Shown here: positions 1 to 64,000 of the stretch, in pieces
Position numbering within the stretch: position 1 is the first letter of the stretch
Layout: each line of letters begins with the position of its first letter
Source: Candidatus Eiseniibacteriota bacterium
Lineage (GTDB): Bacteria; Joyebacterota; Joyebacteria; Joyebacterales; Joyebacteraceae
Direction: 5' to 3'
Length of the DNA: 64,000 bases
NCBI GenBank assembly: GCA_043819135.1
Contig: JBDRFG010000106.1
Coordinates: 67,612 to 131,611 of the forward strand
Notes under the pieces: model-generated
The model's input: the letters and a program-made list of their open reading frames with translations, nothing else
What the model was told of the DNA's origin: nothing
Databases searched by the model: none
Position numbers and translations under genes: made by a program

Positions 1-2
1 TC

Positions 3-1016
3 GTGCGCGCGGCGGCTCTCAGTTCGTGCACGGCCGGGCTGCACCTCGGCATGATAGCGCTAGGCGTGGAGGAGGGGGACGAGGTCATCCTCCCCGCGCT
101 CAACTTCGTCGCGGGGCCGAACTGCGCGATCCACGTGGGCGCCACTCCGGTGCTGGTCGACGTGGACCCTGAGTCGCTCAACGTGACGCCCGAGATCCTG
201 GCCGGCGCCATCACGGAGCGCACGAAGCTCATCGTGCCGGTGCACTTCGGGGGAAGACCCGTCGACATCGACGGCATCATGGATGTCGCGCGATCGAGGG
301 GCGTCGCGGTGCTCGGCGATGCCGCCCACGCCATGGGAGCGCACTACGACGACCGAAGCGTCGGATCCGTCGCGCACGCCACGTCGTTCAGCTTCTACGT
401 GACCAAGGGCATCACAACGGGCGAGGGCGGGATCCTGACCTCGCCGAACGCCGATCTGGTCGAGCGTGTAGGGGTCCTGAGCCTTCACGGCATGAGCAGC
501 GGGGCCTGGAATCGCTACTCCGAACGCGGGTCGTGGTTCTACGAGGTGAACGAGCCCGGCCACAAGTACAACATGAACGACATGCAGGCGGCCCTCGGCA
601 TACATCAGATGGAGAAGGTCGACCACTTCCGGGTCAGGCGCGAGGAGATCGCGCGGATATACGACGACGGATTCAGCGCCGAGGAGGGGGTCAAGGCCCC
701 GTCGTGGTGCGACTCGTGCCGGCACGCGTGGCACCTGTATGCCATCCAGCTCGACCCGGAGCTGCTCAGCGTCGATCGCGACTCATTCATCAGGTCCCTC
801 GGCGACGAAGGAGTAGGGGCGAGCGTTCACTTCATCCCGATCCACTACCACAGCTATTACAGCCGCAGGCTCGACTATGGGCGCGGCAGCTTCCCGGTTA
901 CTGAATCGTTCTTCGAGCGCACCGTGTCGCTTCCCATCTACCCGTCCATGAGCGACGCCGACGCGAACGACGTCGTCGTGGCAGTGAGGAAGCTGCTCGA
1001 CTACTACAGGAAGTAG
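3..1016 (+). CDS. DegT/DnrJ/EryC1/StrS-family PLP-dependent sugar aminotransferase (5' end truncated by window edge)
   Basis: ORF runs from the window edge. Protein shows fold-type I aminotransferase features typical of nucleotide-sugar aminotransferases (GxTxxGEGG-like TKGITTGEGG, SFSFY). Genomic context with glycosyltransferases. Confidence 0.8.
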   Translation: MRAAALSSCTAGLHLGMIALGVEEGDEVILPALNFVAGPNCAIHVGATPVLVDVDPESLNVTPEILAGAITERTKLIVPVHFGGRPVDIDGIMDVARSRGVAVLGDAAHAMGAHYDDRSVGSVAHATSFSFYVTKGITTGEGGILTSPNADLVERVGVLSLHGMSSGAWNRYSERGSWFYEVNEPGHKYNMNDMQAALGIHQMEKVDHFRVRREEIARIYDDGFSAEEGVKAPSWCDSCRHAWHLYAIQLDPELLSVDRDSFIRSLGDEGVGASVHFIPIHYHSYYSRRLDYGRGSFPVTESFFERTVSLPIYPSMSDADANDVVVAVRKLLDYYRK

Positions 1017-1053
1017 CCCGGAAGCGGCGACCTGACGATATCGCACGAAAGAG

Positions 1054-2040
1054 GTGGCTCTAACGTTGGACATCGAGGCAGCAACCGACGTCATTCCAAG
1101 GGAGTGGAGCCGTCTCGTCGCCGAAGACGAGGCCGCGACGTTCTTCCACACGCTGGAATGGTCTGACGTTCTGACCTCTACGCTGCCGGGCTTCCGACGC
1201 GCGCACCTCTCCGCCAGTGAGAGCGGGGAGGTGCTCGCGCTCCTGCCCGCGCTCAGTCGTCCCAGACTCCAGGCCACCACGCTCGAATCGATGGCCTTCG
1301 GGACCTTCGGAGGCCCCGTGCTTGGCGCCGGGGCGCCGGCGAACGCCGCCAGTGCGTTGCTCGCGGAATTCGTCAGCGCAGCGGCGTCGCTTCGCGTCGG
1401 CCTCGCGCAGCTTGTGGATCGCTCCGGTCGCATCGAGGAATCCGACCTGCCGGGCTTCGAGCGTGTCAACGACCGCGTACAGATCGTGCGACTGGACGCG
1501 AGCTACGATGAGCTCAAGACGCGATTCAAGCCGTCGGCACGGAACAAGATCCGGAAGGCCATGAAGGCCGGCGTGGTCATCAGGCGCGCGGAGTCGGAAG
1601 CGGACTTCCTCGCATACCACGCGGTCCTCGAGGAGTGCAGTCGCGAGTGGCAGATCAGACCTCGCCCCGGGCCCGAGTTCTTCAGCGCTCTGTCGAGGCT
1701 TGATGCAGAAGCAGTTCAGATGTGGCTCGCGGTTCAGGACGGTGACGTACTGGCGGGAGATCTAAACTTCGCGCTCCACGGCACCGTGATGAACTGGGGC
1801 AACGTCTCGACCGACGCCGCCAAGTCACTGGCGCCGAACAACCTCCTGCACGCCAACGCCATCGAACAGGGCGTGCTCGACGGACACCACACCTACGACC
1901 TGGGATCGAGCGGCGGGATCGGGGGCGTCAGGGCGTTCAAGGCCTCGTTCGGGACGGTGGACGTTCCCGTGCGCAGATTCGTGCTGGAGAAGGGCTGGTA
2001 TCGCGCTGCCAGGAACGCGGCGCGGCGCCTGTCGAACTGA
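1054..2040 (+). CDS. FemAB-like / GNAT-superfamily aminoacyl or acyl transferase (Acetyltransf_6-like)
   Basis: 328 aa ORF immediately after DegT. Composition resembles the FemAB/BioF2-like family often found in sugar-modification clusters. GTG at 1054 with a closely spaced GA-rich RBS; TTG at 1066 is an alternative start. Confidence 0.5.
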   Translation: MALTLDIEAATDVIPREWSRLVAEDEAATFFHTLEWSDVLTSTLPGFRRAHLSASESGEVLALLPALSRPRLQATTLESMAFGTFGGPVLGAGAPANAASALLAEFVSAAASLRVGLAQLVDRSGRIEESDLPGFERVNDRVQIVRLDASYDELKTRFKPSARNKIRKAMKAGVVIRRAESEADFLAYHAVLEECSREWQIRPRPGPEFFSALSRLDAEAVQMWLAVQDGDVLAGDLNFALHGTVMNWGNVSTDAAKSLAPNNLLHANAIEQGVLDGHHTYDLGSSGGIGGVRAFKASFGTVDVPVRRFVLEKGWYRAARNAARRLSN

Positions 2041-2097
2041 GGCCGCGCGCGGAGGGAACACCCGGCGGGTTCTTCTGACAACTGGGGAGGCGACAGC

Positions 2098-3384
2098 ATG
2101 AAGTCCAGCGCCAGGATAGTCCTGCTCGTGGCCATCGCGGTCCACGTCCTGTTCCTGGCGTCGCTGGTAGACCCCGGCCACTTCCTGAACCCGCTCTTCC
2201 CCGAGGGCATGCACAACCTGGGCGAGGGGCAGGGAAGCGACTTCTACGCGTTCTACCAGGCCGGGCGCTACGTCCTCGACAACGAGAGCATCTACACGAG
2301 ACCGATGGAGGATCCCGACCGCGTCGTACCGTACGCGTACTTCTACCGCTACCTTCCCTTCGTGGCGTACTCGATCGGTGTCGCGGCCAACGCCGTGGCG
2401 CCGAAGGTCGCCTACTGGATCTGGGTCGCTCTCATCGAGCTTGTCCTCGCGCTCTGCATAGTCGGCACGAGGGGAATCACGCGGGACGCGACCCTGTTCG
2501 CGCATCTCACGGCGATGTGGCTCATGTACACTCCGTTCTACATGGAGCAGTACATGGGGCAGCTCACCTTCGCCACGGCCGCGATGTCCTTCGGCTTCGC
2601 CGTGATGCACCTCCGGGGGAGGGCGCTCGCGGCGGACGGCTGGTGGTGGGCCAGCGTTGTCATCAAGCACCTGTCGGTGCTCTACGTTCCCATCCTGCTC
2701 AGGCTGCGGAAGTACCGGACCATCGCCATCGCGGTGCTGCTGCTGCTCGTGACCACCATTCCCTACTTCCTGCTCCGCGGTCACGGAACCGGCCATTTCA
2801 CTCACGACAACTTCAGCCTGAACCTCGATCCGTATACGGGGAACATGGGCGCCGTCGCCTTCTTCATGGTCCTCAAGGAACGCTTCTTCCCGCTGGCGTC
2901 ACAGGCGTTCGGGCAGCTCGGTCCGATCAAGCTGTCCATCACGCGACTGGGCGTGGGGATGGTCATGGGCGTGCCCGTGGTCGCCAGCCTGTGGGTGACC
3001 TTCCGGCGCAGGCCGTTCGACTTCCTCGAGTCCTTCGCGCTCTGGACCATGGTGTACTTCTTCGTGTTCAGAGAGGTGTGGGAGTACCACTACGTGCTCC
3101 TGATACCCGTCTTCGTGCTGCTCTACGCCAGGACGCGAGCGCGCGTGCTCTGGTTCATCTTCGCGCTCACCGCGGCTCCTACGCTGTTCATTCTCTACGA
3201 TGTTCCCGGCGCGAACCCCTCAGAAGCGTGGGAAGCGTGGAGCGCGTTCGAGCACGTCCTCAACCACGGCTTCAAGCTGATACCCGTGGTGTGGCTCTTC
3301 GTGTGGGTGGCCGCGGGCTACCTTCGCCGCCACTCGAAACTCGTGGAATCCCGGATGGACACCGGAGTCGACCTGGTCTTCTAG
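2098..3384 (+). CDS. polytopic integral membrane protein (DUF2029 / GT87-like glycosyltransferase or polymerase candidate)
   Basis: 428 aa with about 10-12 hydrophobic helices. GGGGAGG RBS 8 nt upstream of the ATG. Sits inside the glycosyltransferase cluster. Confidence 0.5.
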   Translation: MKSSARIVLLVAIAVHVLFLASLVDPGHFLNPLFPEGMHNLGEGQGSDFYAFYQAGRYVLDNESIYTRPMEDPDRVVPYAYFYRYLPFVAYSIGVAANAVAPKVAYWIWVALIELVLALCIVGTRGITRDATLFAHLTAMWLMYTPFYMEQYMGQLTFATAAMSFGFAVMHLRGRALAADGWWWASVVIKHLSVLYVPILLRLRKYRTIAIAVLLLLVTTIPYFLLRGHGTGHFTHDNFSLNLDPYTGNMGAVAFFMVLKERFFPLASQAFGQLGPIKLSITRLGVGMVMGVPVVASLWVTFRRRPFDFLESFALWTMVYFFVFREVWEYHYVLLIPVFVLLYARTRARVLWFIFALTAAPTLFILYDVPGANPSEAWEAWSAFEHVLNHGFKLIPVVWLFVWVAAGYLRRHSKLVESRMDTGVDLVF

Positions 3385-3454
3385 CAGGCTCACGGCGAGG
3401 CTGGAAACGCGGCCCGCGGGACGCCCTCGCGACGGCCGAGGCGGAATCGACATC

Positions 3455-4573
3455 ATGCGAATCGCGTATCTCTCGATTGGCGGGCACATACACACCGAGC
3501 GGTGGCTCCGCTTTTTCGTGGAGCGCGGCCACGACGTCCATCTGATGACGGTCCAGCCCGTTCCGATAGAGGGTGTGAAGCTGTACGACATCCGCACCGG
3601 CATTGCCGCGAAGCCGATCCACTATGCGGTGGCGCTCAGGAAGGTCAAGCGGATACTGGCGGAGATCAAACCCGACCTCCTGCACACGCACTTCCTCACC
3701 GGCTACGGCTACTGGGGAGCCTTTTCGGGCTTCCACCCGAACGTGCTGACCGTCTGGGGCGACGACGTGTATCTGACGCCGCACGCGTCCTTCCTGAAGG
3801 GGAAGCTGGCGCGCGCGGCGCTCAGACGCGCAGACCTCGTGACGGGAGACTCCGAGGACATCCTGGAACAGGCCGCCGCCATGGGCGCGCCGCGGGACGC
3901 ATGTCACGTCATCCAATGGGGCGTGGACCTGACCGCTTTCAGGCCGGACGCACCCTCAGACGTAAGGGAGCGGCTGGGGATCCCCCCTGACTCGCCCGTG
4001 GTCATCAGCATCAGGAGCTTCACGCAGCCCTACTACAACATCGACGTCATCGTGCGAGCGATCCCCGGGATACTCGAGAAGCGGCCGGACACGCACTTCA
4101 TAGTCGCCGGGAACGAGGGCGACGACGCCGAGTTCAGGGCGCTGGCGGTAGAACTCGCCATAGACGAGAGAGCGCACTTCGTGGGCAAGATACCTCACGA
4201 GGATCTTCCGGGGTACCTCGTGACAACCGACGCGTTCCTGAGCGTCCCGTCCGTCGACGCGACCGCGGTGTCGCTGCTCGAGGCCATGGCGTGCGGGACT
4301 CCCGTCGTCGTGTCAAGTCTGGATTCCGCGCTCGAGTGGGTGACCGACGGCGTGAATGGGCTCGTCGTGCCCCCGCGCGACCAGGCCGCTCTCGAGGCCG
4401 CCATTCTGTCGCTGATCGACTCCCCGGAGCGCAGGAGGGAGTTCGGAGCCGTCAGCGCCGCGATAACGAGGGAGCGGGCCGACCACAACGCGCACATGGC
4501 GAGGATGGAAAAACTCTGCTTCGAGTTGGTGGAGCGCTGGAGGAAGAGCGGTGGAGCCAGGCAGCTCGGTTAG
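3455..4573 (+). CDS. glycosyltransferase family 4 (group 1)
   Basis: 372 aa; N-terminal Rossmann-like domain (MRIAYLSIGGHIHTERW) and a C-terminal EX7E-type GT-B region (LLEAMACGTPVV). Confidence 0.75.
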   Translation: MRIAYLSIGGHIHTERWLRFFVERGHDVHLMTVQPVPIEGVKLYDIRTGIAAKPIHYAVALRKVKRILAEIKPDLLHTHFLTGYGYWGAFSGFHPNVLTVWGDDVYLTPHASFLKGKLARAALRRADLVTGDSEDILEQAAAMGAPRDACHVIQWGVDLTAFRPDAPSDVRERLGIPPDSPVVISIRSFTQPYYNIDVIVRAIPGILEKRPDTHFIVAGNEGDDAEFRALAVELAIDERAHFVGKIPHEDLPGYLVTTDAFLSVPSVDATAVSLLEAMACGTPVVVSSLDSALEWVTDGVNGLVVPPRDQAALEAAILSLIDSPERRREFGAVSAAITRERADHNAHMARMEKLCFELVERWRKSGGARQLG

Positions 4574-5507
4574 CGTCATCATTCCCACGTTCAGGAAGCG
4601 GGCGTTCCTCGAGCCGACGCTGTCCTCGCTCGCGACTCAGACGTATCCCGCTGGTCTGACGGAAGTGGTCGTCGTCGACGACTGCTCAGACGACGGCAGC
4701 TTCAGGCATCTTCAGTCGCTCGTCACCCCCTACAGCCTGGTTCCGATCCGACACGAGGTCAACAAGGGGAGGGCCGCCGCGCGCAACACTGCCATCCGCG
4801 CCGCGACGGGCGACCTTGTTGTCTTCGTGGACGATGACATGCGCTGCGAGCCCGATTTCCTGGAGCAACACGTCCGCTTTCACGATGCGAATCCGGACGC
4901 CGTGGCCATCGGCAGCGCCATCACGGCGCCGGAACTCGGACACAGGACGGTGTTTTCATACCTCGACGAGATGGGAGTGCACCGGCTGTCACCGGGTTCG
5001 GTTTCTCCCGCCCGTTACTTCGTGACTAACAACGCGTCGGTCGAGCGACGGCATCTTCTCGATGTCGGGCTGTTAGACGAGACGTTCACGCGTTACGGCT
5101 TCGAGGACACGGAGCTGGCGTTCCGCCTGGAAGATGACGCGGGCCTCCGGTTCATGTACTGCGCTGCGGCCGTGGCCTACCACCTGCACGACCAGACGCT
5201 CGGCGACGTACTCGAGAAGCGCATAGACAGCGCGGGGCCGCTGCTGCGCCTTCTCGCAAAGCACCCCCATCGCGCTCACGAGCTTTCGGCGGACCTGCTC
5301 TTGCCGCCTGCGCCGGGGGACCCCGTTAACCTGCGCTTGCGCAAACTCCTGGTCGCGATGGCCACGAACAGAGTCTTCTACACACTGGTCAGGTCGCTCG
5401 CGGGCGCCATGTGGCTCCGCGGACTGTCCCGTGACGTGATGGTCTACCTTATCGCATGCCAGTACCGTCGCGGACTGCGCCTGGTCTCGAGGGAGGCCCC
5501 CGCCTGA
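4551..5507 (+). CDS. glycosyltransferase family 2
   Basis: SVIIPTFRK...VVVVDDCSDDGS and a DxD-like VDDD motif. GTG start with GGAGGAAGAG RBS. Overlaps the GT4 gene by 23 nt. Confidence 0.75.
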   Translation: MEPGSSVSVIIPTFRKRAFLEPTLSSLATQTYPAGLTEVVVVDDCSDDGSFRHLQSLVTPYSLVPIRHEVNKGRAAARNTAIRAATGDLVVFVDDDMRCEPDFLEQHVRFHDANPDAVAIGSAITAPELGHRTVFSYLDEMGVHRLSPGSVSPARYFVTNNASVERRHLLDVGLLDETFTRYGFEDTELAFRLEDDAGLRFMYCAAAVAYHLHDQTLGDVLEKRIDSAGPLLRLLAKHPHRAHELSADLLLPPAPGDPVNLRLRKLLVAMATNRVFYTLVRSLAGAMWLRGLSRDVMVYLIACQYRRGLRLVSREAPA

Positions 5508-6089
5508 CCCGGCCGACCCCGCCCGACTTGTCAGCCGCGCCTGCTCCAGCTGACGCGGCCGACCCGGACCGACCTTCCGACGCGGCAGACGATGCGAAGC
5601 GCCACAGTCTTGCAAAATGAAACAACCTGTGCGCCAGTTGCGTGCCCGCGTTCGCTGGAACCTCCGCCCCGCGACCTGCCGACCGCTCGACAATCCGCCC
5701 CATGAAGACCCTCTGGACCCCACAGAACCGCTCTGAGCCGCTCGCGTTGCCCTTTGGGTGTCTGGGCACGCTTCCTGCTCTATGTGCCCCCGACAACTAA
5801 ATAGGGACATGCGTCCCCTGCCATGCTCGTGAGCAGTCACCAGGTCGTGGGCTGATCCCCATACCCAGAGAATGAGTTCTACGCTACCTGATTGCACGGC
5901 ATGAAAGCGGGGGACGCGTTATTGTACCCCTGTCTCGTCCGGTCTCGCGTGCCGCAGGAGCCGCCGGGACCGGCAGGAGCCGACCACGGCCCGAGAGCCC
6001 GGACCGTCGCACCTCCAGGCGTCCTGCCGGCCGCACGAGCGTTTCGCTCCACCTGCCAGACCATCCCCAGATAGCCGCTTGCGTTTCCG

Positions 6090-6118
6090 TTGACAGCATT
6101 TGTGCCCGGTGCTAGACT
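6090..6118 (+). promoter_or_regulatory. sigma70-like promoter candidate for the BMC operon (TTGACA-N17-TAGACT)
   Basis: TTGACA at 6090-6095, 17-nt spacer, TAGACT at 6113-6118, about 95 nt upstream of the pduL start. Lies in an otherwise gene-free 700 bp region. Confidence 0.4.
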
Positions 6119-6213
6119 CTCGCTCATCCGGGGGCGGAAGCCGCGCTCGTCTGTGGAGTTGCGGCATCTGGTTCCCAAATTTGGTTTACCTCTGAGGTCC
6201 GTGAGGACGCCGG

Positions 6214-6951
6214 ATGGACGATGTCGAAAGGCTGGCTTCTGAGGTCCTGAGAAGGCTCAAGGGCAACGAACCCCGCGGCGGCGAGTCCGGTGTGGGCAAG
6301 CCTCAGGCGGACCAGTCGCGCGACGGCGGGTCGCCGAGCAGAGACGAGAGGGGCGGCCAGACGGGGGCCGGCGAAACTTCCTCGGGTATCCCGGTGACCG
6401 TGTCCGGGCGCCACATGCACATATCGAGGGGCGTCCTGGACCGGCTGTTCGGGGAGGGGTTCCAGCTGACCACGCTTCGCGACCTCGGTCAGCCCGGGGA
6501 ATTCGCCTCCGAGCAGACGGTGACCGTCGTTGGACGCTCGATGAAGGCCCTGGAGCGCGTGCGCGTGCTGGGGCCCGTGCGCACCTACACGCAGGTCGAG
6601 CTGTCCGGAACCGATGCCGTGCGCCTCGGGATCGAACCACCCGTAAGGAGATCCGGCGACCTCGTCGGAAGCGAGGGTGTCACGGTGGTCGGGCCGTCCG
6701 GATCGGTGCAGCTCAAAGAGGGCGCGATCATGTCGACCCGTCACGTTCACATGACCGAGCGTGACGCGAGGGAGTACGGGGTCGCCGACGGCGATCTTGT
6801 AAGAATGCGTTTCCCCGGCGACCGGGCAGTGGTTCTCGAGAAGGTACTGATCCGCGTCGGCAAGAGCGCGGCGCTTGAGCTTCACGTGGATACCGACGAT
6901 GCCAACGCCGCCGGAGTGCGGCTGCCGATGACCGTGAAGATCCTCAGCTGA
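6214..6951 (+). CDS. pduL: phosphate propanoyl/acyl-transferase PduL (BMC-associated phosphotransacylase) with N-terminal encapsulation peptide and long Gly/Ser/Arg linker
   Basis: Two PduL-type repeats with GRHMHIS and TRHVHMT metal-binding motifs and a C-terminal HVDTDDANAAG. N-terminal amphipathic helix VERLASEVLRRLKG followed by about 40 aa of low-complexity linker. GAGGA RBS. Confidence 0.85.
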   Translation: MDDVERLASEVLRRLKGNEPRGGESGVGKPQADQSRDGGSPSRDERGGQTGAGETSSGIPVTVSGRHMHISRGVLDRLFGEGFQLTTLRDLGQPGEFASEQTVTVVGRSMKALERVRVLGPVRTYTQVELSGTDAVRLGIEPPVRRSGDLVGSEGVTVVGPSGSVQLKEGAIMSTRHVHMTERDAREYGVADGDLVRMRFPGDRAVVLEKVLIRVGKSAALELHVDTDDANAAGVRLPMTVKILS

Positions 6952-6987
6952 TCTGACGGGCTCGTGCATATGGGGGAGGTGTGACAC

Positions 6988-7263
6988 TTGTCAGGCCTTG
7001 CACTGGGAATGGTCGAAACTAAGGGCGTGATAGGACTCATCGAGGCCACCGACGCCATGGTGAAGACCGCGAACGTTGTGTTGACGAAGTACGAGAAGAT
7101 AGGTGGGGGCTACGTAACGACGCTGGTCAGAGGCGACGTTGGCGCGGTCAAGGCGGCGGTGGCGGCGGGTGCGGAGGCCGCGCAGAAGATCGGCGAGTTG
7201 GTCTCCTACCACGTGATACCGGCGCCTCACGAAATGCTGGAGGATATACTGCTCAAACCGTAG
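6988..7263 (+). CDS. BMC-H shell protein (PduA/EutM-like hexamer, Pfam00936)
   Basis: [25 protein letters not shown]...[17 protein letters not shown] is a canonical BMC domain. TTG start with GGGGGAGG RBS 8 nt upstream. Confidence 0.9.
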
Positions 7264-7344
7264 GCGGTCCGACAGCGTCGTTTCACAGCTGACACTGCTG
7301 GAAGTGCTGTGACGGACAACACAATTCGGTCACAGGAGGAAGCA

Positions 7345-7641
7345 ATGGGCGAAGCCCTTGGTATGATCGAAACGCGCGGTTTCATTGGCATGGTCGAGGC
7401 ATCCGACGCCATGGTCAAGGCCGCCCAGGTCACGCTGGTGCACTACGAGAAGGTGGGCGGAGGCTATGTCACCGCTCTCGTCAGAGGCGACGTGGCGGCG
7501 GTCAGGGCTGCCGTGGACGCCGGAACCGCCGCGGCCAGCAAGGTCGGCGAGCTGATCTCCACGCACGTCATCCCGAAGCCTCATGAGAGCCTCGAGGACG
7601 TGCTGCCCATCGGCAAGACGTCCAGAGCGAAGGCCAAGTAG
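7345..7641 (+). CDS. BMC-H shell protein (PduA/EutM-like) with short basic C-terminal tail
   Basis: [29 protein letters not shown]... canonical BMC domain. AGGAGG RBS 7 nt upstream of the ATG at 7345; the track ORF starts earlier at 7309. Confidence 0.9.
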
Positions 7642-7743
7642 CGGCGACTCCGTGTGCCTTCGGGACGGCCCGGGCGCGGCGGCTCGACAGGCGCCGCTTT
7701 AGCCATCCGATGTCCGTGTGCCCCAACGGGGCGAGAGCGAGCT

Positions 7744-8031
7744 ATGAATCTCGGTAAAGTCGTAGGGACCGTGGTCTCGACCAGGAAGGACGAGAAGCTG
7801 GTCGGCACGAAGCTTCTGGTCGTCAGACAGATTGATCCTTCGGGAAGCGAGACAGGGACGTTCGTCGTGGCCGTGGATGCGGTCGGCGCCGGAACGGGGG
7901 AGGTCGTGCTGTACGCCAGCGGAAGCTCCGCGAGGCAGACGACGCTGACCCAGGACAGGCCCGCCGACGCGGTCATCATGGCGATCGTCGACGCGATCGA
8001 GATCGGGGGCGAGGTACTCTACACCAAGTAG
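7744..8031 (+). CDS. BMC-P vertex pentamer protein (EutN/CcmL/PduN family)
   Basis: [27 protein letters not shown]...[13 protein letters not shown] matches the EutN_CcmL fold. Internal ATG at 7744 of the longer track ORF. Confidence 0.85.
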
Positions 8032-8134
8032 CCTCATTGCGGCGATCCCGGATGGGGAGGAGGTCCGATCAGCCTGTGGGCGCGGAGCTTCTGTCTCTGT
8101 GGGATCGCTGCACTGTATCGGGGACGGCCAGTCC

Positions 8135-9568
8135 ATGGGCAAGGACGAAGCGGGAATCGGAGCGATAGTCGACCAGGTGGTCGGTGAGCTCAAGGCGAAG
8201 GGAGTGCAGGTCGCGGCTCCCGAGTGCCCGCTGCCGTTCGACGGCAGGGGCATCCTTGCGGACATCGACAGCGCCGTGTCGGCGGCGCAGCGCAGCCTGG
8301 CGGAATCGCGCGAAATGCCCATGGCCATCAGGGAGGCCGCGGTCGCTTCGATGAGACGCGCCATACTCTCGAACCTCGACCGCCTCTCGAGAATGGCCGT
8401 GGACGAGACCGGCCTGGGCCGTTTCGAGGACAAGGTGCGCAAGAACCGCCTGGTCGCGACCAACACGCCGGGCACGGAGGACCTCCGACCGATCGCCTAC
8501 TCGGGCGATCACGGCCTCACTCTCGTCGAGCGCGCCCCCTACGGCATCATCGGTTCGATCACCCCTTCCACGAACCCGACCGAGACCATCATCGGCAACG
8601 CCATCAGCATGGTAGCGGGCGGCAACGTCGTAGTGTTCAATCCGCACCCGAGCGCCCGAGCGGTCTCGCTGACTTGCATCGATCTGCTCAACCGCGCCAT
8701 CACCGAGGCCGGAGGACCGCGCGCGCTCCTTCTGACGGTGGGTTCACCCTCGATCGAGACCGCGCAGGCTCTGATGGCTCACGAAGGCGTTCGCCTTCTC
8801 GTGGTAACGGGCGGGCCGGGCGTGGTCAGAGCGGCCATGCAGTCGGGCAAGAAGGTGGTGGCCGCCGGACCCGGCAATCCGCCTGTTGTGGTGGACGAGA
8901 CCGCGGACATCGCACGGGCCGGACGCGACATCGTCGCGGGAGCCAGCCTGGACAACAACATCGTCTGCATCGCCGAGAAGGAGATAGTCGCCGTCCGCGG
9001 CATTGTGCCGCAGCTCAAGGATGCCATGACCGACGCCGGAGGCGTCGAGGTCAAAGGCAGGGCCGCGGAGCGCCTGACCGATCTCATCGTGGAGAAGGAC
9101 GCGGGGAAAGGCAAGCCATCGAGCCTCAACCGCCGCCTCATAGGCAAGGACGTCAGCGTCATCCTCGAGGAGGCCGGACTGCCGTGCCCGGCGGGCTCCC
9201 GCCTCGCCTTCTTCGACGCCGACAGCTCGCACCCGCTTGTGTGGTCCGAGCAGATGATGCCGGTCATTCCGCTGGTGACAGTCGAGACCGCCGACGAGGC
9301 GATCAGCTTCGCCAAAGAGGTCGAGCGCGCATTCGGTCACACCGCGGTGATGCACTCGAGGAACATCGCCAATCTCTCGAGAATGGCCAGGCTCATGGAC
9401 GTCTCCATATTCGTCAAGAACGGCCCGTCCTACGCGGGCCTCGGGTTCGGTGGAGAGGGATTCACCACCTTCACGATCGCAAGCCCGACGGGAGAGGGTC
9501 TCACGCGGGCATCAACGTTCACGCGCGAGCGCCGGTGCACGCTCGTCGACTACTTCCGCATAATCTAG
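8135..9568 (+). CDS. CoA-acylating aldehyde dehydrogenase (PduP/EutE-like) with N-terminal encapsulation peptide
   Basis: ALDH-superfamily features with a catalytic Cys region (NNIVCIAEKE) and EutE-like length. N-terminal amphipathic helix GIGAIVDQVVGELKAKG ahead of the catalytic domain. Located in the BMC operon. Confidence 0.85.
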   Translation: MGKDEAGIGAIVDQVVGELKAKGVQVAAPECPLPFDGRGILADIDSAVSAAQRSLAESREMPMAIREAAVASMRRAILSNLDRLSRMAVDETGLGRFEDKVRKNRLVATNTPGTEDLRPIAYSGDHGLTLVERAPYGIIGSITPSTNPTETIIGNAISMVAGGNVVVFNPHPSARAVSLTCIDLLNRAITEAGGPRALLLTVGSPSIETAQALMAHEGVRLLVVTGGPGVVRAAMQSGKKVVAAGPGNPPVVVDETADIARAGRDIVAGASLDNNIVCIAEKEIVAVRGIVPQLKDAMTDAGGVEVKGRAAERLTDLIVEKDAGKGKPSSLNRRLIGKDVSVILEEAGLPCPAGSRLAFFDADSSHPLVWSEQMMPVIPLVTVETADEAISFAKEVERAFGHTAVMHSRNIANLSRMARLMDVSIFVKNGPSYAGLGFGGEGFTTFTIASPTGEGLTRASTFTRERRCTLVDYFRII

Positions 9569-9599
9569 CGCGCGCGTAGCGGCCGCGACGGAGGACGAG

Positions 9600-10937
9600 G
9601 TGGCAGGAGCGACGGTCACGGCGATTCAGAAGGCAGGCGTCGTGGGCGCAGGTGGGGGCGGGTTCCCGACTCACATCAAGGCCGCCGCCGGCGCCGACAT
9701 CGTTCTGGCCAACGGCGCGGAGTGCGAACCACTTCTGAGGGCAGACACCGAGCTGATGTCGCGTGATGCCGAGCGGGTCGTCAGGGGACTCTCGATCGTC
9801 CGTGATTCCGTCGGCGCCGGGCGCGCTGTCATAGCGCTCAAGAAGAAGAACGCGCGCGCGCTCAACGCCATCGCGGGGGCGCTGTCCAGTGACAGCGGAG
9901 TAGAACTTCTGCCCCTGTCCAACGTGTACCCTGCCGGGGACGAGTTCCTTCTGGTGTTCGAGGCGACCGGACGCGTCGTGCCCGAGGGAGGCATACCGCT
10001 TGACGTGGGCGTGATCGTCAACAACGTGACGACGCTGGCCCAGGTAACAGACGCTGTCGAGGGACGTCCCGTCAGCGAAAAGATGGTCACGGTCCAGGGA
10101 GAGGTCGTCGCCCCTGGAACGTTCGTCACTCCGATAGGAACGTCCATCAATGAGCTGATCGCGAGCGCCGGCGGCGCAACGTGCGAAGACAGCGCGGTCG
10201 TGATAGGAGGCCCCATGATGGGGCACCTGATGCTCGACGGCGGTCAACCGACCACGAAGACCGTGGCCGGCGTCATCGTTCTTCCGGCCGACCATCGTCT
10301 CGTATCGTCAATGAGCTCCAGAGAGGCCCAGGTGCTCCGGCTCGCCAGAGCGGCGTGCTGTCAGTGCATGGCCTGCACCGAACTCTGTCCGCGTGCGCTC
10401 CTCGGCCACGGCCTCGAGCCTCACCGGACTGTGCGAGCCATCCAGTACGCCGAATTCCCGGAGGACCACAGGCACATAACCTCCGCATACCTCTGTTGCG
10501 AGTGCGGCATGTGCGAGCTCTTCGCGTGCCCGCTGGGAATCCAGCCCCGACGGATACTGGCTGACCTCAAGGCGGAACTGGTGCGGCGAGGCGTCCCGAA
10601 CCCGCACCGAAGAACGGACCTGTCGCCAGACGACGTGAGGGAGTACAGACAGATACCGACGGCGCGGCTCACGCGGAGACTGGGACTGGAGAGATACGAC
10701 GTTGACGCGCCGCTTCGCCCGGAACCGCTCTGTCCCTCGCGAGTGACGCTACGGATGAAACAGCACGTCGGCGAACCCGCCGTTCCGGTCGTCACGCCCG
10801 GCCAGACGGTCCTTAAGGGAGACGTCGTTGGAGAGGCCGCGGAGGACGTCGTGAGCGCAAGGGTGCACGCGAGCATCAGCGGCGTGGTCGAATCGGCAAG
10901 CGAGGACGCCGTGGTGATCGCGTCGGCGGACGCCTGA
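9600..10937 (+). CDS. PduS-like RnfC-family Fe-S flavoprotein (two 4Fe-4S ferredoxin motifs; NAD(H)/FMN-binding N-domain)
   Basis: N-terminal GVVGAGGGGFPTHIKAA (RnfC/NuoF-like nucleotide-binding domain). CxxCxxCxxxCP motif (CCQCMACTELCP) and a second Cys cluster (CCECGMCELFACP). Size and architecture match PduS. GTG start with GGAGGA RBS. Confidence 0.75.
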   Translation: MAGATVTAIQKAGVVGAGGGGFPTHIKAAAGADIVLANGAECEPLLRADTELMSRDAERVVRGLSIVRDSVGAGRAVIALKKKNARALNAIAGALSSDSGVELLPLSNVYPAGDEFLLVFEATGRVVPEGGIPLDVGVIVNNVTTLAQVTDAVEGRPVSEKMVTVQGEVVAPGTFVTPIGTSINELIASAGGATCEDSAVVIGGPMMGHLMLDGGQPTTKTVAGVIVLPADHRLVSSMSSREAQVLRLARAACCQCMACTELCPRALLGHGLEPHRTVRAIQYAEFPEDHRHITSAYLCCECGMCELFACPLGIQPRRILADLKAELVRRGVPNPHRRTDLSPDDVREYRQIPTARLTRRLGLERYDVDAPLRPEPLCPSRVTLRMKQHVGEPAVPVVTPGQTVLKGDVVGEAAEDVVSARVHASISGVVESASEDAVVIASADA

Positions 10938-10969
10938 CGAAACACGGGTGAAAGGGGAGGTACCGGTCG

Positions 10970-11518
10970 TTGAGAGAGGCAATCGGACTCATCGAGACAG
11001 TGAGCATCGCTATCGGCATCAGCGTGACCGATGAGATGGCCAAGACCGCCGATATCGAGGTGCTCGAATCGACGGCCATCTGTCCCGGCAAGTACATGGT
11101 CCTCATCGCGGGCGACGTGTCGTCCGTCGAGTCCTCGCTCAACCGCGGCATCGAGACGGGGGGGGACGTCGTGGTCGACACGCTCTTCATACCGCACGTC
11201 CACCCGCAGGTCTTCCCGGCGATCCTCGGAGCGACCGAGGTAGGGGACCTCCGTGCCCTTGGAGTCGTCGAGACGTTCACGGTCGCCTCGTCCATTCTGG
11301 CGGCAGACGCCGCCGCGAAGGCGGCGGGCGTCACACTGCTCGAGATACGACTGGCCAAGGGACTGGGTGGGAAGGCGTTCTTCACCATGATGGGAGAAGT
11401 GTTCGAGGTCGAGGCGGCCATGGAGGCCGCGCTTCGGGTGGCCAAGAGCGGCGGCAACCTCGTGAGGAGCGTCGTTATTCCCAGGCCGCACGAAAAGCTG
11501 CGTGCCAGCATACTGTAG
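10970..11518 (+). CDS. pduT: BMC-T shell protein, PduT-like tandem BMC-domain trimer with conserved Fe-S-ligating Cys
   Basis: Two tandem BMC domains (AIGLIETVSIA... and LGVVETFTVA...). The ICPGKYMVLIAGDVSSVESSL motif aligns with PduT, including the Cys that ligates the 4Fe-4S cluster. TTG start with AAAGGGGAGG RBS. Confidence 0.85.
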   Translation: MREAIGLIETVSIAIGISVTDEMAKTADIEVLESTAICPGKYMVLIAGDVSSVESSLNRGIETGGDVVVDTLFIPHVHPQVFPAILGATEVGDLRALGVVETFTVASSILAADAAAKAAGVTLLEIRLAKGLGGKAFFTMMGEVFEVEAAMEAALRVAKSGGNLVRSVVIPRPHEKLRASIL

Positions 11519-11542
11519 TCCCGCGGCGACGGAGGCAATTCG

Positions 11543-11812
11543 TTGCATCTTTGCAGAGTAATCGGCACGGTCTGGGCCACTCAGAAGGTCGACACCCTTA
11601 CGGGGTATCGCATGCTGGTCGTCCAGCCGCTCAGTCACGACCTCACGGAGAAGGGAACTCCAGTAGTCGCAGTGGACACGGTGAGCGCGGCGCCAGGGCA
11701 GCTGGTCTACATCGTTAAGTCGAGGGAGGCCGCCAAGGCCCTCGAGGAGCCTTTCAATCCGGTGGACGCGGCAATAGTGGGGATCGTCGACCACCTGCGC
11801 ACGTCGGCCTGA
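11543..11812 (+). CDS. BMC-P vertex protein (EutN/CcmL family), second paralog
   Basis: MHLCRVIGTVWATQKVDTLTGYRMLVVQP...VDTVSAAPGQLVYIV. TTG start with GGAGG RBS. Confidence 0.85.
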   Translation: MHLCRVIGTVWATQKVDTLTGYRMLVVQPLSHDLTEKGTPVVAVDTVSAAPGQLVYIVKSREAAKALEEPFNPVDAAIVGIVDHLRTSA

Positions 11813-11832
11813 TCGCGGCCCGGAGGTTATCC

Positions 11833-12105
11833 ATGTTCATTGCCAGGGTCATCGGCGAGGTCGTCTCGACGACAAAGCACCCTGCGCTACGGGGCAGAAA
11901 ACTCCTCGTGATCGAGAAGCTCACGGAGATGGGCGAGCCAACTGGAGACTCACAGCTGGCGGTCGACTCGGTCGACGCGGGGGAGGGGGACACGGTGCTC
12001 GTCATGGACGAGGGCAGTTCGGCCGCGCTGGTCACCGAGATGGACAATCCGCCCATCCGTACGGTGATCGTGGGCGTCGTCGACAGCGTGGACATCGAGG
12101 AGTAG
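11833..12105 (+). CDS. BMC-P vertex protein (EutN/CcmL family), third paralog
   Basis: MFIARVIGEVVSTTKHPALRGRKLLVIEK...VDSVDAGEGDTVLV. GGAGG RBS. Three BMC-P paralogs are typical of PVM-type loci. Confidence 0.85.
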   Translation: MFIARVIGEVVSTTKHPALRGRKLLVIEKLTEMGEPTGDSQLAVDSVDAGEGDTVLVMDEGSSAALVTEMDNPPIRTVIVGVVDSVDIEE

Positions 12106-12110
12106 CTGAT

Positions 12111-12923
12111 TTGCGTTCCGAGTTCGAGGCGAGAAGAGAGATCGTCGAGATAGGCAGGAGGCTATGGGAACGCGGCTACGTCGCGGCGAACGACGGCAAC
12201 ATCAGCGCGAGACTGGGCGACAGGATCCTAGTGACGCCGACCGGGCTGTCAAAGGGGTTCCTGAAGCCTTCCGACATGGTCGTCGTCTCTCCATCCGGCG
12301 AGAAGTTGTCGGGAGAGCTGGACCCCACGTCCGAGCTCCCGATGCACCTGGCCGTCTACAGGGCGAGGGCCAACGTCAGCGCGGTCGTTCACGCGCATCC
12401 GCCGAAGGCGACCGGCTTCGCCGTCGCGGGCGTACCACTCGCGCAATGCGTGCTTCCGGAGGTCATACTCACCCTGGGCGAGGTGCCGCTGGCCGGATAC
12501 GCGACTCCGTCGACCGAGGAGGTAGCGCGGTCGGTCAGTGAGTTCATCCCGCGCTACAACGCGATACTCCTGAGCAACCACGGCGTCCTCACGCTCGGGC
12601 GCGACCTGTCGCAGGCCTACTACCGCATGGAGACCGTTGAGCACTTCGCAGAGATAACGCTCGCTGCGAAGGCTCTGGGCGGGCCGTCGCCGCTCTCGAG
12701 CGACGACGTGCGAAAGCTCCTGAGCGTGCGGGACAAGCTCGGCCTGGAAACCGTGGCCGAGTGCACTGACTGCGGAGCATGCGCGGGCGCTTCGGCACCG
12801 GGCGGCGGTTCTACACCGGGCGGCGTCCCTCAGAAGGACGCCGAACCAGACGAAGAAGAGGTGGTCCGGGCCGTCCTGGCTCGGCTTGGCAAACTCATGG
12901 ATGAGAAAGGTGACCGGAGATGA
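12111..12923 (+). CDS. class II aldolase/adducin-family aldolase (L-fuculose-/L-rhamnulose-1-phosphate aldolase-like) with C-terminal extension (Cys motif + linker + amphipathic encapsulation helix)
   Basis: Class II aldolase features: the AVVHAHPP metal-binding His cluster and the VTPTGLSKG phosphate-binding loop. About 50 extra C-terminal residues: CTDCGAC, then a Gly/Ser/Pro linker, then EEEVVRAVLARLGKLMDE. TTG start with GAGGAG RBS. Confidence 0.8.
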   Translation: MRSEFEARREIVEIGRRLWERGYVAANDGNISARLGDRILVTPTGLSKGFLKPSDMVVVSPSGEKLSGELDPTSELPMHLAVYRARANVSAVVHAHPPKATGFAVAGVPLAQCVLPEVILTLGEVPLAGYATPSTEEVARSVSEFIPRYNAILLSNHGVLTLGRDLSQAYYRMETVEHFAEITLAAKALGGPSPLSSDDVRKLLSVRDKLGLETVAECTDCGACAGASAPGGGSTPGGVPQKDAEPDEEEVVRAVLARLGKLMDEKGDRR

Positions 12924-13813
12924 CACGTAAAGGATGCATCTGGGGATGGCTCATCGGCGTGCTCGCGCTGCTCGTCATCTTCCTCGTGACGATAGTGACC
13001 ATAGAATCGCTGCTGGGTCAGCAGCTGTCGCTCCCGTCCTACGGGGCGCGTGTCGGGCTCATCAGGGTGGAGGGGAGTATCTACGACTCCAGGCAGATCA
13101 TAGCGGACCTGGAGCAGATGGTCGGCAATCCGGGTATCAGCGCCATCGTCCTGAGGGTCGACAGCCCCGGTGGCGGAGTGGCCGCATCGCAGGAGATATT
13201 CGAGTACATCCGGGACGTCCAGGAGCAGGACGTACCGCTGGTCGTGTCGATGGGCTCCGTGGCCGCCTCCGGAGGTTACTACATAGCGTGCACGGCGGAC
13301 ACGATCGTCGCCAATCCAGGCACCCTGACGGGCAGCATCGGCGTCATCATGTCGTTCACCAATCTTGAGGAGCTGTTCGGGAAGCTCGGGATGGACTTCG
13401 AGGTCATAAAGAGCGGCAGATTCAAGGATGTGGGCTCCATGAGCAGGGAGATGACCGACGATGAACGGGAACTCCTGCAGGAGACCATCGACGACATACA
13501 CGCGCAGTTCATCGAGGCGGTTGCTGCGGGCAGGGGAATGGAGTACGACGCTGTCGCCGCGTTGGCCGACGGACGCATCTTCTCCGGCCGTCAGGCGCTC
13601 GAGGTCGGGCTCGTGGACCAGCTGGGGACTCTGGAGGACGCCGTGAGCATCGCGGCCCGCAGGGGCGGGATCGAGGGCGAACCCCGCGTGCAGGAGCCCG
13701 TCAGGCGTCAGCGGTTGACGCTCTGGGACCTTCTTTCGGGCGCCGCGTCGAGACTCCTTCCGCCCGAGGCCTCAAGCCTCGGTGCTCACTACATGTACAG
13801 GCCCTCCAAGTGA
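12920..13813 (+). CDS. sppA: signal peptide peptidase SppA (S49 family, 36K type)
   Basis: N-terminal TM helix and S49 motifs (SMGSVAASGGYYIA with the Ser nucleophile; GVIMSF). ATGA start/stop overlap with the aldolase gene. Confidence 0.8.
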   Translation: MTRKGCIWGWLIGVLALLVIFLVTIVTIESLLGQQLSLPSYGARVGLIRVEGSIYDSRQIIADLEQMVGNPGISAIVLRVDSPGGGVAASQEIFEYIRDVQEQDVPLVVSMGSVAASGGYYIACTADTIVANPGTLTGSIGVIMSFTNLEELFGKLGMDFEVIKSGRFKDVGSMSREMTDDERELLQETIDDIHAQFIEAVAAGRGMEYDAVAALADGRIFSGRQALEVGLVDQLGTLEDAVSIAARRGGIEGEPRVQEPVRRQRLTLWDLLSGAASRLLPPEASSLGAHYMYRPSK

Positions 13814-13827
13814 CCTGCACAAAAGGA

Positions 13828-13862
13828 TTTGACAGACCCGCCCCCGCTTGTTAGGATGTGCT
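13828..13862 (+). promoter_or_regulatory. sigma70-like promoter candidate (TTGACA-N17-TAGGAT) upstream of the HU/IHF gene
   Basis: Sequence match in the intergenic region. Leaves a 5' UTR of about 145 nt containing the palindrome GGGACA-C-TGTCCC (13951-13963). Confidence 0.35.
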
Positions 13863-14006
13863 TGGTGTGTCCTCAATGGGTGAGAAGTCTCGTCCATCGA
13901 GGATGACACTCCGATTACGCGGTCCACGGGGGGCCGCGTTGCGAGCAGGCGATCGGGACACTGTCCCGGCGCGAGAGGCGAGTTCCGACGACGGAGGTTC
14001 AGGGCC

Positions 14007-14360
14007 ATGACGAAAGCCGACCTTGTGGATATCGTCGCAGGCAAGACAGGCCTCACGAAACGGGATGTAGCCCAGGTCGTGGAAGCTCTGCTCGAGGCCA
14101 TAAAGGCCTCGCTTGCGACTCACAAGCACATAGAGATCAGGGAATTCGGCACCTTCAAGGTCAAGCGGCGCAAGGCCAGCATGAAGTACAACCCCCGGGA
14201 TCGCTCCCAGAAGGTGGTGGTCCCTCAGAAGATGGTACCCGTTTTCAAACCGAGTAGATTTCTGAAGGAGAGGGTCAACTGGAGCGGGCAGGAAGGGGTG
14301 TCTGACACCGTCCCCGGCCCGGGGTCCGAAACAGAAAGCTCAGAGGAGGCCAATGTCTAG
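14007..14360 (+). CDS. HU/IHF-family nucleoid-associated DNA-binding protein
   Basis: MTKADLVDIVAGKTGLTKRDVAQVVEALLEAI...REFGTFKVKRRKA...NPRD is the canonical HU/IHF fold with a C-terminal extension. ACGGAGG RBS. Confidence 0.8.
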   Translation: MTKADLVDIVAGKTGLTKRDVAQVVEALLEAIKASLATHKHIEIREFGTFKVKRRKASMKYNPRDRSQKVVVPQKMVPVFKPSRFLKERVNWSGQEGVSDTVPGPGSETESSEEANV

Positions 14361-14448
14361 TCTCAAGAAGAAGCGACGAGCCAAGATGGCGAAGCACAAG
14401 CTCAAGAAGAGGCGCAGGAAGGACCGTCACAAGAAGAAGAACCGCTAG
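14353..14448 (+). CDS. small basic protein, bS22-like (AURKAIP1/COX24-domain 30S ribosomal protein bS22 candidate), 31 aa
   Basis: Not in the ORF track (below 60 aa). ATG at 14353 preceded by AGGAGG at optimal spacing. Product MSSLKKKRRAKMAKHKLKKRRRKDRHKKKNR matches the KKRRxxMxKxKxKKxLxRxRHKKK pattern of bS22. Overlaps the HU stop by 8 nt. Confidence 0.5.
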   Translation: MSSLKKKRRAKMAKHKLKKRRRKDRHKKKNR

Positions 14449-14464
14449 GCAAGGATGTTCGCCA

Positions 14465-15016
14465 GTGCCAAAGAGGTCGCTCGACGTTAGGAAGGTGACG
14501 AGGCTCGTGAATCACGGGCCCACTGTGCTGGCCTCGAGCCGGCATGCGGAGAGAAGTAACGTCATCACATTGGCTTGGGCGATGCCTGTCAGCATCGATC
14601 CACCGATGATTGGTATAGCGGTAGCGCCGGCGCGCTTCTCCCATGACCTGATAGCGCGCTCCGGGGAATTCGTGGTGAACATCCCCGGATCCAATCTACT
14701 GCAGGCCGTCTGGTACTGCGGGACGGCCTCCGGACGGGACGGTGACAAGTTCGAGGAAGCCGGCCTGACCGAGGCTCCGGGCAGCGTTGTTGGGGCGCCC
14801 CTTGTAATGGAGTGCTTCGGGCACGCGGAATGCAGGGTTGTCTCGGCACCGATAACTGGGGACCACACGCTGTTTGTGGGAGAGGTCGTTGCTGCATCCG
14901 TGGAGAGTTCCGCCTTTGACGGGCACCTGCGGCTGCGAAGGCCCTACCACACGCTGCATCATCTGGGCGGCTCGCGCTTCGTAACGTCTGCGGGCACAAG
15001 GCTGAACGCCGCCTAG
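14465..15016 (+). CDS. flavin reductase-like domain protein (FMN-binding split barrel)
   Basis: 183 aa; the pattern VITLAWAMPVSIDPPMIGIAV...FVVNIP...HTLFVGEV is typical of the Flavin_Reduct family. GTG start. Confidence 0.7.
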   Translation: MPKRSLDVRKVTRLVNHGPTVLASSRHAERSNVITLAWAMPVSIDPPMIGIAVAPARFSHDLIARSGEFVVNIPGSNLLQAVWYCGTASGRDGDKFEEAGLTEAPGSVVGAPLVMECFGHAECRVVSAPITGDHTLFVGEVVAASVESSAFDGHLRLRRPYHTLHHLGGSRFVTSAGTRLNAA

Positions 15017-15071
15017 ACCGATTTTGACGCCGGCGGGCGACCGGCAACAGATGTCATCTCTTGGAGGCGCG

Positions 15072-15473
15072 ATGGGCGACAAGAAGAGAGACGATTGGGG
15101 TGGCAGGGAGAGAAGGCAGTCGAAGCGCGTGGACGCACAGATAGCGCTTCAACTGTCAGGAGCGGATGAGGCTTTCCCCGGCGAGTCGATCACGACCGAG
15201 AGCATCAACGTCGGTGCGGAGGGCGTCTACTGCCATGTGGGGCACTTCGTGTCGCCCCTGACCAAGCTCCAGGTTACCATGGTCCTGCCTGTGAAGAACA
15301 AGAAGGGGCAGGTGAAGAACGAGATAGTGAAGACTCAGGCCGTGGTGGTGAGGTGTCAGCCTTCGGGCGACGAGAACGGGGGTTACAGAGTCGCTTGTTT
15401 CTTCACCGGTCTGGATGCCGGAACAAAAAGTACTATCGAGGAGTATGTCAGGCAGCACGCCCTGAGGGTGTAG
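15072..15473 (+). CDS. PilZ-domain protein (c-di-GMP receptor candidate)
   Basis: RRQSKRV (RxxxR) followed by a D/NxSxGG-like motif (INVGAEGVY). GGAGG RBS before the ATG at 15072; the track ORF begins earlier at 15024. Confidence 0.6.
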   Translation: MGDKKRDDWGGRERRQSKRVDAQIALQLSGADEAFPGESITTESINVGAEGVYCHVGHFVSPLTKLQVTMVLPVKNKKGQVKNEIVKTQAVVVRCQPSGDENGGYRVACFFTGLDAGTKSTIEEYVRQHALRV

Positions 15474-15530
15474 GGCGCTGCTTCGGCCCCTCTCAAGAGC
15501 AACCTCGACGATTCGACAGCAGCAAGGCAA

Positions 15531-15567
15531 ACGGACGGCCCGGCGCTTGAGCGCCGGGCCGTTTCTC
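15531..15567. terminator. bidirectional rho-independent terminator candidate between convergent PilZ and outer-membrane protein genes
   Basis: Perfect 10-bp GC stem GGCCCGGCGC-TTGA-GCGCCGGGCC, extended by AAAC/GTTT pairing and followed by a T-rich run (TTTCTCT). Confidence 0.5.
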
Positions 15568-15585
15568 TACCTTATGAAACTCAGA

Positions 15586-16935
15586 CTAGAAGCGGTAGGT
15601 AGCCTCAAAGATGAGGTCCGTATCGTCGACACTCTCGACGTACGCGTACTCGTCGTCCGCCCTCTCGTAGGTGCCGTTCATCCACGCGACATCGATAGCC
15701 AGCACGGTGTCGATGAGTATCCCTGCGCCCAGTGTGAAGTAGGAGCGGTCAGTTGTGACTTCCAGGCCATTGTACGCGATCGGCCGGTACGCGTAGCCGC
15801 CGCGAATCCGGAGGGGCCAGGAGGGAACCGTCAGCTCTGCGCCCACTCCGTACCCGACCTTCTCGTCGTAGAGGGCCCGCCGCTGGGGGACGTCGGCGCT
15901 CTCGTCTGTCTCGGTTATCCTGCCCGCGTAGTCCATCTCAGACCAGTCGGAGTAGCTGAGATCAGCTCCGACGACAATGAAATCCGCCGGCGCGTAGGCG
16001 ACTCCCGCGCGGAACGCGAAGGGCAGCGTCACCTTGTCGGAGAAGAACTCACTCCACTCACCGACCGTCGTAGAATCCGGCATCACCTTCCTGACGTAAT
16101 CCCACCCAGTGCCATCGAACGTCACCGCCGTCGGCGTGTCGATCGCGACTCCGACGGAAAGCCCCTCCATCGCATAGAAGAGACCTCCGATCGTTCCGCG
16201 AAAGCCGGTGATGTCGGCCTCAGACCGCTCCTGTAGGTGAACCTCAGTGTACGTTTCAGAGACATAGTCGACGGTGTCATAGATGTCCCAGACGAAGCCC
16301 CTTGAGTAGTCGCCAACGAGATAGGAGAAGGCAACGCCAAGCGATACAGTGGGAGAGACCTCAAGCGCACAGGCAGCGGACAGCGCCGTGATACCACCGT
16401 CGGAGACGTAGTCCTCTTTGTTATACCATACGCCGCTGGCATCGGGACCATCGACGCCGTCGTCGGGATGCTCGTCCCACTCTATCTCGCCGTCGTAGGC
16501 AGCCAACCTGTCTCCGGCGAAGTCATAGATCCGCTCGGCGCTGAAACCGAGGACAAGGCTGCCCCTGAACGTCGGGAACGGATAGGCGAAACGTAGCGAC
16601 GCCAGGTCCGTCCCACTCAGGTCGGTCCCAAACTCGCTGCCGGACATCTCGCCGTCTACCCCGAGCGAGCCTCTTCTGAAGCCGCCGGAGAGCTCGACCC
16701 TGTTCAACCGTGCCATCGCCGCCGGATTGGACATTATCGCGGTCGCATCGTCAGCGACCGCCATCGAGACGAACCCCATGCCGACTGCCCTCGCGCCGGT
16801 GGCGAGCGTGTTGGTGAGCGGTACCTCGTCCAGCGGAGCGACGAAGCCCGAGTCGGCCCTCGAGGCCGGCGGCGAAGCGAGCATCGCCAGAACGCCGGCA
16901 AGGACCGGGACGTACGTCAGCCGCTTCCTGCTCAT
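15586..16935 (-). CDS. outer-membrane beta-barrel protein, PorV/PorQ (FadL-like) family candidate
   Basis: Signal peptide MSRKRLTYVPVLAGVLAMLASPPASRA. N-terminal motif GARAVGMGFVSMAVADDATAIMSNPAAMA is shared with the PorV-like ORF at 48171. Alternating aromatic strands; C-terminal YRF (terminal Phe typical of OMPs). Start trimmed to the ATG at 16935, which has a GAGGAG RBS. Confidence 0.6.
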   Translation of the reverse strand: MSRKRLTYVPVLAGVLAMLASPPASRADSGFVAPLDEVPLTNTLATGARAVGMGFVSMAVADDATAIMSNPAAMARLNRVELSGGFRRGSLGVDGEMSGSEFGTDLSGTDLASLRFAYPFPTFRGSLVLGFSAERIYDFAGDRLAAYDGEIEWDEHPDDGVDGPDASGVWYNKEDYVSDGGITALSAACALEVSPTVSLGVAFSYLVGDYSRGFVWDIYDTVDYVSETYTEVHLQERSEADITGFRGTIGGLFYAMEGLSVGVAIDTPTAVTFDGTGWDYVRKVMPDSTTVGEWSEFFSDKVTLPFAFRAGVAYAPADFIVVGADLSYSDWSEMDYAGRITETDESADVPQRRALYDEKVGYGVGAELTVPSWPLRIRGGYAYRPIAYNGLEVTTDRSYFTLGAGILIDTVLAIDVAWMNGTYERADDEYAYVESVDDTDLIFEATYRF

Positions 16936-16948
16936 CCTCTTCTCCTCG

Positions 16949-17479
16949 CTAGAAACCCTTCTTCGGCTTCTTCCACAGGTTCCGCTCGTCCTTCTCCTTC
17001 TCTTCGTCCTTCTCTTCGTCCTTCTTGTCGTCCTTCTTGTCGTCCTTCTTGCTCGACAGGTTCGCAGGGGGCGTCGCGCGGCTAGTGCCGGACCCCGGCT
17101 TGGCGAAACCCCAGCCGCTGGATGCCCAGCCTCCGGGACTCCAGAGGTGCCTGGTACCCGTCTCCACCTCTGGCGCATCGTAGTCGTGATCGTAGTCGTG
17201 ATCGTAGTCGTATTGGTCCCACTGCCAGTGGTCGTTGTGCCACCAGGGGGAACCGTAGTAGCTGCCCCAGCGGTTGTGCGAACGTCCGTAGCTGTAGTAC
17301 GGATGACTGTACGGGTGGTAGTAGGCAGCGTCCGCGTGGCAGTCCGCACAGCTTCTGTAGGCGCTGCCCTCATGAGCCACGCTGCTCCCCGTCGGGTGCT
17401 GAAGAACCGTGTAACACCCGGTATTCAGGAGCAGAAGGGAGACCACGAGGAGCGCGCCCGCCTGCGCTGTCCGTTTCAT
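16949..17479 (-). CDS. His/Tyr/Trp-rich lipoprotein with CXXCH motif, YDHD tandem repeats and Lys/Asp/Glu-rich C-terminal tail
   Basis: Lipoprotein signal MKRTAQAGALLVVSLLLLNTG-C. CADCH matches the c-type heme-binding pattern. HPYSHPYYSY and DYDHDYDHDYD repeats. Tail is KKDDKKDDKKDEEKDEEKEKDE...KKPKKGF. GGAGAGGGGA RBS. Upstream of, and probably co-transcribed with, the OMP gene. Confidence 0.6.
   Translation of the reverse strand: MKRTAQAGALLVVSLLLLNTGCYTVLQHPTGSSVAHEGSAYRSCADCHADAAYYHPYSHPYYSYGRSHNRWGSYYGSPWWHNDHWQWDQYDYDHDYDHDYDAPEVETGTRHLWSPGGWASSGWGFAKPGSGTSRATPPANLSSKKDDKKDDKKDEEKDEEKEKDERNLWKKPKKGF
17177..17212. repeat. 12-nt tandem repeat (TAGTCGTGATCG x about 2.7) inside the lipoprotein gene
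   Basis: Direct sequence inspection. Encodes the in-frame DYDH repeat on the minus strand. Confidence 0.5.
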
Positions 17480-17741
17480 ATTGCGTCCCCTCTCCAGCGA
17501 GTGCATCGTTCCATTCTGAAACAACTCTGAAACAGCGGAGTTACCAAGTGAGTTTGACGCCCCGCCAACTTCGTCAATTCAAATATAGCACAGCTCCAGC
17601 ACGCCCCCAAGCGGCATCATGAGGCACCCTCGGGGCCGGCACCCCCCCCGCACGGCGTGGGAGCTCCTCGGGTCCGCACAGAGCTTGAGAGGGACTCTGG
17701 CGCGTGCTAGACTGTGTTCCGTGCACAAGGAGGTTTCTCTG

Positions 17742-19082
17742 TTGGCTTTGTCTCAAGTGAAACGAATCTGCGAGATCACGGCGGTGATTGTCTGCACCGT
17801 CGTTATGCTCGGCGCCTTCAACGCACCCGCCCGGAGCGCCGGGAACACCGCTGAGATCCGTCCCAACTCTCAGGCGTACCTCCACTACAGCCTGGGGCGT
17901 CTCCTGGAGGTCAGCGGCGCGCTGAATGACGCGCTCGTGCAGTACCGCAGGGCGGACTTGTTCGATCCGGACCACTGCGAGGTCAGCGTCGCTGTCGCCC
18001 GCACGCTCCACGCGCTCGGCAGGCTCGAGGAGGCGAGCGACAGGAGTGGGGAGGCTCTTGAGCTGTGCCCGGACAACCTGGAGGCCATCGCCGTCCGCTG
18101 CGAACTCCTGCTCGTCCAGGGCGAGTCCGGGGAAGCGGAACGGATCCTCAGAGAGGTCGCGCTGGGCCAGGACGCGCCGCGGGAGTTAGCGGCGCTGTAC
18201 GGACAGGCTTTGCTGTCGCAGGGACGCACGGAGGATGGGGCCGCGTATCTGCGCTCCCGTTCCGATGTGGATTCGCTCGACCCCGATATCGCCTCCATGC
18301 ACGGCCGCGCCCTGCTGATCCTTGGAGACTCAGAGGGAGCGATCTCCGAGCTGGGGCGGTCTTTGCGACTCGACCCCGGCAACAGGGCCGTCGCCGGCAT
18401 GCTGTCCCGCCTCCTGATAGCTCTGGAGAGACCGGAGGAGGGCGTGCCGCTGCTCGAGTGGATACTCTCCAGATATCGAGCGCTCGAACCCGAGTTCATT
18501 TCTCTGGCCGCAGGCTACTCGATGCTCGACGAACCGGAACGGGCACAGGCGGTCCTCGACACGGCAAGCGCCAGGTTCGGCGATACCGCGCCCATCTTGC
18601 GGGCACGCGGCGCCGCGTACTATGGAGCGGGAGATCTCGACAGCGCCGTCGAAACGTATGAGAAGCTGCTCGAACTGGACGAGGACTCGGTGACGGCGCT
18701 CAACTTCATCGCCTACACGCTGGCCGATGAGGAGCGCGACCTCGAACGCGCTGCCGACTACGCGGTGCGTGCCGTCGCACTCGAGCCGGACAACCCCCTT
18801 CTGCGCGACACGCTGGGCTGGACCCACTTCAAGCTGGGGAGCATGGAGGAGGCGAGACGGGAACTCGACCTCGCGATCGAGCTGGGCGGCGACAACCCGG
18901 TCATACTTGAACACCTGGGCGATGTTCTGCTCGAACTCGGACTGATCGACAGGGCAGTCGCGGTCTGGACGAGGGCACTGGAGCTGTCGCCGGGGCGTGC
19001 CTCCACGATCGAGCGCATCGAATCCGCCGGCGCCACGACACCCGAGGGCTCGCGCGAGTCCCTGACCGGAGAGACACCATGA
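17742..19082 (+). CDS. secreted TPR-repeat protein
   Basis: Multiple 34-aa TPR-like units (AxxxYxxALxxxP patterns) throughout. Signal peptide ...KRICEITAVIVCTVVMLGAFNAPARSA. Start uncertain: TTG at 17742 is 8 nt after an AAGGAGG RBS; GTG at 17757 is the alternative. Confidence 0.65.
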   Translation: MALSQVKRICEITAVIVCTVVMLGAFNAPARSAGNTAEIRPNSQAYLHYSLGRLLEVSGALNDALVQYRRADLFDPDHCEVSVAVARTLHALGRLEEASDRSGEALELCPDNLEAIAVRCELLLVQGESGEAERILREVALGQDAPRELAALYGQALLSQGRTEDGAAYLRSRSDVDSLDPDIASMHGRALLILGDSEGAISELGRSLRLDPGNRAVAGMLSRLLIALERPEEGVPLLEWILSRYRALEPEFISLAAGYSMLDEPERAQAVLDTASARFGDTAPILRARGAAYYGAGDLDSAVETYEKLLELDEDSVTALNFIAYTLADEERDLERAADYAVRAVALEPDNPLLRDTLGWTHFKLGSMEEARRELDLAIELGGDNPVILEHLGDVLLELGLIDRAVAVWTRALELSPGRASTIERIESAGATTPEGSRESLTGETP

Positions 19083-19882
19083 GAGTTCTACCGGTCCTGG
19101 GCGTTGCAGTGCTGACACTGCTCGCGGGCTGTGCGCCCGCACCGCGAGTGGGGGAGCCCGTTGGGCCTTCCGAGCTCACAGCGTTGGTGGACGCGATCAA
19201 CTCGGGCCTCCCCGGGGCCGACAGCTACCGGGGAACCGGAGAGGGCGAAATAACGCTGTCCGGAAGAACGGTCGACGTGGCGTTCGCCGTCGTCTACGAG
19301 CGGCCGGGCTGGCTCAGGGCCGATATCAGACCGGCGCTCGGAACGCTCGGCGCGTCTCTGACCACCCTCGCCCTCCTGGAGGGAGAATGCGCCCGTCTCT
19401 ACCTCCCGGCGCGCCTGCTGGTAGTGACCGCGTGTCTTTCGGATTTCGCCGGTTACGGCGACTGGCTCGATCCCGCATCGCTCATTCTGGGACTGCCGGA
19501 CGCCTCCTTCATCACGAGGATGACCGGGGTCACGGCCACGCGCAGGGGCGGACTCCTGACTCTCGACGGCCTGGCGGAGGGTTCGCGCGTCCGGGTGAAG
19601 GTCGACGTGGCCCGCTCGGTCATCACGGAGATCGAACTCGGTCGCGAAGACGCGGATGAGTATCTGAGCCTGACCTACAGCGGACACGGCTGGAAGCCGG
19701 GAACGACAGCGCCGAAAACGGTTGAACTCGCGGCGCTCGAGGGTGAGAGTCGCGAGGTGGGGATCACTATCAGGTACGACTCGCTGCGCGGAGGCGAGGC
19801 GGTCGACCGCGGCGCGTACGACCTCGGGGTTCCCCCCGGCGCTCTCGAGGTCGACTGGAAAGAACTCAACATCTGGAGGTGA
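19079..19882 (+). CDS. lipoprotein of unknown function (LolB/DUF4292-like candidate)
   Basis: Lipobox LTLLAG-C. ATGA overlap with the TPR gene stop. Confidence 0.5.
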   Translation: MRVLPVLGVAVLTLLAGCAPAPRVGEPVGPSELTALVDAINSGLPGADSYRGTGEGEITLSGRTVDVAFAVVYERPGWLRADIRPALGTLGASLTTLALLEGECARLYLPARLLVVTACLSDFAGYGDWLDPASLILGLPDASFITRMTGVTATRRGGLLTLDGLAEGSRVRVKVDVARSVITEIELGREDADEYLSLTYSGHGWKPGTTAPKTVELAALEGESREVGITIRYDSLRGGEAVDRGAYDLGVPPGALEVDWKELNIWR

Positions 19883-19895
19883 AGCGGGGGTGAAG

Positions 19896-20903
19896 ATGAA
19901 GAAGCTCGAAGGCGGACTGGTCCGTCTCACGCTTTGCGTGGTGGCTCTCGCGGCGCTTCTGTCGTGCTCGGGTCCGGTGGTGACCGCGGTCGGCGACAGT
20001 GACGACCTGGTTGTCATCTACGATGAGGGTTCGTCCGAACTCGTCGAGCTCGTGGTCGCCTCCCTGGAATCCCCGAGGAGCTGGCTTCTGGACGAGCCGG
20101 CGTTCAAAACGACCCTGACAACGCTCGAGGAATCCGGGGACCTGAAGAACCTGAGGCACGTGCTTCTCGTCGGCACCTGGGAGAGCGGGGCGGTCGGAAG
20201 GATGGCGCGGGAGGTGTTCCCCGGACTTGCCGAAGGTGACCCTGCTGCCCTGCACTTCACCGACGACGTGTGGGCGAAGCGCCAGCTGGTCGGAGCGGTG
20301 ATGGGCGCGAACTCCGAGGCGGTCGCGGCGTTCATTCGTGACCGGGGAGACCAGGTTCGCGACGACCTCGAGGCTGCGGCGCTCAGGCGCCTGTCGACCT
20401 CGCTTCGCGAGACAGCCGTCGAGGCCGGCATGGCGGCCGCGTTGTCCGAACGCTTCGGATGGTCCGTGAGTCCCCCGAGCGGCTACGACTTCTACACGAC
20501 CGACGCGGAGGATGGGTTCGTGTTCTTCCGCAGAACGCGGCCCGACAGGACCGTCTTCGTCTACTGGACGAGCGGCGCCCCCGAGTTCGTGTCCGAGCAG
20601 TTCGCACTGTCCAGGCGCGACGAGCTGGCCGGGCGCTACCTCGACGGTGACGCCATCGAGTGGAACCGCCCCGTCGAGGCCGAGCGAGTCGACTTCCTGG
20701 GCCGACGTGTAGTTCGCGTGTCGGGATGGTGGGGCAACAGAACGCTCGTAGGGGGAGGGCCGTTTCGGACGTACTGCTTCTACGAGCCGTCACAGGAGCG
20801 CGTGTACCTTGTGGACGTCAGCCTGTTCGCTCCCGGCTTCGACAAGACGGCGCTCATGCGAAATCTCGACGCGATCGCGCACACCTTCACGGTGGAAGGC
20901 TGA
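19896..20903 (+). CDS. lipoprotein of unknown function
   Basis: Lipobox ALLS-C after MKKLEGGLVRLTLCVVALA. Start trimmed to the ATG at 19896; GTG at 19890 is the alternative. Confidence 0.5.
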   Translation: MKKLEGGLVRLTLCVVALAALLSCSGPVVTAVGDSDDLVVIYDEGSSELVELVVASLESPRSWLLDEPAFKTTLTTLEESGDLKNLRHVLLVGTWESGAVGRMAREVFPGLAEGDPAALHFTDDVWAKRQLVGAVMGANSEAVAAFIRDRGDQVRDDLEAAALRRLSTSLRETAVEAGMAAALSERFGWSVSPPSGYDFYTTDAEDGFVFFRRTRPDRTVFVYWTSGAPEFVSEQFALSRRDELAGRYLDGDAIEWNRPVEAERVDFLGRRVVRVSGWWGNRTLVGGGPFRTYCFYEPSQERVYLVDVSLFAPGFDKTALMRNLDAIAHTFTVEG

Positions 20904-21109
20904 TCGCCCCCGGCTCCATATCGACCTGGCGTCGCCCCGGGGAGACCGGGCTCACGACGACGCCCGGCACGCCCGCGGCGCCGGGGAGGAAGAAGTCCGG
21001 CGAGGCTTTCAACTTGACATACGGTACACGCTCTGATACCTTCACCCTGCCTTTGACTGGGTAACAGCTTCCCCTGCCGCACGGCGGCCGGGCGCGGGAG
21101 ACACCGCGA

Positions 21110-21769
21110 ATGGCCCCTCTATCTGTCGATTTCACCGACCGAATAGGCGAGCTCGAGTCCGAGCTTGCTCACGAGCCCTCTCCAGGAGTATTTGCGCCTC
21201 TCGCAGAGGCGTACAGGCTGTCAGGGCGGATTGACAGTGCGCTCGAAACGGCCCGGCGCGGCGTCGAGGCGTACCCGGATCACCTGGGGATACGCATCGT
21301 CCTCGCGAGGGCCATCGCCGTCTCCGAAGGACGTGCGGAGGCGCTACGGGCGTACGAGGATGTGCTCGCGCGTGATGCCCGCAATCTCGAGGCACGGGCC
21401 TTCGTTGAGGCCGCGGCGGAGGTGGTGGAAACACCGGTCCAGGAGGAGGCACACGTGCCTCCCAACGACGGGATGTGGTCCCCGGCTCTCGAGGGAGGCG
21501 CGGAACCCGGCTACCGGACAGGCACCAGCTCTCTCTCCGAGGAGCTCGCTCACCTCGCTGACCTGTTCGTGCCCGCTGGCACGGACTCCGATACGCCGTC
21601 GCTCGGCCCCTCGAGCATAGCGACACTCACGCTCGCGGAGATATATTCGAGACAGGGGCTGTACGGCAAAGCCGCGGAGGTCTGCGAGCGCATCCTGGAA
21701 CGCGAACCCGACAATGAAAGGGCAAGATCGGCCCTGGAGGAATACCGAAGACACCCGGCGACGGTGTAG
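21110..21769 (+). CDS. TPR-repeat protein
   Basis: About three TPR units (PLAEAYRLSGRIDSALE, GKAAEVCERILEREPDNERA). Confidence 0.6.
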   Translation: MAPLSVDFTDRIGELESELAHEPSPGVFAPLAEAYRLSGRIDSALETARRGVEAYPDHLGIRIVLARAIAVSEGRAEALRAYEDVLARDARNLEARAFVEAAAEVVETPVQEEAHVPPNDGMWSPALEGGAEPGYRTGTSSLSEELAHLADLFVPAGTDSDTPSLGPSSIATLTLAEIYSRQGLYGKAAEVCERILEREPDNERARSALEEYRRHPATV

Positions 21770-21873
21770 GATCGCACGGTCCGATGGGAAGCCGACCGGC
21801 CGGAGTGTCACCAGTGGTTGCGGAGAGCTGCCTCGTGCGAGGAAGCGTCCCTGCCTGAAGGCCCCATCGTTCT

Positions 21874-21935
21874 GCACGTCCCGGCGATCGAAAACCACGC
21901 ACGATCGCCGGGACGTGCCTGAATTCGGGCTTTTT
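21874..21935 (+). terminator. long perfect hairpin (17-bp stem, 11-nt loop) followed by GGGCTTTTT; terminator or REP-like element
   Basis: GCACGTCCCGGCGATCG-aaaaccacgca-CGATCGCCGGGACGTGC, then CTTTTT at 21930-21935. Lies about 100 nt downstream of the TPR gene stop. Confidence 0.45.
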
Positions 21936-22036
21936 CGAGCAGGAACATACGTGTTGACGGGGTGCGACGCGGGATTGTATCCTGCGTCAGTTGCGCCGGT
22001 AGCGGCAATTCTGTGGCCCACACTCATGAGAGCTAC

Positions 22037-22594
22037 ATGGCGACGAGCAATGACTTTTACAACGGCATGGTCATCCGGAAGGACGGCAAGCTCTTCACGA
22101 TAGTCGAATTTCTTCACGTCAAGCCCGGCAAGGGCGGGGCGTTCGTGAGGAGCAAGCTTAAGGAAGTGAAGTCCGGACGCGTTCTCGATGTCACATGGAG
22201 GGCCGGGGAGAAGGTGGAAAACGTGCGCCTGGAACGGCGCAAGACGCAGTACCTATACAAGGACGACCATTACAACTTCATGAAGCTGGACGACTACGAC
22301 CAGCTCTCGCTAACAGCTGAGGCCATCGGTGGGGACAAAGCCCAGTTTTTGAAGGATGGGCTGGAAGTTGAGATGCTCTTCGACGGCGACACGCCCGTGA
22401 TCGTCGAACTGCCCAACTTCGTCGAACTGAAGGTCATTGCAACGGATCCCGGAGTCAAGGGAGACACTGTCTCCGGAGGCTCCAAGCCGGCGACCCTCGA
22501 GACCGGGGCGATCGTGCAGGTTCCCTTGTTCGTTGAAGAGGGCGAGCGACTCAAGATCGACACGCGCACGGGGGCCTACGTTTCGCGCGTCTGA
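22037..22594 (+). CDS. efp: elongation factor P
   Basis: MATSNDFYNGMVIRKDGKLFTIVEFLHVKPGKGGAFVRSKLK is canonical EF-P, including the KPGKGxA loop. Start trimmed from the track ORF. Confidence 0.9.
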   Translation: MATSNDFYNGMVIRKDGKLFTIVEFLHVKPGKGGAFVRSKLKEVKSGRVLDVTWRAGEKVENVRLERRKTQYLYKDDHYNFMKLDDYDQLSLTAEAIGGDKAQFLKDGLEVEMLFDGDTPVIVELPNFVELKVIATDPGVKGDTVSGGSKPATLETGAIVQVPLFVEEGERLKIDTRTGAYVSRV

Positions 22595-22625
22595 GCGGCG
22601 CCCGAGCGCTTCATCCGGAGGTCAG

Positions 22626-23090
22626 ATGGACAGGAAGAGAATCGAGGAACTCATCAGGCTGGTTGAGGAGAGTGACATCAGCGAACTGACCGTGTCGGGT
22701 CCGTTGAGTTCCGTGAAGATAGTGAAGGAAGCTCCGAGCGCAGTGACGCCCGTCGTGGCCGCACACGCTCCGTCCGCCTCGGCGGAACCCGCCGCGCGGC
22801 CCGCGGACTCGGGTGAGGAAGCGTCCGACGACGACGATCGCGACTCCGGGCTCGTTCCGATAGAGTCGCCCATGGTCGGAACGTTCTACTCGTCGCCGTC
22901 TCCGGGGTCACCTCCGTACGTCCGGCAGGGCGATCACGTGAACAGCGGACAGGTAGTCTGCATCGTCGAAGCGATGAAGCTGATGAACGAGATCGAATCC
23001 GAGGTCAGCGGGACCATCGTGCGCGTAGCGGCGAAGGACGCCAAGGCCGTCGAGTTCGGGCAGACACTGTTCATGGTCGAGCCAGACTGA
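22626..23090 (+). CDS. accB: acetyl-CoA carboxylase biotin carboxyl carrier protein
   Basis: C-terminal biotinyl domain with EAMKLMNEI (biotinylated Lys in AMKM/L). Ala/Pro-rich linker. GGAGG RBS. Confidence 0.85.
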   Translation: MDRKRIEELIRLVEESDISELTVSGPLSSVKIVKEAPSAVTPVVAAHAPSASAEPAARPADSGEEASDDDDRDSGLVPIESPMVGTFYSSPSPGSPPYVRQGDHVNSGQVVCIVEAMKLMNEIESEVSGTIVRVAAKDAKAVEFGQTLFMVEPD

Positions 23091-23121
23091 CAGCTCGACA
23101 CATGCCTGAGAGGAAGCTGAT

Positions 23122-24489
23122 ATGTTCGGCAAGGTGCTCGTGGCCAACAGAGGTGAGATCGCGCTGCGCGTGATGCGTGCCTGCAAGGAGCTGGACATCC
23201 CCACGGTCGCCATCCACTCCGAGGCGGACGAAGACTCACTTCATGTAAAGTTCGCAGACGAGGCCGTCTGCGTGGGACCGGCGCACGGTGGCCTGAGCTA
23301 TCTCGACGTCAAGGCGATAATCTCTGCCTGCGAAGTGACGGGCGCGGACGCGCTGCACCCGGGCTACGGCTTCCTTGCTGAGAACGCCGATTTCGCCGAG
23401 ATGTGCCAGGCGCACGACGTCACCTTCATAGGACCCACCGCGGACATGATGCGGAGACTGGGAGACAAGGCCAAGGCGCGCGCCCTGATGTCGGCATGGG
23501 GTGTCCCGGTGATCCCCGGCAGTGAGGGCACCGTCGCGGACGCCGAGGAGGGGACCAGGGTCGCCGAATCACTCGGCTATCCGGTAATGATCAAAGCTTC
23601 CGCCGGTGGGGGCGGCAAGGGCATGCGAGAGGCCGCGGACCCGACCGAGTTCGCAGCGAACTTCCTGATGGCGAGAACCGAGGCCGAGGCCGCCTTCGGC
23701 AACGGCGATATCTACATCGAAAAGCTCATCCTGGAACCACGCCACATCGAATTCCAGATACTGGGCGACACCCATGGCACCATCGTGCACCTTGGAGAGA
23801 GGGACTGCTCGATCCAGCGCCGGCACCAGAAACTGATAGAGGAGTCTCCGTCACCGGCGGTCACGCCCGAACTGCGTGAGCGGATGGGGGAGGCGGCGGT
23901 ACGGGGCGCCAGAGGCGCGGGGTACGTCAGCGCCGGCACGGTGGAGTTCCTTCTCGATGCGCGCGATAACTTCTACTTCATGGAGATGAACACGCGGATT
24001 CAGGTCGAGCATCCCGTCACCGAACTCGTGACCGGCGTCGACCTGGTGAAGGAGCAGATCAGGATCGCGGCGGGCGAGCGCATCAGCGTCGACCAGGGGA
24101 AGCTGGGGCTCAGAGGTAACGCGATGGAGTGCCGCATCAATGCGGAGGACCCTGAGAGGAACTTCGCTCCCTGTCCCGGGACGGTCACGGAATTCTACGT
24201 GCCCGGCGGCCCGGGAATCAGAGTCGACACGCACGTCTTCAGCGGATACGTGATCCCTCCGCACTACGACTCGATGATCGCCAAGCTCCTTGCCCACGGA
24301 AACACCAGAGAAGAGGCCATCGCGCGCATGCGACGCGCACTGAGCGAGTTCGTTATCGAGGGCGTCGCGACCACGATACCTTTCCATACCGAGATGATGA
24401 ACGACCCCGACTTCCGAGCCGGCAGGTTCGACACCGGCACACTCGAGCGCAAAAAAAAAGCCCATGAGGAGCTGGTTGCAGCTGTCTAG
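23122..24489 (+). CDS. accC: acetyl-CoA carboxylase biotin carboxylase subunit
   Basis: [26 protein letters not shown]...; ATP-grasp and biotin carboxylase motifs throughout. 455 aa. Confidence 0.95.
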
Positions 24490-24491
24490 CC

Positions 24492-25229
24492 ATGGAACTC
24501 AGCCTCTACACGCGTCCAAGTGACTTCTCAGAGTCCGAATCGAAGGGCAAGTGCGTCGTCGTCATAGACGTTCTGCGCGCTTCCAGTACGATCATCCACG
24601 CCTGTGAGAGCGGTGTCGAGCGCATCATACCGGTGGCCTCCGTGGAGGACGCCACGAAGCTCGTGTCAACCCTCGACCGCAAGAAGACCCTCCTGGGCGG
24701 CGAGCGGGAGGGCATCAAGATCGACGGGTTCGACCTGGGCAATTCACCTCTCGAGTACTCCAGCAAAGTAGTCGAAGGGAAGACGCTCATATTCTCCACT
24801 TCGAACGGCACCATCGCCATCACGAGGAGCGCGTCGGCGAAGGAGATCGTACTCGGCTGCTTCCTGAACCTGGCCGCCGTTGCGACACACGTCATATCGG
24901 GCCGCGCCAAGAAGGTCGCGTTGCTCTGCGCAGGAGACCTCGGGCAGCTGTCGCTCGAGGATTTCGTGTGCGGCGGGCATCTGGTCGACCGAATCGTGAC
25001 AGGCACGCGGGCCAAGACCACGCTCAACGACGGCGCGGTCGCGGCCAGGGCGCTGGCCAATGCCCTTGGAGACGTCGGAGAGGTGGTCAGGAGTTCCTCC
25101 CACGGCCTCCATCTGGCGGAGCTCGGATTCGAGAGCGACCTTGAGTTCTGCTCGCAAGTGGACAAGTACGGAACCGCTCCCGTCGTCGTTGACGGGAGGA
25201 TCTCCCTGCAGAACTCCCACCGTCGCTAG
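24492..25229 (+). CDS. comB: 2-phosphosulfolactate phosphatase ComB-family protein
   Basis: VVIDVLRASSTII...GGEREG...GNSP matches the ComB family. Confidence 0.7.
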   Translation: MELSLYTRPSDFSESESKGKCVVVIDVLRASSTIIHACESGVERIIPVASVEDATKLVSTLDRKKTLLGGEREGIKIDGFDLGNSPLEYSSKVVEGKTLIFSTSNGTIAITRSASAKEIVLGCFLNLAAVATHVISGRAKKVALLCAGDLGQLSLEDFVCGGHLVDRIVTGTRAKTTLNDGAVAARALANALGDVGEVVRSSSHGLHLAELGFESDLEFCSQVDKYGTAPVVVDGRISLQNSHRR

Positions 25230-25362
25230 ACGGTTGCTCTCGGCCCGGGACGGACGGTGACCGCCGCACGCCGCGCGAGTTCGGCGTACCCGGGTCAGCC
25301 GACAGTGAGCACGGTCGAGAACGAGTGACGACGGACACATCACGAACGGGAGGACCTGATAC

Positions 25363-27843
25363 GTGGGACTCTTCGACCACATGACGGATGACAGGCGGCG
25401 GCAACTGGTCGGGGTGCTGTTGCTCTTTCTTGGCCTGCTCGTCGGAGTGAGCCTGGCCACCCACGTCTACTTCTCGCTGTCAGATGACCTAGGTCCCGAG
25501 ATCTGGACGACGCAGCTGGGGCTTCAGAACCGCCAGGTGTCCGGATGGATGTTCGACCTCCTGGGCCTGTGTGCCTGGGTGGCGCCGCTTCTCCTGGTGA
25601 TGTGGGGATGGAACCGAATAGCCGACGGAGATCCAGGCCCTCTGGCTCTCAAGAGCGTGTTCATTCTGGCGGTCTCGATGATCGTCGTCGCGCTCATCTA
25701 TACGGTCGGGGGGGGGCGCACCGCGAACGTGACCGGCGTGGCCGGCGCCCTGATCGCTGACGTCGGCATCCGCCACATCGGCAGACTGGGTACCTTCCTC
25801 GCCGGGGCCGGCGGCATAGTGATTATCACGCTTCTGACCACCGAATTCGACATCGACATGCTCACGGCGCCGTTCATCGCTATTGGCGGTTGGCTGGCAG
25901 GCGTGGGTGAGTCCGCGCGCGATCGGGTCGTGTCGCTGGCGGACCGGGAACCAGGAGAGCGTCTGCGGCCGGCGCGCAAGACACAGAGCGCGTCGAATCG
26001 TGAGAGTGCTCGACCGCGCAAGCGCGCGGGGGAAGAGGGTGTGGTCGAGGAGACGGCCAGGTCGCGCAGAGCGGCGGCGAAGGCCGAGCGGGAGCAGGAA
26101 GCGGAGAACAAGCCGCGCCGCCGCACTCCGTCGGTGCCAAGGATCATGGAGGCGAAGCGGCCGACGGTTCAGAAGCGCGCTCCTAAGCGGGTACCGGTTC
26201 CCGGCGACTTCCGCCTGCCCCCTCTGTCGCTGCTGGACGATCCTCCCAGCAGGACCCCCAATCAGGTGTCGCGGGAGGAACTGCTTGCCAGATCGAGGTT
26301 GCTTGAAGAGAAGCTCGCCGACTTCGACGTGGAAGCCGCCGTGGTTCAGGTGCATCCCGGGCCCATCATCACAAGATTCGAGATCGAGCCGGCCAGGGGT
26401 GTCAAGGTCAGCAGGATCGCGAATCTTCAGGATGACCTGGCGCTGGCCATGAAGGCGACGGCCATCAGAATCATCGCGCCGATCCCGGGCAGGGGGGCGG
26501 TGGGCATCGAGATCCCGAACGAGCATCCCGCCGTCGTGTACCTTAAGGACACGCTCGCGTCCGACGCCTTCCAGAACCTCAAGAGCGAGATACCGCTTGC
26601 GCTCGGCAAGGACACGACGGGCCGCGTCGCCTGCGCCGACCTGGCGAAGATGCCGCACCTGCTTGTGGCGGGCGCCACCGGCTCCGGCAAGAGCATCTGC
26701 CTGAACGCGCTTCTTACGGGCATCATCTTCAGATCGACGCCGGCCGAAGTGCGTTTCCTCCTGATCGATCCCAAGCGTCTCGAACTGCCGCGCTACTCGG
26801 GAATACCTCACCTGATCTCGCCCGTCGTGACGGACGCCAAGCAGGCGGCAATGGCGCTCCAGTGGCTCGTCAGCGAGATGGACCGCCGCTACGACATCCT
26901 GTCGACGCTGACGGTGCGGGACATATACGGTTTCAACAGGCGCATCGAGAACGGCAGCGATCTCGACGACCTGCCCGAGGGAGACAGGCACCGCCTTCCT
27001 CATATCGTCGTGGTAGTGGACGAGTTCGCCGACCTGATGGTAAGGGCGCCCCGCGACGTCGAGGCGCCGGTCCAGCGGCTGGCGCAGATGGCGCGTGCCG
27101 TCGGCATCCACCTGGTCTTCGCGACACAGCGCCCGTCAGTCGACGTGATCACCGGCGTCATCAAAGCGAACTTCGCGTCGCGCGTGTCCTTCCGCGTCAT
27201 CTCAATGACCGACTCACGCACGGTTCTCGACAGGAACGGTGCGGAGACGCTTCTGGGCAACGGCGACATGCTCTTCCTGCCGACGGGCAAGCCGGACCCC
27301 ATTCGACTGCACGGGGCCTTCATCTCCAACGAAGAGACCGCTCGACTCGTTGCGTTCATGCGGAAGCAGGGCCCGCCCGACTACATGTTCGACCTCGAGG
27401 AGAAGGGCGGCATGGCCAGCAAGCTGGCCGCCAGCCAGAAGGACGACTTCTACGAGAAGGCGCTCGAGGTCGTCGTCGGCACGCAGATGGGTTCCACCTC
27501 GCTGCTTCAGCGTCGGCTGTCCGTCGGATACGCCCGCGCCGGGCGCCTGATGGACCTCCTGGAGTCCAACGGGATCGTAGGACCTTTCAAGGGCAGCAAG
27601 GCTCGCGACGTACTGGTCGGTCCCGAGTACCTCGAGGAGATGGCGGCGGCCGGCGTCGCCACGGCGACCGCCGTCGCCGACCCGTTTGAAGATGACGGGA
27701 CTCCTGACGACCCATATGCCGAGGGGGAGTGGGAAGAGCCCGAGGCGGAGGGGACAGAGACCGACGAGGAGGAAGAAGCGGAAGAAGAAGCGGAAGAAGA
27801 AGAGGAAGAAGAGGAAGAAGAGGATGAGGAAGAAGAAGACTGA
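25363..27843 (+). CDS. ftsK: DNA translocase FtsK/SpoIIIE with unusual poly-Glu C-terminal tail
   Basis: N-terminal TM helices; Pro/Arg/Lys-rich linker; motor domain with Walker A GATGSGKS and Walker B VVVDEFADLM; gamma-like winged helix (LYEKALEVVV...QRRLSVGYARAGRLMDLLE); then a roughly 70 aa acidic tail ending EEEAEEEAEEEEEEEEEEDEEEED. Confidence 0.9.
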   Translation: MGLFDHMTDDRRRQLVGVLLLFLGLLVGVSLATHVYFSLSDDLGPEIWTTQLGLQNRQVSGWMFDLLGLCAWVAPLLLVMWGWNRIADGDPGPLALKSVFILAVSMIVVALIYTVGGGRTANVTGVAGALIADVGIRHIGRLGTFLAGAGGIVIITLLTTEFDIDMLTAPFIAIGGWLAGVGESARDRVVSLADREPGERLRPARKTQSASNRESARPRKRAGEEGVVEETARSRRAAAKAEREQEAENKPRRRTPSVPRIMEAKRPTVQKRAPKRVPVPGDFRLPPLSLLDDPPSRTPNQVSREELLARSRLLEEKLADFDVEAAVVQVHPGPIITRFEIEPARGVKVSRIANLQDDLALAMKATAIRIIAPIPGRGAVGIEIPNEHPAVVYLKDTLASDAFQNLKSEIPLALGKDTTGRVACADLAKMPHLLVAGATGSGKSICLNALLTGIIFRSTPAEVRFLLIDPKRLELPRYSGIPHLISPVVTDAKQAAMALQWLVSEMDRRYDILSTLTVRDIYGFNRRIENGSDLDDLPEGDRHRLPHIVVVVDEFADLMVRAPRDVEAPVQRLAQMARAVGIHLVFATQRPSVDVITGVIKANFASRVSFRVISMTDSRTVLDRNGAETLLGNGDMLFLPTGKPDPIRLHGAFISNEETARLVAFMRKQGPPDYMFDLEEKGGMASKLAASQKDDFYEKALEVVVGTQMGSTSLLQRRLSVGYARAGRLMDLLESNGIVGPFKGSKARDVLVGPEYLEEMAAAGVATATAVADPFEDDGTPDDPYAEGEWEEPEAEGTETDEEEEAEEEAEEEEEEEEEEDEEEED
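27766..27840. repeat. GAR (GAA/GAG) trinucleotide repeat tract encoding the FtsK poly-Glu tail
   Basis: About 75 nt of uninterrupted purine triplets (gaagaagaagcggaagaagaag...). The same tract reads as poly-Lys in the +1 frame. Confidence 0.6.
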
Positions 27844-28582
27844 TCCCGGCCTTCGCAGGACGTTGGTTCGCGCGGCGGCATGTGCCCTGGCGACGTGGAT
27901 CGTCGTCGCGCTCCTTCCGCTTCCGTGCGCCGCGGAGGATGGGCAGCGCCCCGAGCCGACTGAGCGCAAAGTGGCCTTCGCCAAGGAGCTTATTGCGAGC
28001 GTCATCGAGCGGTACGAGTCCGAGCGCTCGTACAGGATATCCTTCAGCCAGGAGAGCTACTGGGCTCTCGCGGACACGACGATATCCTCCACCGGCGTCC
28101 TCCTCCTGGAGCGACCCTCGATGCTCTCCGTTCGCTACGGCGACGGCAGCACGATCGCCTCGAACGGCGACACGCTCCGCGTCTACATGTCGCAGACCAA
28201 CCAGTACTTCGTCACGCACGTCGGCCCGGACGACACGGTCATCGATCCTCCTAGAGTGCTCAGGGCATTCATTCCCGACCCGAACGGTCCCTTCCTGGGG
28301 CCAACCGCGGTTGAGGTCGACGCCCCCGCGGGGGGCGGGGAGCCGGTCGAGCGCATAGTGAAGGCGACCCTCTCTCTGATACCCGCCGACGGAACCGGTG
28401 AACCGGCGAGGCTCGAGGTTACCGTCGATCCCAGCAGGAGCATCGTCACGGGAATGGTCGCGCACACGAGATCGGGTGACTTCACTCGATACCGGATTTC
28501 CGAGACTCAGTTCGGGGTCGACACGACACCCGCCGATTTCGTCATCGACATACCGCCCGAAGCAGAGCGTATCGGTGGGTAG
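27824..28582 (+). CDS. LolA-like outer-membrane lipoprotein carrier / periplasmic chaperone candidate
   Basis: Signal peptide MRKKKTDPGLRRTLVRAAACALATWIVVALLPLPCAA. Conserved ftsK-lolA synteny. Start set at the ATG at 27824 (overlaps the ftsK end by 20 nt). The poly-Lys N-terminus in the track ORF is a frame shadow of the GAA repeat. Confidence 0.55.
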   Translation: MRKKKTDPGLRRTLVRAAACALATWIVVALLPLPCAAEDGQRPEPTERKVAFAKELIASVIERYESERSYRISFSQESYWALADTTISSTGVLLLERPSMLSVRYGDGSTIASNGDTLRVYMSQTNQYFVTHVGPDDTVIDPPRVLRAFIPDPNGPFLGPTAVEVDAPAGGGEPVERIVKATLSLIPADGTGEPARLEVTVDPSRSIVTGMVAHTRSGDFTRYRISETQFGVDTTPADFVIDIPPEAERIGG

Positions 28583-28672
28583 CGGAACGAACGCGGCCCA
28601 TCGCGAGCCCGGGCGGCACCGGCGCAGCGACTCACCATTGATCGCCACCAGCACCACAACCGGTAATACCCG

Positions 28673-30001
28673 ATGAAGATAGCTTTCATCACGCTGGGCT
28701 GCCCCAAGAACCTGGTCGATACCGAGGTTATGCTGGGACTCCTGGCGGATGAGGGGCACGAGTTCACTCCGGAAGCCGGGGAGGCCGACACGATAATAGT
28801 GAGCACTTGCTCATTCATATCGGCGGCCGTCCAGGAATCACGTGGCGTCGTGGACCAGTGTCTCGCCCTCAAGGCCGATGGAGCGGTCCGCCATGTAGTA
28901 GTCGCCGGTTGTCTGCCGCAACGTTACGGAGCCGCGACCTGGGGCATGTTTCCCGGTGTGGACGCCGTTGTCGGATGCTCGGACTTCGAGAAGATCGTAG
29001 AGGTCGTTCGACAGGTCGAATCGGACGCCAGCGTCTTCAGCGTTGGCGTTCCTGAGGCGCTCTACGACGATTCGTCTCCGCGAGTCCTCGGCACTCCCGG
29101 ACACATCGCGTACGTGAAGATTGCGGACGGATGCGACAACCGCTGCGCGTACTGCGTCATTCCTTCCATCCGCGGCGCCCTGAGAAGCCGGACACCCGAG
29201 TCGGTGATCCGCGAGGTCGCGAACCTCGCCGAGAGCGGTGTCAGGGAGGTCAACCTCATAGCGCAGGATACAACCGCATACGGCACGGACATTGCACCGG
29301 ATGTTACGTTGCCCGCGCTTCTGTCCGCGCTCGCAGACACCGGTGTACCGTGGATCCGTGTTCTGTACACACACCCGGCGCACGTGACCGACGAGCTTCT
29401 GTCGGTCATGTCCGGCCTGGAGCCCGTGGTGCCGTACCTGGACATGCCCATCCAGCATATATCCGACAGAGTTCTTGCGGCAATGGGCCGCGGGACGGAC
29501 GGTGAGCACATTCGCTCACTGATCAGTCGCGTTCGTGAGGCGGTGCCCGGCGTCTCCATCAGGAGTTCGGTCATGGTCGGCTTCCCTGACGAAACCGACG
29601 CGGAGTTCCAGGAGCTTCTTGCGTTCGTCCGTCAGGGGAACGTAGATCACCTGGGCGTCTTCGAGTACTCGCCCGAACCCGGAACGCCCGCCTTTTCGCT
29701 GCCGGGACGCATCGAGGCCGAGACCGCCTCCGTGCGCGCGCGCGCTATCATCGAAACCATGGAGGGGCTGACCGAGGCGCGGGGACAAAACATGATCGGT
29801 CGTGAGGTCACGATCCTGATTGACAGCTCGGGCTCCGCCGAGGAAGGGCGACCCGCGGTCGGGCGGACCTCCGGTCAGGCGTGGGAAATGGACGGCGAGG
29901 TGCTCGTCGAGCCCGACGACCAGAGCCCCGCGGAAGGCGACTTCGCGCGTGTTAAGGTGACAGGTGTGGCCGGGTTCGACCTTACAGCCAGGATTGCCTA
30001 G
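28673..30001 (+). CDS. rimO: ribosomal protein S12 methylthiotransferase RimO (radical SAM MTTase with TRAM domain)
   Basis: MKIAFITLGCPKNLVDTE (UPF0004 N-domain); radical-SAM CxxxCxxC (CDNRCAYC); C-terminal TRAM domain. Confidence 0.85.
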   Translation: MKIAFITLGCPKNLVDTEVMLGLLADEGHEFTPEAGEADTIIVSTCSFISAAVQESRGVVDQCLALKADGAVRHVVVAGCLPQRYGAATWGMFPGVDAVVGCSDFEKIVEVVRQVESDASVFSVGVPEALYDDSSPRVLGTPGHIAYVKIADGCDNRCAYCVIPSIRGALRSRTPESVIREVANLAESGVREVNLIAQDTTAYGTDIAPDVTLPALLSALADTGVPWIRVLYTHPAHVTDELLSVMSGLEPVVPYLDMPIQHISDRVLAAMGRGTDGEHIRSLISRVREAVPGVSIRSSVMVGFPDETDAEFQELLAFVRQGNVDHLGVFEYSPEPGTPAFSLPGRIEAETASVRARAIIETMEGLTEARGQNMIGREVTILIDSSGSAEEGRPAVGRTSGQAWEMDGEVLVEPDDQSPAEGDFARVKVTGVAGFDLTARIA

Positions 30002-30095
30002 CGCACCGCAGCGGGAAAACCCGGTGGGGAGAAACCGCTTGATAGGTTCGAGCGCCCTGTGCTAGCTTTGCCGGTGTCTTGGGCGGGGGGGTGAT

Positions 30096-30773
30096 GTGGG
30101 GAACAGAAGAGACACGGCGCGGACCTGGTCCTCTGAGGCGAGCAGCGGGCTGCCGCCGGTGGGTCGTTCCGATCTGGACATACTGTGCGCGCTCCTCGCG
30201 GGTGGAACAGGGAGCGAGCCCGTGCACTCGGTCGGCAAGGAACTTCTCGAGCGATTCGGGTCCCTCTCGGAAGTGCTCACGGAGCCCCCATCGAGCCTGA
30301 CAAGGGTGAGAGGCGTGGGCAGCCGGTTGGCGTCTCGACTGGCCGCAACCAGAGAGCTTGCCGGTCGGCTTCGAGTTCACGAGAAGCGAGCGCCCAGGCT
30401 CTATCTCACCGGACCCGAGGACGTTGCAGACATGTTCATGAGGGAGATGGCCACCCTCGACAGAGAGCACTTCAGAGCCGTCCTCCTGAACACGAAGAAC
30501 AGGATACTGGGTGTCAGGACCATCTCCATCGGGTCCCTGAATGCATCGATAGTCCACGCGCGGGAGGTGTTCAAGGCGGCCGTCGCCGAGAGCGCCCAGG
30601 CGATCGTACTGGTTCACAATCACCCGTCGGGACTGCCCGAGCCCAGCAGCGAAGACATTGTCGTGACCGAACGTCTGGCTGAGGCGGGCAGAATACTGGG
30701 GATAGAGATACTCGACCACATAGTGCTGGGCAGCCAGGGGTTCGTCAGTCTCAAGGAAATGGGACACCTCTGA
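30096..30773 (+). CDS. radC: RadC-family JAB/MPN-domain protein (UPF0758)
   Basis: [18 protein letters not shown] motif. N-terminal helix-hairpin-helix-like [23 protein letters not shown] start. Confidence 0.75.
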
Positions 30774-30819
30774 CGCCTCTTCGCGAGTTCAGGCACACGC
30801 CGGAAACGGAAGCACAACC

Positions 30820-31854
30820 ATGCTGTTCGACTCCTTACTTGGACTGGTCAACGATGTTGCCATCGACCTCGGCACGGCCAATACACTCATCTACGTGAGG
30901 GGCCGTGGCGTCGTCCTGAACGAGCCGTCCGTCATTGCCATTGATAGGCAGAGCGGCAAGGTCGTGGCCGTCGGCAGCAAGGCCAAGGAGATGCTCGGCC
31001 GGACACCCGACGGCATCAAGGCCCTTCGCCCGATGAAGGACGGCGTCATTGCCGACTTCGAGGGAACCGAGGACCTCCTGCGGGAGTTCATACTCCAGGT
31101 TCAGAGACGCCGGCTGCTCGTCAGGCCCAGAATGGTCATATGCGTGCCCTCCGGCATCACCGAGGTGGAGCGCCGTGCGGTGCAGGATTCGGCGGAGCAC
31201 GCGGGGGCGAGGGAGGTCTTCCTCGTGGCTGAGCCCATAGCCGCCGCGATAGGCGTCGGGCTCCCGGTCGACAAGCCAGCCGGCAACATGGTCGTCGACA
31301 TTGGCGGAGGAACGACCGAGATCGCCGTCATCGCGCTCTCCGGGATCGTCAACCACACGTCCATCCGCGTCGGTGGCGACGAGATGGACGAGGCCATCAT
31401 GAACCACCTCCGACGGAGCTACAACCTGCTCATCGGCGAGCAGACCGCCGAGAAGACGAAGATCCAGATCGGCTCCGCCTATCCTCTCGAGGAGGAAATG
31501 GAGGCGGACGTCAAGGGACGCGACCTCGTCGGGGGCGTTCCGCGCACTCTCAAGATCACGTCCGAGGAGATAAGAGAGGCTCTTCAGGAACCCATCTCCG
31601 CCATCGTCGAAGCGCTGAAGCTCTCTCTCGAGGAGACTCCTCCCGAGCTGGCGGCGGACCTTGTCGACCGCGGTATTGTCATGACGGGCGGCGGCTCCCT
31701 GCTGCGCGGCCTCGACGTGCTGCTGCGGGAAGAAACCAAGTTGCCGATAAACGTCGTCGAGAATCCGCTGACCTGTGTCGTTCTCGGCACGGGCAAGATA
31801 CTCGAGAACCTCGCCCACTACGAACCCGTCCTGATGAGATCAGCCAAGAGGTAG
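30820..31854 (+). CDS. mreB: rod shape-determining protein MreB
   Basis: [11 protein letters not shown]...SVIAI...MKDGVIADF is the canonical actin-like MreB. Confidence 0.95.
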
Positions 31855-31863
31855 GAGGACGGG

Positions 31864-32760
31864 ATGCTCGCCCAGCTCTCCCGGGTCCTGCGTGGGAATC
31901 GTGAACTTTCCACGTTTCTCTTCTGCGCAGTTCTCTCCTTCGTGTTCTTGGCGCTTCCACCCGGCGCGAAGGGATTCATTTCGACCGTTCTGTCCGGGGC
32001 CGTTCTCGGACCGGTCGAACGAATCTCGTCCGCCGTTGTTCAGCGCGGACGCGTCAGCGAAGAGAACGCGGCCCTGCGCCGCATCGCCATCGACCTCATG
32101 ACCGAACGCTCGGCTCTCGTCGACTACAGACTCGAGAACGAACGACTGCGGGAGCTCGTGGGTTTCCTGGTGGCGTTCCCGGAGGAGGAGCTCGCCGAGA
32201 TGATCCCGGCCAGAGTCATCGGGATGCCGGGCGGGCGGGTGGTCGAGAGCATGAAGATCGACAAGGGTCTGCGTGACAGCCTCGAGGTGGACATGCCAAT
32301 TGTCGTTCCGGGCGGGCTCGCGGGCAAGATCTCCAGCGTGTCTCACAATCACTCCATGGTCGAGCCCCTGACGAGCGCGTCCTCCGGCGTCAGCGTCATG
32401 ACGGAGCGCGGGCGCGTCAGGGGAGTGGTCAAGCCGCGATTCGGCGGCGCGTCCCGTCGAGTCAGCTGGGAGATCGACTACGTCCAGGCACGTTCCGACG
32501 TCCGTGAGGGCGACCTCGTCGTCACGTCCGGGCTCGGCGGGATCTACCCGGCGGGCATTACGGTGGGTCGAGTACTTCAGGCCGTCGAGGGACCGCTGAC
32601 CATGTCGATCGAGGTCGAACTCGCTATCGACTTCTCAACCGTGGAGCAAGTGTTCGTTCTCACCGGCAAAACCGGTGTTCCCACCGAGCTGGATGAACTC
32701 CGCGAACGCCTGATGATGGAACTGGAAAGCGAACGAGCGGCGCTGGAGGGACGGCCGTGA
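31864..32760 (+). CDS. mreC: rod shape-determining protein MreC
   Basis: Position after mreB; N-terminal TM helix; coiled coil plus beta-rich C-domain. AGGAGG RBS. Confidence 0.8.
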   Translation: MLAQLSRVLRGNRELSTFLFCAVLSFVFLALPPGAKGFISTVLSGAVLGPVERISSAVVQRGRVSEENAALRRIAIDLMTERSALVDYRLENERLRELVGFLVAFPEEELAEMIPARVIGMPGGRVVESMKIDKGLRDSLEVDMPIVVPGGLAGKISSVSHNHSMVEPLTSASSGVSVMTERGRVRGVVKPRFGGASRRVSWEIDYVQARSDVREGDLVVTSGLGGIYPAGITVGRVLQAVEGPLTMSIEVELAIDFSTVEQVFVLTGKTGVPTELDELRERLMMELESERAALEGRP

Positions 32761-33254
32761 GAACTGTGTGGTTCGTCGGCCTGGCCGTTACAGCCGTCAT
32801 CCTGGACTCCGCGGTGGCTCCCGAGATCGAGTTTCTCGGTGCCCGGCCGGACTTCCTCGTTCTCGTCGTGGCCTACGCCGGCCTGGCGCTCGGCGCCAGG
32901 CCGGCAACGATCGTCGGCTTCATCCTTGGTCTCGTCGTGGACGCGGAGCAGCCAGAGTACCTCGGGCTTCACGCTCTGGCTCTTTCGGTGATCGGCTACG
33001 CCAGCGCCGCGGCGTGGGAGCACCTCGTCCGCGGAAGCCTCCTCGTGCAGATATCGGTCCTGTTCTGCGCGGCGCTCGCGCACGATGTCATCTACTACGT
33101 CGTTTACTTCCGCAACCACCTTGACATGTTCGCGAGGTTCTTCGTGCGCTTCGGACTCGCGGGGGCCGCCTACACCGCTGCGTTCGCGGTGCTGATATGC
33201 GCCCTGGCCCAGGCCAGGTCATGGAGGCCGATAATAGGTGGCACGCGTGTCTAA
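32757..33254 (+). CDS. mreD: rod shape-determining protein MreD
   Basis: Small polytopic membrane protein after mreC. GTGA overlap. Confidence 0.7.
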   Translation: MRTVWFVGLAVTAVILDSAVAPEIEFLGARPDFLVLVVAYAGLALGARPATIVGFILGLVVDAEQPEYLGLHALALSVIGYASAAAWEHLVRGSLLVQISVLFCAALAHDVIYYVVYFRNHLDMFARFFVRFGLAGAAYTAAFAVLICALAQARSWRPIIGGTRV

Positions 33255-35133
33255 CGGTCTGGCCGAACTGGACGTCCTGCGCCAGAGATCGAGACTGGTG
33301 AGGCTCGTCGCATTCGTCATCTTCTCCGTCATAGTTCTGAGACTTGGCTGGCTCCAGCTGGCCCGCGGCGGGTTCTACCGCGAGCTATCCGAGGACAACT
33401 ACGTTCAGGGCTTCGAGGTGCGTGCGCCCAGGGGCCTCCTCATTGACCGCAACGGCGTGATCCTCGCCGACAACAGGGTCTCCCTGTCCATCACGCTCTC
33501 CAGAATCCGAAACCGCGACGACGACGCGCTCGCCGACCTTCTATCGGAGGTCCTTGCCATGGACCGCGAGTTCGTCGCGGAGAAGCTCCTCGAGACGCGC
33601 ATGCGCTACTACGGCGCCGTAACTCTGATCGAGGACGCGGACCTTGAGCAGATATCGCGCGTCGAGGAGAGACGGTCGGAACTGCCCGGGGTCAAGGTCG
33701 AGACCACGGCGAGGCGGAGGTATCTGACCGGCTCGATGTGCAGTCACGCTCTGGGCTATGTCGGCGAGGTGTCGGACCGCGAACTCGAGGTAATGGCACC
33801 GCTGGGGTACGCGCCCAGAGACGTCGTCGGGAAGACCGCCGTGGAGCAGCGATACGAACTCCTGCTCAGGGGGCGCGACGGCGCCGAGTACTGGGTGTGC
33901 GATTCGGCCGGCCGCGAACTCTATCCGTTCGAGGGGGGACCATCGAGAGACATCAGGCCGGGGCACAACTTGATCCTGACCATCGATGCCGAGGCCCAGC
34001 GCGTGGCCGAGGAGGTCCTCAAACAGCATGCCGCCGGCGCAATCGTGGCCATCGAGCCACGAACCGGCGAGGTGCTGGTGATGGCGTCGCACCCGGCGCC
34101 CGACCCGAACGCCCTCGCCGGAGGCATCTCGACGGAAGCGTGGCGCGAGCTTACGGAGTCGACGACGCACCCGCTCCTCAACAGAGCCATCCAGGCGCTC
34201 TATCCACCCGGTAGCCCGTTCAAGCTGATCACGGCAGGCGCGGGTCTTGAGACCGGCGCCATCGGACGGGGAACGCAGGTCACGTGCAAGGGCGCCTACA
34301 AGTATGGGATCAGAACCTTCAGATGCTGGAAAGCCGAAGGTCACGGCGTTACTGATGTGCTGGACGGCATCGTGGAGTCTTGCGACGTGTTCATGTATCA
34401 GATCGGCGCCGGACTAGGCGTTGCTACGCTGATGGACTGGGCAGAGCGAAGCGGCCTCGGAAGAAGGACGGGCATCGACATCGCCGGCGAGTCGGCGGGG
34501 AACGTGCCGACGCCGGCGTGGTACGACCGGCGCTACGGCAAGAAGAAATGGAGCCGGGGAGTGGTGATCAACCTCGCCATCGGCCAGGGTGAGCTGCTCA
34601 TGACGCCGCTGCAGGCCGCATGCCTCGCAGCCGGGATCGCGAACTCGGGTGTCGTGTACACGCCCCATCTGTTCAAGCGGGTCGAGACCTACTCGGGGCG
34701 AACGATAGGGACGGCACGAAACACGGTGGCCTACGAGCTGCCATTCCGACCGGACACCATGCGGCTCCTTAGGCAGGCGATGGTGGGCGTGGTGGAGGGG
34801 CAGAACGGGACCGGGAAGCTCGCACGGATAGAGGGCATCGAGGTAGCGGGGAAGACGGGGACCGCACAGAATCCGCACGGCGAGGACCACTCGTGCTTCA
34901 TAGCATACGCTCCAGCCGACGATCCGACCATCGCCGTAGCCGTCATTGCCGAGAACGCCGGCGGCGGTGGGGCCATAGCGGCACCGATGGCCAGAGAGGT
35001 CATGAAGGCGTACCTCAGGATCAAGGATCCACGGCAGGCACCGCGCGCTGCCCCGGTAGAACCGGAGACCGTGGCGGACGGTGACACTGAGCCTGCCGAC
35101 GGGACGCACGGGGGCGCCGATGCTGGACCGTAG
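33238..35133 (+). CDS. mrdA: penicillin-binding protein 2 (elongasome transpeptidase)
   Basis: N-terminal TM helix and dimerisation domain; transpeptidase motifs SPFK (STYK-like), SCD and KTGTA. Synteny with mreBCD-rodA. Confidence 0.9.
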   Translation: MARVSNGLAELDVLRQRSRLVRLVAFVIFSVIVLRLGWLQLARGGFYRELSEDNYVQGFEVRAPRGLLIDRNGVILADNRVSLSITLSRIRNRDDDALADLLSEVLAMDREFVAEKLLETRMRYYGAVTLIEDADLEQISRVEERRSELPGVKVETTARRRYLTGSMCSHALGYVGEVSDRELEVMAPLGYAPRDVVGKTAVEQRYELLLRGRDGAEYWVCDSAGRELYPFEGGPSRDIRPGHNLILTIDAEAQRVAEEVLKQHAAGAIVAIEPRTGEVLVMASHPAPDPNALAGGISTEAWRELTESTTHPLLNRAIQALYPPGSPFKLITAGAGLETGAIGRGTQVTCKGAYKYGIRTFRCWKAEGHGVTDVLDGIVESCDVFMYQIGAGLGVATLMDWAERSGLGRRTGIDIAGESAGNVPTPAWYDRRYGKKKWSRGVVINLAIGQGELLMTPLQAACLAAGIANSGVVYTPHLFKRVETYSGRTIGTARNTVAYELPFRPDTMRLLRQAMVGVVEGQNGTGKLARIEGIEVAGKTGTAQNPHGEDHSCFIAYAPADDPTIAVAVIAENAGGGGAIAAPMAREVMKAYLRIKDPRQAPRAAPVEPETVADGDTEPADGTHGGADAGP

Positions 35134-36346
35134 ACAGCTGAGAGACTTCGACACGGGGCTCGTGGTCGCGACCTTGATCATCGTGGCCATCGGCATCGCC
35201 ATGATACACAGCGCCACGTACGCGCCGGACGCGCAATCGTTCTCTCCGCAGGTGCAGAGGCAGATCCTGGTCGCCGGCCTGGGCCTCCTCTTGATGGTGG
35301 GCGCCGCATTGATCAGTCAGGACACGCTCGAGGGACTCGCCCCGATACTCTACGGACTGGCGATGGTTCTTCTGGTGGCGGTGCTTTTTGTCGGTGTGGG
35401 CAAGTCGGGCGAACGCCGCTGGTTCGACCTCGGTTTTCTGAGGTTCCAGCCTTCCGAGCTGGCCAAGTACGCGGTGATATTCGCGCTCGCCCGATACCTC
35501 GCGCGCCGGAAGACCAAGCTCGACCGGCCGGTGCACCTCCTGCTTCCGCTGGCCATCGTGCTCTTGCCGACGGCGCTCGTGCTGCGCGAGCCGGACCTCG
35601 GCACGTCACTCCTGTTCGTTCTGCTTCTGCTCCCGATGCTCTACTGGGCGGGCACCAGGCCGATACTGCTTCTGCTTCTGCTGATGCCGGTCGTCTCCAT
35701 GGTGCTCGCGTTCAACTGGATCGCGTGGGTGCTGTTCCTACTGCTTCTGGGTACGCTTCTGTACGTGTCCCGCATCTTCATGGTCGACAAGTCCATCGTC
35801 TTCGTCACGAGCGTCGTCACGGGCCAGTTGAGCCCGTTCCTCTGGTCGCATCTGGAGGACTACCAGAGACACAGGATCCTTGCGTTCCTCAATCCGGAGA
35901 AATACCGTTTCAGCACCGGCTATCAGCTGATACAATCGAAGATAGCGATCGGGTCGGGCTCGGTGATGGGGAAGGGCTTCCTGCAGGGCACGCAGAAGAA
36001 CTTCGCGTTCCTGCCGGAGCAGCACACAGACTTCATCTTCTCCGTCCTTGCCGAGGAGTTCGGATTCCTCGGCTGTCTCGTGGTGCTGACACTGTATCTC
36101 TTCCTGGTCGTGCGGATGTTCCGTCTGGCGGGGACCGTGAGAAACAGGTTCGCCGGGCTTGTGATCGTGGGTATAGCGAGCGCCCTGTTCCTGCAGTCGA
36201 CCATCAACATCGGAGTGACTCTGGGATTGTCTCCCGTCACGGGGATGACACTGCCGCTCCTGAGCTACGGGGGATCGTCGCTTCTGGTCACGCTCGCTTC
36301 CGTCGGTGTGGTCCTCGGTATGGGCCTGAGACGCATGGAGTACTGA
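35120..36346 (+). CDS. rodA: peptidoglycan glycosyltransferase RodA (SEDS family)
   Basis: FtsW/RodA/SpoVE-family polytopic protein. Start trimmed to the ATG at 35120, overlapping the mrdA end. Confidence 0.9.
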   Translation: MLDRRQLRDFDTGLVVATLIIVAIGIAMIHSATYAPDAQSFSPQVQRQILVAGLGLLLMVGAALISQDTLEGLAPILYGLAMVLLVAVLFVGVGKSGERRWFDLGFLRFQPSELAKYAVIFALARYLARRKTKLDRPVHLLLPLAIVLLPTALVLREPDLGTSLLFVLLLLPMLYWAGTRPILLLLLLMPVVSMVLAFNWIAWVLFLLLLGTLLYVSRIFMVDKSIVFVTSVVTGQLSPFLWSHLEDYQRHRILAFLNPEKYRFSTGYQLIQSKIAIGSGSVMGKGFLQGTQKNFAFLPEQHTDFIFSVLAEEFGFLGCLVVLTLYLFLVVRMFRLAGTVRNRFAGLVIVGIASALFLQSTINIGVTLGLSPVTGMTLPLLSYGGSSLLVTLASVGVVLGMGLRRMEY

Positions 36347-36350
36347 CCTC

Positions 36351-37148
36351 TTGAGACCAATCCTGCTACAGCTGGGCGCGCTTCCCATAAGAAGCTACGG
36401 GCTCCTCATCGCCGTGGCGTTCATGGTGGGCATCTGGATCGCGCGCAGGCGAGCCGTGAGAATAGGATACGATCCGGACATCGTCATCGACCTGTCCGTG
36501 ATCGTCATCCTCGTGTCCATTCTCGGCGCACGGCTGGCGTACGTGTTCGTTCGATGGGACTACTACCAGCACGACCTCGCCGGGATCTTCCAGATATGGG
36601 AGGGAGGACTCGCGCTCTACGGCGGCATGATAGCCGGGGCCCTGGCCGGATTGTGGTTCTTCAGGCGCAGGGGATTCGACATGTGGGCGGGCGCGGACCT
36701 CATGATGCCGTCGCTCGCCATGGGCGTCGCGATAGGGCGCCTTGGCTGCTTTCTGAACGGCTGCTGCTTCGGCAACGCGTGCGAGTATCCCTGGGGCGTC
36801 GTCTTCGATGAAGGCTCCATCGCGGGTATGCAGTTTCCCGGCGTGCACCTCCATCCCACGCAGATCTACGAGGCGCTTCTGGCGCTCGTAGTGTTCTTCG
36901 TGCTCCTGGCCGTCGAGCGCAGGAAGCCGTTCGAGGGATTCCTGCTGTGGCTGTTCGTCATACTCCTGTCGGTCTACAGGTTCCTGATCGACCCCATCAG
37001 ACACTGCGACACCGAGTCCATCGCCTTCCGGAGCGGCGCCATCGCTCTGACGAACAACCAGGTCGTCGGCGTGCTACTCACACTTCTCTCCATCGGCTTC
37101 ATGATCTACCTCTCGCGCCGCAGGTCCCCCACCACGCGAACCCCCTGA
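36351..37148 (+). CDS. lgt: prolipoprotein diacylglyceryl transferase
   Basis: LGP (IRSYGLLIAVAF) and Lgt signature (GRLGCFLNGCCFG). TTG start. Confidence 0.85.
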   Translation: MRPILLQLGALPIRSYGLLIAVAFMVGIWIARRRAVRIGYDPDIVIDLSVIVILVSILGARLAYVFVRWDYYQHDLAGIFQIWEGGLALYGGMIAGALAGLWFFRRRGFDMWAGADLMMPSLAMGVAIGRLGCFLNGCCFGNACEYPWGVVFDEGSIAGMQFPGVHLHPTQIYEALLALVVFFVLLAVERRKPFEGFLLWLFVILLSVYRFLIDPIRHCDTESIAFRSGAIALTNNQVVGVLLTLLSIGFMIYLSRRRSPTTRTP

Positions 37149-37159
37149 GAGCGAACTCG

Positions 37160-37942
37160 GTGCTCCCGCTACGGTCCCGGTCGCATTCAGTCGGACACAC
37201 CTGGCAGGTCCTGAGCGCGGCGAGGGACGCAGTCCTTTCGTTCCTGTTCCCGGACAGGTGTGTGGCCTGCGAAACGGCCCTCGGAGCCTCACGACGGCAC
37301 CTCTGTTCCGTGTGCGAGTCCGGACTGAGTGCTCGAAACGGCTCGCTGGCACTGCCCGGGCTCGGTGACGGGCCCGGGTGGCCGCGGGCGAGCACGCGGG
37401 CTTTCTACGCCCTGGAGTTCGAGGGGGTGACGCGCGCGATGGTTCACGCGCTCAAGTACGAGGGCAGAACCTCGCTGGCCGGCGACCTCGCCGCCATCGC
37501 CCTTCCCGCAGCACTCGGTGCGTGCGACGCGCCGCCGGACTTCGTGACGCCGGTTCCGCTTCATCCGCTCCGCCTCAGAGAGAGGGGCTTCAATCAGAGT
37601 GAGCTTCTGGCCGCCCGGCTGGCGGCCGCGATGAGCGTGCCCGTTCGAACGACGCTCAAGAGAGTCCTGCACACGCCGGCTCAGGCGCGCCTGCCCAGGC
37701 GTCAGAGGCTCGCGATGCCGTCCTCGGCCTTCCGCGAGACCGGGGACGCCGCGGGCCTCGGCCGCGTTCTGCTCGTGGACGACGTCGTGACCACCGGTGC
37801 GACCCTCGCCGCTGCCTCGCTGGCCCTTCTCCGCGCCGGAGCGGGGGAGGTCATCTGCTTCGCGCTGGCAGGAACTCCATCGAGAGAGCCAGCGGGGCGC
37901 GCCTCGCCGAAAGCGGTTGACTGTGCTCGGAGCGAGCACTAG
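37160..37942 (+). CDS. comFC: ComF-family phosphoribosyltransferase-domain protein
   Basis: N-terminal Cys4 zinc ribbon (CVACE...CSVCE); C-terminal PRTase motif LLVDDVVTTGATL. GTG at 37160 chosen as start; start uncertain. Confidence 0.65.
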   Translation: MLPLRSRSHSVGHTWQVLSAARDAVLSFLFPDRCVACETALGASRRHLCSVCESGLSARNGSLALPGLGDGPGWPRASTRAFYALEFEGVTRAMVHALKYEGRTSLAGDLAAIALPAALGACDAPPDFVTPVPLHPLRLRERGFNQSELLAARLAAAMSVPVRTTLKRVLHTPAQARLPRRQRLAMPSSAFRETGDAAGLGRVLLVDDVVTTGATLAAASLALLRAGAGEVICFALAGTPSREPAGRASPKAVDCARSEH

Positions 37943-38006
37943 AATCCGGAGTTCGGGCGCAGGAACCAGGGCGCGCACTAAGCGAACAGCGAGGCGGGAG
38001 GTCAAG

Positions 38007-39062
38007 ATGAAGGTCGCGGTTCTCACCGGTGGCGGAGACTGCCCCGGGCTGAATGCCGTCATCAGGGCGATCGTACGGCGTACCATAGGGAAGTACGGGG
38101 GGGAGGTCGTCGGGTTCCGGTACGGTTGGGCCGGTGTCATCGAGAACAACCAGATGCCGCTCGGACTCGAGCAGGTCTCTGGTATCCTCCCGAGAGGCGG
38201 GACCATCCTCGGAACGTCGCGGACGAATCCATACAGGGTCGAGGGAGGATTCGAGGCGATCAAGAGGACCGTCGAACAGGAGAAGCTCGACGGTTTGATC
38301 GCGATCGGCGGTGAGGACACGCTGGGTGTTGCGCACAAGCTCTACCGAGAAGGCCTGCCGATCGTCGGCGTGCCCAAGACCATCGACAACGACATCAACG
38401 GTACGGACTTCACGTTCGGCTTTGACACCGCCGTTCACATCGCGACCGAGGCCATCGACCGACTGCACACCACGGCCGAGTCGCACAACCGCGTCGTCGT
38501 GGTAGAGGTGATGGGACGCCACACCGGGTGGATCGCCGTGAAGGCGGGCATAGCCGGAGGAGCGGACCTGATCCTCATCCCCGAGATCCCGTTCCGGATG
38601 CAGGACGTGTTCGAGACTATCAAGAAGCGTCACGCCCGCGGGAAGAACTTCAGTATCGTCGTGGTGGCGGAGGGCGCGAAGCTGCCCGGCGGTGCGCACG
38701 AGAAGGACGAGGAGGAGGGCGAGCTCGTTCTCCAGCAGGGGAGCGCCGACGCCTTCGGCCACGTGCGGCTGGGGGGCATAGGCAATGCACTCGCCACGGC
38801 CATCGAGCAGGAGACCGGGTTCGAAACGAGGGTCACGGTGCTCGGCTACACGCAGCGCGGCGGGACCCCGACGGCGTTCGACCGCGTGCTCGGCACGAGA
38901 TTCGGCGTGGTCGCAGCGGATCTCGTCCATGCGAAGGAGTTCGGCAAAATGGTCAGCCTTCACGGTGACAAGGTGATACCGATCGAGATGTCTCATGCCA
39001 TCGAACGCCTGAAGGTCGTCGATACGGAGCTCTACGAGGTGGCGAGGACTTTCTTCGGGTAG
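38007..39062 (+). CDS. pfk: 6-phosphofructokinase, probably pyrophosphate-dependent (PfkA family, Asp/Lys at the ATP-vs-PPi specificity positions)
   Basis: MKVAVLTGGGDCPGLNAVIRA. IGGEDT (Asp where ATP-PFKs have Gly104) and PKTIDNDI (Lys where ATP-PFKs have Gly124). Confidence 0.85.
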   Translation: MKVAVLTGGGDCPGLNAVIRAIVRRTIGKYGGEVVGFRYGWAGVIENNQMPLGLEQVSGILPRGGTILGTSRTNPYRVEGGFEAIKRTVEQEKLDGLIAIGGEDTLGVAHKLYREGLPIVGVPKTIDNDINGTDFTFGFDTAVHIATEAIDRLHTTAESHNRVVVVEVMGRHTGWIAVKAGIAGGADLILIPEIPFRMQDVFETIKKRHARGKNFSIVVVAEGAKLPGGAHEKDEEEGELVLQQGSADAFGHVRLGGIGNALATAIEQETGFETRVTVLGYTQRGGTPTAFDRVLGTRFGVVAADLVHAKEFGKMVSLHGDKVIPIEMSHAIERLKVVDTELYEVARTFFG

Positions 39063-39161
39063 TCCGTAAACGGGACGTGCGCTGGCGGAGAACGCACAAC
39101 TCACGACCGAGTCGAAGCGGGCCGGGGCCTCGGTGGACCGGCGCGCGGGAACGGAGACACA

Positions 39162-40085
39162 ATGGGGCTTTTGACCAACAACGACCTGATGGTGCCGGCC
39201 AGAGTCGGCGGTTATGCCGTAGGCGCGTTCAACACGAGCAATCTGGAGACGACGAGGGCCATATTCGAGGCCGCCCAGGAGCTCGGGTCTCCCGTTATCG
39301 TTGCGACGTCGCAGTCGGCGATCACATACGCGGGCTACGACAACATTCGCTGCATGGTCGAGAACATGGCCAGAGCCACCGGTGTGCGGGCGTCGCTTCA
39401 CCTTGATCACGGGACCGACCCCGCCGTCATAGAGCAGTGCCTCGAGCACGGGTGGACCTCCATAATGATCGACGGATCGCACCTGCCTTTTGAGGAGAAC
39501 ATCGCGGCGACGAAGAAGGTCGTCGAGATGTGTCGCCCACGCGGAGTATCCGTCGAGGGAGAGCTGGGACGGCTGATGGGCGTAGAGGACGAGATCTCCG
39601 TGTCAGCCGACCAGGCCATCTACACCGACCCGGACCAGGCGGTGGAATTCGTCCAGCGCTCAGGTTGCGATTCTCTCGCCATCGCAATAGGGACCTCGCA
39701 CGGCGCCTACAAGTTCAAGGCGCAGCCGAAGCTCGCGATCGAGCGGCTGCAGAAGATCGCGGCGACGGTCGCCGTGCCGCTCGTGCTGCACGGGGCGTCC
39801 GCCGTGCCGCCGGACGTGCTCGAGCTGGCCACTCGCTACGGAGCCCAGCTGCCGGGCGCGAAGGGTGTCCCACCCGAGAGCATCCGGGAGGCCATCGGAG
39901 GCGGGATATCCAAGGTCAACATCGACACTGATCTCAGACTCGCGTTCACGGGCCGTGTGCGGCAATTCCTGGCGGAGAGCCCGGAAGCGTTCGATCCGCG
40001 GAAGATACTGTCCGCAGCGATCGACGGAATGAAGGACGTCATCAGATCGAAGATCGAGCTGTTCGGCTCGGGCGGGAAGGCCTAG
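39162..40085 (+). CDS. fba: class II fructose-1,6-bisphosphate aldolase
   Basis: Zn-dependent FBA/TBP aldolase pattern (HLDHG, GxxHG). 307 aa. Located in the glycolytic operon. Confidence 0.85.
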   Translation: MGLLTNNDLMVPARVGGYAVGAFNTSNLETTRAIFEAAQELGSPVIVATSQSAITYAGYDNIRCMVENMARATGVRASLHLDHGTDPAVIEQCLEHGWTSIMIDGSHLPFEENIAATKKVVEMCRPRGVSVEGELGRLMGVEDEISVSADQAIYTDPDQAVEFVQRSGCDSLAIAIGTSHGAYKFKAQPKLAIERLQKIAATVAVPLVLHGASAVPPDVLELATRYGAQLPGAKGVPPESIREAIGGGISKVNIDTDLRLAFTGRVRQFLAESPEAFDPRKILSAAIDGMKDVIRSKIELFGSGGKA

Positions 40086-40093
40086 GAGGACAC

Positions 40094-41098
40094 ATGGGGT
40101 TCAAGTTCGCGATCAACGGTTTCGGGAGGATCGGCAGGCTCGTTCTGCGCGTGGCGTCGGAGATGGACGGGTTCGATTGCGTGGCGGTGAATGACCTCAC
40201 GGACGCGGGAACAATGGCACACCTCCTCAAGTACGACTCGGTGCACGGGAAGTTCGGCGCGGAGATCTCGCACGACGACAGCTCAATAACGGTGAACGGC
40301 GACAGGTTCGCGTTCCACTCCGAGCGCGACCCCGCGAATCTGCCGTGGGGAGACCTCGGCGTCGACGTAGTCATCGAGTCGACGGGACACTTCAGGGACA
40401 GACCCGGGGCAGGCAAGCACCTGAGCGCCGGCGCGCGCAAGGTGATGATCTCGGCCCCCGCCAAGGACCCTGACGTGATGATAGTGATGGGCGTGAACGA
40501 TCAGGACTACGATCCTGCCAAGCATCACATCATCTCGACTGCGTCCTGCACGACCAACTGCGCAGCTCCGATGATCAAGGTCCTTCATGAGAGCTTCGGC
40601 GTCGTCAAGGGCATCATGACGACAGTGCACGCCTATACGAACGACCAGAAGATACTCGACTCCCCTCACAAGGACCTCCGACGCGCGAGAGCGGCGGCCG
40701 TCTCGATGATCCCGACGACCACCGGTGCGGCCAAGGCCATCACGACCGTGATGCCTGAGCTCGCCGGGAAGCTCGATGGGCTCGCCGTGCGCGTGCCCAC
40801 GCCCGACGGGTCGCTCGTCGACTTCGTCGTGCAGGTTGAGAAGAAGACCTCGGCCGCGGAGGTCAACGACGCGTTCCGAGCCGCGGCCCAGAGTCCGCCC
40901 CTCACGGGCTTTCTCAAGTACAGTGAGGAGCCGCTCGTGTCGATCGACATCGTCGGAGACCGCCACTCCTGCATCTTCGACAGCCCGTTGACGATCGTCA
41001 TGGACGGTGACATGGTCAAGATCTTTGGCTGGTACGACAACGAGGCCGGCTACGCGTCGCGCATGGTCGACATGATGAAGCTTGTCGCCAGCAGGTGA
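40094..41098 (+). CDS. gap: glyceraldehyde-3-phosphate dehydrogenase
   Basis: INGFGRIGR, ASCTTNC, catalytic Cys. AGGAGG RBS. Confidence 0.95.
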   Translation: MGFKFAINGFGRIGRLVLRVASEMDGFDCVAVNDLTDAGTMAHLLKYDSVHGKFGAEISHDDSSITVNGDRFAFHSERDPANLPWGDLGVDVVIESTGHFRDRPGAGKHLSAGARKVMISAPAKDPDVMIVMGVNDQDYDPAKHHIISTASCTTNCAAPMIKVLHESFGVVKGIMTTVHAYTNDQKILDSPHKDLRRARAAAVSMIPTTTGAAKAITTVMPELAGKLDGLAVRVPTPDGSLVDFVVQVEKKTSAAEVNDAFRAAAQSPPLTGFLKYSEEPLVSIDIVGDRHSCIFDSPLTIVMDGDMVKIFGWYDNEAGYASRMVDMMKLVASR

Positions 41099-41108
41099 GG
41101 TTGTTCCC

Positions 41109-42308
41109 ATGCACAGAAAGCTGCACATCACGGATCTGGACCTTGCGGGGAAGCGCGTTCTGACCCGCGTTGACTTCAACGTGCCCCTGGCTCCTGACGG
41201 CTCCATCACCGACGACACGCGCATCAGGAGAGCCCTCCCGACGATACGATACATCATCGAGTCGGGAGGCAGAGTGGTCCTCGCATCGCACCTGGGCAGG
41301 CCCAAGGGCGAGGTGCTGCGAACGATGAGCCTGAAACCCGCCGCCGCCCGTCTGGCCAAGCTGCTCGAGCGCAAGGTCGTTATGGGACCCGACTGCGTCG
41401 GCGACACGACCGAAGGCCTGGCGGCGCGAATGAGCGACGGCGAGGTGCTGCTGCTCGAGAATCTGCGCTTCCACGCGGGCGAGACGAGCAACGAGAGCGA
41501 CTTCGCGCGGCGTCTGGCCCGTATGGGCGACGTCTACGTCAACGACGCGTTCGGCACCGCGCACAGAGCTCACGCCTCCACCGTCGGGGTCACGGAGTTC
41601 TTCGAACACAGAGCGATGGGCTTCCTGATCGAAACGGAGCTTCTCAATCTCTCGAAGGCCACGGACGACCCCAGGAAGCCGTACGTCGCCATCCTCGGAG
41701 GAGCCAAGGTCTCAGACAAGATAGGTGTCATTGACAACCTGCTTCCCAAGGTCGATGAGCTTCTGATCGGCGGAGGGATGGCCTTCACGTTCCTCGCCGC
41801 GCAAGGGAGGGGAGTGGGCAACTCACTCCTTGAGGAAGACCGGATCGAGACGGCCACCGCGCTTCTGGCAAAGGCTGAGAGATTAGGGAAGACACTGGTG
41901 CTTCCGACCGACATCGTGGTCGCCGACTCGGTCGCCGATGGCGCCGCGTCGAAGACCGTCGACGTCGACAGTATTGAGCCCGGATGGCACGGCGTCGACA
42001 TAGGCCCCCAGACGGTGGACGAGTTCGGGCGGAAGATAGCGCGCGCGCAGACCATCGTGTGGAACGGGCCCCTCGGGGTGTTTGAGATCCCGGCGTTCGC
42101 GGCAGGAACACTGGGCGTCGCACAGGCCGTCGCCGCGAGAACCGACTCGGGCGCGACGAGCATCGTCGGGGGCGGGGATTCCGCCTCGGCGGTCGTGGCG
42201 GCGGGACTCGGGGGACGCATGACGCACATCTCCACCGGAGGCGGCGCTTCCCTGATGTTCCTGGAAGGCAGACCGCTGCCCGCCATAGAGGCACTGTCCG
42301 ACGCGTAG
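41109..42308 (+). CDS. pgk: phosphoglycerate kinase
   Basis: VDFNVP, ASHLGRPKG and GGGASLE motifs. Start trimmed to the ATG at 41109. Confidence 0.95.
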   Translation: MHRKLHITDLDLAGKRVLTRVDFNVPLAPDGSITDDTRIRRALPTIRYIIESGGRVVLASHLGRPKGEVLRTMSLKPAAARLAKLLERKVVMGPDCVGDTTEGLAARMSDGEVLLLENLRFHAGETSNESDFARRLARMGDVYVNDAFGTAHRAHASTVGVTEFFEHRAMGFLIETELLNLSKATDDPRKPYVAILGGAKVSDKIGVIDNLLPKVDELLIGGGMAFTFLAAQGRGVGNSLLEEDRIETATALLAKAERLGKTLVLPTDIVVADSVADGAASKTVDVDSIEPGWHGVDIGPQTVDEFGRKIARAQTIVWNGPLGVFEIPAFAAGTLGVAQAVAARTDSGATSIVGGGDSASAVVAAGLGGRMTHISTGGGASLMFLEGRPLPAIEALSDA

Positions 42309-42392
42309 GAACCGGGACGTGCGCGGAAAGGACTCACCGGGGAAACTCGTATCGATGCCCGTCCGCAAGGACGGCCGAGGAGCGAAAGACCC

Positions 42393-43157
42393 GTGGCGAA
42401 TCGAACGGTTATTGTCGCCGGCAACTGGAAGCTCAACAAGACCGCGGCGGAGACACGCAGCACCATCCTGTCGCTCAGAAACAAGCTGGCGGGAGTATCG
42501 ACGCGGGCCACAGTGGTCGTGTTCCCACCGTTCGTGTCGCTCGAGACCGCCGTGGATGCAGCGCGCGATACGACTGTAAAGGTGGGCGCGCAGAACGTCT
42601 TCTGGGAGACCGGCGGCGCCTTCACTGGCGAGGTTTCCACAGCGATGCTCGAGGCGCTCGGACTCGAGTTCGTCCTTCTGGGGCACTCGGAACGACGCGC
42701 CATGTTCGGCGAGACGGACGAGACCGTCTCCAGGAGACTCACGGCCGTCCTGGACGGCCGCCTCACGCCGATCGTCTGCGTGGGAGAGGTTCTGGAGGAG
42801 AGGGAGTCGGGCGCGACGGGGGAGGTACTCAAGCGTCAGGTCGAGGGAGCCCTCAGGGACGTCGCTCCCGACCACATTGGCAGGGTCGTCGTCGCTTACG
42901 AGCCTGTCTGGGCCATAGGCACGGGAAGGACGGCCTCTCCTGCGATAACGAACGATGCTCATACCTTGATTCGCAACACGATTGCTGCTATGTTTGGTAG
43001 GTCTGCCGCCGATGAGACGAGCATTCTCTACGGCGGCAGTGTCAAGCCTGAGAACACCGCCAGCCTGATGAGCGAGAGCGAGGTGGATGGTGTCCTGGTA
43101 GGCGGAGCAAGCCTCGACGCGGCCGGCTTCGCGGAGATAGTGAGAGCAGCCGGCTGA
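42393..43157 (+). CDS. tpiA: triosephosphate isomerase
   Basis: VAGNWKLNKT, AYEPVWAIGTG, GGSV. GTG start. Confidence 0.9.
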   Translation: MANRTVIVAGNWKLNKTAAETRSTILSLRNKLAGVSTRATVVVFPPFVSLETAVDAARDTTVKVGAQNVFWETGGAFTGEVSTAMLEALGLEFVLLGHSERRAMFGETDETVSRRLTAVLDGRLTPIVCVGEVLEERESGATGEVLKRQVEGALRDVAPDHIGRVVVAYEPVWAIGTGRTASPAITNDAHTLIRNTIAAMFGRSAADETSILYGGSVKPENTASLMSESEVDGVLVGGASLDAAGFAEIVRAAG

Positions 43158-43205
43158 CACGCGGCCTGCGCCGATATCCGAGAACGAGTTCTACTGGAGG
43201 AACAG

Positions 43206-43646
43206 ATGTTTGGAGCGATCCTGGGGATTCACATCGTGGTCTGTGCGGGGCTGATAGTGGCGGTGCTCCTGCAGTCAGGCAAGGGCGGCGGACTGGCCGG
43301 GGCGTTCGGCGGAGCCGGTGGTGTCGGAGCGGTGTTCGGTGGCCAGGCTGCCGCGACGTTTCTCACGAAGGCCACGCGGTATCTCGCCATCGCCTTCATG
43401 GTGACGTCGCTGAGCCTCGCGGTCACTCTGCGAGGGACCCTGAGGCGCGGGACGGTCACTCAGGGCCTGGAGGGAAGTCGGCCCGCGGCGGCCACGACGG
43501 CCGGAGAGATCGTGCCTCAGGAGGGAGCCCCGACGGAGCTCCCGGGGGCTGAGACGCCGACCGATGGCGCAGTCGAAACGACCGGAGACGAGGCTCAGAG
43601 CGGAGCCCCGGGCGAAGAGATTCCGGTTGCCCCCGAGACGGAGTAG
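43206..43646 (+). CDS. secG: preprotein translocase subunit SecG with extended C-terminal region
   Basis: N-terminal helix with LLQSGKGGGL and a Gly-rich loop. Conserved tpiA-secG-tRNA-Leu synteny. GGAGGA RBS. Confidence 0.8.
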   Translation: MFGAILGIHIVVCAGLIVAVLLQSGKGGGLAGAFGGAGGVGAVFGGQAAATFLTKATRYLAIAFMVTSLSLAVTLRGTLRRGTVTQGLEGSRPAAATTAGEIVPQEGAPTELPGAETPTDGAVETTGDEAQSGAPGEEIPVAPETE

Positions 43647-43713
43647 AACTAGGATACCCGGTGGCGTCGCCGGTCGCGAAAGCGGTACGCGGCGGCCACA
43701 GATGATCTCATGT

Positions 43714-43800
43714 GCCCGGATGGTGGAACTGGTAGACACGCCATCTTGAGGGGGTGGTGGGCGAATGCCTGTGCGAGTTCGAGTCTCGCTCCGGGCACCA
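43714..43800 (+). tRNA. tRNA-Leu (anticodon GAG), class II tRNA with long variable arm, encoded CCA
   Basis: Acceptor stem GCCCGGA/TCCGGGC. Anticodon stem-loop CCATC-TTGAGGG-GGTGG with U33 and G37. T-arm GTTCGAGTC. 3' terminal ACCA. Confidence 0.85.
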
Positions 43801-43830
43801 TTAATGTGAGGCAGAACGCCTCGCGACGGC

Positions 43831-43866
43831 GGCAGAACGGGGGAACGTTCTGCCGCTTCTTCTTTG
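43831..43866 (+). terminator. rho-independent terminator after tRNA-Leu
   Basis: GGCAGAACG-ggggaa-CGTTCTGCC, a 9-bp stem, followed by GCTTCTTCTTTG. Confidence 0.6.
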
Positions 43867-44171
43867 TGGCGAGCTTTGTGGGCGAGCACGGCCCGTTCCC
43901 GCCATCGCGTGGGCCCCGTTTGTGACGAATGTCCCCTCAGGAACGACCTCCCAGACCCTGAATTGCGTTCATCAGCGACCCTGGCGGGCGCGTGAGCGCT
44001 TGACATGAGTCGGGGGAAGTATCATCGTTTAACTAGCGTACTGCTGAATGACTGGACTATGAACCCCGCCGACGACCGGAGAGCGCAGGCGATAGGCGCT
44101 TGCAGGGCCGGTCGAGCGGCGCGCTGAATTGTACCCAGAGCCCCCGCTGAACGTCGGCATGGAGCCACGCC

Positions 44172-47100
44172 ATGATTCGTCGAACGATAAGGCCTGTGGT
44201 CACCATCGTGCTGGTGCTTGGACTTGCCGCTCCGGTGGCGTGGTCCGCGCATCTCGACCACACGGTCAGCTTCGACGAAAGTGACCTCGTGGTTACCGAG
44301 CGGGATGGCTATGACGTCATCACGCTACGCGGCTGCGACCTGACGCGGGACATCGGCCTCCCTCAGCTTCCTGTGCTCCCGCTGACGCTTGCGCTCCCGA
44401 CGGGAGCCCGCGTCGTCGGAATCGAGATACTCGAGGCCGAGAGCAGCGAGCGTGTGGTCAAGCTACGCCCGATGCCTGGACAACATCCCCGCATCCTGCC
44501 CGTACCAGGATTGGACATCCCGTTCCATCCGTTCGTCGAGGCGGACCCGTCGGTCTACGGCGGAAAGAGACCCTATCCGGCCTCCATCGCCGAGCTCCGC
44601 TCGGCCGGGCATCTCGGCGACGCCCGGCTGGTCGGCGTTGCGGTCCACCCGGTTCAGTTCCTCCCGAGCGTGGGCAAGCTGCGTTTCTTCGGCAGCATCT
44701 CGATTCGACTCCACCTCGATCTGGCGGAGCAGGACACCCCGAGGACCCACCTTCCGGACCAGAGCAAGGTCGTCCGGATCCTGTCCGGCAACAATGACGC
44801 GGGCCGGCTGACGGCGGACCGGCGGCGGCTGTCGGACACCAGGCTCCAGGCCGGAGACTTCGAGCATGTCGTCATACTGGGCAACACCGCATTCGAGGAG
44901 GCGTTCACGCCGCTCGCCGCCTGGAAGACCGCCAAGGGCGTGCCATCCACGATGGTGTCCGTCACCTGGATCACGGCGAACTACCCCGGCGACGACGACC
45001 CGGAACGCATAAGAAACTTCGTGGCGGACGCGCACAACACGTGGGGAAGCGTGTGGTTCCTGCTCGCCGGAGACACGAACTGGGTTCCGACGAGGCACGC
45101 ATACGCGATGACCTGCGAGGCCGGCGGCCACGCGGAAGAGGACAACATCGGCTGCGACATGTACTTCGCCGACCTCGACGGCACCTGGAACGCGGACGGC
45201 GACGAAATCTACGGTGAACTGGCCGACGACGTCGATCTCTACCCGGAGGTCTTCGTCGGCAGGGCGCCCATCAGGACGATCGACGATGCCTCGGCTTTCG
45301 TAGAGAAGGTCGTGAATTACGAGCACGCGCAGTTCGACGATTTCCAGCTGGACATGCTGATGGCCGCCGAGGTGTTGTGGACCGACCCCTTCACCGATTC
45401 GGGGATCGCGCTCGATCGGATAGACCGGGAGCACGTCCCGCCGCGCTACGACCCCATAACGAAGCTGTACGAGACGCTCGGTAACGAGACGGGGGAGAGC
45501 GTCAAGCAGGCACTCAACAGCGGCCCCGGCCACTTCCTTCACAGCGGACACGCGTGGTACACGGTCATGGGCTGTGGAGGCGGCGACCTGTACCGCTGGG
45601 ACGTCGTCGAGCTGGCCAACGGCCACAGGCAGCCGCTCGTCTATTCCATAGGCTGCTGGCCGGCCGCTTTCGACCTGCCGGAGGACTGCATAGCGGAGCG
45701 CTTCCTTCAGAACCCAGGCGGCGGAGCCGTGGCGTTCATAGGGAACAGCAGGTACGGGTGGGCCTCTCCGGGCAACCCGGGCTACGGCTACTCGGAGAGA
45801 TTCATGCAGGAATTCTACCGCGTGCTTTTCGTCGAGCGGATCACGTCGGCCGGGGCGGCGCTCGCCGCTGCCAAGGCCGCCTTCGTTCCGTTCTCTCAGG
45901 CCGAGAACGTCTACCGCTGGCATCAGTATCAGCTCAATCTGCTCGGAGACCCGGAGATGCCGGTGTGGACGGCCGCGCCGACCCCGCTCGCGGTGGTGCA
46001 CCCCGACTCCGTGACCCCCGGACCGTCCGTCCTCGGCGTCTCCGTCAGGACCTCGGGGGGACCGCTCGAGGGGGCGCTGGTCTGCGCGAGCAACGGAAGT
46101 GACGTCTACGAGAGAGGCATCACATCGTCCGACGGCTCGGTGTCCCTGTCGGTCGACACCGTTCTGCCCGACAGCCTCACCATTACGGTCACAGCCGATG
46201 AACGCCTCCCGTACCAGAGCCGTATCCCGGTGGTGTTCTCGGGAGCGTTCATGCGGGCCGTCGGGGTCGAGGTGAACGACGCGGGAGCGAGCAACCGGGA
46301 CGGCGTCGCGGGCCCGGGCGAAACGGTCGACGTCTCCGTCGAGCTCCGGAACTTCGGCACCGACGAGGCGCCCGCGGTCGAAGCCACTCTCTACGCTACC
46401 GACGCCATGGTCGGCGTCCTCGCGGACCAGTCCTACTACGGAGACGTGCCCGGCGGAGCGGTCGCAGCGGGAACGTCTTCCTACGTGGTCACGATATCAC
46501 CGGACTGTCCGAACGGCCACGTGGCGGTTCTCGATGTCATCATCACATCGGGTGGCACGGGGGCGACCTGGACCGGCAGCGTCGCCTTCACCGTCGGAGC
46601 ACCCGTGCTTCAGACGGTGTCCTACTCCTTCGACGACACGTGGGGCGGAGACGGCGACGGCACCGCCGAACCCGGCGAGAGTGTGAGGCTCCTGGTCGAG
46701 GTCAGGAACTCGGGGCTTGCCGACGCGCTGTCCCCGTCGTTCACGCTGTCGACGGACGACACGCCCGTAGATGTCACATCGCCGATCGCGGCTCTCCCTG
46801 AGATCCCGTCCGACGACTCGGGCAGCCTCGTCTTCGAACTGCTCGTCTCTTCGGAGTGTCCCGTGCCCGCGTTCCCCCTTCTCGTGCTTGATGCGGTCAC
46901 CTCCGACGGCCTCTGTTTGTCGGACACGCTCCGCGTGACGGTGGGAAGCTCCGGATCCTACTACGATTTCGAATCGGGGCCCTCGGAGTGGACGCAAGGT
47001 GGCCCTTCCAACATCTGGGCACTCACGGACCACCGGACACACTCGGGAACCGCCAGCTGGTACGCCGGGACTCAGGGCGTGTGGCAGTACCCGGACAACG

Positions 47101-47750
47101 CGGACGCCTGGCTCGACTCGCCCGAGTTCGTGAGGGGAGCGGGCGCCGAGCTGTCGTTCTGGTGCTGGTACGAGTTTCCCATCTACCACGAAGACGGGTT
47201 CTACGTGGAGGTCCTGTCGTCCGGAGTCGCCATCGACACGCTCGACTTCATAGGCAGCGGCGGAGCTCTCGACATGCTGGGCTCGGTGGGCAACGACTGG
47301 CTCGAATACCGCTACCGGCTCCCTGGGACCGTCGGCGACACGCTCCATATCAGGTTCAGACTCACGACCGATGACGCGGAGGTGGCCGAGGGAGTGTACG
47401 TCGACGACGTCTCCGTCGTCATGGCCGACGCGCCGGCGGGAACGGGCGTCGAGGGCGCGCAGGACGAGGGGCCCATGCTCTTCCTCCACCAGAACCACCC
47501 GAATCCGTTTAGCCCCTCCACGCTGATCAGCTTCTCGTTGCTGACGGCGGGGAACGTGGAACTCACGCTGTACAACATCCAGGGCCGACTGATCCGAACC
47601 CTGGCGGAGGAGACACGCCAGGCAGGAGAATACGAGGTTGCGTGGGACGGCACCGACGAGTTCGGCGTCGACGTCGCGGCAGGCATGTACCTGTACAGAC
47701 TTCGCCTGGGCGAGCAGGAAGAAACACGCAAGATGATCCTCGTGCGCTAG
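44172..47750 (+). CDS. secreted peptidase C25 (gingipain-like) family protein with T9SS C-terminal sorting domain
   Basis: Signal peptide. C25-like core with candidate catalytic His (LHSGHAWYTV) and Cys (YSIGCWPAAFD) and a caspase-like fold signature. Ig/CARDB-like middle repeats. C-terminal HQNHPNPFSPSTLISFSL...LTLYNIQGRLIRTL...MYLYRLRL is typical of the type A T9SS CTD (Por_Secre_tail). Confidence 0.75.
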   Translation: MIRRTIRPVVTIVLVLGLAAPVAWSAHLDHTVSFDESDLVVTERDGYDVITLRGCDLTRDIGLPQLPVLPLTLALPTGARVVGIEILEAESSERVVKLRPMPGQHPRILPVPGLDIPFHPFVEADPSVYGGKRPYPASIAELRSAGHLGDARLVGVAVHPVQFLPSVGKLRFFGSISIRLHLDLAEQDTPRTHLPDQSKVVRILSGNNDAGRLTADRRRLSDTRLQAGDFEHVVILGNTAFEEAFTPLAAWKTAKGVPSTMVSVTWITANYPGDDDPERIRNFVADAHNTWGSVWFLLAGDTNWVPTRHAYAMTCEAGGHAEEDNIGCDMYFADLDGTWNADGDEIYGELADDVDLYPEVFVGRAPIRTIDDASAFVEKVVNYEHAQFDDFQLDMLMAAEVLWTDPFTDSGIALDRIDREHVPPRYDPITKLYETLGNETGESVKQALNSGPGHFLHSGHAWYTVMGCGGGDLYRWDVVELANGHRQPLVYSIGCWPAAFDLPEDCIAERFLQNPGGGAVAFIGNSRYGWASPGNPGYGYSERFMQEFYRVLFVERITSAGAALAAAKAAFVPFSQAENVYRWHQYQLNLLGDPEMPVWTAAPTPLAVVHPDSVTPGPSVLGVSVRTSGGPLEGALVCASNGSDVYERGITSSDGSVSLSVDTVLPDSLTITVTADERLPYQSRIPVVFSGAFMRAVGVEVNDAGASNRDGVAGPGETVDVSVELRNFGTDEAPAVEATLYATDAMVGVLADQSYYGDVPGGAVAAGTSSYVVTISPDCPNGHVAVLDVIITSGGTGATWTGSVAFTVGAPVLQTVSYSFDDTWGGDGDGTAEPGESVRLLVEVRNSGLADALSPSFTLSTDDTPVDVTSPIAALPEIPSDDSGSLVFELLVSSECPVPAFPLLVLDAVTSDGLCLSDTLRVTVGSSGSYYDFESGPSEWTQGGPSNIWALTDHRTHSGTASWYAGTQGVWQYPDNADAWLDSPEFVRGAGAELSFWCWYEFPIYHEDGFYVEVLSSGVAIDTLDFIGSGGALDMLGSVGNDWLEYRYRLPGTVGDTLHIRFRLTTDDAEVAEGVYVDDVSVVMADAPAGTGVEGAQDEGPMLFLHQNHPNPFSPSTLISFSLLTAGNVELTLYNIQGRLIRTLAEETRQAGEYEVAWDGTDEFGVDVAAGMYLYRLRLGEQEETRKMILVR

Positions 47751-47825
47751 CTCAAGCGGCGGTGCTGGACCCACGGCGGATGTCCCTGTCACCGGACGCG
47801 CCGGGAACCAGGGTCGGGAGAACGC

Positions 47826-48110
47826 GTGAACGTCCTTCAGGAAGCCCGGCCGGTTGAGATCAGGATGGACGAGGAAAGCCGTCGACTTGCAAGTGTGTCT
47901 GTCTCTACACTTCTCTACATGATCGACTACGGACTGGCGAAGGAGAGAGATCTGGGACGCCACGAGATCAACCTCGGTTATCTCGCGGACGATGAGTGTG
48001 ACCTGCTTGAAGCCCTGAGGCTGTCGGAGCGTCTAAGGAGAGTAGCAACGAACATTCGGCGGACCGGCAGAACCAACGAGAGGATCCGCGCCGAACTAGT
48101 CCGAAGATGA
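47826..48110 (+). CDS. hypothetical small protein (94 aa), weakly supported
   Basis: Only plausible ORF in the 420-bp gap. GTG start with GGGAGA upstream. No recognisable motif. Confidence 0.25.
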   Translation: MNVLQEARPVEIRMDEESRRLASVSVSTLLYMIDYGLAKERDLGRHEINLGYLADDECDLLEALRLSERLRRVATNIRRTGRTNERIRAELVRR

Positions 48111-48170
48111 TCCGGACGCCAGAACGGACGGATGCGCTGATCTATTCTCTCTTTACAACGGACGAGAAGA

Positions 48171-49196
48171 ATGCTAAGAGTGGCTCTGATGAAGGGCGAC
48201 GTGACAAGAACGACAGCGCGGGAAACCCGCCGCCGCTCGGTCGGGTGTATCCTGGCCGTGTCTCTCGTGCTGACCGTAGCCAATGGCGGCAGTGCCCACG
48301 CGGCGAACAAGTACGCCGGAGAGTTCCTGACTCATGGGGTCGGGGCCCGAGCGCTTGGCATGGGCAGCGCTTTTGTCGCGGTTGCTGATGATGTCACGGC
48401 AGGATACTGGAACCCCGCCGGCGTCGCGGACGCCCAAGCGCGCTCGGTGCAGCTGATGCACTCGGAGACGTTCGGAGACGTGGTCAACTACGACACCGGC
48501 GCGTACGTTCACCCTCTGTCGAGCGACGCGGCACTCGCGGTGACGTTCGTCAGGCTGGCCGTGGATGACATCCCGTTCACGGACTTCGAGTCGGACGAGG
48601 AGAGGATCTACTACGACGCGTCCCGTATCACCTGGGAGAGCGACTCGGAGGAGGCCGCACTCGTCACCTACGCGCGCAGGACTTCTGAGCGGCTGCGCCT
48701 GGGCGGGAACCTCAAGCTGATCAGGAAGATCATCGGCAACTACTCCTGCTACGGATTAGGGTTCGATCTTGGAGCCAAGTACGACGTGACGCCGAGTACT
48801 ACGCTCGGCGTGAACGTCCAGGATGCGACCACGACCTACCTGGTCTGGGACACCCGGGAGCGAGAGCGCATCATGCCCACCGTGAAGGTGGGAGTGGCCT
48901 ATTCTCGACCCGTGTTGTCGATGGACGGCGTCGTGACCGCGGCGGCGGATGTCGACGTGAGGTTCGAGAACAGGCTTCTGGCAGATGAGTATCACGTGGG
49001 TTCTATCTCGGCGGACACTCACTACGGCGTCGAGTTCGTCTACAGGAAGATGGTAGGCGTCAGGGCGGGGCTGGCGATGGGTCAGCTGACCGCCGGTGCG
49101 GGGCTCAGCCTCGCAGGATTCACGGTCGATTACGCGTTTGGAAAGCATCAGTATCTGGACTCGAGTCACCGGGTGTCGGCTTCCTACGGATTCTGA
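48171..49196 (+). CDS. PorV/PorQ-family outer-membrane beta-barrel protein (T9SS-associated, FadL-like)
   Basis: Signal peptide ...ILAVSLVLTVANGGSAHA. The family-typical N-terminal motif GVGARALGMGSAFVAVADDVTAGYWNPAGVA. C-terminal aromatic SASYGF. Confidence 0.65.
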   Translation: MLRVALMKGDVTRTTARETRRRSVGCILAVSLVLTVANGGSAHAANKYAGEFLTHGVGARALGMGSAFVAVADDVTAGYWNPAGVADAQARSVQLMHSETFGDVVNYDTGAYVHPLSSDAALAVTFVRLAVDDIPFTDFESDEERIYYDASRITWESDSEEAALVTYARRTSERLRLGGNLKLIRKIIGNYSCYGLGFDLGAKYDVTPSTTLGVNVQDATTTYLVWDTRERERIMPTVKVGVAYSRPVLSMDGVVTAAADVDVRFENRLLADEYHVGSISADTHYGVEFVYRKMVGVRAGLAMGQLTAGAGLSLAGFTVDYAFGKHQYLDSSHRVSASYGF

Positions 49197-49296
49197 CACC
49201 CCCCCGGAGTCTCTGGCCAGCCGAATGTGAGCAGGGAAAGGGAGCACGACCGGATCCCGTTCAGTCAATGCCCTCCCGCGAAAGGAGACGCTACAG

Positions 49297-50679
49297 ATGA
49301 GGAAAGCCCATGTGAGGCGGTACATGATGATTCCGGCCGCCGTTCTAGCAGCGCTCGGGCTCGTGTTGTGGACCGGGTGCGGCAAGGACCTGATGTCACC
49401 GGACGACCAGCCACCATCGGGATCCACGATCACTAACCCTGTCGACGCGACGAGCCTGAACAAGAGCGTGATCAACGTCCGGGGACGGGCCGAGGTCGGT
49501 GCGACGATCGACGTGTTCGTCAACGATGACCTCAAGGGCACCGGCGGCGCCTCGCCGGCGGTGCCGAACGACGGACTCGGCGGCCGATACACCGTGGAGA
49601 GCGTCGACCTGGGCCTCGAGGGCGTGAAGGTCCTTCGGGCCAGGATCACGGACCTCTACGGCAATGTGGCTACCTCCCTGGAGACGCCGGTCATAACGAT
49701 TACTCTCGACCAGACCGCTCCGCCGGTCGCGCTCGAGGGCGTCGAGGGCGCCACGTGGGTGGACACTCTGGGTTTCTGGGGTGTCGGCTTCTGGGAGACC
49801 GGCCTGCCCGTGATAATCGTCTCGGGAAGCACGGATTCGACCGCCGCGGGCGCGAGGCTCCGCGTCGGCCTCAACGAGCACGCCGCCAGCGAACTCGTGG
49901 CGGACCCCGGAAGCAGCGCGGTCAACTTCACGATCGATGTCCCGTCCCCGCCGCTGGCGGGAGGGCACGCGGACACTCTCATAACGTACTTTCTCGAGGC
50001 ATTCGACGCAGCGGGCAACGTCACCGCAGAGCCGCTCCTCGTACACTGGGAGGTCGAGGGCAGGGAGCTGGAACTCTCTCACGACGACGGGATCTACAAC
50101 AGCTTTGACCACACCGTCAGCGGCACCGCCGGCGACGAGATAGCCGTGCGATTCCAGGCGCCAACCTGGGCGAACTACGTCACCAAGTTCATCTTCTACT
50201 CCGCGAACGACCAGCAGGATAATCCGATAGACCCGCAGTTGCCCACAACGTGGCCGTTCACCGCGTGGGTCTGGCACTGCAACTTGAGTGACATGCCAGG
50301 CAACAAAGGGAACGACGGCTACATGCCCTTCACGGAGCCTTACTCTTATCCGGAGGACGCGTGGGTCGAGATCACATTCCCGACCGCGGAAGATATCTCC
50401 GACAACGCGCACTACCCGGACAAGAAATTCTTCGTCGGTCTCGAGTGGGAGCACAGGCTGAGTCCTCACATCTACGAGGATCACTCGGACCCCCTCGACT
50501 ACTGTAGCTTCCTCAAGATCTATTTCGCCAACGTCTGGGATCTTCGTACCCAGGCCGACACGATGATCCGTGCGGTCGTCTCGGACGTGCCCACACTCGG
50601 CGAGGGCAGAGAGGCGGTCCTCATCCCCGTGCGCGTCAAGCGCCAGGGTCCGCGCGCGTTGAGCGCTGGAGACAGATAG
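49297..50679 (+). CDS. lipoprotein with Ig-like/Big-type beta domains, function unknown
   Basis: Lipobox LVLWTG-C. AAAGGAGA RBS. Beta-rich repeats. Confidence 0.55.
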   Translation: MRKAHVRRYMMIPAAVLAALGLVLWTGCGKDLMSPDDQPPSGSTITNPVDATSLNKSVINVRGRAEVGATIDVFVNDDLKGTGGASPAVPNDGLGGRYTVESVDLGLEGVKVLRARITDLYGNVATSLETPVITITLDQTAPPVALEGVEGATWVDTLGFWGVGFWETGLPVIIVSGSTDSTAAGARLRVGLNEHAASELVADPGSSAVNFTIDVPSPPLAGGHADTLITYFLEAFDAAGNVTAEPLLVHWEVEGRELELSHDDGIYNSFDHTVSGTAGDEIAVRFQAPTWANYVTKFIFYSANDQQDNPIDPQLPTTWPFTAWVWHCNLSDMPGNKGNDGYMPFTEPYSYPEDAWVEITFPTAEDISDNAHYPDKKFFVGLEWEHRLSPHIYEDHSDPLDYCSFLKIYFANVWDLRTQADTMIRAVVSDVPTLGEGREAVLIPVRVKRQGPRALSAGDR

Positions 50680-50868
50680 CACGCTCTCAGGAACGCGAAG
50701 AGAAGAAGCCCCGGCTCGGTTCGAGCCGGGGCTTCCCTTCGTGTGTGTTCGTGCGCGCGTTCACGTTCGCGTCTGTGCTTGTGGGTGTGTTCGTTCGTGC
50801 GCTCGCGCACCCCGGCGTGCGCCCCGCACGCGCTCTCGCGGGATCGCCGCAGCTGCTATCGAGACGTC

Positions 50869-52422
50869 CTACATGTTGCGTATGGTGATGACGTCGCCCG
50901 GGTAGATCCTGGAGTGCCAGGCCAACCCATTCCAGCGCAGCACGTCCCTCGTGCTCTTGCTGTGCCTCCGCGCTATCGACGAGACGGTATCTCCGCGGCG
51001 AACGCGGTAGTTGACAGTCGGGGAGAGGTCGGCGTGCTCCGACAGGTTGTCGGCTCCGGGGCCTATCGGAATCACGATGTAGCTCCCGGAACGGATGCTG
51101 TGTGGGTTTCCTATTTCGTTGACCGACGTTATCGCTGAAATGCTCGTGCCGTAGGCCTTCGCGATACCGGAGAGGGTCTCCCCCCGCGAAACGCGATGCC
51201 TCTGCCAGGTGACCCGGTCCTCCGGCGGGATCGCCTCGATCGCGGAGAGGCACTGCCTCCCGCTGCCGGTCGGGACCCTCACCGTAGCGCAGGATCTGCT
51301 CGGCGGCGTGCACCAGCGACGCAGCGCTGGATTGAGTCTCTTGATGTCATCGTAGCTCGTCCCGGTGGCGTCGGCGATGACCTGCAGATCGACAGCATCG
51401 GTGATCTCGATCGTGTCGTAGGAAAGCGCCTCGCCGCTCGTCGGGATGGCAAACCCGTACTCGGATGGATTCGCTCCAATCATGACCACGGCCATGAATT
51501 TCGGCACGAAATTCTCCGTCTCCCTCGGAAGATCCAGACACCAGTAGTCAGGGCACGAGGGGCTTTTCCTCCGTGCGCGCTCGACGCGCCCTTCCCCAGA
51601 GTTGTATCCGGCCAGTGACAACTCCCACGTGCCGAACCTCTCATACAACTCTTTGAGATAGGTGCACGCGGCACGCGTCGCCTTCTCCGGATCGCGTCGT
51701 TCGTCGATCCACCAGTCGACCCTGAGTCCATACATCCTGGCGCGGCTCGAGATGAACTGCCACATGCCGGCGGCGTGCGCCTTCGAGTAGGCGTTGGGAT
51801 TCAGGCCGCTCTCTATGACCGCAAGATAGAATAGCTCCGGGGGAAGACCCTCTTCTTCGAGGATCCGGTCTATCATCGGACGGTACCGAGGGAAGCGCGT
51901 CAACCAGCGCTCCATGTCCTTGCGTCCCCTGCCCTGGAAGTAGTCCAGCCACTTCTGAACGCGGTCGTTCGTCACCGTGACGACCGGAGCGCCGCAGCCC
52001 GACCTCGGCTCCGTCGGTTCCAGGACCGCGAGTGGTATGGTATCGATTCGCGCCGTCTCCGTCAGCATCGTCGGCGCGGAGTCGCCCCCTCGGCCGTCGA
52101 CCGCCGCCAGGAAGTACTCCACGCGCGACTTAAGCGAGGATTTCTCTGACCGGAGTTCCGCGTTTTCGGGGTGGGCGTCACCGAGTTCGGCCAGGGCCTG
52201 CCTGAGGAGCGGCCGTGCCTCGTCAAGGGCGTCCGTCACGTAGTGGGCGAGGGCCTCTCTGTAGAGAAGGTCAGCCGCCGCGATCGACTCGGCGGCTGAG
52301 GCGCCGTCCTGAGCGAGCGTCCTCACCTCGTCGCCGGACGAGGGCGACAGCCGCGAGGTCGCGGAGCAACCCGCCACCAGAACAACGGCGAACGACGCTA
52401 GGGCAACTCGAAAGAGCTTCAT
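50869..52422 (-). CDS. mltD: membrane-bound lytic murein transglycosylase D-like (SLT domain + LysM repeats) lipoprotein
   Basis: SLT catalytic motif ...ESGLNPNAYSKAHAAGMWQF.... Two or three C-terminal LysM repeats (YRVRRGDTVSSIARRH..., HRVSRGETLSGIAKAYG...). Lipobox VLVAG-C. Start set at the internal ATG at 52422 so that the promoter at 52494 is not overlapped. Confidence 0.8.
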   Translation of the reverse strand: MKLFRVALASFAVVLVAGCSATSRLSPSSGDEVRTLAQDGASAAESIAAADLLYREALAHYVTDALDEARPLLRQALAELGDAHPENAELRSEKSSLKSRVEYFLAAVDGRGGDSAPTMLTETARIDTIPLAVLEPTEPRSGCGAPVVTVTNDRVQKWLDYFQGRGRKDMERWLTRFPRYRPMIDRILEEEGLPPELFYLAVIESGLNPNAYSKAHAAGMWQFISSRARMYGLRVDWWIDERRDPEKATRAACTYLKELYERFGTWELSLAGYNSGEGRVERARRKSPSCPDYWCLDLPRETENFVPKFMAVVMIGANPSEYGFAIPTSGEALSYDTIEITDAVDLQVIADATGTSYDDIKRLNPALRRWCTPPSRSCATVRVPTGSGRQCLSAIEAIPPEDRVTWQRHRVSRGETLSGIAKAYGTSISAITSVNEIGNPHSIRSGSYIVIPIGPGADNLSEHADLSPTVNYRVRRGDTVSSIARRHSKSTRDVLRWNGLAWHSRIYPGDVITIRNM

Positions 52423-52493
52423 GAGCGGCGAGACTAGCGTCTGGACACGAGCCGTTGCAAGCAAAAACGCGCCGGCGCCGCGCGGGGCCCTCA

Positions 52494-52522
52494 TTGACTG
52501 TACCTTGACCATTGTGTATAAT
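52494..52522 (+). promoter_or_regulatory. near-consensus sigma70 promoter (TTGACT-N17-TATAAT) for the GGDEF gene
   Basis: TTGACT 52494-52499, exact 17-nt spacer, TATAAT 52517-52522. Implies a transcription start near 52529, i.e. downstream of the first ATG of the track ORF. Confidence 0.55.
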
Positions 52523-52587
52523 GGGTGAAAGAATCGTGCCGGTCAAGATGTGTGACGTCATCAGAAATAGTGCAGTCCTCAACAACT

Positions 52588-53967
52588 ATGAGAGAGCACA
52601 CTCCTTCCTCCACGGAGCTGCTGACAAGGCTCCTGCCTATCGACCGCCTTGACGAGGACGGCATGGCTCTGTACAGGAGCGTCGTCTCCGCGTCGGACGA
52701 GCGGGCGTTTCGCGCCGGCGCTGTTCGCCTCATGGACAGACTCTGCGAGTTGGGCTACATGCGGAGGCTCTCCCGGGCGGAGTCCGACGGCACCGTTCAG
52801 CTAAGGTACCGGAACCTCCTGACGCTCGACACCGTTTCGATCTCACTCGACCGGCCCGAACCGCAGCAGGCGTCGCAGCCGGTATCGGTGGCAGACCAGT
52901 CCCTGGCGGAGGCCGGCGCGACGCCGACGGAGCGCAACGAGCCGTCGGGCGCACGGGTGGAGCGGCCCCGGGCGGCGATGTCCCTGTCGTTCCTGCGCGC
53001 CGTGGCGGCGGCGAGCCGCCGCACGGATCTCGCCGGAGCTCTGGGCTACCTGTACGACATCTTGAAGGACGCGGTGGGAGCGGACCGCGTGGCGCTGGCG
53101 ATGTCCAAGGGGCTGGTGAACTCCCAGGCGGCGAACCTGACTGAGTTCGGGGACGTCTGCGAACACGACGAGGAGGACCAGGTCGCGCCCCCGCATGTCA
53201 GAGATAAGGTCGAGGCCACAGGCGACGTGATCTCGATCGACGACATCCGGAGGGACTCCCGGCGCTTTCCCGGTCAAACGACCGGCTCGGTCGCGGTGGC
53301 GCCGCTCAAGGCGGAGGCCTATGTCTACGGCACAATGGCGATCTCGAGCGCCAGGAGCCACGCGTTCGACGCCAACTCGGTGGCCGTTCTGCAGTTCATC
53401 GCCGAGTTCGCCGCGGGACTCATCAAGAGGCGACTCGAGGTCGAGGAACTCATATTCGTCGACCAGACCTGCCAGATCCACAACCGCCGCTACTTCGACG
53501 AGCAGATCGCGCGAGAGATCGAGCGCTCCAAGCGAACTGGGAACGCCGTGGCTCTTCTCATAGGTGACCTGGACGACTTCAAGCGCGTGAACGACACGCT
53601 CGGGCACGCCGCCGGCGACAGCGTACTGAGACAGGTGGGGAAGATACTGTCGGAGAACGCCAGGCAGGTGGACATCGTGGCAAGATACGGGGGAGAGGAG
53701 TTCGGCGTGATACTGCCGGACATCTCACGCGAGAGCGCCCTTGCCGTCGCCGAGCGTATCCGGAGCACGATCGCGATGCACGGATTCATCACGGGTTCTG
53801 AGCAGCAGCCAACCTGGGACCTGACCATAAGCATCGGCGGGGCACTGTACCCGCTCGATGCCTCTTCGAAGATCGACCTCATGGACAAGGCAGACCGCAT
53901 CGCCCTCTATCAGGCAAAACGCCTCGGAAAGAACAGGGTCATCATGTACCGGGACACGCAGAGTTGA
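52588..53967 (+). CDS. GAF-domain diguanylate cyclase (GGDEF; active-site GGEEF, I-site RxxD present)
   Basis: Central GAF-like region. C-terminal RYFDEQ...LLIGDLDDFKRVND...RYGGEEFGVILP. Start uncertain: 52588 is the first ATG after the predicted TSS; 52660 is an alternative with a GAGGA RBS. Confidence 0.75.
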   Translation: MREHTPSSTELLTRLLPIDRLDEDGMALYRSVVSASDERAFRAGAVRLMDRLCELGYMRRLSRAESDGTVQLRYRNLLTLDTVSISLDRPEPQQASQPVSVADQSLAEAGATPTERNEPSGARVERPRAAMSLSFLRAVAAASRRTDLAGALGYLYDILKDAVGADRVALAMSKGLVNSQAANLTEFGDVCEHDEEDQVAPPHVRDKVEATGDVISIDDIRRDSRRFPGQTTGSVAVAPLKAEAYVYGTMAISSARSHAFDANSVAVLQFIAEFAAGLIKRRLEVEELIFVDQTCQIHNRRYFDEQIAREIERSKRTGNAVALLIGDLDDFKRVNDTLGHAAGDSVLRQVGKILSENARQVDIVARYGGEEFGVILPDISRESALAVAERIRSTIAMHGFITGSEQQPTWDLTISIGGALYPLDASSKIDLMDKADRIALYQAKRLGKNRVIMYRDTQS

Positions 53968-54734
53968 CTCGCGACTTCGCTCTTCTTTCCGACGCGCTGG
54001 ATATCCGGAAGGGGCAGCTCGTTGCTCTCGTCGGCGGAGGCGGGAAGACGGGAGCGATGCTCACCATCTCGCGAGAGCTGGCGGACAGGGGATGGCGCGT
54101 GCTCGCGTCGACAACGACGAGAGTCGGGTCCAGCGTAGCGACCTCGATGCCCGTGCTCATGATGATAGGGGAAGAGCCTCCCAATGAACTCTCGCAGGCG
54201 ATGTCCGAGTCCGGGCGCGTCTTCCTCTCGGCCGGCCGGGGAGGGGATGGGAAGCTGCTCGGAGTCGACCCGTGGACCCTGACAGACATAAAGGAGAGGC
54301 GCCTGGCGGACGTCGTGCTCGTCGAGGCCGACGGGGCGCGCCAGATGTCCCTCAAGGCTCCCGGAGAGCACGAGCCACTAATACCCCAGAGCGCCGATCT
54401 CGTGTCGCCCGTGGCCGGGCTGGACGCCCTGGGACTTCCGATCCAGGAGGGCAGCGTCCACCGGCCGGAGTTCCTGCGCAAGCTAACCAGCTCGAGCACG
54501 GTCACACCTCAGGTCATCGCGGACGTCCTCGCGGCCGATGCGGGCGGGATGAAGGGTGTCCCGGCGAGCGCGGAGGTCTGTCCAATACTGAACAAGCTGG
54601 ACACCGTCACGCCAGATGCCGCGCATGAGGTGGCCTCGGCGATTCTTGCCAGGCGTCCCGACCGCATCCGGCGGGTTCTCCTGACAAACCTCCACACGCG
54701 TGAGTACCGTCTCGTGCTGCCTCGACGAGGTTGA
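53964..54734 (+). CDS. yqeC: YqeC-family protein (putative selenium-dependent hydroxylase accessory protein)
   Basis: LVALVGGGGKTGAMLTISRELADRGWRVLASTTTRV matches the YqeC family. TTGA overlap with the GGDEF gene. Confidence 0.65.
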   Translation: MTRDFALLSDALDIRKGQLVALVGGGGKTGAMLTISRELADRGWRVLASTTTRVGSSVATSMPVLMMIGEEPPNELSQAMSESGRVFLSAGRGGDGKLLGVDPWTLTDIKERRLADVVLVEADGARQMSLKAPGEHEPLIPQSADLVSPVAGLDALGLPIQEGSVHRPEFLRKLTSSSTVTPQVIADVLAADAGGMKGVPASAEVCPILNKLDTVTPDAAHEVASAILARRPDRIRRVLLTNLHTREYRLVLPRRG

Positions 54735-54860
54735 CACGGGCCCGGCCATCGTTCATTCTCTTCGCGCGTCTCCGGATCGTACGGGCACGCGCGTGGTAAC
54801 CGGACACGGACGTTCCGGCAGGCTCGCCTGAGAGCATGCGTGCAGTGCAAGGAGGTGGAC

Positions 54861-55106
54861 GTGGCAAGAGCCTATGTGAAGATCAGCGTCGCCGCGGGAA
54901 AAGAGCGCGAGGTCAGAGACACGCTGCGCAAGAGGCCCGAGGTGGCGTCGGCCGACCTGACGAGCGGCGACCAGGACATCATCGCGCTGGTGCAGGCGGA
55001 GAGCTTCGATGAACTGCTCGACCTGACGCTGAACCAGCTCAGGACCATTGAGGGAGTAACGGGGACGGTGACCAACCTGGTTGTCGACAAGGACGACGAC
55101 CGCTAG
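54861..55106 (+). CDS. stand-alone Lrp/AsnC C-terminal (RAM) ligand-binding domain protein
   Basis: ARAYVKISVAAGKEREVRDTLRKRPEVASADLTSGDQDIIALV...IEGVTGTVT is a RAM-domain fold with no HTH. AAGGAGG RBS before the GTG at 54861. Confidence 0.55.
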   Translation: MARAYVKISVAAGKEREVRDTLRKRPEVASADLTSGDQDIIALVQAESFDELLDLTLNQLRTIEGVTGTVTNLVVDKDDDR

Positions 55107-55149
55107 GCCCGTGATCCGCGTTTCTCAGATGCTCATGCTGGGAGAGGAA

Positions 55150-55347
55150 CTACTCCAGTTCCGGAAGGTCCTCGGTGGGAATGCCGACCGGGGCCCTGCG
55201 TTGCGCCACGAACGCCACCACGGCTCCCCCGAGTATGGCTATGTCGGCGATGATCAGAATGAACGGAACGCTGAGGCAGAACGTCGTTGCCACGAGAACG
55301 GGGACGGCGATCCCAAGTGTCTTGGCAGTCGTGGTCATGGCTTCCAC
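55150..55347 (-). CDS. small two-helix membrane protein (65 aa), hypothetical
   Basis: Two strongly hydrophobic segments. GAGGAG RBS 8 nt upstream of the ATG. Sits in the gap between convergent/divergent genes. Confidence 0.35.
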   Translation of the reverse strand: MEAMTTTAKTLGIAVPVLVATTFCLSVPFILIIADIAILGGAVVAFVAQRRAPVGIPTEDLPELE

Positions 55348-55627
55348 GCTCCTCAGTGACGGCCGCCGCGCGGCGACCCCTTGCCCCGGTCGTCGAGGCC
55401 GTTCCTTAACCTAGTTTCAGCGTAACACATACACCACAGCCTGTCAAGCATTACACCTACCCGCGGTCCGCTCCGCGCCCAGCCGTCGCACGCGCCAGTG
55501 AGAGCCACTCACAGCCTATCACAAGCCGCTACCCCCGTCCAGAGCTACCTGGACAGGAACGAAACGTGCTGCTTGAGAACGCTTGCGCGCAACCGCCCCT
55601 TAGCTTCGCCCCGCTCCAGGTACCAGG

Positions 55628-58210
55628 ATGCTCGGTCTCAAGGACAGGATTCCGGCTCTTCTGGCGGCCCTGGCCGCCTGCATCGGGGTCGGCCTGGCCG
55701 GATTCTTGTCGCGCGGCGACGGAATGCCGGGTGTTCCGGCGCACGGGCCTACGGTTGCGGGGCTTCTCCTGTGTGTCCTTTCGGCTGTCAACGCGGTTGG
55801 CGGAGCGGGCGAGCGACGGGGTCGTGCCCTGCTTGCAGACGTCGCCCTTCTGGCGGCGCTGGCGCTCGCCGCGTGGGCGCACTACGACGCGGTCCATCTT
55901 GCACTCCCGCCCGAGCACATCGCAGTCCACGGGGGCGCCGGTCACGTCGCCGTGCGCTCGCGCCTGGTGGAGGTCCGCCGCTCATCAGCGGGCCACTCGA
56001 ACGTCGTGCTCGACGCCCTCGAACTCGTGGACCCGTCGGCGCCGGGGTTGCCGGGCAGGCCGGCCTCGGGGCTCGCGTGGGCTCGGTGGCCGGACGGTGA
56101 GGCGACACCCGCGAAGGGCGATGTCGCCGTGCTCGCCGGCGAGTTCCGCTGTCCGGGCCGCCCCAGAAACCCGGCCGCGTTCGACTTCGCGTTCTACCTC
56201 CGAAACAGACGCATCCACCGCACACTGGCCGGCGGCAGACTGCTCTCGCGCGAGCGCGCGACGGGGCACGCCGACGTGGCAGCGTGGATCTACCGGACAC
56301 TTCCCCGCAGGGTACCGGGCGTCCCCGGCGAGGTGCTCCGCGGGCTTCTTCTCGGCACCGGTCGAGAGCTGCCCGAGGAGCTCACGCAGGCCTTCCGAAG
56401 ATCGGGGACGGTCCACGTGCTGGCGGTATCGGGTCTGCACGTCGGCTTCATCGTCCTGATCGTCCACGGTGTGCTGAGGTCCCTTAGGGTACCGCGAAGA
56501 GCCGCGCGCCTCCTCGTGCTCCCAGCGCTCGTGGCTTTCGTTCTCATCGTCGGGGCGAGACCATCCGTCGTCAGGGCGAGCGCAATGGCAGCGTTCTTGA
56601 TGGCTGCCCCTCTGCTCGAACGGAGGCCGAACCCGCTGAACGCCCTCGGCGCGGCGGCCCTGGCGCTGCTCATCGTCCGCCCCGGATCTCTCTTCGATCT
56701 CGGGTTCCAGCTTTCCTTCTCGGCGGTCGGTGGGATCCTCCTGCTGCACCGGCCGTTTGAGAAGACGCTGTCGGCCGCGTTCGGCGCACGCGGGAGGTGG
56801 GTCGGCAGGTTCGCCGCGCCTCTCGCGCTGTCGCTGTCCGCGCAGGTCGGCGTCGCTCCTATCCTGATCGGGGTCTTCGGAGAGGTCTCGGTGGTTTCGC
56901 CGATCGCCAACCTCGCCGTCGTTCCGCTCGCCGGCATCTCGGTGGCCTCGGGCATCGCCCTGCTGGTGTTCGACCCACTGGGAAGCTGGCCGGCGTCGGC
57001 GTTCGCGGCCTGCGCGTGGTGCGCGATCCGACTGCTGGTACTGGTCACGGAATTCCTGGGTAATTTCCCGTGGGCGACGGTCCGGGTCGCGTCGCGCTTC
57101 TGGCCGGCCGTCCTCTGCGCGACGGCGGGACTCTGTCTCCGAGTGAGAGCGGAGTCCGTCTGCGGAAGGCGCGCGGGTCTGGCCGTTCTCGTCGGCTCGG
57201 CGGCCCTCACCGCGGCGCTGGGCCTCGCGGGGCCGGGGAGGAGCTTCCCGCGGGTGGTCTTCTTCGACGTGGGGCAGGGGGATTCCATCCTGTTCGAGCT
57301 GCCGCGGCGACGCTACATGCTCGTCGACGCGGGGCCGGGACCCACGTCGGCGGACGAGGCCGAGGGGCACCGGGTCCGCGACACGGGCAGAGACGTTGTT
57401 CTGCCACACCTCAGACACGAGGGCGTAACGCGGCTCGACGGTCTCGTGATCACTCACGCTCACGCCGACCACTTCGGCGGAGCCGCGTCCGTACTGAGCG
57501 CCGTCACGGTCGACACTCTGTTCCTGCCAGCGGGGAGAAGCGCGGATGCCCGACTGGTCGAGCTGGTGCGCCTGGCGGAAAGCAGAGGAACGACCGTTCG
57601 CGAGGTGCGCTCGGGCGACACGCTTTCGATCGGGGGGTTCCGTTTCTCGGTGCTCTGGCCCGACGCCCATGCCGCGGCGGCGTGGTCGGAGAACGAAGCC
57701 TCGCTGGTTCTCAGGGGCCTCGTGTCCGAATGCGGCGTCCTCTTGACCGGAGACATCGAGAGACGCGCTGAGGGGCGCATTACCGCCGCGCGCGAAGACA
57801 TCTCGGCCTGGATCCTCAAGGTACCGCACCACGGCTCAGGAACGTCCTCGACCGAGGCGTTCGTGCGACGGGTGTCCCCCGGACTGGCGGTGGTCCAGGT
57901 CGGCGAGCGCAACCGCCACGGGCACCCCGATGTCGAGACGGTGCAGCGTCTCGACGCCGCGCGAGCGACCGTCCTCAGGACCGACCTCGACGGGGCGGTC
58001 GTTGTGACGATACGGGGAGGGCGCCCCGTCGCCCGGGGCGTGGTCAGCGGAAGGAAATGCGTGTTGGGGGAACGTCAGGAGTCGAGCAACGAGACGTCGG
58101 AGGGGGTCACGGGGCCCACCGTCACGAACGAGCAGTTCTCCGGGTCGATGACGCGCCGGGCCGCGTCGAGCACGCCGTCGCGCGTCACGGACTGGATGAT
58201 GGACGGGTAG
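55628..58210 (+). CDS. comEC: DNA internalisation competence protein ComEC/Rec2 (DUF4131 + competence domain + metallo-beta-lactamase domain)
   Basis: TVHVLAVSGLHVGFIV (competence domain), polytopic membrane core, C-terminal MBL motif VITHAHADHFGG. The last ~45 codons overlap the convergent M16 gene. Confidence 0.85.
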   Translation: MLGLKDRIPALLAALAACIGVGLAGFLSRGDGMPGVPAHGPTVAGLLLCVLSAVNAVGGAGERRGRALLADVALLAALALAAWAHYDAVHLALPPEHIAVHGGAGHVAVRSRLVEVRRSSAGHSNVVLDALELVDPSAPGLPGRPASGLAWARWPDGEATPAKGDVAVLAGEFRCPGRPRNPAAFDFAFYLRNRRIHRTLAGGRLLSRERATGHADVAAWIYRTLPRRVPGVPGEVLRGLLLGTGRELPEELTQAFRRSGTVHVLAVSGLHVGFIVLIVHGVLRSLRVPRRAARLLVLPALVAFVLIVGARPSVVRASAMAAFLMAAPLLERRPNPLNALGAAALALLIVRPGSLFDLGFQLSFSAVGGILLLHRPFEKTLSAAFGARGRWVGRFAAPLALSLSAQVGVAPILIGVFGEVSVVSPIANLAVVPLAGISVASGIALLVFDPLGSWPASAFAACAWCAIRLLVLVTEFLGNFPWATVRVASRFWPAVLCATAGLCLRVRAESVCGRRAGLAVLVGSAALTAALGLAGPGRSFPRVVFFDVGQGDSILFELPRRRYMLVDAGPGPTSADEAEGHRVRDTGRDVVLPHLRHEGVTRLDGLVITHAHADHFGGAASVLSAVTVDTLFLPAGRSADARLVELVRLAESRGTTVREVRSGDTLSIGGFRFSVLWPDAHAAAAWSENEASLVLRGLVSECGVLLTGDIERRAEGRITAAREDISAWILKVPHHGSGTSSTEAFVRRVSPGLAVVQVGERNRHGHPDVETVQRLDAARATVLRTDLDGAVVVTIRGGRPVARGVVSGRKCVLGERQESSNETSEGVTGPTVTNEQFSGSMTRRAASSTPSRVTDWMMDG

Positions 58211-59364
58211 CGCTCGTCGAAGTCGTCACCGAGCGCGTGGCGCTCCGCGTGCACCAGCCCGCCGGCCACGGCGTCGCTGGTCTCGCGGTCGAGCAGGTCT
58301 CTGCCGATCAGGTAGCCAATCGCGGATTCCAGTTCGTCTTCGGACGGCGGCTCCGTCCGGACAAGCCTCAGTTCGTCCATGACGCCTCGGACCAGTTGTT
58401 CGAGGTGCCCCGGGGACGTGGCCGTGTACGCCCAGAAGACACCGGGCTCCAGTCCGGCCGATCCCGACGCATCGCTCTCGATAACGTAGGCGAGCCCCTG
58501 CTCCTCGCGCAGCTTCGTGGCCAGTCTGGAGCCGAACCCGGCGCTGTCGCCCAGGATCACGTCCATGACCGATGCCGCGTAGAACGATGGGTCGGATCGC
58601 GCGATGGCGAGGTTCCCGATGCTCACGTGGACCTGCTTGGTGTCCATCGAGACCGACTCGACTCTCCTCCCACGCTGACGAGTCGGAGGTGGAGGAGGGG
58701 CGGGCCGCCGACCGTCGCCCCGCCAGGTAGCGAAACTCGCCTCCGCCGTGTCGAGGAGTTCGCCTGCGTCCATCTCTCCCGCGACCGCCAGAACCGCGTT
58801 GCCGGGCTGGTAATGGCTCTCGTGGAACGCGGCGACGTCCTCCCGCGTCACTCGCGAGACGGTCTCGGGGAGCCCGCCCACCGGGTTCCCGCGCGAATGC
58901 CCGCGGAACACGGTCTTCATGAAATCCCTGCGGCACACGTCGTATGCCTGCCCCTCATCGTCGGCCAGCTCCGCGAGCTGCCTTCGCACGCATTCGTTGA
59001 CCGCCGTCTGCTCGAACGCCGGTGACGTCACCGCGTCGGACAGGAGATCGAGCGACTCGGAGAAGTGCTCGACGAGGCCGCTCGCCACGACCGCCGTGGT
59101 CTCGTATCCCGTCATCGAGTCCAGGGACGAACCCATCGAATCGACCGCGCGTGCCATCGATGAGGCGGACCGCGAGGTAGAACCCTCGAGCAGGAGTCCG
59201 CCGCCCAGCGCCGCGAGTCCGGCGCGGCCATCGGGGTCGTACCGCGACCCCGCCTCAACGACCAGCATGGCCGTGAACACCGGCGCCGCGCGCACGGACG
59301 CCACGAGGATCGTCAGACCATTGGGAAGAACGAGCCTGTTTCGGGAGTTCACGGGACCAGCCAA
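58075..59364 (-). CDS. M16-family zinc peptidase, non-catalytic (HxxEH-lacking) partner subunit
   Basis: RLVLPNGLTILV...AGSRYDPDGRAGLAALGGGLLLEGS M16 fold with no HxxEH motif. Start set at the TTG at 59364, which has a GAGGAG RBS at 6-nt spacing. Operon with the upstream M16 gene. Confidence 0.7.
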   Translation of the reverse strand: MAGPVNSRNRLVLPNGLTILVASVRAAPVFTAMLVVEAGSRYDPDGRAGLAALGGGLLLEGSTSRSASSMARAVDSMGSSLDSMTGYETTAVVASGLVEHFSESLDLLSDAVTSPAFEQTAVNECVRRQLAELADDEGQAYDVCRRDFMKTVFRGHSRGNPVGGLPETVSRVTREDVAAFHESHYQPGNAVLAVAGEMDAGELLDTAEASFATWRGDGRRPAPPPPPTRQRGRRVESVSMDTKQVHVSIGNLAIARSDPSFYAASVMDVILGDSAGFGSRLATKLREEQGLAYVIESDASGSAGLEPGVFWAYTATSPGHLEQLVRGVMDELRLVRTEPPSEDELESAIGYLIGRDLLDRETSDAVAGGLVHAERHALGDDFDERYPSIIQSVTRDGVLDAARRVIDPENCSFVTVGPVTPSDVSLLDS

Positions 59365-60623
59365 GCGCTGCTCCTCGTTGATGGGTCGAGGTATCTCTCG
59401 GCGACGCGGCGGACGTCCGCGGCGGTCGCTTGCTCGATGCGCTTCTCGTGTTCCTCTCCGAGGCGCCAGTCCCCGAGGCACTCCCAGAACGCCAGAGCGC
59501 CCGCCTGTCCCAGCGAGGTCTCGCGACCCAGCATCAGGTCCACTCGCGTCAGGTTCTTCGCCCTGGACAACCCGTCCTCGGAAACACCGGACCGCACAAG
59601 TCCCGAGACGATGTCGAGGATCTCATTCTCGCACGCCTCCGGAGACACGCCGGAGTGCAGCGAGGCAGAGAGGTAGAGGAGACCCGAATCCGTCTGGGGG
59701 ATCTTGGAGGTCGAGACCTCGGTAGCCACGCCGAGGTCGTCGACGAGCCTCGTATACATGAGCGAACTGCGACCCGATGAAAGCAGCGCGGACAGAAGTT
59801 CGAGCGCCGGAGTGTCTTCGTGCGTGGCCGCGGGCGTGCGGAAGGAAAGCACTACCTCGGAGGACGGAGACAGGCCCGACAGCACGCTCCTGCGAGGTTC
59901 GGTGACCGGCGGGTCCGCGAAACGCGGATCCGCACGCTTGCCGCCCGCCCGCGGCGTGGGGTCCACTACGAGGGGCGGGGCCGTGGCGCCGAAGAGCGTG
60001 CTCACTTCAGAGAGGACCTCGTCGTGCGTGGCTCCACCCACCACGGCCAGCACCGCTTCCTCGGGACGGTACCTCTCCGCGTAGAAGGCGCGGAGGTTCT
60101 CAAGGGTGATCCCCTCCAGGTCGTCCATCAGGCCGATGACGGGATATCGGTACGGGTGCGTGTCGAACGCCAGGGCGTCGACGGCCTCGTAGAGCAACGT
60201 CTCCGGGTCGTCGTCCAACATCATCCGCTCCTCGATAGCGACGCGCCTCTCCGTCTCGAACGCCTCCCTGCCGAACTCGCAGTGGAACATCCGGTCCGCC
60301 TCTATCGACAGGGGAGTCACCCAGTGCTCCGACGGGAGCACGAAGTAATAGAGCGTGTGGTCGCAGGTCGTCATCGCGTTGTTCGTACCGCCCAGTCGTC
60401 CCGTCAGCTGATCGATGTCCCCCTGAGGCCTCGACGGAGTGCCTCGGAACATCATGTGTTCCGTCAAATGGGCGAGACCCGTCTTCCCCGGTGGTTCGTA
60501 GAGCGATCCGGCCTTGTACATGAGCAACACCGCCACGATGGGCGAATCTTCCCTCGTGACGGTCAGAAGAACGAGACCATTCGGCAGAACGGCCTTCCTC
60601 GGACGCAAGTCGCTCAACGGCAC
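59349..60623 (-). CDS. M16-family zinc metallopeptidase (insulinase/pitrilysin-like, HxxEH active site)
   Basis: AVLPNGLVLLTV...GLAHLTEHMMFRGT contains the inverted zinc-binding motif HLTEH. GTG start. Confidence 0.8.
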   Translation of the reverse strand: MPLSDLRPRKAVLPNGLVLLTVTREDSPIVAVLLMYKAGSLYEPPGKTGLAHLTEHMMFRGTPSRPQGDIDQLTGRLGGTNNAMTTCDHTLYYFVLPSEHWVTPLSIEADRMFHCEFGREAFETERRVAIEERMMLDDDPETLLYEAVDALAFDTHPYRYPVIGLMDDLEGITLENLRAFYAERYRPEEAVLAVVGGATHDEVLSEVSTLFGATAPPLVVDPTPRAGGKRADPRFADPPVTEPRRSVLSGLSPSSEVVLSFRTPAATHEDTPALELLSALLSSGRSSLMYTRLVDDLGVATEVSTSKIPQTDSGLLYLSASLHSGVSPEACENEILDIVSGLVRSGVSEDGLSRAKNLTRVDLMLGRETSLGQAGALAFWECLGDWRLGEEHEKRIEQATAADVRRVAERYLDPSTRSSAWLVP

Positions 60624-60764
60624 CTCGTGACGCGGGCTCCGCGTGCCAGCCAGTATCGTGCGGGACCCGCTCGGTCTTGACTCGTAGACTGTATCGAGCT
60701 TATGCTTCCTCAGGACGGTCAGTCAAGCTTGGATTCTGTGGCTTTCCTCAGTACGGAGCGACCG

Positions 60765-61778
60765 ATGCTCGCATCCGATCTCCACATCCACCTCGATGGC
60801 TCGTTGCGGGACGCGACGCTCATCGCGCTATCGCGAGAGGCCGGTCTCATTCCCTCCACCGTCGATGACGACGGGTTCACACGCGAGCTGCGCTTCCGGA
60901 CGGGCATGTCGCTGGCCTCGTGCCTCGGCAGATTCGACGTGACCGTCGGGCTGCTTCAGACGCGCCGCGCACTCGAGCGTGTCGCCCGCGAACTCGTCTG
61001 TGACTGCTATCTCGACGGCGTTCGCCACACCGAGATCCGCTTCTGCCCGACTCTCCACACGCGCGAAGGACTCTCTCCCAGCGACGCCGTGATGGCGGTG
61101 GTGTCCGGGACCGAACAGGGGGTCGGCGAGGCGCTCTCGGGAGCGCCCGGAGACCGGATGTCGGCGCGCGTGATACTCTCCGTCCTGGAGGGTATGAGCG
61201 AGGAGGAGACCGGGGAGCTGGTGGACCTGGCCATCGGGTTCGCGGACTCTCTTGTCGCGGGAGTGGATCTGGCGGGCGACGAAGCTCTCTTCGACGCGGC
61301 GCGCCACGCGCGGCCGTTCGCGCGGGCCGCGGACTCCGGTCTAGGAGTGACCGTCCACGCGGGTGAAGAAGGCGATGCCGGGAACGTGACCGCGGCCGTC
61401 GAGATCCTCCGGGCAAACCGAATAGGGCACGGGGTCAGTGCGGCTTCCGACGCCGGCGTCATGTCGCTGCTCGCGGACAGAAACGTCGCCGTGGAAGTGT
61501 GTCTGTCCAGCAACCTTCACACTGGCGCGGTGGAGTCGCTCAACGCACATCCGCTCTGCAGGCTCGTCGACGCCGGCGTGCCCGTCGCGCTCGCGACGGA
61601 CAACCGGTTCTTCTCTCACACGACCTTGAGCCAGGAATACGAGCTGGCCGCCGCCGAGGCGGGCGCCGGCCAGGAGACTCTCGCCCGGTCGGTCCTCACG
61701 AGCGCCGATGCGGCGTTCCTGCCCAGCGACGACCGCACGGGGCTGCGTGAGCTGTACGCGTCCAGCCTGAAACTGTGA
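60765..61778 (+). CDS. add: adenosine deaminase
   Basis: DLHIHLDGSL at the N-terminus; SLSSD/HAGE-type metal ligands (VHAGEEG); C-terminal LATDNRFF... Asp motif. GGAG RBS before the ATG at 60765. Confidence 0.85.
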   Translation: MLASDLHIHLDGSLRDATLIALSREAGLIPSTVDDDGFTRELRFRTGMSLASCLGRFDVTVGLLQTRRALERVARELVCDCYLDGVRHTEIRFCPTLHTREGLSPSDAVMAVVSGTEQGVGEALSGAPGDRMSARVILSVLEGMSEEETGELVDLAIGFADSLVAGVDLAGDEALFDAARHARPFARAADSGLGVTVHAGEEGDAGNVTAAVEILRANRIGHGVSAASDAGVMSLLADRNVAVEVCLSSNLHTGAVESLNAHPLCRLVDAGVPVALATDNRFFSHTTLSQEYELAAAEAGAGQETLARSVLTSADAAFLPSDDRTGLRELYASSLKL

Positions 61779-61810
61779 GGCAACCCGGCAGGGGAGAACG
61801 GAGGACGAGC

Positions 61811-62440
61811 GTGGGAAGACTCAAGGTGGGCGTCCTGGCCTCGGGAAGAGGATCGAACCTGCAGGCGATAATCGACCGCTCCCTCGCAGGTGAGATCGAT
61901 GTCGAGGTCGCGCTGGTCCTGAGCGACGTCCCGGACGCTCACGCGCTCACGCGCGCCCGCGCCGCCGGGATCCCGGCTCTCCACGTCCCCCCGGGACGGT
62001 TCCGGACGAAACTGACGCCGGAGGCGGAGGCGCGTTACCTTGAAGTTCTGGAGGAACACGGCGTCGAAGTCGTTGCCCTCGCCGGCTTCATGAGGATCCT
62101 GCACGACGATTTCCTGCTGCGCTACGCCGGCCGCGTGGTGAACGTGCACCCGGCTCTACTGCCTTCTTTCCCAGGTCTGCACGGGCCAGGCCAGGCCCTC
62201 AACTACGGCGTGAAGTGGTCCGGCGCCACGGTTCACTTCGTCGATGCCGGAGTGGACACGGGACCGATAATCCTGCAGGCGGCCGTGCCTGTGATGGACG
62301 ACGATACCGAGGAGACTCTCGCGGCGCGAATCCTCGAACAGGAACACCGCATCTACCCCGAGGCGCTCCAGCTGATCGCGAAGGGGAGGCTCGCGGTCGA
62401 GGGACGCGCCGTCAGGACGACGGGAGGCAAGAACTCGTGA
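61811..62440 (+). CDS. purN: phosphoribosylglycinamide formyltransferase
   Basis: KVGVLASGRGSNLQAII...NVHPALLPSFPGLHG. GGAGGA RBS before the GTG at 61811. Confidence 0.85.
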   Translation: MGRLKVGVLASGRGSNLQAIIDRSLAGEIDVEVALVLSDVPDAHALTRARAAGIPALHVPPGRFRTKLTPEAEARYLEVLEEHGVEVVALAGFMRILHDDFLLRYAGRVVNVHPALLPSFPGLHGPGQALNYGVKWSGATVHFVDAGVDTGPIILQAAVPVMDDDTEETLAARILEQEHRIYPEALQLIAKGRLAVEGRAVRTTGGKNS

Positions 62441-63825
62441 CGGAGGCGCACCCGACAAGGCTCTGCATCGCTGTCGCGCTCGCCGTGCTTCTTCTCGTCG
62501 GCGGGTCGGGCGCGGCGGGGGACGACGCCGGGACCACTCTGGTCTACCCGCCCTTCGGCCATTGTCTGGGTATCCACAGGGCCACCGCGTTCCACCTCTT
62601 CCTCTACCTTGGCACGAGAACCCGCTTCAATGAACCGGCCGGACTGGCGGCCGTGAAGCTCGACGCGCTGGACGACCCCTCGACGACCTCCGACGACGAC
62701 GAACTGACGGTGTTCGGCCTCAACTCGGGCCAGTGTGAGATCATCTTCAACACGTCCCTCGTCAGCGTGGATACGTACGGAAACTGCGGAAGCGGCCGCG
62801 GCCAGTTCAGGAACCCTATGGGCATCGCCGCCGACTCGCGCGGCAACGTCTTCGTTGCGGACACGGGCAATCATCGCGTTGTGCGCCTGCTCTACAGCGA
62901 CGGCCGGCTGGAGTTCGTAAAGAGCTTCGGCTCCGAGGGAAGCGGCGAGCTGGGATTCTCCGGGCCGTCCCAGGTGGCCCTGGGCGAGTCGGGGACCCTC
63001 TACGTCGCCGATACCGGAAACGACCGCGTCGTCACAATGACATCAGAGGGGAGCCGGCTCTCGGAGGTCACGGGCGACGAAGGCAGCGGGGTCGCGCTCG
63101 ACCGCCCGGTCGGACTCGCCGTCGTCGAGGCAGATGACCCCTGGATAAGCAGGCGCAAGGACTTCATGGTCGTCTCGGACCGCGGGGGAGAACGGCTGGT
63201 CAAGCTCTCTCTCGACGGCAGGGTTCTAGCCGTGACCACGACTGCCGACCTGAACTTCCCGTCCGCGCGCTTCAATAGCCTGGCCATCGACTACTACGGA
63301 GGCGTCTACGCGACCGACCGGACGAACGGCCGCATCCACAAGTTCGACGGCGATCTGCGCCACGTGACGTCGATCGGAAGTTCAGGCACGGGAAACATGG
63401 AGCTGGACGAGCCGCGAGGCATCACTCTCTATCGACGCTTCGGTCAGATCTTCATAACCGAGCGAACGGGGGCGCAGTACTTCTGGATAGGCACGGACAT
63501 ACTCGACCTCGAGGTCTCACCGGACCGGATCCAACCGGGAGAAGGCGAACTGAGGCTTCGCTACTTCCTCACGGAGGTCGCCCGCGTCACGGTCGAGCTC
63601 GTGGATACCGACGGAGCCGTCGTCCACACCCTCGTATCCAACCGCCGCCGGGCCACTGGAGAGAACCTCGAGCGCTGGGACGGCATGCTCGGGCGCCTCG
63701 GAGGTCCGGCTCCCCCCGGAAGCTACACGCTACGCGTCACCGCGACGCCGACCTACTCGTCGGGGGAGTACTTCCACGATACCGCAAGTACGCCACTCCT
63801 GGTCGGGCAGGCGGCGTCCCGCTGA
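62437..63825 (+). CDS. secreted NHL-repeat beta-propeller protein
   Basis: Signal peptide. Repeated NHL units (GQFRNPMGIAADSRGNVFVADTGNHRVVRL; LYVADTGNDRVV; VYATDRTNGRIHKF). GTGA overlap with the purN stop. Confidence 0.7.
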   Translation: MTEAHPTRLCIAVALAVLLLVGGSGAAGDDAGTTLVYPPFGHCLGIHRATAFHLFLYLGTRTRFNEPAGLAAVKLDALDDPSTTSDDDELTVFGLNSGQCEIIFNTSLVSVDTYGNCGSGRGQFRNPMGIAADSRGNVFVADTGNHRVVRLLYSDGRLEFVKSFGSEGSGELGFSGPSQVALGESGTLYVADTGNDRVVTMTSEGSRLSEVTGDEGSGVALDRPVGLAVVEADDPWISRRKDFMVVSDRGGERLVKLSLDGRVLAVTTTADLNFPSARFNSLAIDYYGGVYATDRTNGRIHKFDGDLRHVTSIGSSGTGNMELDEPRGITLYRRFGQIFITERTGAQYFWIGTDILDLEVSPDRIQPGEGELRLRYFLTEVARVTVELVDTDGAVVHTLVSNRRRATGENLERWDGMLGRLGGPAPPGSYTLRVTATPTYSSGEYFHDTASTPLLVGQAASR

Positions 63826-64000
63826 GGAAGGCGCCCCGCGCACGCTTCTCCGCACAGCCCTCGGAACACTGCGCTTGCACGCCCTCTGAGTCTCTGTTAG
63901 TTTGTCAGGCTGGCTTGCCACTAGACGCCGGTCGCCCGGAAACGCCGGGCTGCGACCCCGGGGGTCCACTTGTTCCATAAGTTCCTGAAGAACATCATCG

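Follow-up and report, generated by a model that had tools for sequence, protein, structure and literature searches.

A predicted disordered, polyanionic C-terminal extension of FtsK in one Candidatus Eisenbacteria clade, encoded in part by a GAA/GAG repeat that contains the start of a lolA-like gene

The FtsK encoded in the window, the 64,000-nt stretch of Candidatus Eiseniibacteriota DNA that was analysed here, carries a lineage-specific C-terminal extension in three parts, which is strongly polyanionic and predicted to be disordered. As its most likely role we propose, tentatively, a tethered intramolecular electrostatic competitor of DNA. FtsK is a well-studied DNA motor, and the search of its gamma domain for short orienting motifs across the chromosome is debated kinetically. 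The tailed FtsK would provide a ready-made test of whether target search in a bacterial translocase is also tuned by autoinhibition through D/E repeats, which has mainly been demonstrated in eukaryotic chromatin proteins; if the tail is neutral, it is merely a curiosity of repeat evolution. A literature search for an acidic or glutamate-rich tail, a C-terminal extension or a DNA mimic in FtsK, and for Eisenbacteria FtsK, found no published description.

The ftsK gene and the parts of its 3' end are as follows.

25363 to 27843, + strand: ftsK coding sequence from the ORF list, 826 aa, GTG start, TGA stop
27436 to 27618, + strand: gamma winged-helix (KOPS/XerD) domain, aa 692-752 (PF09397, E=8.9e-25)
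27619 to 27699, + strand: post-gamma helix (EYLEEMAA) and Ala/Val-rich spacer, aa 753-779, about 27 aa, VGPEYLEEMAAAGVATATAVADPFEDDG
27700 to 27765, + strand: acidic/aromatic segment, aa 780-801, TPDDPYAEGEWEEPEAEGTETD, with a Trp codon at 27730-27732
27766 to 27840, + strand: GAR triplet tract of 25 codons (21 GAA/GAG, 2 GCG, 1 GAT and 1 GAC), translated as EEEEAEEEAEEEEEEEEEEDEEEED

The gene encodes a complete FtsK, in which the Pfam families FtsK_4TM, FtsK_alpha, FtsK_SpoIIIE and FtsK_gamma are all matched; an exact-protein look-up found no identical entry on record. The 4TM membrane anchor (PF13491, 27.9 bits against a cut-off of 23.1) covers aa 12-164, the alpha domain matches PF17854 (E=1.5e-34) and the FtsK_SpoIIIE ATPase matches PF01580 (E=9.7e-63), with the Walker A motif GATGSGKS present in the translation. 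The NCBIfam equivalog profile of E. coli FtsK aligns to aa 284-755 and ends at 755. The gamma domain aligns over its whole length with the solved gamma domains 2J5O, 2VE8/2VE9, 2J5P and 5DCF and has a pLDDT of 83-95 in an AF2 model of gamma and tail, so that Pfam, solved structures and AF2 all support the recognisable gamma domain that a sequence-only reading of this DNA had placed before the tail. Canonical members of the family (E. coli and P. aeruginosa FtsK, B. subtilis SpoIIIE) have the same 4TM region, variable linker, alpha/beta RecA-type Walker A motor and gamma winged helix, but they stop 7-35 aa after gamma, whereas the window FtsK adds about 66-74 aa of polyanion predicted to be disordered and its relatives extend by up to 125 aa.

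Past gamma, the window FtsK continues for 74 aa, which puts 71-74 aa past the usual end of an FtsK. The D/E content of this tail is 40 of 74 residues (54%) and its net charge is -40, compared with a clade median of -57. The sequence-only reading had described a poly-Glu/Asp tail of roughly 70 aa; this length was right, but the composition was overstated, as only 54% of the tail is D/E and near-pure poly-E is limited to its last 25 aa. The three parts differ as follows. First, the sequence VGPEYLE just past gamma is nearly invariant across the clade, and AF2 predicts a short helix at model residues 73-80, corresponding to aa 755-762; FtsKs without a tail share the motif (E/D)xYLEE and then terminate. 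Second, the acidic/aromatic segment falls in low-confidence coil in the AF2 model. An aromatic residue, mostly Trp, lies between acidic residues at an aligned position in most clade members, and several subclades have the motif F/Y-EEE-(D/V)-(V/I)-E-(I/V)-DD, which is absent from the window's own subclade. Third, the D/E run is encoded by a GAA/GAG microsatellite in the window's subclade; the window tail has a stretch of 16 consecutive D/E residues (EEEEEEEEEEDEEEED), and the protein ends in DEEEED. The tail as a whole was modelled as coil with a pLDDT of 50-57, and none of the solved structures that match FtsK covers the tail region. The C-termini of the clade vary (EEED, DEER, RYEE and DDTY among them) and share no terminal motif of the SSB type, while one subclade (P0025-P0031 and P0036) has a KKRRPR-type basic patch within the tail.

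Within one Candidatus Eisenbacteria clade, 34/34 scorable orthologues (64-87% identity) have a D/E-rich post-gamma extension; these tails are 39-125 aa long (median 96 aa) and 36-71% D/E. By comparison, the post-gamma length is 9-20 aa in 41 non-clade homologues and 7-35 aa in another 78 FtsK 3' ends, a control set on varied metagenome contigs that was taken from a scan for related loci whose output was mostly distant FtsKs and not clade members; none of these 119 other FtsKs has a comparable tail. The earlier statement that FtsK normally ends just after gamma therefore holds for all 119. The sequence-only reading had also suggested comparing FtsK C-termini among relatives, where a lack of the tail would have counted against it, and every scorable clade orthologue proved to be tailed. 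Among the best 150 representatives in a phmmer search of 1.8 billion representative proteins with the gamma domain, only the two from the clade (P0021 and P0124) have a D/E-rich extension. These best 150 matches are mainly fragments and small proteins with 2-4 tandem gamma domains.

The whole-protein net charge is close to zero in other FtsKs versus about -46 in the clade. In close relatives 0.89-0.98 of the tail DNA is purine, a fraction that drops to 0.68-0.82 in distant members with the D/E content remaining high. The distant members build their tails from non-repetitive, mixed GAC, GAT, GAA and GAG codons. Each GAR codon is one G-to-T change away from a stop, yet the frame is open in most clade members. 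From the mixed codons of the distant members and the open frame, we infer that the trait retained is the negative charge rather than the DNA repeat. The tailed clade is a single evolutionary gain, and its many tailed sequences are therefore not independent evidence of function. The tail length varies more than threefold, so no particular length is needed.

In the window, Tandem Repeats Finder (TRF) reports the tract at 27766 to 27839 with periods of 3 and 12, the latter with the unit GAGGAAGAAGAA in 6.2 copies. When the 64 kb were scanned for (GAR)x8 with at most one mismatch, all 13 matches fell within 27766 to 27837, and 100 dinucleotide-preserving shuffles gave 0 matches; the window has no other such tract, and chance alone would not be expected to produce one. 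The tract has a GC content of 0.47, versus 0.65 in the gene body, and 53% of the Glu codons in the tail are GAA, versus 25% in the rest of the genes examined. About 75 nt of pure GAR triplets, a poly-Lys +1 frame and variable length had been proposed for it from the sequence. The 25-codon tract is there, though 4 of its 25 codons are not GAR; the +1 frame does read RRKKRKKKRKKKRKKRKKRMRKKK; and the length does vary between related genomes: close relatives whose flanking DNA is 82-94% identical have tracts of 13 to at least 65 codons. Individually, the tracts measure 74, 131, at least 137, 191, at least 132 and 96 nt and are built from units of 9, 12 or 27 nt. Because both the lengths and the higher-order units differ, the tract of each relative has gone through its own expansions and contractions. 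Such changes do not shift the frame, as the repeat unit is a triplet, also in its higher-order forms of 9, 12 and 27 nt, and the lolA ATG keeps its distance to the ftsK stop; the GAR tract therefore does not fit a phase-variable repeat of the kind that switches a gene on and off by frameshift or promoter spacing. Two antisense ORFs across the region (27507 to 27881, poly-Ser, and 27214 to 28005, poly-Phe/Leu) were rejected as genes, as they are mechanical by-products of the repeat.

Contigs end inside the tract in L002 and L004, and in-frame stops occur within it in two close relatives (TAA in L101, TAG in L004), with the repeat continuing beyond them. If these stops are real, the long poly-E run is dispensable. 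The near-conspecific pair L005 and L103, whose flanks are 99.6% and 98.7% identical, differs only in the tract, which in L103 looks error-prone, with E-to-A/V changes and loss of the lolA ATG. Because of these contig breaks and in-frame stops, exact tract lengths in the assemblies are unreliable, and the odd difference between L103 and L005 makes exact tract sequences in short-read metagenome-assembled genomes (MAGs) unreliable too. Since the tract breaks or corrupts short-read assemblies, the annotated FtsK C-termini and lolA starts of clade MAGs call for caution. No metagenome contig matched an exact 24-mer from the upstream flank of the tail.

The 3' end of the tract also contains the start of the next gene.

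27811 to 27814, + strand: Shine-Dalgarno-like GAGG, 9 nt upstream of the lolA-like ATG, read from the sequence
27824 to 28582, + strand: lolA-like gene, 252 aa, weak Pfam LolA match
27824 to 27843, + strand: overlap of the ftsK 3' end and the lolA-like 5' end, 20 nt, with the ftsK TGA within the lolA-like ACT-GAT (Thr-Asp)
27824 to 27934, + strand: putative signal peptide MRKKKTDPGLRRTLVRAAACALATWIVVALLPLPCAA, judged by eye

The product of this gene scores below the cut-offs of both LolA models, PF03548 (E=4.8e-4, 20.3 bits against 23.6) and TIGR00547 (E=1.7e-5, 24.4 bits against 112), and the orthologues at the same position match PF03548, mostly weakly. The ftsK-lolA order is kept at every locus that extends downstream, and lolA lies directly downstream of ftsK in E. 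coli as well. The sequence-only reading had placed the ATG inside the GAR tract, and there it is (27824 to 27826), at a GAT-G codon junction and in frame with the ORF ending at 28582; the overlap recurs in relatives, at 13-19 nt in L001, L003, L005 and L102 and, as overlapping gene calls, at 17 nt in L019 and 32 nt in L020. Codons 1-5 of the lolA-like gene (MRKKK) are the Glu/Asp codons read in their +1 frame. By eye, the putative signal peptide has a K/R-rich N-terminus, about 20 hydrophobic residues and a CAA|ED site, and the relatives start with M[RK]K(K)[KR]TDR before a hydrophobic stretch. The GAGG, we infer, could act as the Shine-Dalgarno sequence of the lolA-like gene, the whole purine tract being Shine-Dalgarno-like; by its sequence, then, the 3' end of the tract probably also serves this gene, providing Shine-Dalgarno-like motifs, the ATG and the Lys/Arg-rich start of a putative signal peptide. 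The locus is a case of compact dual coding, with acidic codons in one frame and the putative ribosome-binding site, the start and the basic signal-peptide residues of the next gene drawn from them in another. Two other starts were rejected. TTG 27863 would drop the basic N-terminal region, has no workable Shine-Dalgarno spacing and, unlike the in-tract ATG, is not conserved; the long TTG-started ORF from 27686 (poly-Lys/Arg) is a mechanical consequence of the repeat and not a gene. The expansions lie upstream of the ATG and the distance from ATG to stop is kept, so the overlap geometry is unaffected by tract length, and the suggestion that tract length affects translational coupling to lolA is unlikely as it was proposed.

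The sequence-only reading had suggested a DNA mimic or autoinhibitory element, and the role proposed here, by analogy with HMGB1 and Hfq, is of this kind. As a tethered competitor of DNA, the tail would transiently occupy basic DNA-contacting surfaces, namely the recognition helix and the wing in gamma and perhaps also the K/R-rich membrane-to-motor linker or the hexamer pore. Such occupancy would lower non-specific DNA binding, and loading at orienting (KOPS-type) motifs might thereby become faster or sharper. The net charge of gamma is only about +1 to +2, so that electrostatically it would attract the tail less strongly than the HMG boxes do in HMGB1. The basic linker has a charge of +16 in the clade versus +7.5 elsewhere, with the window (+12) within the outgroup range, and linker charge and tail charge are not correlated within the clade. 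Co-evolution of linker and tail was therefore discarded as support, the shift being at the level of the clade only.

A precedent for this proposal is HMGB1: its 30-residue D/E repeat weakens DNA binding about 100-fold by autoinhibition and makes target search about 10-fold faster in the presence of decoys, and the effect can be transferred to an unrelated homeodomain (PMC10250230). Repeats of this type (also in UBF1, Sox11 and RFX1) and the window tail are alike in having at least 10 consecutive C-terminal D/E residues, a flexible spacer to the DNA-binding domain and predicted disorder. In contrast, the HMGB1-type proteins are eukaryotic chromatin proteins with highly basic domains, while the domain here is a bacterial winged helix of about +2 and sits on a hexameric motor. 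A decoy-tolerant search would suit a protein that seeks 8-bp guide motifs chromosome-wide. In bacteria, the C-termini of SSB and RecA are acidic autoregulatory tails. The acidic C-terminal tip of Hfq acts as a nucleic-acid mimic that competes with non-specific binding (PMC5606850), and Hfq, like the window FtsK, is a ring-forming protein that binds nucleic acid and has an acidic, disordered C-terminus. However, the tails of Hfq, SSB and RecA have a handful of acidic residues and defined tips (DDDIPF in SSB), whereas the tail here has 40-84 acidic residues, no conserved terminal motif and microsatellite coding. A mycobacterial study (PMC13277299) reports a positively charged, disordered N-terminal extension of FtsK with functional consequences; it is likewise a clade-specific charged disordered region of FtsK, but of opposite charge, at the opposite end of the protein and in a different phylum.

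Of the other explanations, the first is that the tail is a near-neutral by-product, in which a slippage-prone GAN/GAR tract expands and decays and a harmless poly-D/E end persists; we regard this as unlikely, though it deserves serious weight. Selection would then act only on the last ~20-30 nt (Shine-Dalgarno sequence, ATG and K/R codons of the lolA-like gene), with ftsK translation as far as the lolA start as a possible further target. The variation from 13 to at least 65 codons with lineage-specific repeat units, the intact repeat behind the in-frame stops of L101 and L004, the conserved ATG, stop and overlap at the 3' end, and the GAA enrichment, as expected from repeat-unit amplification, would all follow from it. 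Yet all 34 scorable members, down to 64% identity, keep at least 39 aa (median 96 aa), the distant ones hold the D/E composition with non-repetitive codons, and aromatic positions and motifs are conserved within the tail. Furthermore, a ribosome-binding site needs no 200-370 nt, and the tail was never seen in the 119 other FtsKs.

The same conserved aromatics, in the acidic contexts EWEE and F/Y-EEE-V-E-I-DD, would suit an acidic disordered docking or chaperone element with aromatic anchors for basic partners, such as Xer recombinase, topoisomerase or nucleoid-associated proteins stripped by the motor. The KKRRPR-type patch of one subclade suggests a short linear motif, and the FtsK gamma domain contacts XerD, 5DCF being among the structures matched. 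Nevertheless, this role is rather improbable: the window subclade has near-pure poly-E in place of F/Y-EEE-V-E-I-DD, and the extreme C-terminus lacks a conserved hydrophobic tip like that of SSB.

Two further readings have a still smaller chance. A variant of the proposed competition, to which we give little credence, makes the tail a built-in pseudo-substrate of the motor, a DNA mimic tunable by slippage. Without DNA, the six tails of a hexamer would fill gamma and the positive pore or linker, keeping the translocase off non-specific DNA until proper loading sites displace them, and during translocation they may soak up basic nucleoid proteins stripped from DNA; if true, a bacterial dsDNA pump would for the first time be seen to be regulated by a D/E-repeat DNA mimic. 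We are equally doubtful that the tail is a passive polyanionic bristle, without any specific binding site, which aids solubility or repels the anionic membrane, neighbouring hexamers or translocated DNA. The predicted disorder, the shift of whole-protein charge from about zero to about -46 and the unconstrained length agree with a bristle, but it leaves the conserved aromatic positions unexplained, and other FtsKs, including relatives with comparably basic linkers, manage without such a tail.

Finally, an assembly or sequencing artefact, or a frameshift masking a true stop just after gamma, which the sequence-only reading had raised and to which the contig breaks in L002 and L004 and the odd L103 tract might point, is effectively refuted as the explanation of the tail's existence, as more than 40 independent assemblies, drawn from several sources and built with several assemblers, contain it, the extension shows in-frame conservation over its first, non-repetitive ~50 aa, and the window tract, at just 74 nt, is below typical read length.

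The ftsK gene lies on the plus strand (25363..27843) and encodes an 826-aa protein with the full FtsK architecture and every feature by which FtsK is defined. The last residues of the NCBIfam E. coli FtsK profile fall at aa 755 of this protein, and the gamma domain, the C-terminal winged helix, ends at aa 752; therefore, the protein runs 71–74 residues past the normal FtsK end. The parts of the protein and of this extension, VGPEYLEEMAAAGVATATAVADPFEDDGTPDDPYAEGEWEEPEAEGTETDEEEEAEEEAEEEEEEEEEEDEEEED, are as follows:

aa 12-164: 4TM anchor (Pfam)
aa 285-386: alpha domain (Pfam)
aa 394-593: FtsK_SpoIIIE ATPase (Pfam, E=9.7e-63)
aa 692-752: gamma domain (Pfam, E=8.9e-25)
27619..27699, +: extension part 1, short helix and Ala/Val-rich spacer
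27700..27765, +: extension part 2, acidic stretch with Tyr and Trp
27766..27840, +: extension part 3, 25-codon run (21 GAA/GAG, 2 GCG, 1 GAT, 1 GAC)

A sequence-only reading had described the extension as about 70 aa of poly-Glu/Asp encoded by pure GAR triplets (GAR, a GAA or GAG codon). The tail is indeed acidic, but its overall D/E content is 54% and only the last ~25 aa are near-pure; likewise, the tract is a triplet repeat but is interrupted by the GCG, GAT and GAC codons. Tandem Repeats Finder places it at 27766..27839, with a period of 3 and a 12-nt unit, GAGGAAGAAGAA (6.2 copies, 83% matches). All 13 occurrences of (GAR)x8 with at most one mismatch fall within the tract, and the pattern had 0 occurrences in 100 dinucleotide-preserving shuffles. 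The GC content is 47% in the tract versus 65% in the gene body, and GAA makes up 53% of the Glu codons in the tail versus 25% in the rest of ftsK and three neighbouring genes. Upstream of the tract, the tail-coding strand contains two imperfect tandem repeats, one in the Ala/Val spacer (27644..27678, +; 18-nt unit, x1.9) and one in the acidic/aromatic segment (27719..27772, +; 21-nt unit, x2.6), a pattern suggesting that duplication built up the entire extension.

In a homology search, ~40 FtsKs form a block at 64–87% identity, all Candidatus Eisenbacteria wherever the source gives a name; past this block, identity falls abruptly to at most 45% (other Eisenbacteria, Latescibacteria, Gemmatimonadota and further groups). 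The end of gamma could be placed in 34 clade proteins, and every one of them has a post-gamma extension (39–125 aa, median 96, 36–71% D/E), with Lys/Arg almost absent. Non-clade homologues (n=41) have 9–20 aa after gamma, and a second control, the complete 3' ends of 78 FtsK genes on varied metagenome contigs, has 7–35 aa and includes no acidic-rich end, which bears out the earlier statement that FtsK normally terminates just after gamma. When 1.8 billion representative proteins were searched with gamma alone, the two clade representatives were the only ones among the best 150 matches with a D/E-rich extension, a weak survey in that the matches are mostly fragments and multi-gamma proteins. 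Many of these matches (P0121–P0260) are small proteins of 150–500 aa with 2–4 tandem FtsK-gamma domains and without the motor.

The tail occurs in JGI, ENA and NCBI contigs of up to 478 kb from different assemblers. The gene order efp, accB, accC, 2-phosphosulfolactate-phosphatase-family gene, ftsK, lolA-like gene, MiaB/RimO-type radical-SAM gene, radC and mreB is strictly conserved in the window (23122..30001) and in relatives' loci L018–L020 and L101–L103. The presence of the tail in every scorable clade orthologue and in many independent assemblies speaks against both outcomes that the sequence-only reading had allowed for, an artefact and absence from orthologues. The tail is real, lineage-wide and undescribed: our full-text literature search found no account of FtsK with an acidic tail or with an extension that is glutamate-rich or C-terminal, none that connects FtsK with DNA mimicry, and no paper that names both FtsK and Eisenbacteria. 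The closest precedent for a charged disordered region of FtsK peculiar to one clade is mycobacterial: there the protein is extended at its N-terminus by a positively charged segment (PMC13277299).

The suspected length variability of the tract was confirmed among relatives that share 82–94% identity in the flanking DNA with the window or with one another, with lengths from ~40 to 191 nt:

window: 74 nt
L005: 96 nt
L001: 131 nt
L003: 191 nt
L002: at least 137 nt; the contig (88 kb) ends in the tract at 6522
L004: at least 132 nt; the contig (14 kb) ends in the tract at 6513
L102: ~40 nt (13 codons)

The higher-order repeat units also differ among relatives (9, 12 or 27 nt), which points to independent slippage events. 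The GAR repeat is a recurrent assembly breakpoint in the clade (L002 and L004). L101 has an in-frame TAA (3904–3906) inside the tract with 29 further D/E codons behind it, and L004 has an in-frame TAG (6374–6376) just before the tract, with intact D/E codons continuing behind. The flanks of L103 and L005 are 99.6% and 98.7% identical; the L103 tract (3890–3942) is ~50 nt shorter than that of L005 (6394–6496) and has several codons in which the second-position A is replaced by C or T (E to A/V, D to A). The lolA ATG is lost in L103, and the gene call begins inside the signal peptide. These stops and changes may be real alleles or short-read errors, and the assemblies are unreliable within the tract: there is no doubt that the tail exists, but no single MAG, the window included, gives its exact length and sequence with certainty. 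If real, the premature stops would speak against an essential role of the long poly-E run.

In the tail alignment, a nearly invariant VGPEYLE is followed by a hydrophobic Ala/Val/Gly spacer; the aligned tails also have an aromatic residue, mostly Trp, in acidic surroundings (EWEE), and a D/E region of very different length. An F/Y-EEE-(D/V)-(V/I)-E-(I/V)-DD motif is common to several subclades. In one subclade (P0025–P0028, P0031 and P0036), a mid-tail KKRRPR-type basic patch, e.g. TPATKKRRPHADD or HPKKRHPRKDHDD, precedes a conserved DE(Y/F)EEE(D/N)(V/I)(T/E/K)(Y/C)D motif, the two possibly forming a short linear motif. The D/E region of the window's subclade is a near-pure GAR microsatellite (purine fraction 0.89–0.98); distant members have mixed GAC/GAT/GAA/GAG codons with other residues interspersed (0.68–0.82), and therefore amino-acid composition is more conserved than the DNA repeat. 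Since this composition is kept over the repeat, and since a single G-to-T change turns any GAA or GAG codon into a stop, we infer that the negative charge is under selection.

AlphaFold2, given gamma plus tail and an alignment of 21 sequences, predicted a folded gamma (pLDDT 83–95), one added short helix (EYLEEMAA) and coil for the remaining ~64 tail residues (pLDDT 50–57). Alignments to solved gammas (2J5O, 2VE8/2VE9, 2J5P and the XerD fusion 5DCF) span the domain and break off at most a few residues from its end, and the PDB has no match to the tail. In anatomy, the tail most resembles the D/E repeats of HMGB1, UBF1, Sox11 and RFX1. It has the sequence-level hallmarks of such a repeat and may share the autoinhibition that defines the class functionally. 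The 30-residue repeat of HMGB1 binds its own DNA-binding domains, lowers affinity ~100-fold, speeds target association ~10-fold with abundant decoys, and has an effect transplantable to a homeodomain (PMC10250230); in bacteria, the acidic tip of Hfq is a nucleic-acid mimic against non-specific binding (PMC5606850). The tail is not an SSB-type tip because it has no conserved terminal hydrophobic motif, and the tract is not a phase-variation switch because its triplet unit preserves the frame.

By analogy, the tail would be an intramolecular electrostatic competitor of DNA tethered to gamma: a disordered run of 40–84 acidic residues sits on a ~25-aa spacer directly after the DNA-reading winged helix, in six copies per motor. 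Gamma has to find short orienting motifs amid a vast excess of non-specific DNA, the regime in which such a tail helps, which favours this proposal. We hold it tentatively as a whole, somewhat short of an even chance, with most of the doubt on the mechanism. Its weak points are that the net charge of gamma is only about +1 to +2 and that the tail was gained once, so that the many tailed sequences are not independent. The membrane-to-motor linker (aa 165-286; ~25855..26220, +) is K/R-rich with a net charge of +12 and might be the partner instead of gamma; this too is weak, as linkers in the clade are only moderately more basic (median +16 versus +7.5 in other FtsKs; Mann-Whitney p~1e-15, the clade being one lineage); linker and tail charge showed no correlation within the clade.

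The ATG of the downstream lolA-like gene (27824..27826) lies inside the tract, as previously noted, at a GAT-GAG codon junction of the ftsK frame. It is preceded at 9 nt by a GAGG motif, the 252-aa product starts MRKKKTDPGLRRTLVRAAACALATWIVVALLPLPCAA/ED, and the genes overlap by 20 nt, with the ftsK TGA within lolA-like Thr-Asp codons. The +1 frame does read poly-Lys; the poly-Lys N-terminus noted earlier on the next ORF is open frame upstream of the true start. L001, L003, L005 and L102 have the same layout (ATG 13–19 nt before the ftsK stop), with N-termini M[RK]K(K)[KR]TDR in the first three and MKRIDR in L102, then a hydrophobic stretch. The lolA-like gene calls overlap ftsK by 17 (L019) and 32 nt (L020); in L018 the gene is called 53 nt downstream, and its signal peptide would be more convincing with an ATG inside the tail. 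It follows that the 3' end of the tail-coding DNA would double as ribosome-binding site, start codon and basic signal-peptide start. The earlier idea that tract length affects coupling to lolA loses ground: the expansions lie upstream of the ATG and so should leave the overlap geometry unchanged. The LolA assignment of the window protein is weak (PF03548, 20.3 bits, cut-off 23.6; TIGR00547 far below cut-off) and is supported by position and by matches in orthologues.

The tail could be a near-neutral product of slippage whose frame stays open mainly so that lolA is expressed; this account sits with the variable tract and less well with selection on charge, and we consider it unlikely though credible. 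A role in docking or chaperoning basic partners would fit the conserved aromatic residues and seems improbable, and a passive polyanionic bristle, with no specific binding site involved, more doubtful still. An artefact is scarcely conceivable, as the many sources and assemblers, the long contigs and the conserved gene order exclude misassembly as the source of the tail's existence.

Besides the FtsK tail, the only D/E-rich low-complexity segment in the window is in a 191-aa ORF (16949..17524, -), which begins like a lipoprotein (…LLLLNTGCYT…), is rich in His, Tyr, Asp and Trp in its middle, where DYDHDYDHDYD repeats occur, and ends in a tail of mixed charge, KKDDKKDDKKDEEKDEEKEKDE; directly after it starts a signal-peptide gene (MSRKRLTYVPVLAGVLAMLASPPASRA, ATG near 16934).

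Follow-up and report, generated by a model that had tools for sequence, protein, structure and literature searches.

A syntenic gene block downstream of tRNA-Leu(GAG) encoding a C25-family peptidase and a PorV/PorQ-family barrel in a lineage outside Bacteroidota

General features of the locus

The block under study lies in a 64-kb window (the whole stretch of DNA that was analyzed, 64,000 nucleotides) and is surrounded by housekeeping genes, including mreBCD-pbp2-rodA-lgt, pfk, fba, the glycolytic genes, mltD, and comEC. Genes annotated as tpiA, pgk, gap, and secG with Pfam and NCBIfam models precede a tRNA-Leu gene, which is the only tRNA gene of the window and the only match in an Rfam scan of 43.0 to 51.5 kb. 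The features of the locus are as follows.

43206..43646, + strand, secG (Pfam SecG, 1e-20), closing the fba-gap-pgk-tpiA-secG housekeeping array; syntenic in 22 relatives
43714..43800, + strand, tRNA-Leu, anticodon GAG (ARAGORN; Rfam tRNA, 47 bits)
43828..43867, + strand, intrinsic-terminator-like hairpin and T-run, closing the secG-tRNA unit
43915..43953, + strand, 13 codons left from the 3' end of an endonuclease-III-like (HhH-GPD) glycosylase gene that has been deleted
44000..44028, + strand, promoter-like element of the C25 operon (TTGACA at 44000 to 44005, a 17-nt spacer, and CATCGT at 44023 to 44028)
44172..47750, + strand, C25-family cysteine peptidase precursor, 1,192 aa (Pfam, NCBIfam, PDB profile search, and AF2 secondary structure)
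45549..45551, + strand, catalytic His460 codon, invariant in 20 homologs and aligned to RgpB His211
45654..45656, + strand, catalytic Cys495 codon, invariant in 20 homologs and aligned to RgpB Cys244
47499..47747, + strand, type IX secretion system (T9SS) type A C-terminal sorting domain (CTD) of the C25 protein (TIGR04183 and FlgD_ig)
47826..48110, + strand, orf94, 94 aa, small helical protein without a signal peptide
48171..49196, + strand, PorV/PorQ-family outer-membrane beta-barrel, 341 aa (NF033709)
49297..50679, + strand, lineage-specific lipoprotein, 460 aa, with Ig-like and lectin-like beta-sandwich domains
50727..50751, + strand, weak terminator-like hairpin (5-pair stem, then a T-rich tail) between the lipoprotein gene and the convergent mltD-like gene
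50869..52512, - strand, MltD-like lytic transglycosylase with an SLT and two LysM domains (Pfam/NCBIfam), a conserved downstream boundary that is syntenic in 12 relatives

An earlier note on this DNA had described glycolytic genes leading through secG and tRNA-Leu(GAG) to a clean terminator, followed by a gap of about 370 bp. This layout was confirmed, with a strong terminator and with 371 bp measured from the end of the tRNA gene to the ATG of the C25 gene (44172). The hairpin after the tRNA gene has a stem of 12 pairs, 8 of which are G-C, followed by TCTTCTTTGT, and its sequence is kept in three relatives (L001, L004, and L005).

The C25-family peptidase

The C25 precursor contains a signal peptide (aa 1 to 26), a gingipain-type prodomain (aa 40 to 183), and a catalytic domain (aa 234 to 597), followed by an Ig-like domain (aa 603 to 685), two CARDB-like sandwiches (aa ~691 to 925), a MAM/choice-of-anchor J domain (aa 936 to 1082), and the T9SS type A CTD (aa 1110 to 1192). 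The catalytic domain matches Peptidase_C25 (PF01364) almost end to end (model positions 2 to 373 of 374) with 207.9 bits and an E value of 3.5e-61 (cutoff, 23), and the prodomain matches Propeptide_C25 (PF08126) with 34.3 bits (cutoff, 22). The choice-of-anchor J domain scores above its NCBIfam cutoff. The CTD gave 33.5 bits with TIGR04183 (cutoff, 23; aa 1110 to 1190 of 1,192) and 38.4 bits with FlgD_ig, and its score with Pfam Por_Secre_tail (19.6) was below the cutoff of 27. A low-confidence linker (aa 1087 to 1099) precedes the CTD in the AF2 model.

When the profile of the C25 family was compared with PDB entries, it matched RgpB (85 bits) and the prodomains of Kgp (5mun; 43 bits, 1.6e-10) and RgpB (4ief_A; 1.6e-7), and in PorU (6za2) it matched only the CTD (24 bits). 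The PorU model NF033707 scored 77.5 bits in three stretches, the best of which was the CTD, against a cutoff of 420, and the PorU2 model NF052324 (N-terminal part of the model) scored 32 bits over the catalytic core against a cutoff of 450. The AF2 model has a pLDDT of 66.9 overall and below 50 over aa 304 to 601, which include most of the catalytic domain, and a Foldseek search with this low-pLDDT model placed RgpB (target TM score, 0.45) and PorU (TM score, 0.12) among generic Ig-repeat proteins, without distinguishing a gingipain-like from a PorU-like fold. By its predicted prodomain, His460/Cys495 dyad, and Ig domain, the peptidase is of the gingipain-type architecture, unlike PorU.

Members of the C25 family share 37 to 44% amino acid identity over ~1,190 aa across phyla, and their length and architecture are also kept. 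This identity is above that of most degradative exoenzymes, an observation that runs against viewing the protein as a degradative cargo. In other phyla, the homologs are found as tandem paralogs that have dockerin tails in place of the CTD and adjoin an M6 peptidase, and several genomes there contain two copies. A conserved partner gene was sought beside the homologs in other phyla and none was found, with only C25 paralogs recurring.

The PorV/PorQ-family barrel

The barrel is a PorV/PorQ-family member, as the earlier note had proposed, with a score of 113.5 bits with NF033709 (cutoff, 90; aa 50 to 341, model positions 4 to 326 of 326). Its best equivalog match is PorV2 (NF052325), with 187.4 bits over model positions 3 to 331 of 354 against a cutoff of 325, and it is also below the cutoffs for PorV (NF033710; 26.5 versus 250) and PorQ (NF033711; 59.4 versus 220). 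Orthologs of the barrel from other phyla score similarly with PorV2 (164 to 199 bits), and a weak match to Flavobacterium johnsoniae PorV (6h3i) was obtained. Since the barrel lies below the PorV2 cutoff and the protein encoded upstream scores only 32 bits with PorU2, the family is a sister group of PorV2/PorU2 rather than a member. In L085, a PorV-like ortholog has a gene for a 1,325-aa CTD protein upstream of it; this protein was also considered and is neither PorU nor PorU2.

Amino acid identity of the barrel across the clade is 66 to 93%, and the median identities in deep relatives are 71% for the barrel, 74% for GAPDH, and 53% for the C25 protein. In KSB1-type contigs, orthologs of the barrel lie inside a mutS-X-yicC-gmk-rpoZ housekeeping array and have no C25 neighbor. 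This context suggests that the barrel is a core envelope component.

orf94 and the lipoprotein

Between the C25 and barrel genes lies orf94, always at this position in more than 20 genomes. Substitutions in orf94 peak at third codon positions (0.53 versus 0.35 and 0.28), and comparison with its closest ortholog gave 21 synonymous and 11 nonsynonymous codon changes. The small orphan open reading frame of the earlier note is thus, judged by its substitution pattern, a real coding gene. It has no match in Pfam and NCBIfam, and only 29 clusters were found among 1.84 billion representatives.

The last gene of the block encodes a lipoprotein whose Gly-Cys lipobox is invariant. The AlphaFold model (pLDDT of 83.5) consists entirely of beta-sandwiches, and all that a fold search returned were sandwiches of generic types (Ig-like, lectin-like, and jelly-roll), with enzyme folds absent from the matches, in agreement with the Ig-like lipoprotein recognized earlier.

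The upstream junction and a promoter-like element

The only variable element downstream of tRNA-Leu is an endonuclease-III-like gene, which is intact between the tRNA and C25 genes in 13 relatives, where it matches 3-methyladenine glycosylase/endonuclease III models, and which has been lost in this genome. An alignment places a deletion of ~620 bp at this site, common to this genome and that of L005. The 13 residues encoded by the remnant are 85% identical to residues 203 to 215 of the L001 gene (tblastn).

Downstream of the remnant, the motif CTTGACA is invariant in 21 aligned regions upstream of C25, which are elsewhere only 31% identical. In the second hexamer, positions 2 (A) and 6 (T) are invariant in the same 21 regions. 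The TTGACA-N17-cAtcgT element is therefore read as the putative promoter of the C25 operon. A conserved RNA structure upstream of C25 was also considered and was rejected, as the clade-wide conservation comes down to the promoter-like motif. Together with the terminator after the tRNA gene and the lack of a strong internal terminator, the invariant motif suggests that the C25 block is its own transcription unit.

Inheritance of the block

The earlier note had read the block as a candidate accessory island at the 3' end of tRNA-Leu. Its position fits such an origin, since the block lies directly 3' of a tRNA gene and starts after a terminator and a gap. Synteny was compared in 24 species-level genomes with C25 identities of 50 to 89%, of which 22 had the upstream flank available. 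As far as the contigs extend, the genes follow the order fba-gap-pgk-tpiA-secG-tRNA-Leu-C25-orf94-barrel-lipoprotein-mltD-GGDEF-yqeC. All 22 relatives with the upstream flank have an identically placed tRNA-Leu(GAG) with the block downstream of it, and the downstream part is present in 24 of 24. The block thus occupies one and the same site in every relative examined, down to 50% protein identity. The junction shows a single insertion or deletion, by which the housekeeping glycosylase gene was lost.

Composition also argues against an island. The G+C content of the block is 0.62 to 0.67, against ~0.65 for the window, and the three large genes have GC3 values of 0.80 to 0.84, codon-usage z scores of +1.0, -0.7, and +0.2, and tetranucleotide z scores of ~1, all typical of the window. 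Of the compositional deviations that the earlier note raised as a sign of foreign origin, only one was seen, in orf94, which has an atypically low GC3 of 0.63 and a z score of -3.5. The earlier note had seen no integrase, direct repeat, or tRNA fragment, and this was borne out: no integrase or recombinase gene occurs among the open reading frames of 43.7 to 52.5 kb, the direct repeats flanking the block are only imperfect ones at chance level, and no second copy of at least 12 nt of the tRNA-Leu 3' end, which had been suggested as a mark of integration, occurs in the whole 64 kb.

Secreted proteases are often variable, and the C25 protease had been suspected of varying among strains. Such variability does not fit: the divergence of the C25 protein is close to that of the products of the neighboring MltD and GGDEF genes, and the divergence of the barrel is about that of GAPDH. 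The same site in 24 related species and the normal composition mark the block as core genome, an operon that was inherited and is not a mobile island, and integration at the tRNA-Leu 3' end is regarded as extremely improbable. In short, the gene identities of the earlier note (including the 1,192-aa C25 peptidase with its type A tail) and its T9SS theme stand, and the accessory island is refuted by the very outcome that the note had named for this purpose, a conserved gene order with uniform composition.

Proposed function and alternatives

The reading that we favor, with moderate confidence, is that vertical inheritance has carried the block through the whole lineage as an operon with its own conserved promoter, encoding a T9SS-sorted surface protease and the PorV-type shuttle of the lineage. 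In Bacteroidota, it is established that PorV shuttles proteins with type A CTDs and that cargo genes cluster with cognate PorV-like barrels (review PMC10202324). By analogy, the C25 protease would be made as a zymogen with an inhibitory N-terminal prodomain and would cross the inner membrane by Sec. The type IX translocon would then recognize its CTD, and the PorV-family barrel would collect CTD-bearing proteins from the translocon and hold or shuttle them at the cell surface. Once its prodomain is removed, the protease may degrade extracellular protein. The lipoprotein may be an accessory binding partner at the surface or in the periplasm, and the orf94 product would be a small, lineage-specific, cytoplasmic-looking protein. 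None of the core genes SprA/Sov and PorK/L/M/N occurs within the 64-kb window, so the T9SS predicted for this organism is deduced from two parts only, the CTD and the PorV-family barrel. The assignment of the C25 protease as T9SS cargo could be wrong, because porU-porV is recognized by the same combination, a C25-family CTD protein adjoining a PorV-family gene.

Under that alternative, which is considered rather unlikely, the C25 and barrel genes would be the lineage's porU-porV equivalent and serve as the sortase module of T9SS attachment. As the C-terminal signal peptidase/transpeptidase, the C25 protein would cut the CTDs off all cargo and would stay on the barrel via its own uncleaved CTD, with the orf94 product and the lipoprotein as lineage-specific accessories. 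In support of this alternative, a PorV-family barrel adjoins a C25-type Cys/His enzyme that carries a type A CTD, an arrangement kept over 24 species, and PorU is itself a CTD protein that remains bound to PorV (PMC10202324). Other points in its favor are the weak matches to the PorU model and the N-terminal PorU2 model, the housekeeping-like divergence of the C25 protein, the constancy of its length and architecture across phyla, and the finding that no syntenic genome occurs twice among the 80 C25 loci examined. The same matches are nevertheless far under both cutoffs, with the best PorU stretch confined to the CTD, and the PDB profile search finds gingipains and their prodomains but not the PorU catalytic domain. 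PorU reportedly has three N-terminal domains before its catalytic domain and a dyad at H657/C690. The C25 protein has one gingipain-type prodomain, and its H460/C495 dyad is ~200 residues nearer the N terminus than that of PorU. Its CTD, preceded by a flexible linker, has the length of that of an ordinary cargo (~83 aa). Outside the clade, the C25 homologs are not beside a PorV-like gene and include tandem paralogs with dockerin tails, and the barrel orthologs elsewhere lack a C25 neighbor. A more specific version, speculative and doubtful, is that in this phylum-level lineage (labeled Ca. Eisenbacteria, possibly Ca. Effluviviacota) a gingipain-architecture C25 enzyme replaces the PorU-class protein in T9SS attachment, forming a four-part module with the PorV2-like barrel, the beta-sandwich lipoprotein, and the small helical protein. 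Such a module would represent an alternative sortase/attachment complex of type IX secretion outside Bacteroidota.

The genes may also be functionally unrelated neighbors, with the barrel a general housekeeping outer-membrane protein of these phyla, the protease upstream of it by chance, and a gene order that persists through inertia because the region rearranges slowly. In the clade, collinearity extends over all 20 kb from fba to yqeC, so conserved adjacency by itself says little about coupling, and in KSB1-type genomes the barrel gene has DNA-repair and nucleotide-metabolism genes around it. Chance adjacency fits less well with four genes on the same strand separated by spacers of 60 to 100 bp with no strong terminator between them, with the confinement of the lineage-specific orf94 and lipoprotein genes to this one position, and with the clear mechanistic rationale for a CTD protein beside a PorV-family barrel. 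This explanation is judged quite improbable.

Comparison with known systems

tRNA-linked genomic islands have in common with the block a position just 3' of a tRNA gene, and they differ from it in that integrase, repeats, compositional shift, and presence/absence variation are missing here. A tRNA gene with a secreted protease resembles an island yet is core genome in this case, and it would be a mistake to class such a block as mobile or strain-variable.

The gingipains RgpB and Kgp of Porphyromonas gingivalis (MEROPS C25), which are T9SS cargo, share with the C25 protein a Propeptide_C25 prodomain, a C25 domain that has an aligned dyad and is followed by an Ig-like domain, and a type A CTD. 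The identity with RgpB is ~16% in a structural alignment based on the low-pLDDT model. The C25 protein differs from the gingipains in ~400 additional aa of CARDB-like and MAM/choice-of-anchor J domains, and its host belongs to a free-living FCB-group lineage outside Bacteroidota. No link between type IX secretion and this lineage was found in the literature searched. With its type A CTD and a PorV-family barrel that is strongly conserved and lies outside the curated PorV, PorQ, and PorV2 equivalogs, the block documents T9SS-type sorting parts in the lineage. Two lineage-restricted proteins are constant members of the operon.

Pairs of cargo and cognate barrel, such as type B CTD proteins with PorP/SprF and PorZ with PorQ, likewise consist of a CTD protein adjoining a PorV-like barrel, possibly a dedicated handler (PMC10202324). 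In contrast to the type B CTD-PorP/SprF pairs, the CTD here is of type A and the barrel is of the PorV/PorQ family. The barrel also aligns end to end, below the cutoff, with PorV2 (NF052325), which NCBIfam pairs with PorU2 (NF052324) as a putative second type IX sorting pair; nothing relevant on PorU2/PorV2 as a described system was found in the literature searched.

The porU-porV genes and the attachment complex of Bacteroidota (PorU, PorV, PorQ, and PorZ) share with the block a CTD-bearing C25-fold Cys/His enzyme beside a PorV/PorQ-family barrel, and PorV binds type A CTDs (PMC10202324). The block differs in its scores with the PorU model (77.5 versus 420) and the PorV model (26.5 versus 250), in the gingipain-like N terminus of the C25 protein, and in two unrelated lineage-specific genes that are interleaved, with no PorZ-like or PorQ-like gene nearby. 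If the protease were the CTD-processing enzyme of the lineage, it would show how type IX attachment proceeds outside Bacteroidota.

Organization of the locus

The window has a G+C content of ~65%, and all of the features listed in the earlier note, namely, glycolytic genes, secG, a tRNA gene, a terminator, a gap, and the four genes of the block, were found in it. The features around the block are as follows.

40094-41098, gap (Pfam)
between gap and secG, pgk and tpiA (Pfam)
43206-43646, secG (Pfam)
43714-43800, tRNA-Leu(gag), the sole tRNA gene of the window
43828-43857, hairpin of 12 pairs followed by a T-run, 3' of tRNA-Leu(gag)
43915-43953, 13-codon remnant of the 3' end of a glycosylase gene (related coordinates in two loci from other genomes, L001:9137-9790 and L005:9597-10010)
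44172-47750, C25 peptidase, 1192 aa
47826-48110, strand of the C25 gene, orf94, 94 aa
48171-49196, strand of the C25 gene, PorV/PorQ-family barrel, 341 aa
49297-50679, strand of the C25 gene, lipoprotein, 460 aa

The spacer between the tRNA end and the C25 ATG at 44172 is 371 bp long. Beyond the lipoprotein gene lie a convergent gene for an MltD-like transglycosylase and then genes for a GGDEF protein, YqeC, and ComEC. The remainder of the window is core genome, including LPS glycosyltransferases, a bacterial microcompartment locus, sppA, accBC, ftsK, miaB, radC, mreBCD-pbp2-rodA-lgt, pfk, and fba. The microcompartment locus (~6200-13000) encodes a phosphate propanoyltransferase (PTAC), an aldehyde dehydrogenase, an RnfC/Nuo51-like flavoprotein, a tandem-BMC shell protein, and a class II aldolase.

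Synteny and composition of the block

The earlier note had proposed that the block is a candidate accessory island at tRNA-Leu. Scanning a C25 profile against one genome per GTDB species yielded 80 loci, which were retrieved with 10-kb flanks. In all 24 loci with a C25 homolog at least 50% identical (L001 to L020, L024, L041, L043, and L062), the neighbors seen in the window are collinear and keep their orientation (tblastn, confirmed by HMM). The shared order is fba, gap, pgk, tpiA, secG, C25, orf94, barrel, lipoprotein, mltD (opposite strand), GGDEF, and yqeC, followed by comEC where the contig extends that far. Upstream flanks are available for 22 of these loci, and in all 22 ARAGORN placed tRNA-Leu(gag) between the secG and C25 genes.

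The composition of the block is unremarkable, with a GC content of 0.62 to 0.67 in 1-kb bins and a tetranucleotide distance of z ~1 over its 7 kb. The three large block genes have GC3 values of 0.84, 0.80, and 0.83 and codon-usage z scores of +1.0, -0.7, and +0.2 relative to 44 window genes. Within the window, tetranucleotide usage deviates most at 56 to 63 kb, outside the block, and GC peaks (0.70) at 56 to 58 kb, inside comEC. A search of the window for a second copy of the tRNA-Leu 3' end found none, no direct repeats above chance level flank the block, and no integrase was found at it. Conserved order and uniform composition, which the earlier note had itself named as the outcome contradicting an island, thus refute that reading. 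The block belongs to the core genome and is an ordinary operon, part of whose content is specific to the lineage.

Taxonomic labels are uncertain for the syntenic clade, some members of which are entered at NCBI as "Ca. Eisenbacteria" and others as "Ca. Effluviviaceae". According to its description, Ca. Effluviviacota is sister to Eisenbacteria (PMC11323493). Since the syntenic locus L007 is labeled Ca. Effluviviaceae (NCBI phylum Ca. Effluviviacota, VGIX01) and the Eisenbacteria-labeled loci L040, L057, and L077 (37 to 41% C25 identity) lack the block synteny, the syntenic clade may correspond to Ca. Effluviviacota.

The junction between the tRNA and C25 genes

The tRNA-C25 spacers fall into two length classes, ~230 to 400 bp and ~870 to 1070 bp, the longer of which carries a gene of ~215 aa encoding an endonuclease-III-like HhH-GPD glycosylase. 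The glycosylase gene is intact between tRNA-Leu and C25 in 13 relatives, which include close as well as remote ones, and a deletion of ~620 bp at the junction is common to the window and L005. The glycosylase remnant at 43915-43953 and this shared deletion indicate that the gap is the scar of a gene loss and not an integration site.

Across 21 genomes, the only invariant bases upstream of C25 are CTTGACA (43999-44005) and two bases of CATCGT (44023-44028), namely, A at its second position and T at its sixth, with 17 nt between the two motifs. This element, which a promoter scan did not report, is probably the operon's own promoter.

The C25 peptidase and its wider family

The 1192-aa protein, which has a 100% match at NCBI in a MAG labeled "Candidatus Eisenbacteria bacterium", begins with a signal peptide, a Propeptide_C25 domain (aa 40 to 183), and a Peptidase_C25 domain (aa 234 to 597, 208 bits). 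These are followed by an Ig-like domain, two CARDB-like sandwiches, a MAM/choice-of-anchor J domain, and a type A T9SS C-terminal sorting domain (CTD) (TIGR04183, 33.5 bits; cutoff, 23). A 20-sequence C25 profile matches RgpB at 85 bits, aligning the invariant His460/Cys495 with RgpB His211/Cys244, and also matches the prodomains of Kgp and RgpB; it matches PorU (6za2) via the CTD only. Against the NCBIfam models, the protein scores 77.5 for PorU (cutoff, 420) and 32 for PorU2 (cutoff, 450). The catalytic domain is too poor in the AF2 model to inform this comparison. Based on the profile matches, the dyad alignment, the low PorU and PorU2 scores, and the architecture, the protein is classified by sequence as gingipain-like and not PorU-like.

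Beyond the clade, the C25 family is widespread: homologs of ~1190 aa with 34 to 44% identity (best tblastn segment) occur in MAGs labeled Zixibacteria, Gemmatimonadota, Latescibacterota, KSB1, Cloacimonadota, and Ignavibacteria; no PorV-like gene was found beside the C25 homologs in those phyla. Some genomes outside the clade have two C25 copies, and tandem paralogs with dockerin tails adjoining an M6 peptidase were also seen there. In the Ignavibacteria-labeled L081 (10001-20314), the C25 homolog is tandemly duplicated, with a dockerin replacing the T9SS CTD in both copies; a dockerin-bearing M6 peptidase follows, and a PorV-like ortholog lies 6 kb upstream.

orf94 and the lipoprotein

orf94 is a genuine coding gene whose product looks helical and has no signal peptide. 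It is fixed between protease and barrel in the clade and is lineage restricted: a search of 1.84 billion representatives gave 29 clusters. Its composition is atypical (GC, 0.565; GC3, 0.63; codon-usage z, -3.5).

The lipobox Cys of the lipoprotein is invariant, and a confident model shows Ig-like and lectin-like sandwiches. None of its 84 homologs has a Pfam domain, and the few with a named source are Ca. Eisenbacteria hypothetical proteins. In L041 (14948-17846), the lipoprotein gene is present in two tandem copies. The functional labels given in the earlier note (C25 protease, PorV/PorQ barrel, and Ig-like lipoprotein) are largely right.

The PorV/PorQ-family barrel

No other block gene is as conserved as the barrel, whose median identity in deep relatives is 71%, compared with 53% for C25, 52% for orf94, and 45% for the lipoprotein; the corresponding value for GAPDH is 74%. 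The barrel passes the PorV/PorQ family model (113.5; cutoff, 90) and is closest to "PorV2" (187; cutoff, 325), with PorV and PorQ far off; orthologs in other phyla show the same score pattern. The main alternative reading of the block is that the C25 gene and the barrel gene form a functional analog of a porU-porV pair. The family-level match of the barrel is consistent with such a pair, the scores of the C25 protein against PorU and PorU2 argue against it, and we consider it the less likely reading.

In five KSB1-type contigs (L083, L084, L086, L087, and L088), a barrel ortholog with 39 to 46% identity lies between mutS and yicC, always in the array xseAB-nadK-mutS-barrel-yicC-(remA)-gmk-rpoZ-coaBC-udg-dnaB-relA. 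This housekeeping array is a second, independent conserved context of the barrel family. One Cloacimonetes-labeled contig has a barrel ortholog after a gene for a 1325-aa CTD protein, which was considered as a PorU and rejected as not PorU-like.

At 15589-17424 (minus strand), the window encodes a 612-aa outer membrane protein with a FadL/Toluene_X match and two subthreshold matches, BamG at 58 bits and the PorV/PorQ family at 47 bits, which by these matches is classed as the window's second PorV-superfamily barrel. Its gene has the lowest codon-usage score of the large window genes (z, -2.2).

Proposed function of the operon

With moderate confidence, we read the block as an inherited operon whose products are a surface or secreted protease sorted by the T9SS, the PorV-type shuttle of the lineage, and two accessory proteins. 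Sequence features, family memberships, and synteny are direct observations, on which the following proposal builds. The block genes would be cotranscribed, and the protease would be exported by Sec, with its prodomain keeping it latent. Its CTD would then be recognized by the type IX machinery, and the barrel may serve as shuttle or anchor. These proposed steps follow the model established in Bacteroidota, where PorV shuttles proteins with type A CTDs and where a CTD protein can have a cognate PorV-like barrel, encoded beside it, that handles it (PMC10202324).
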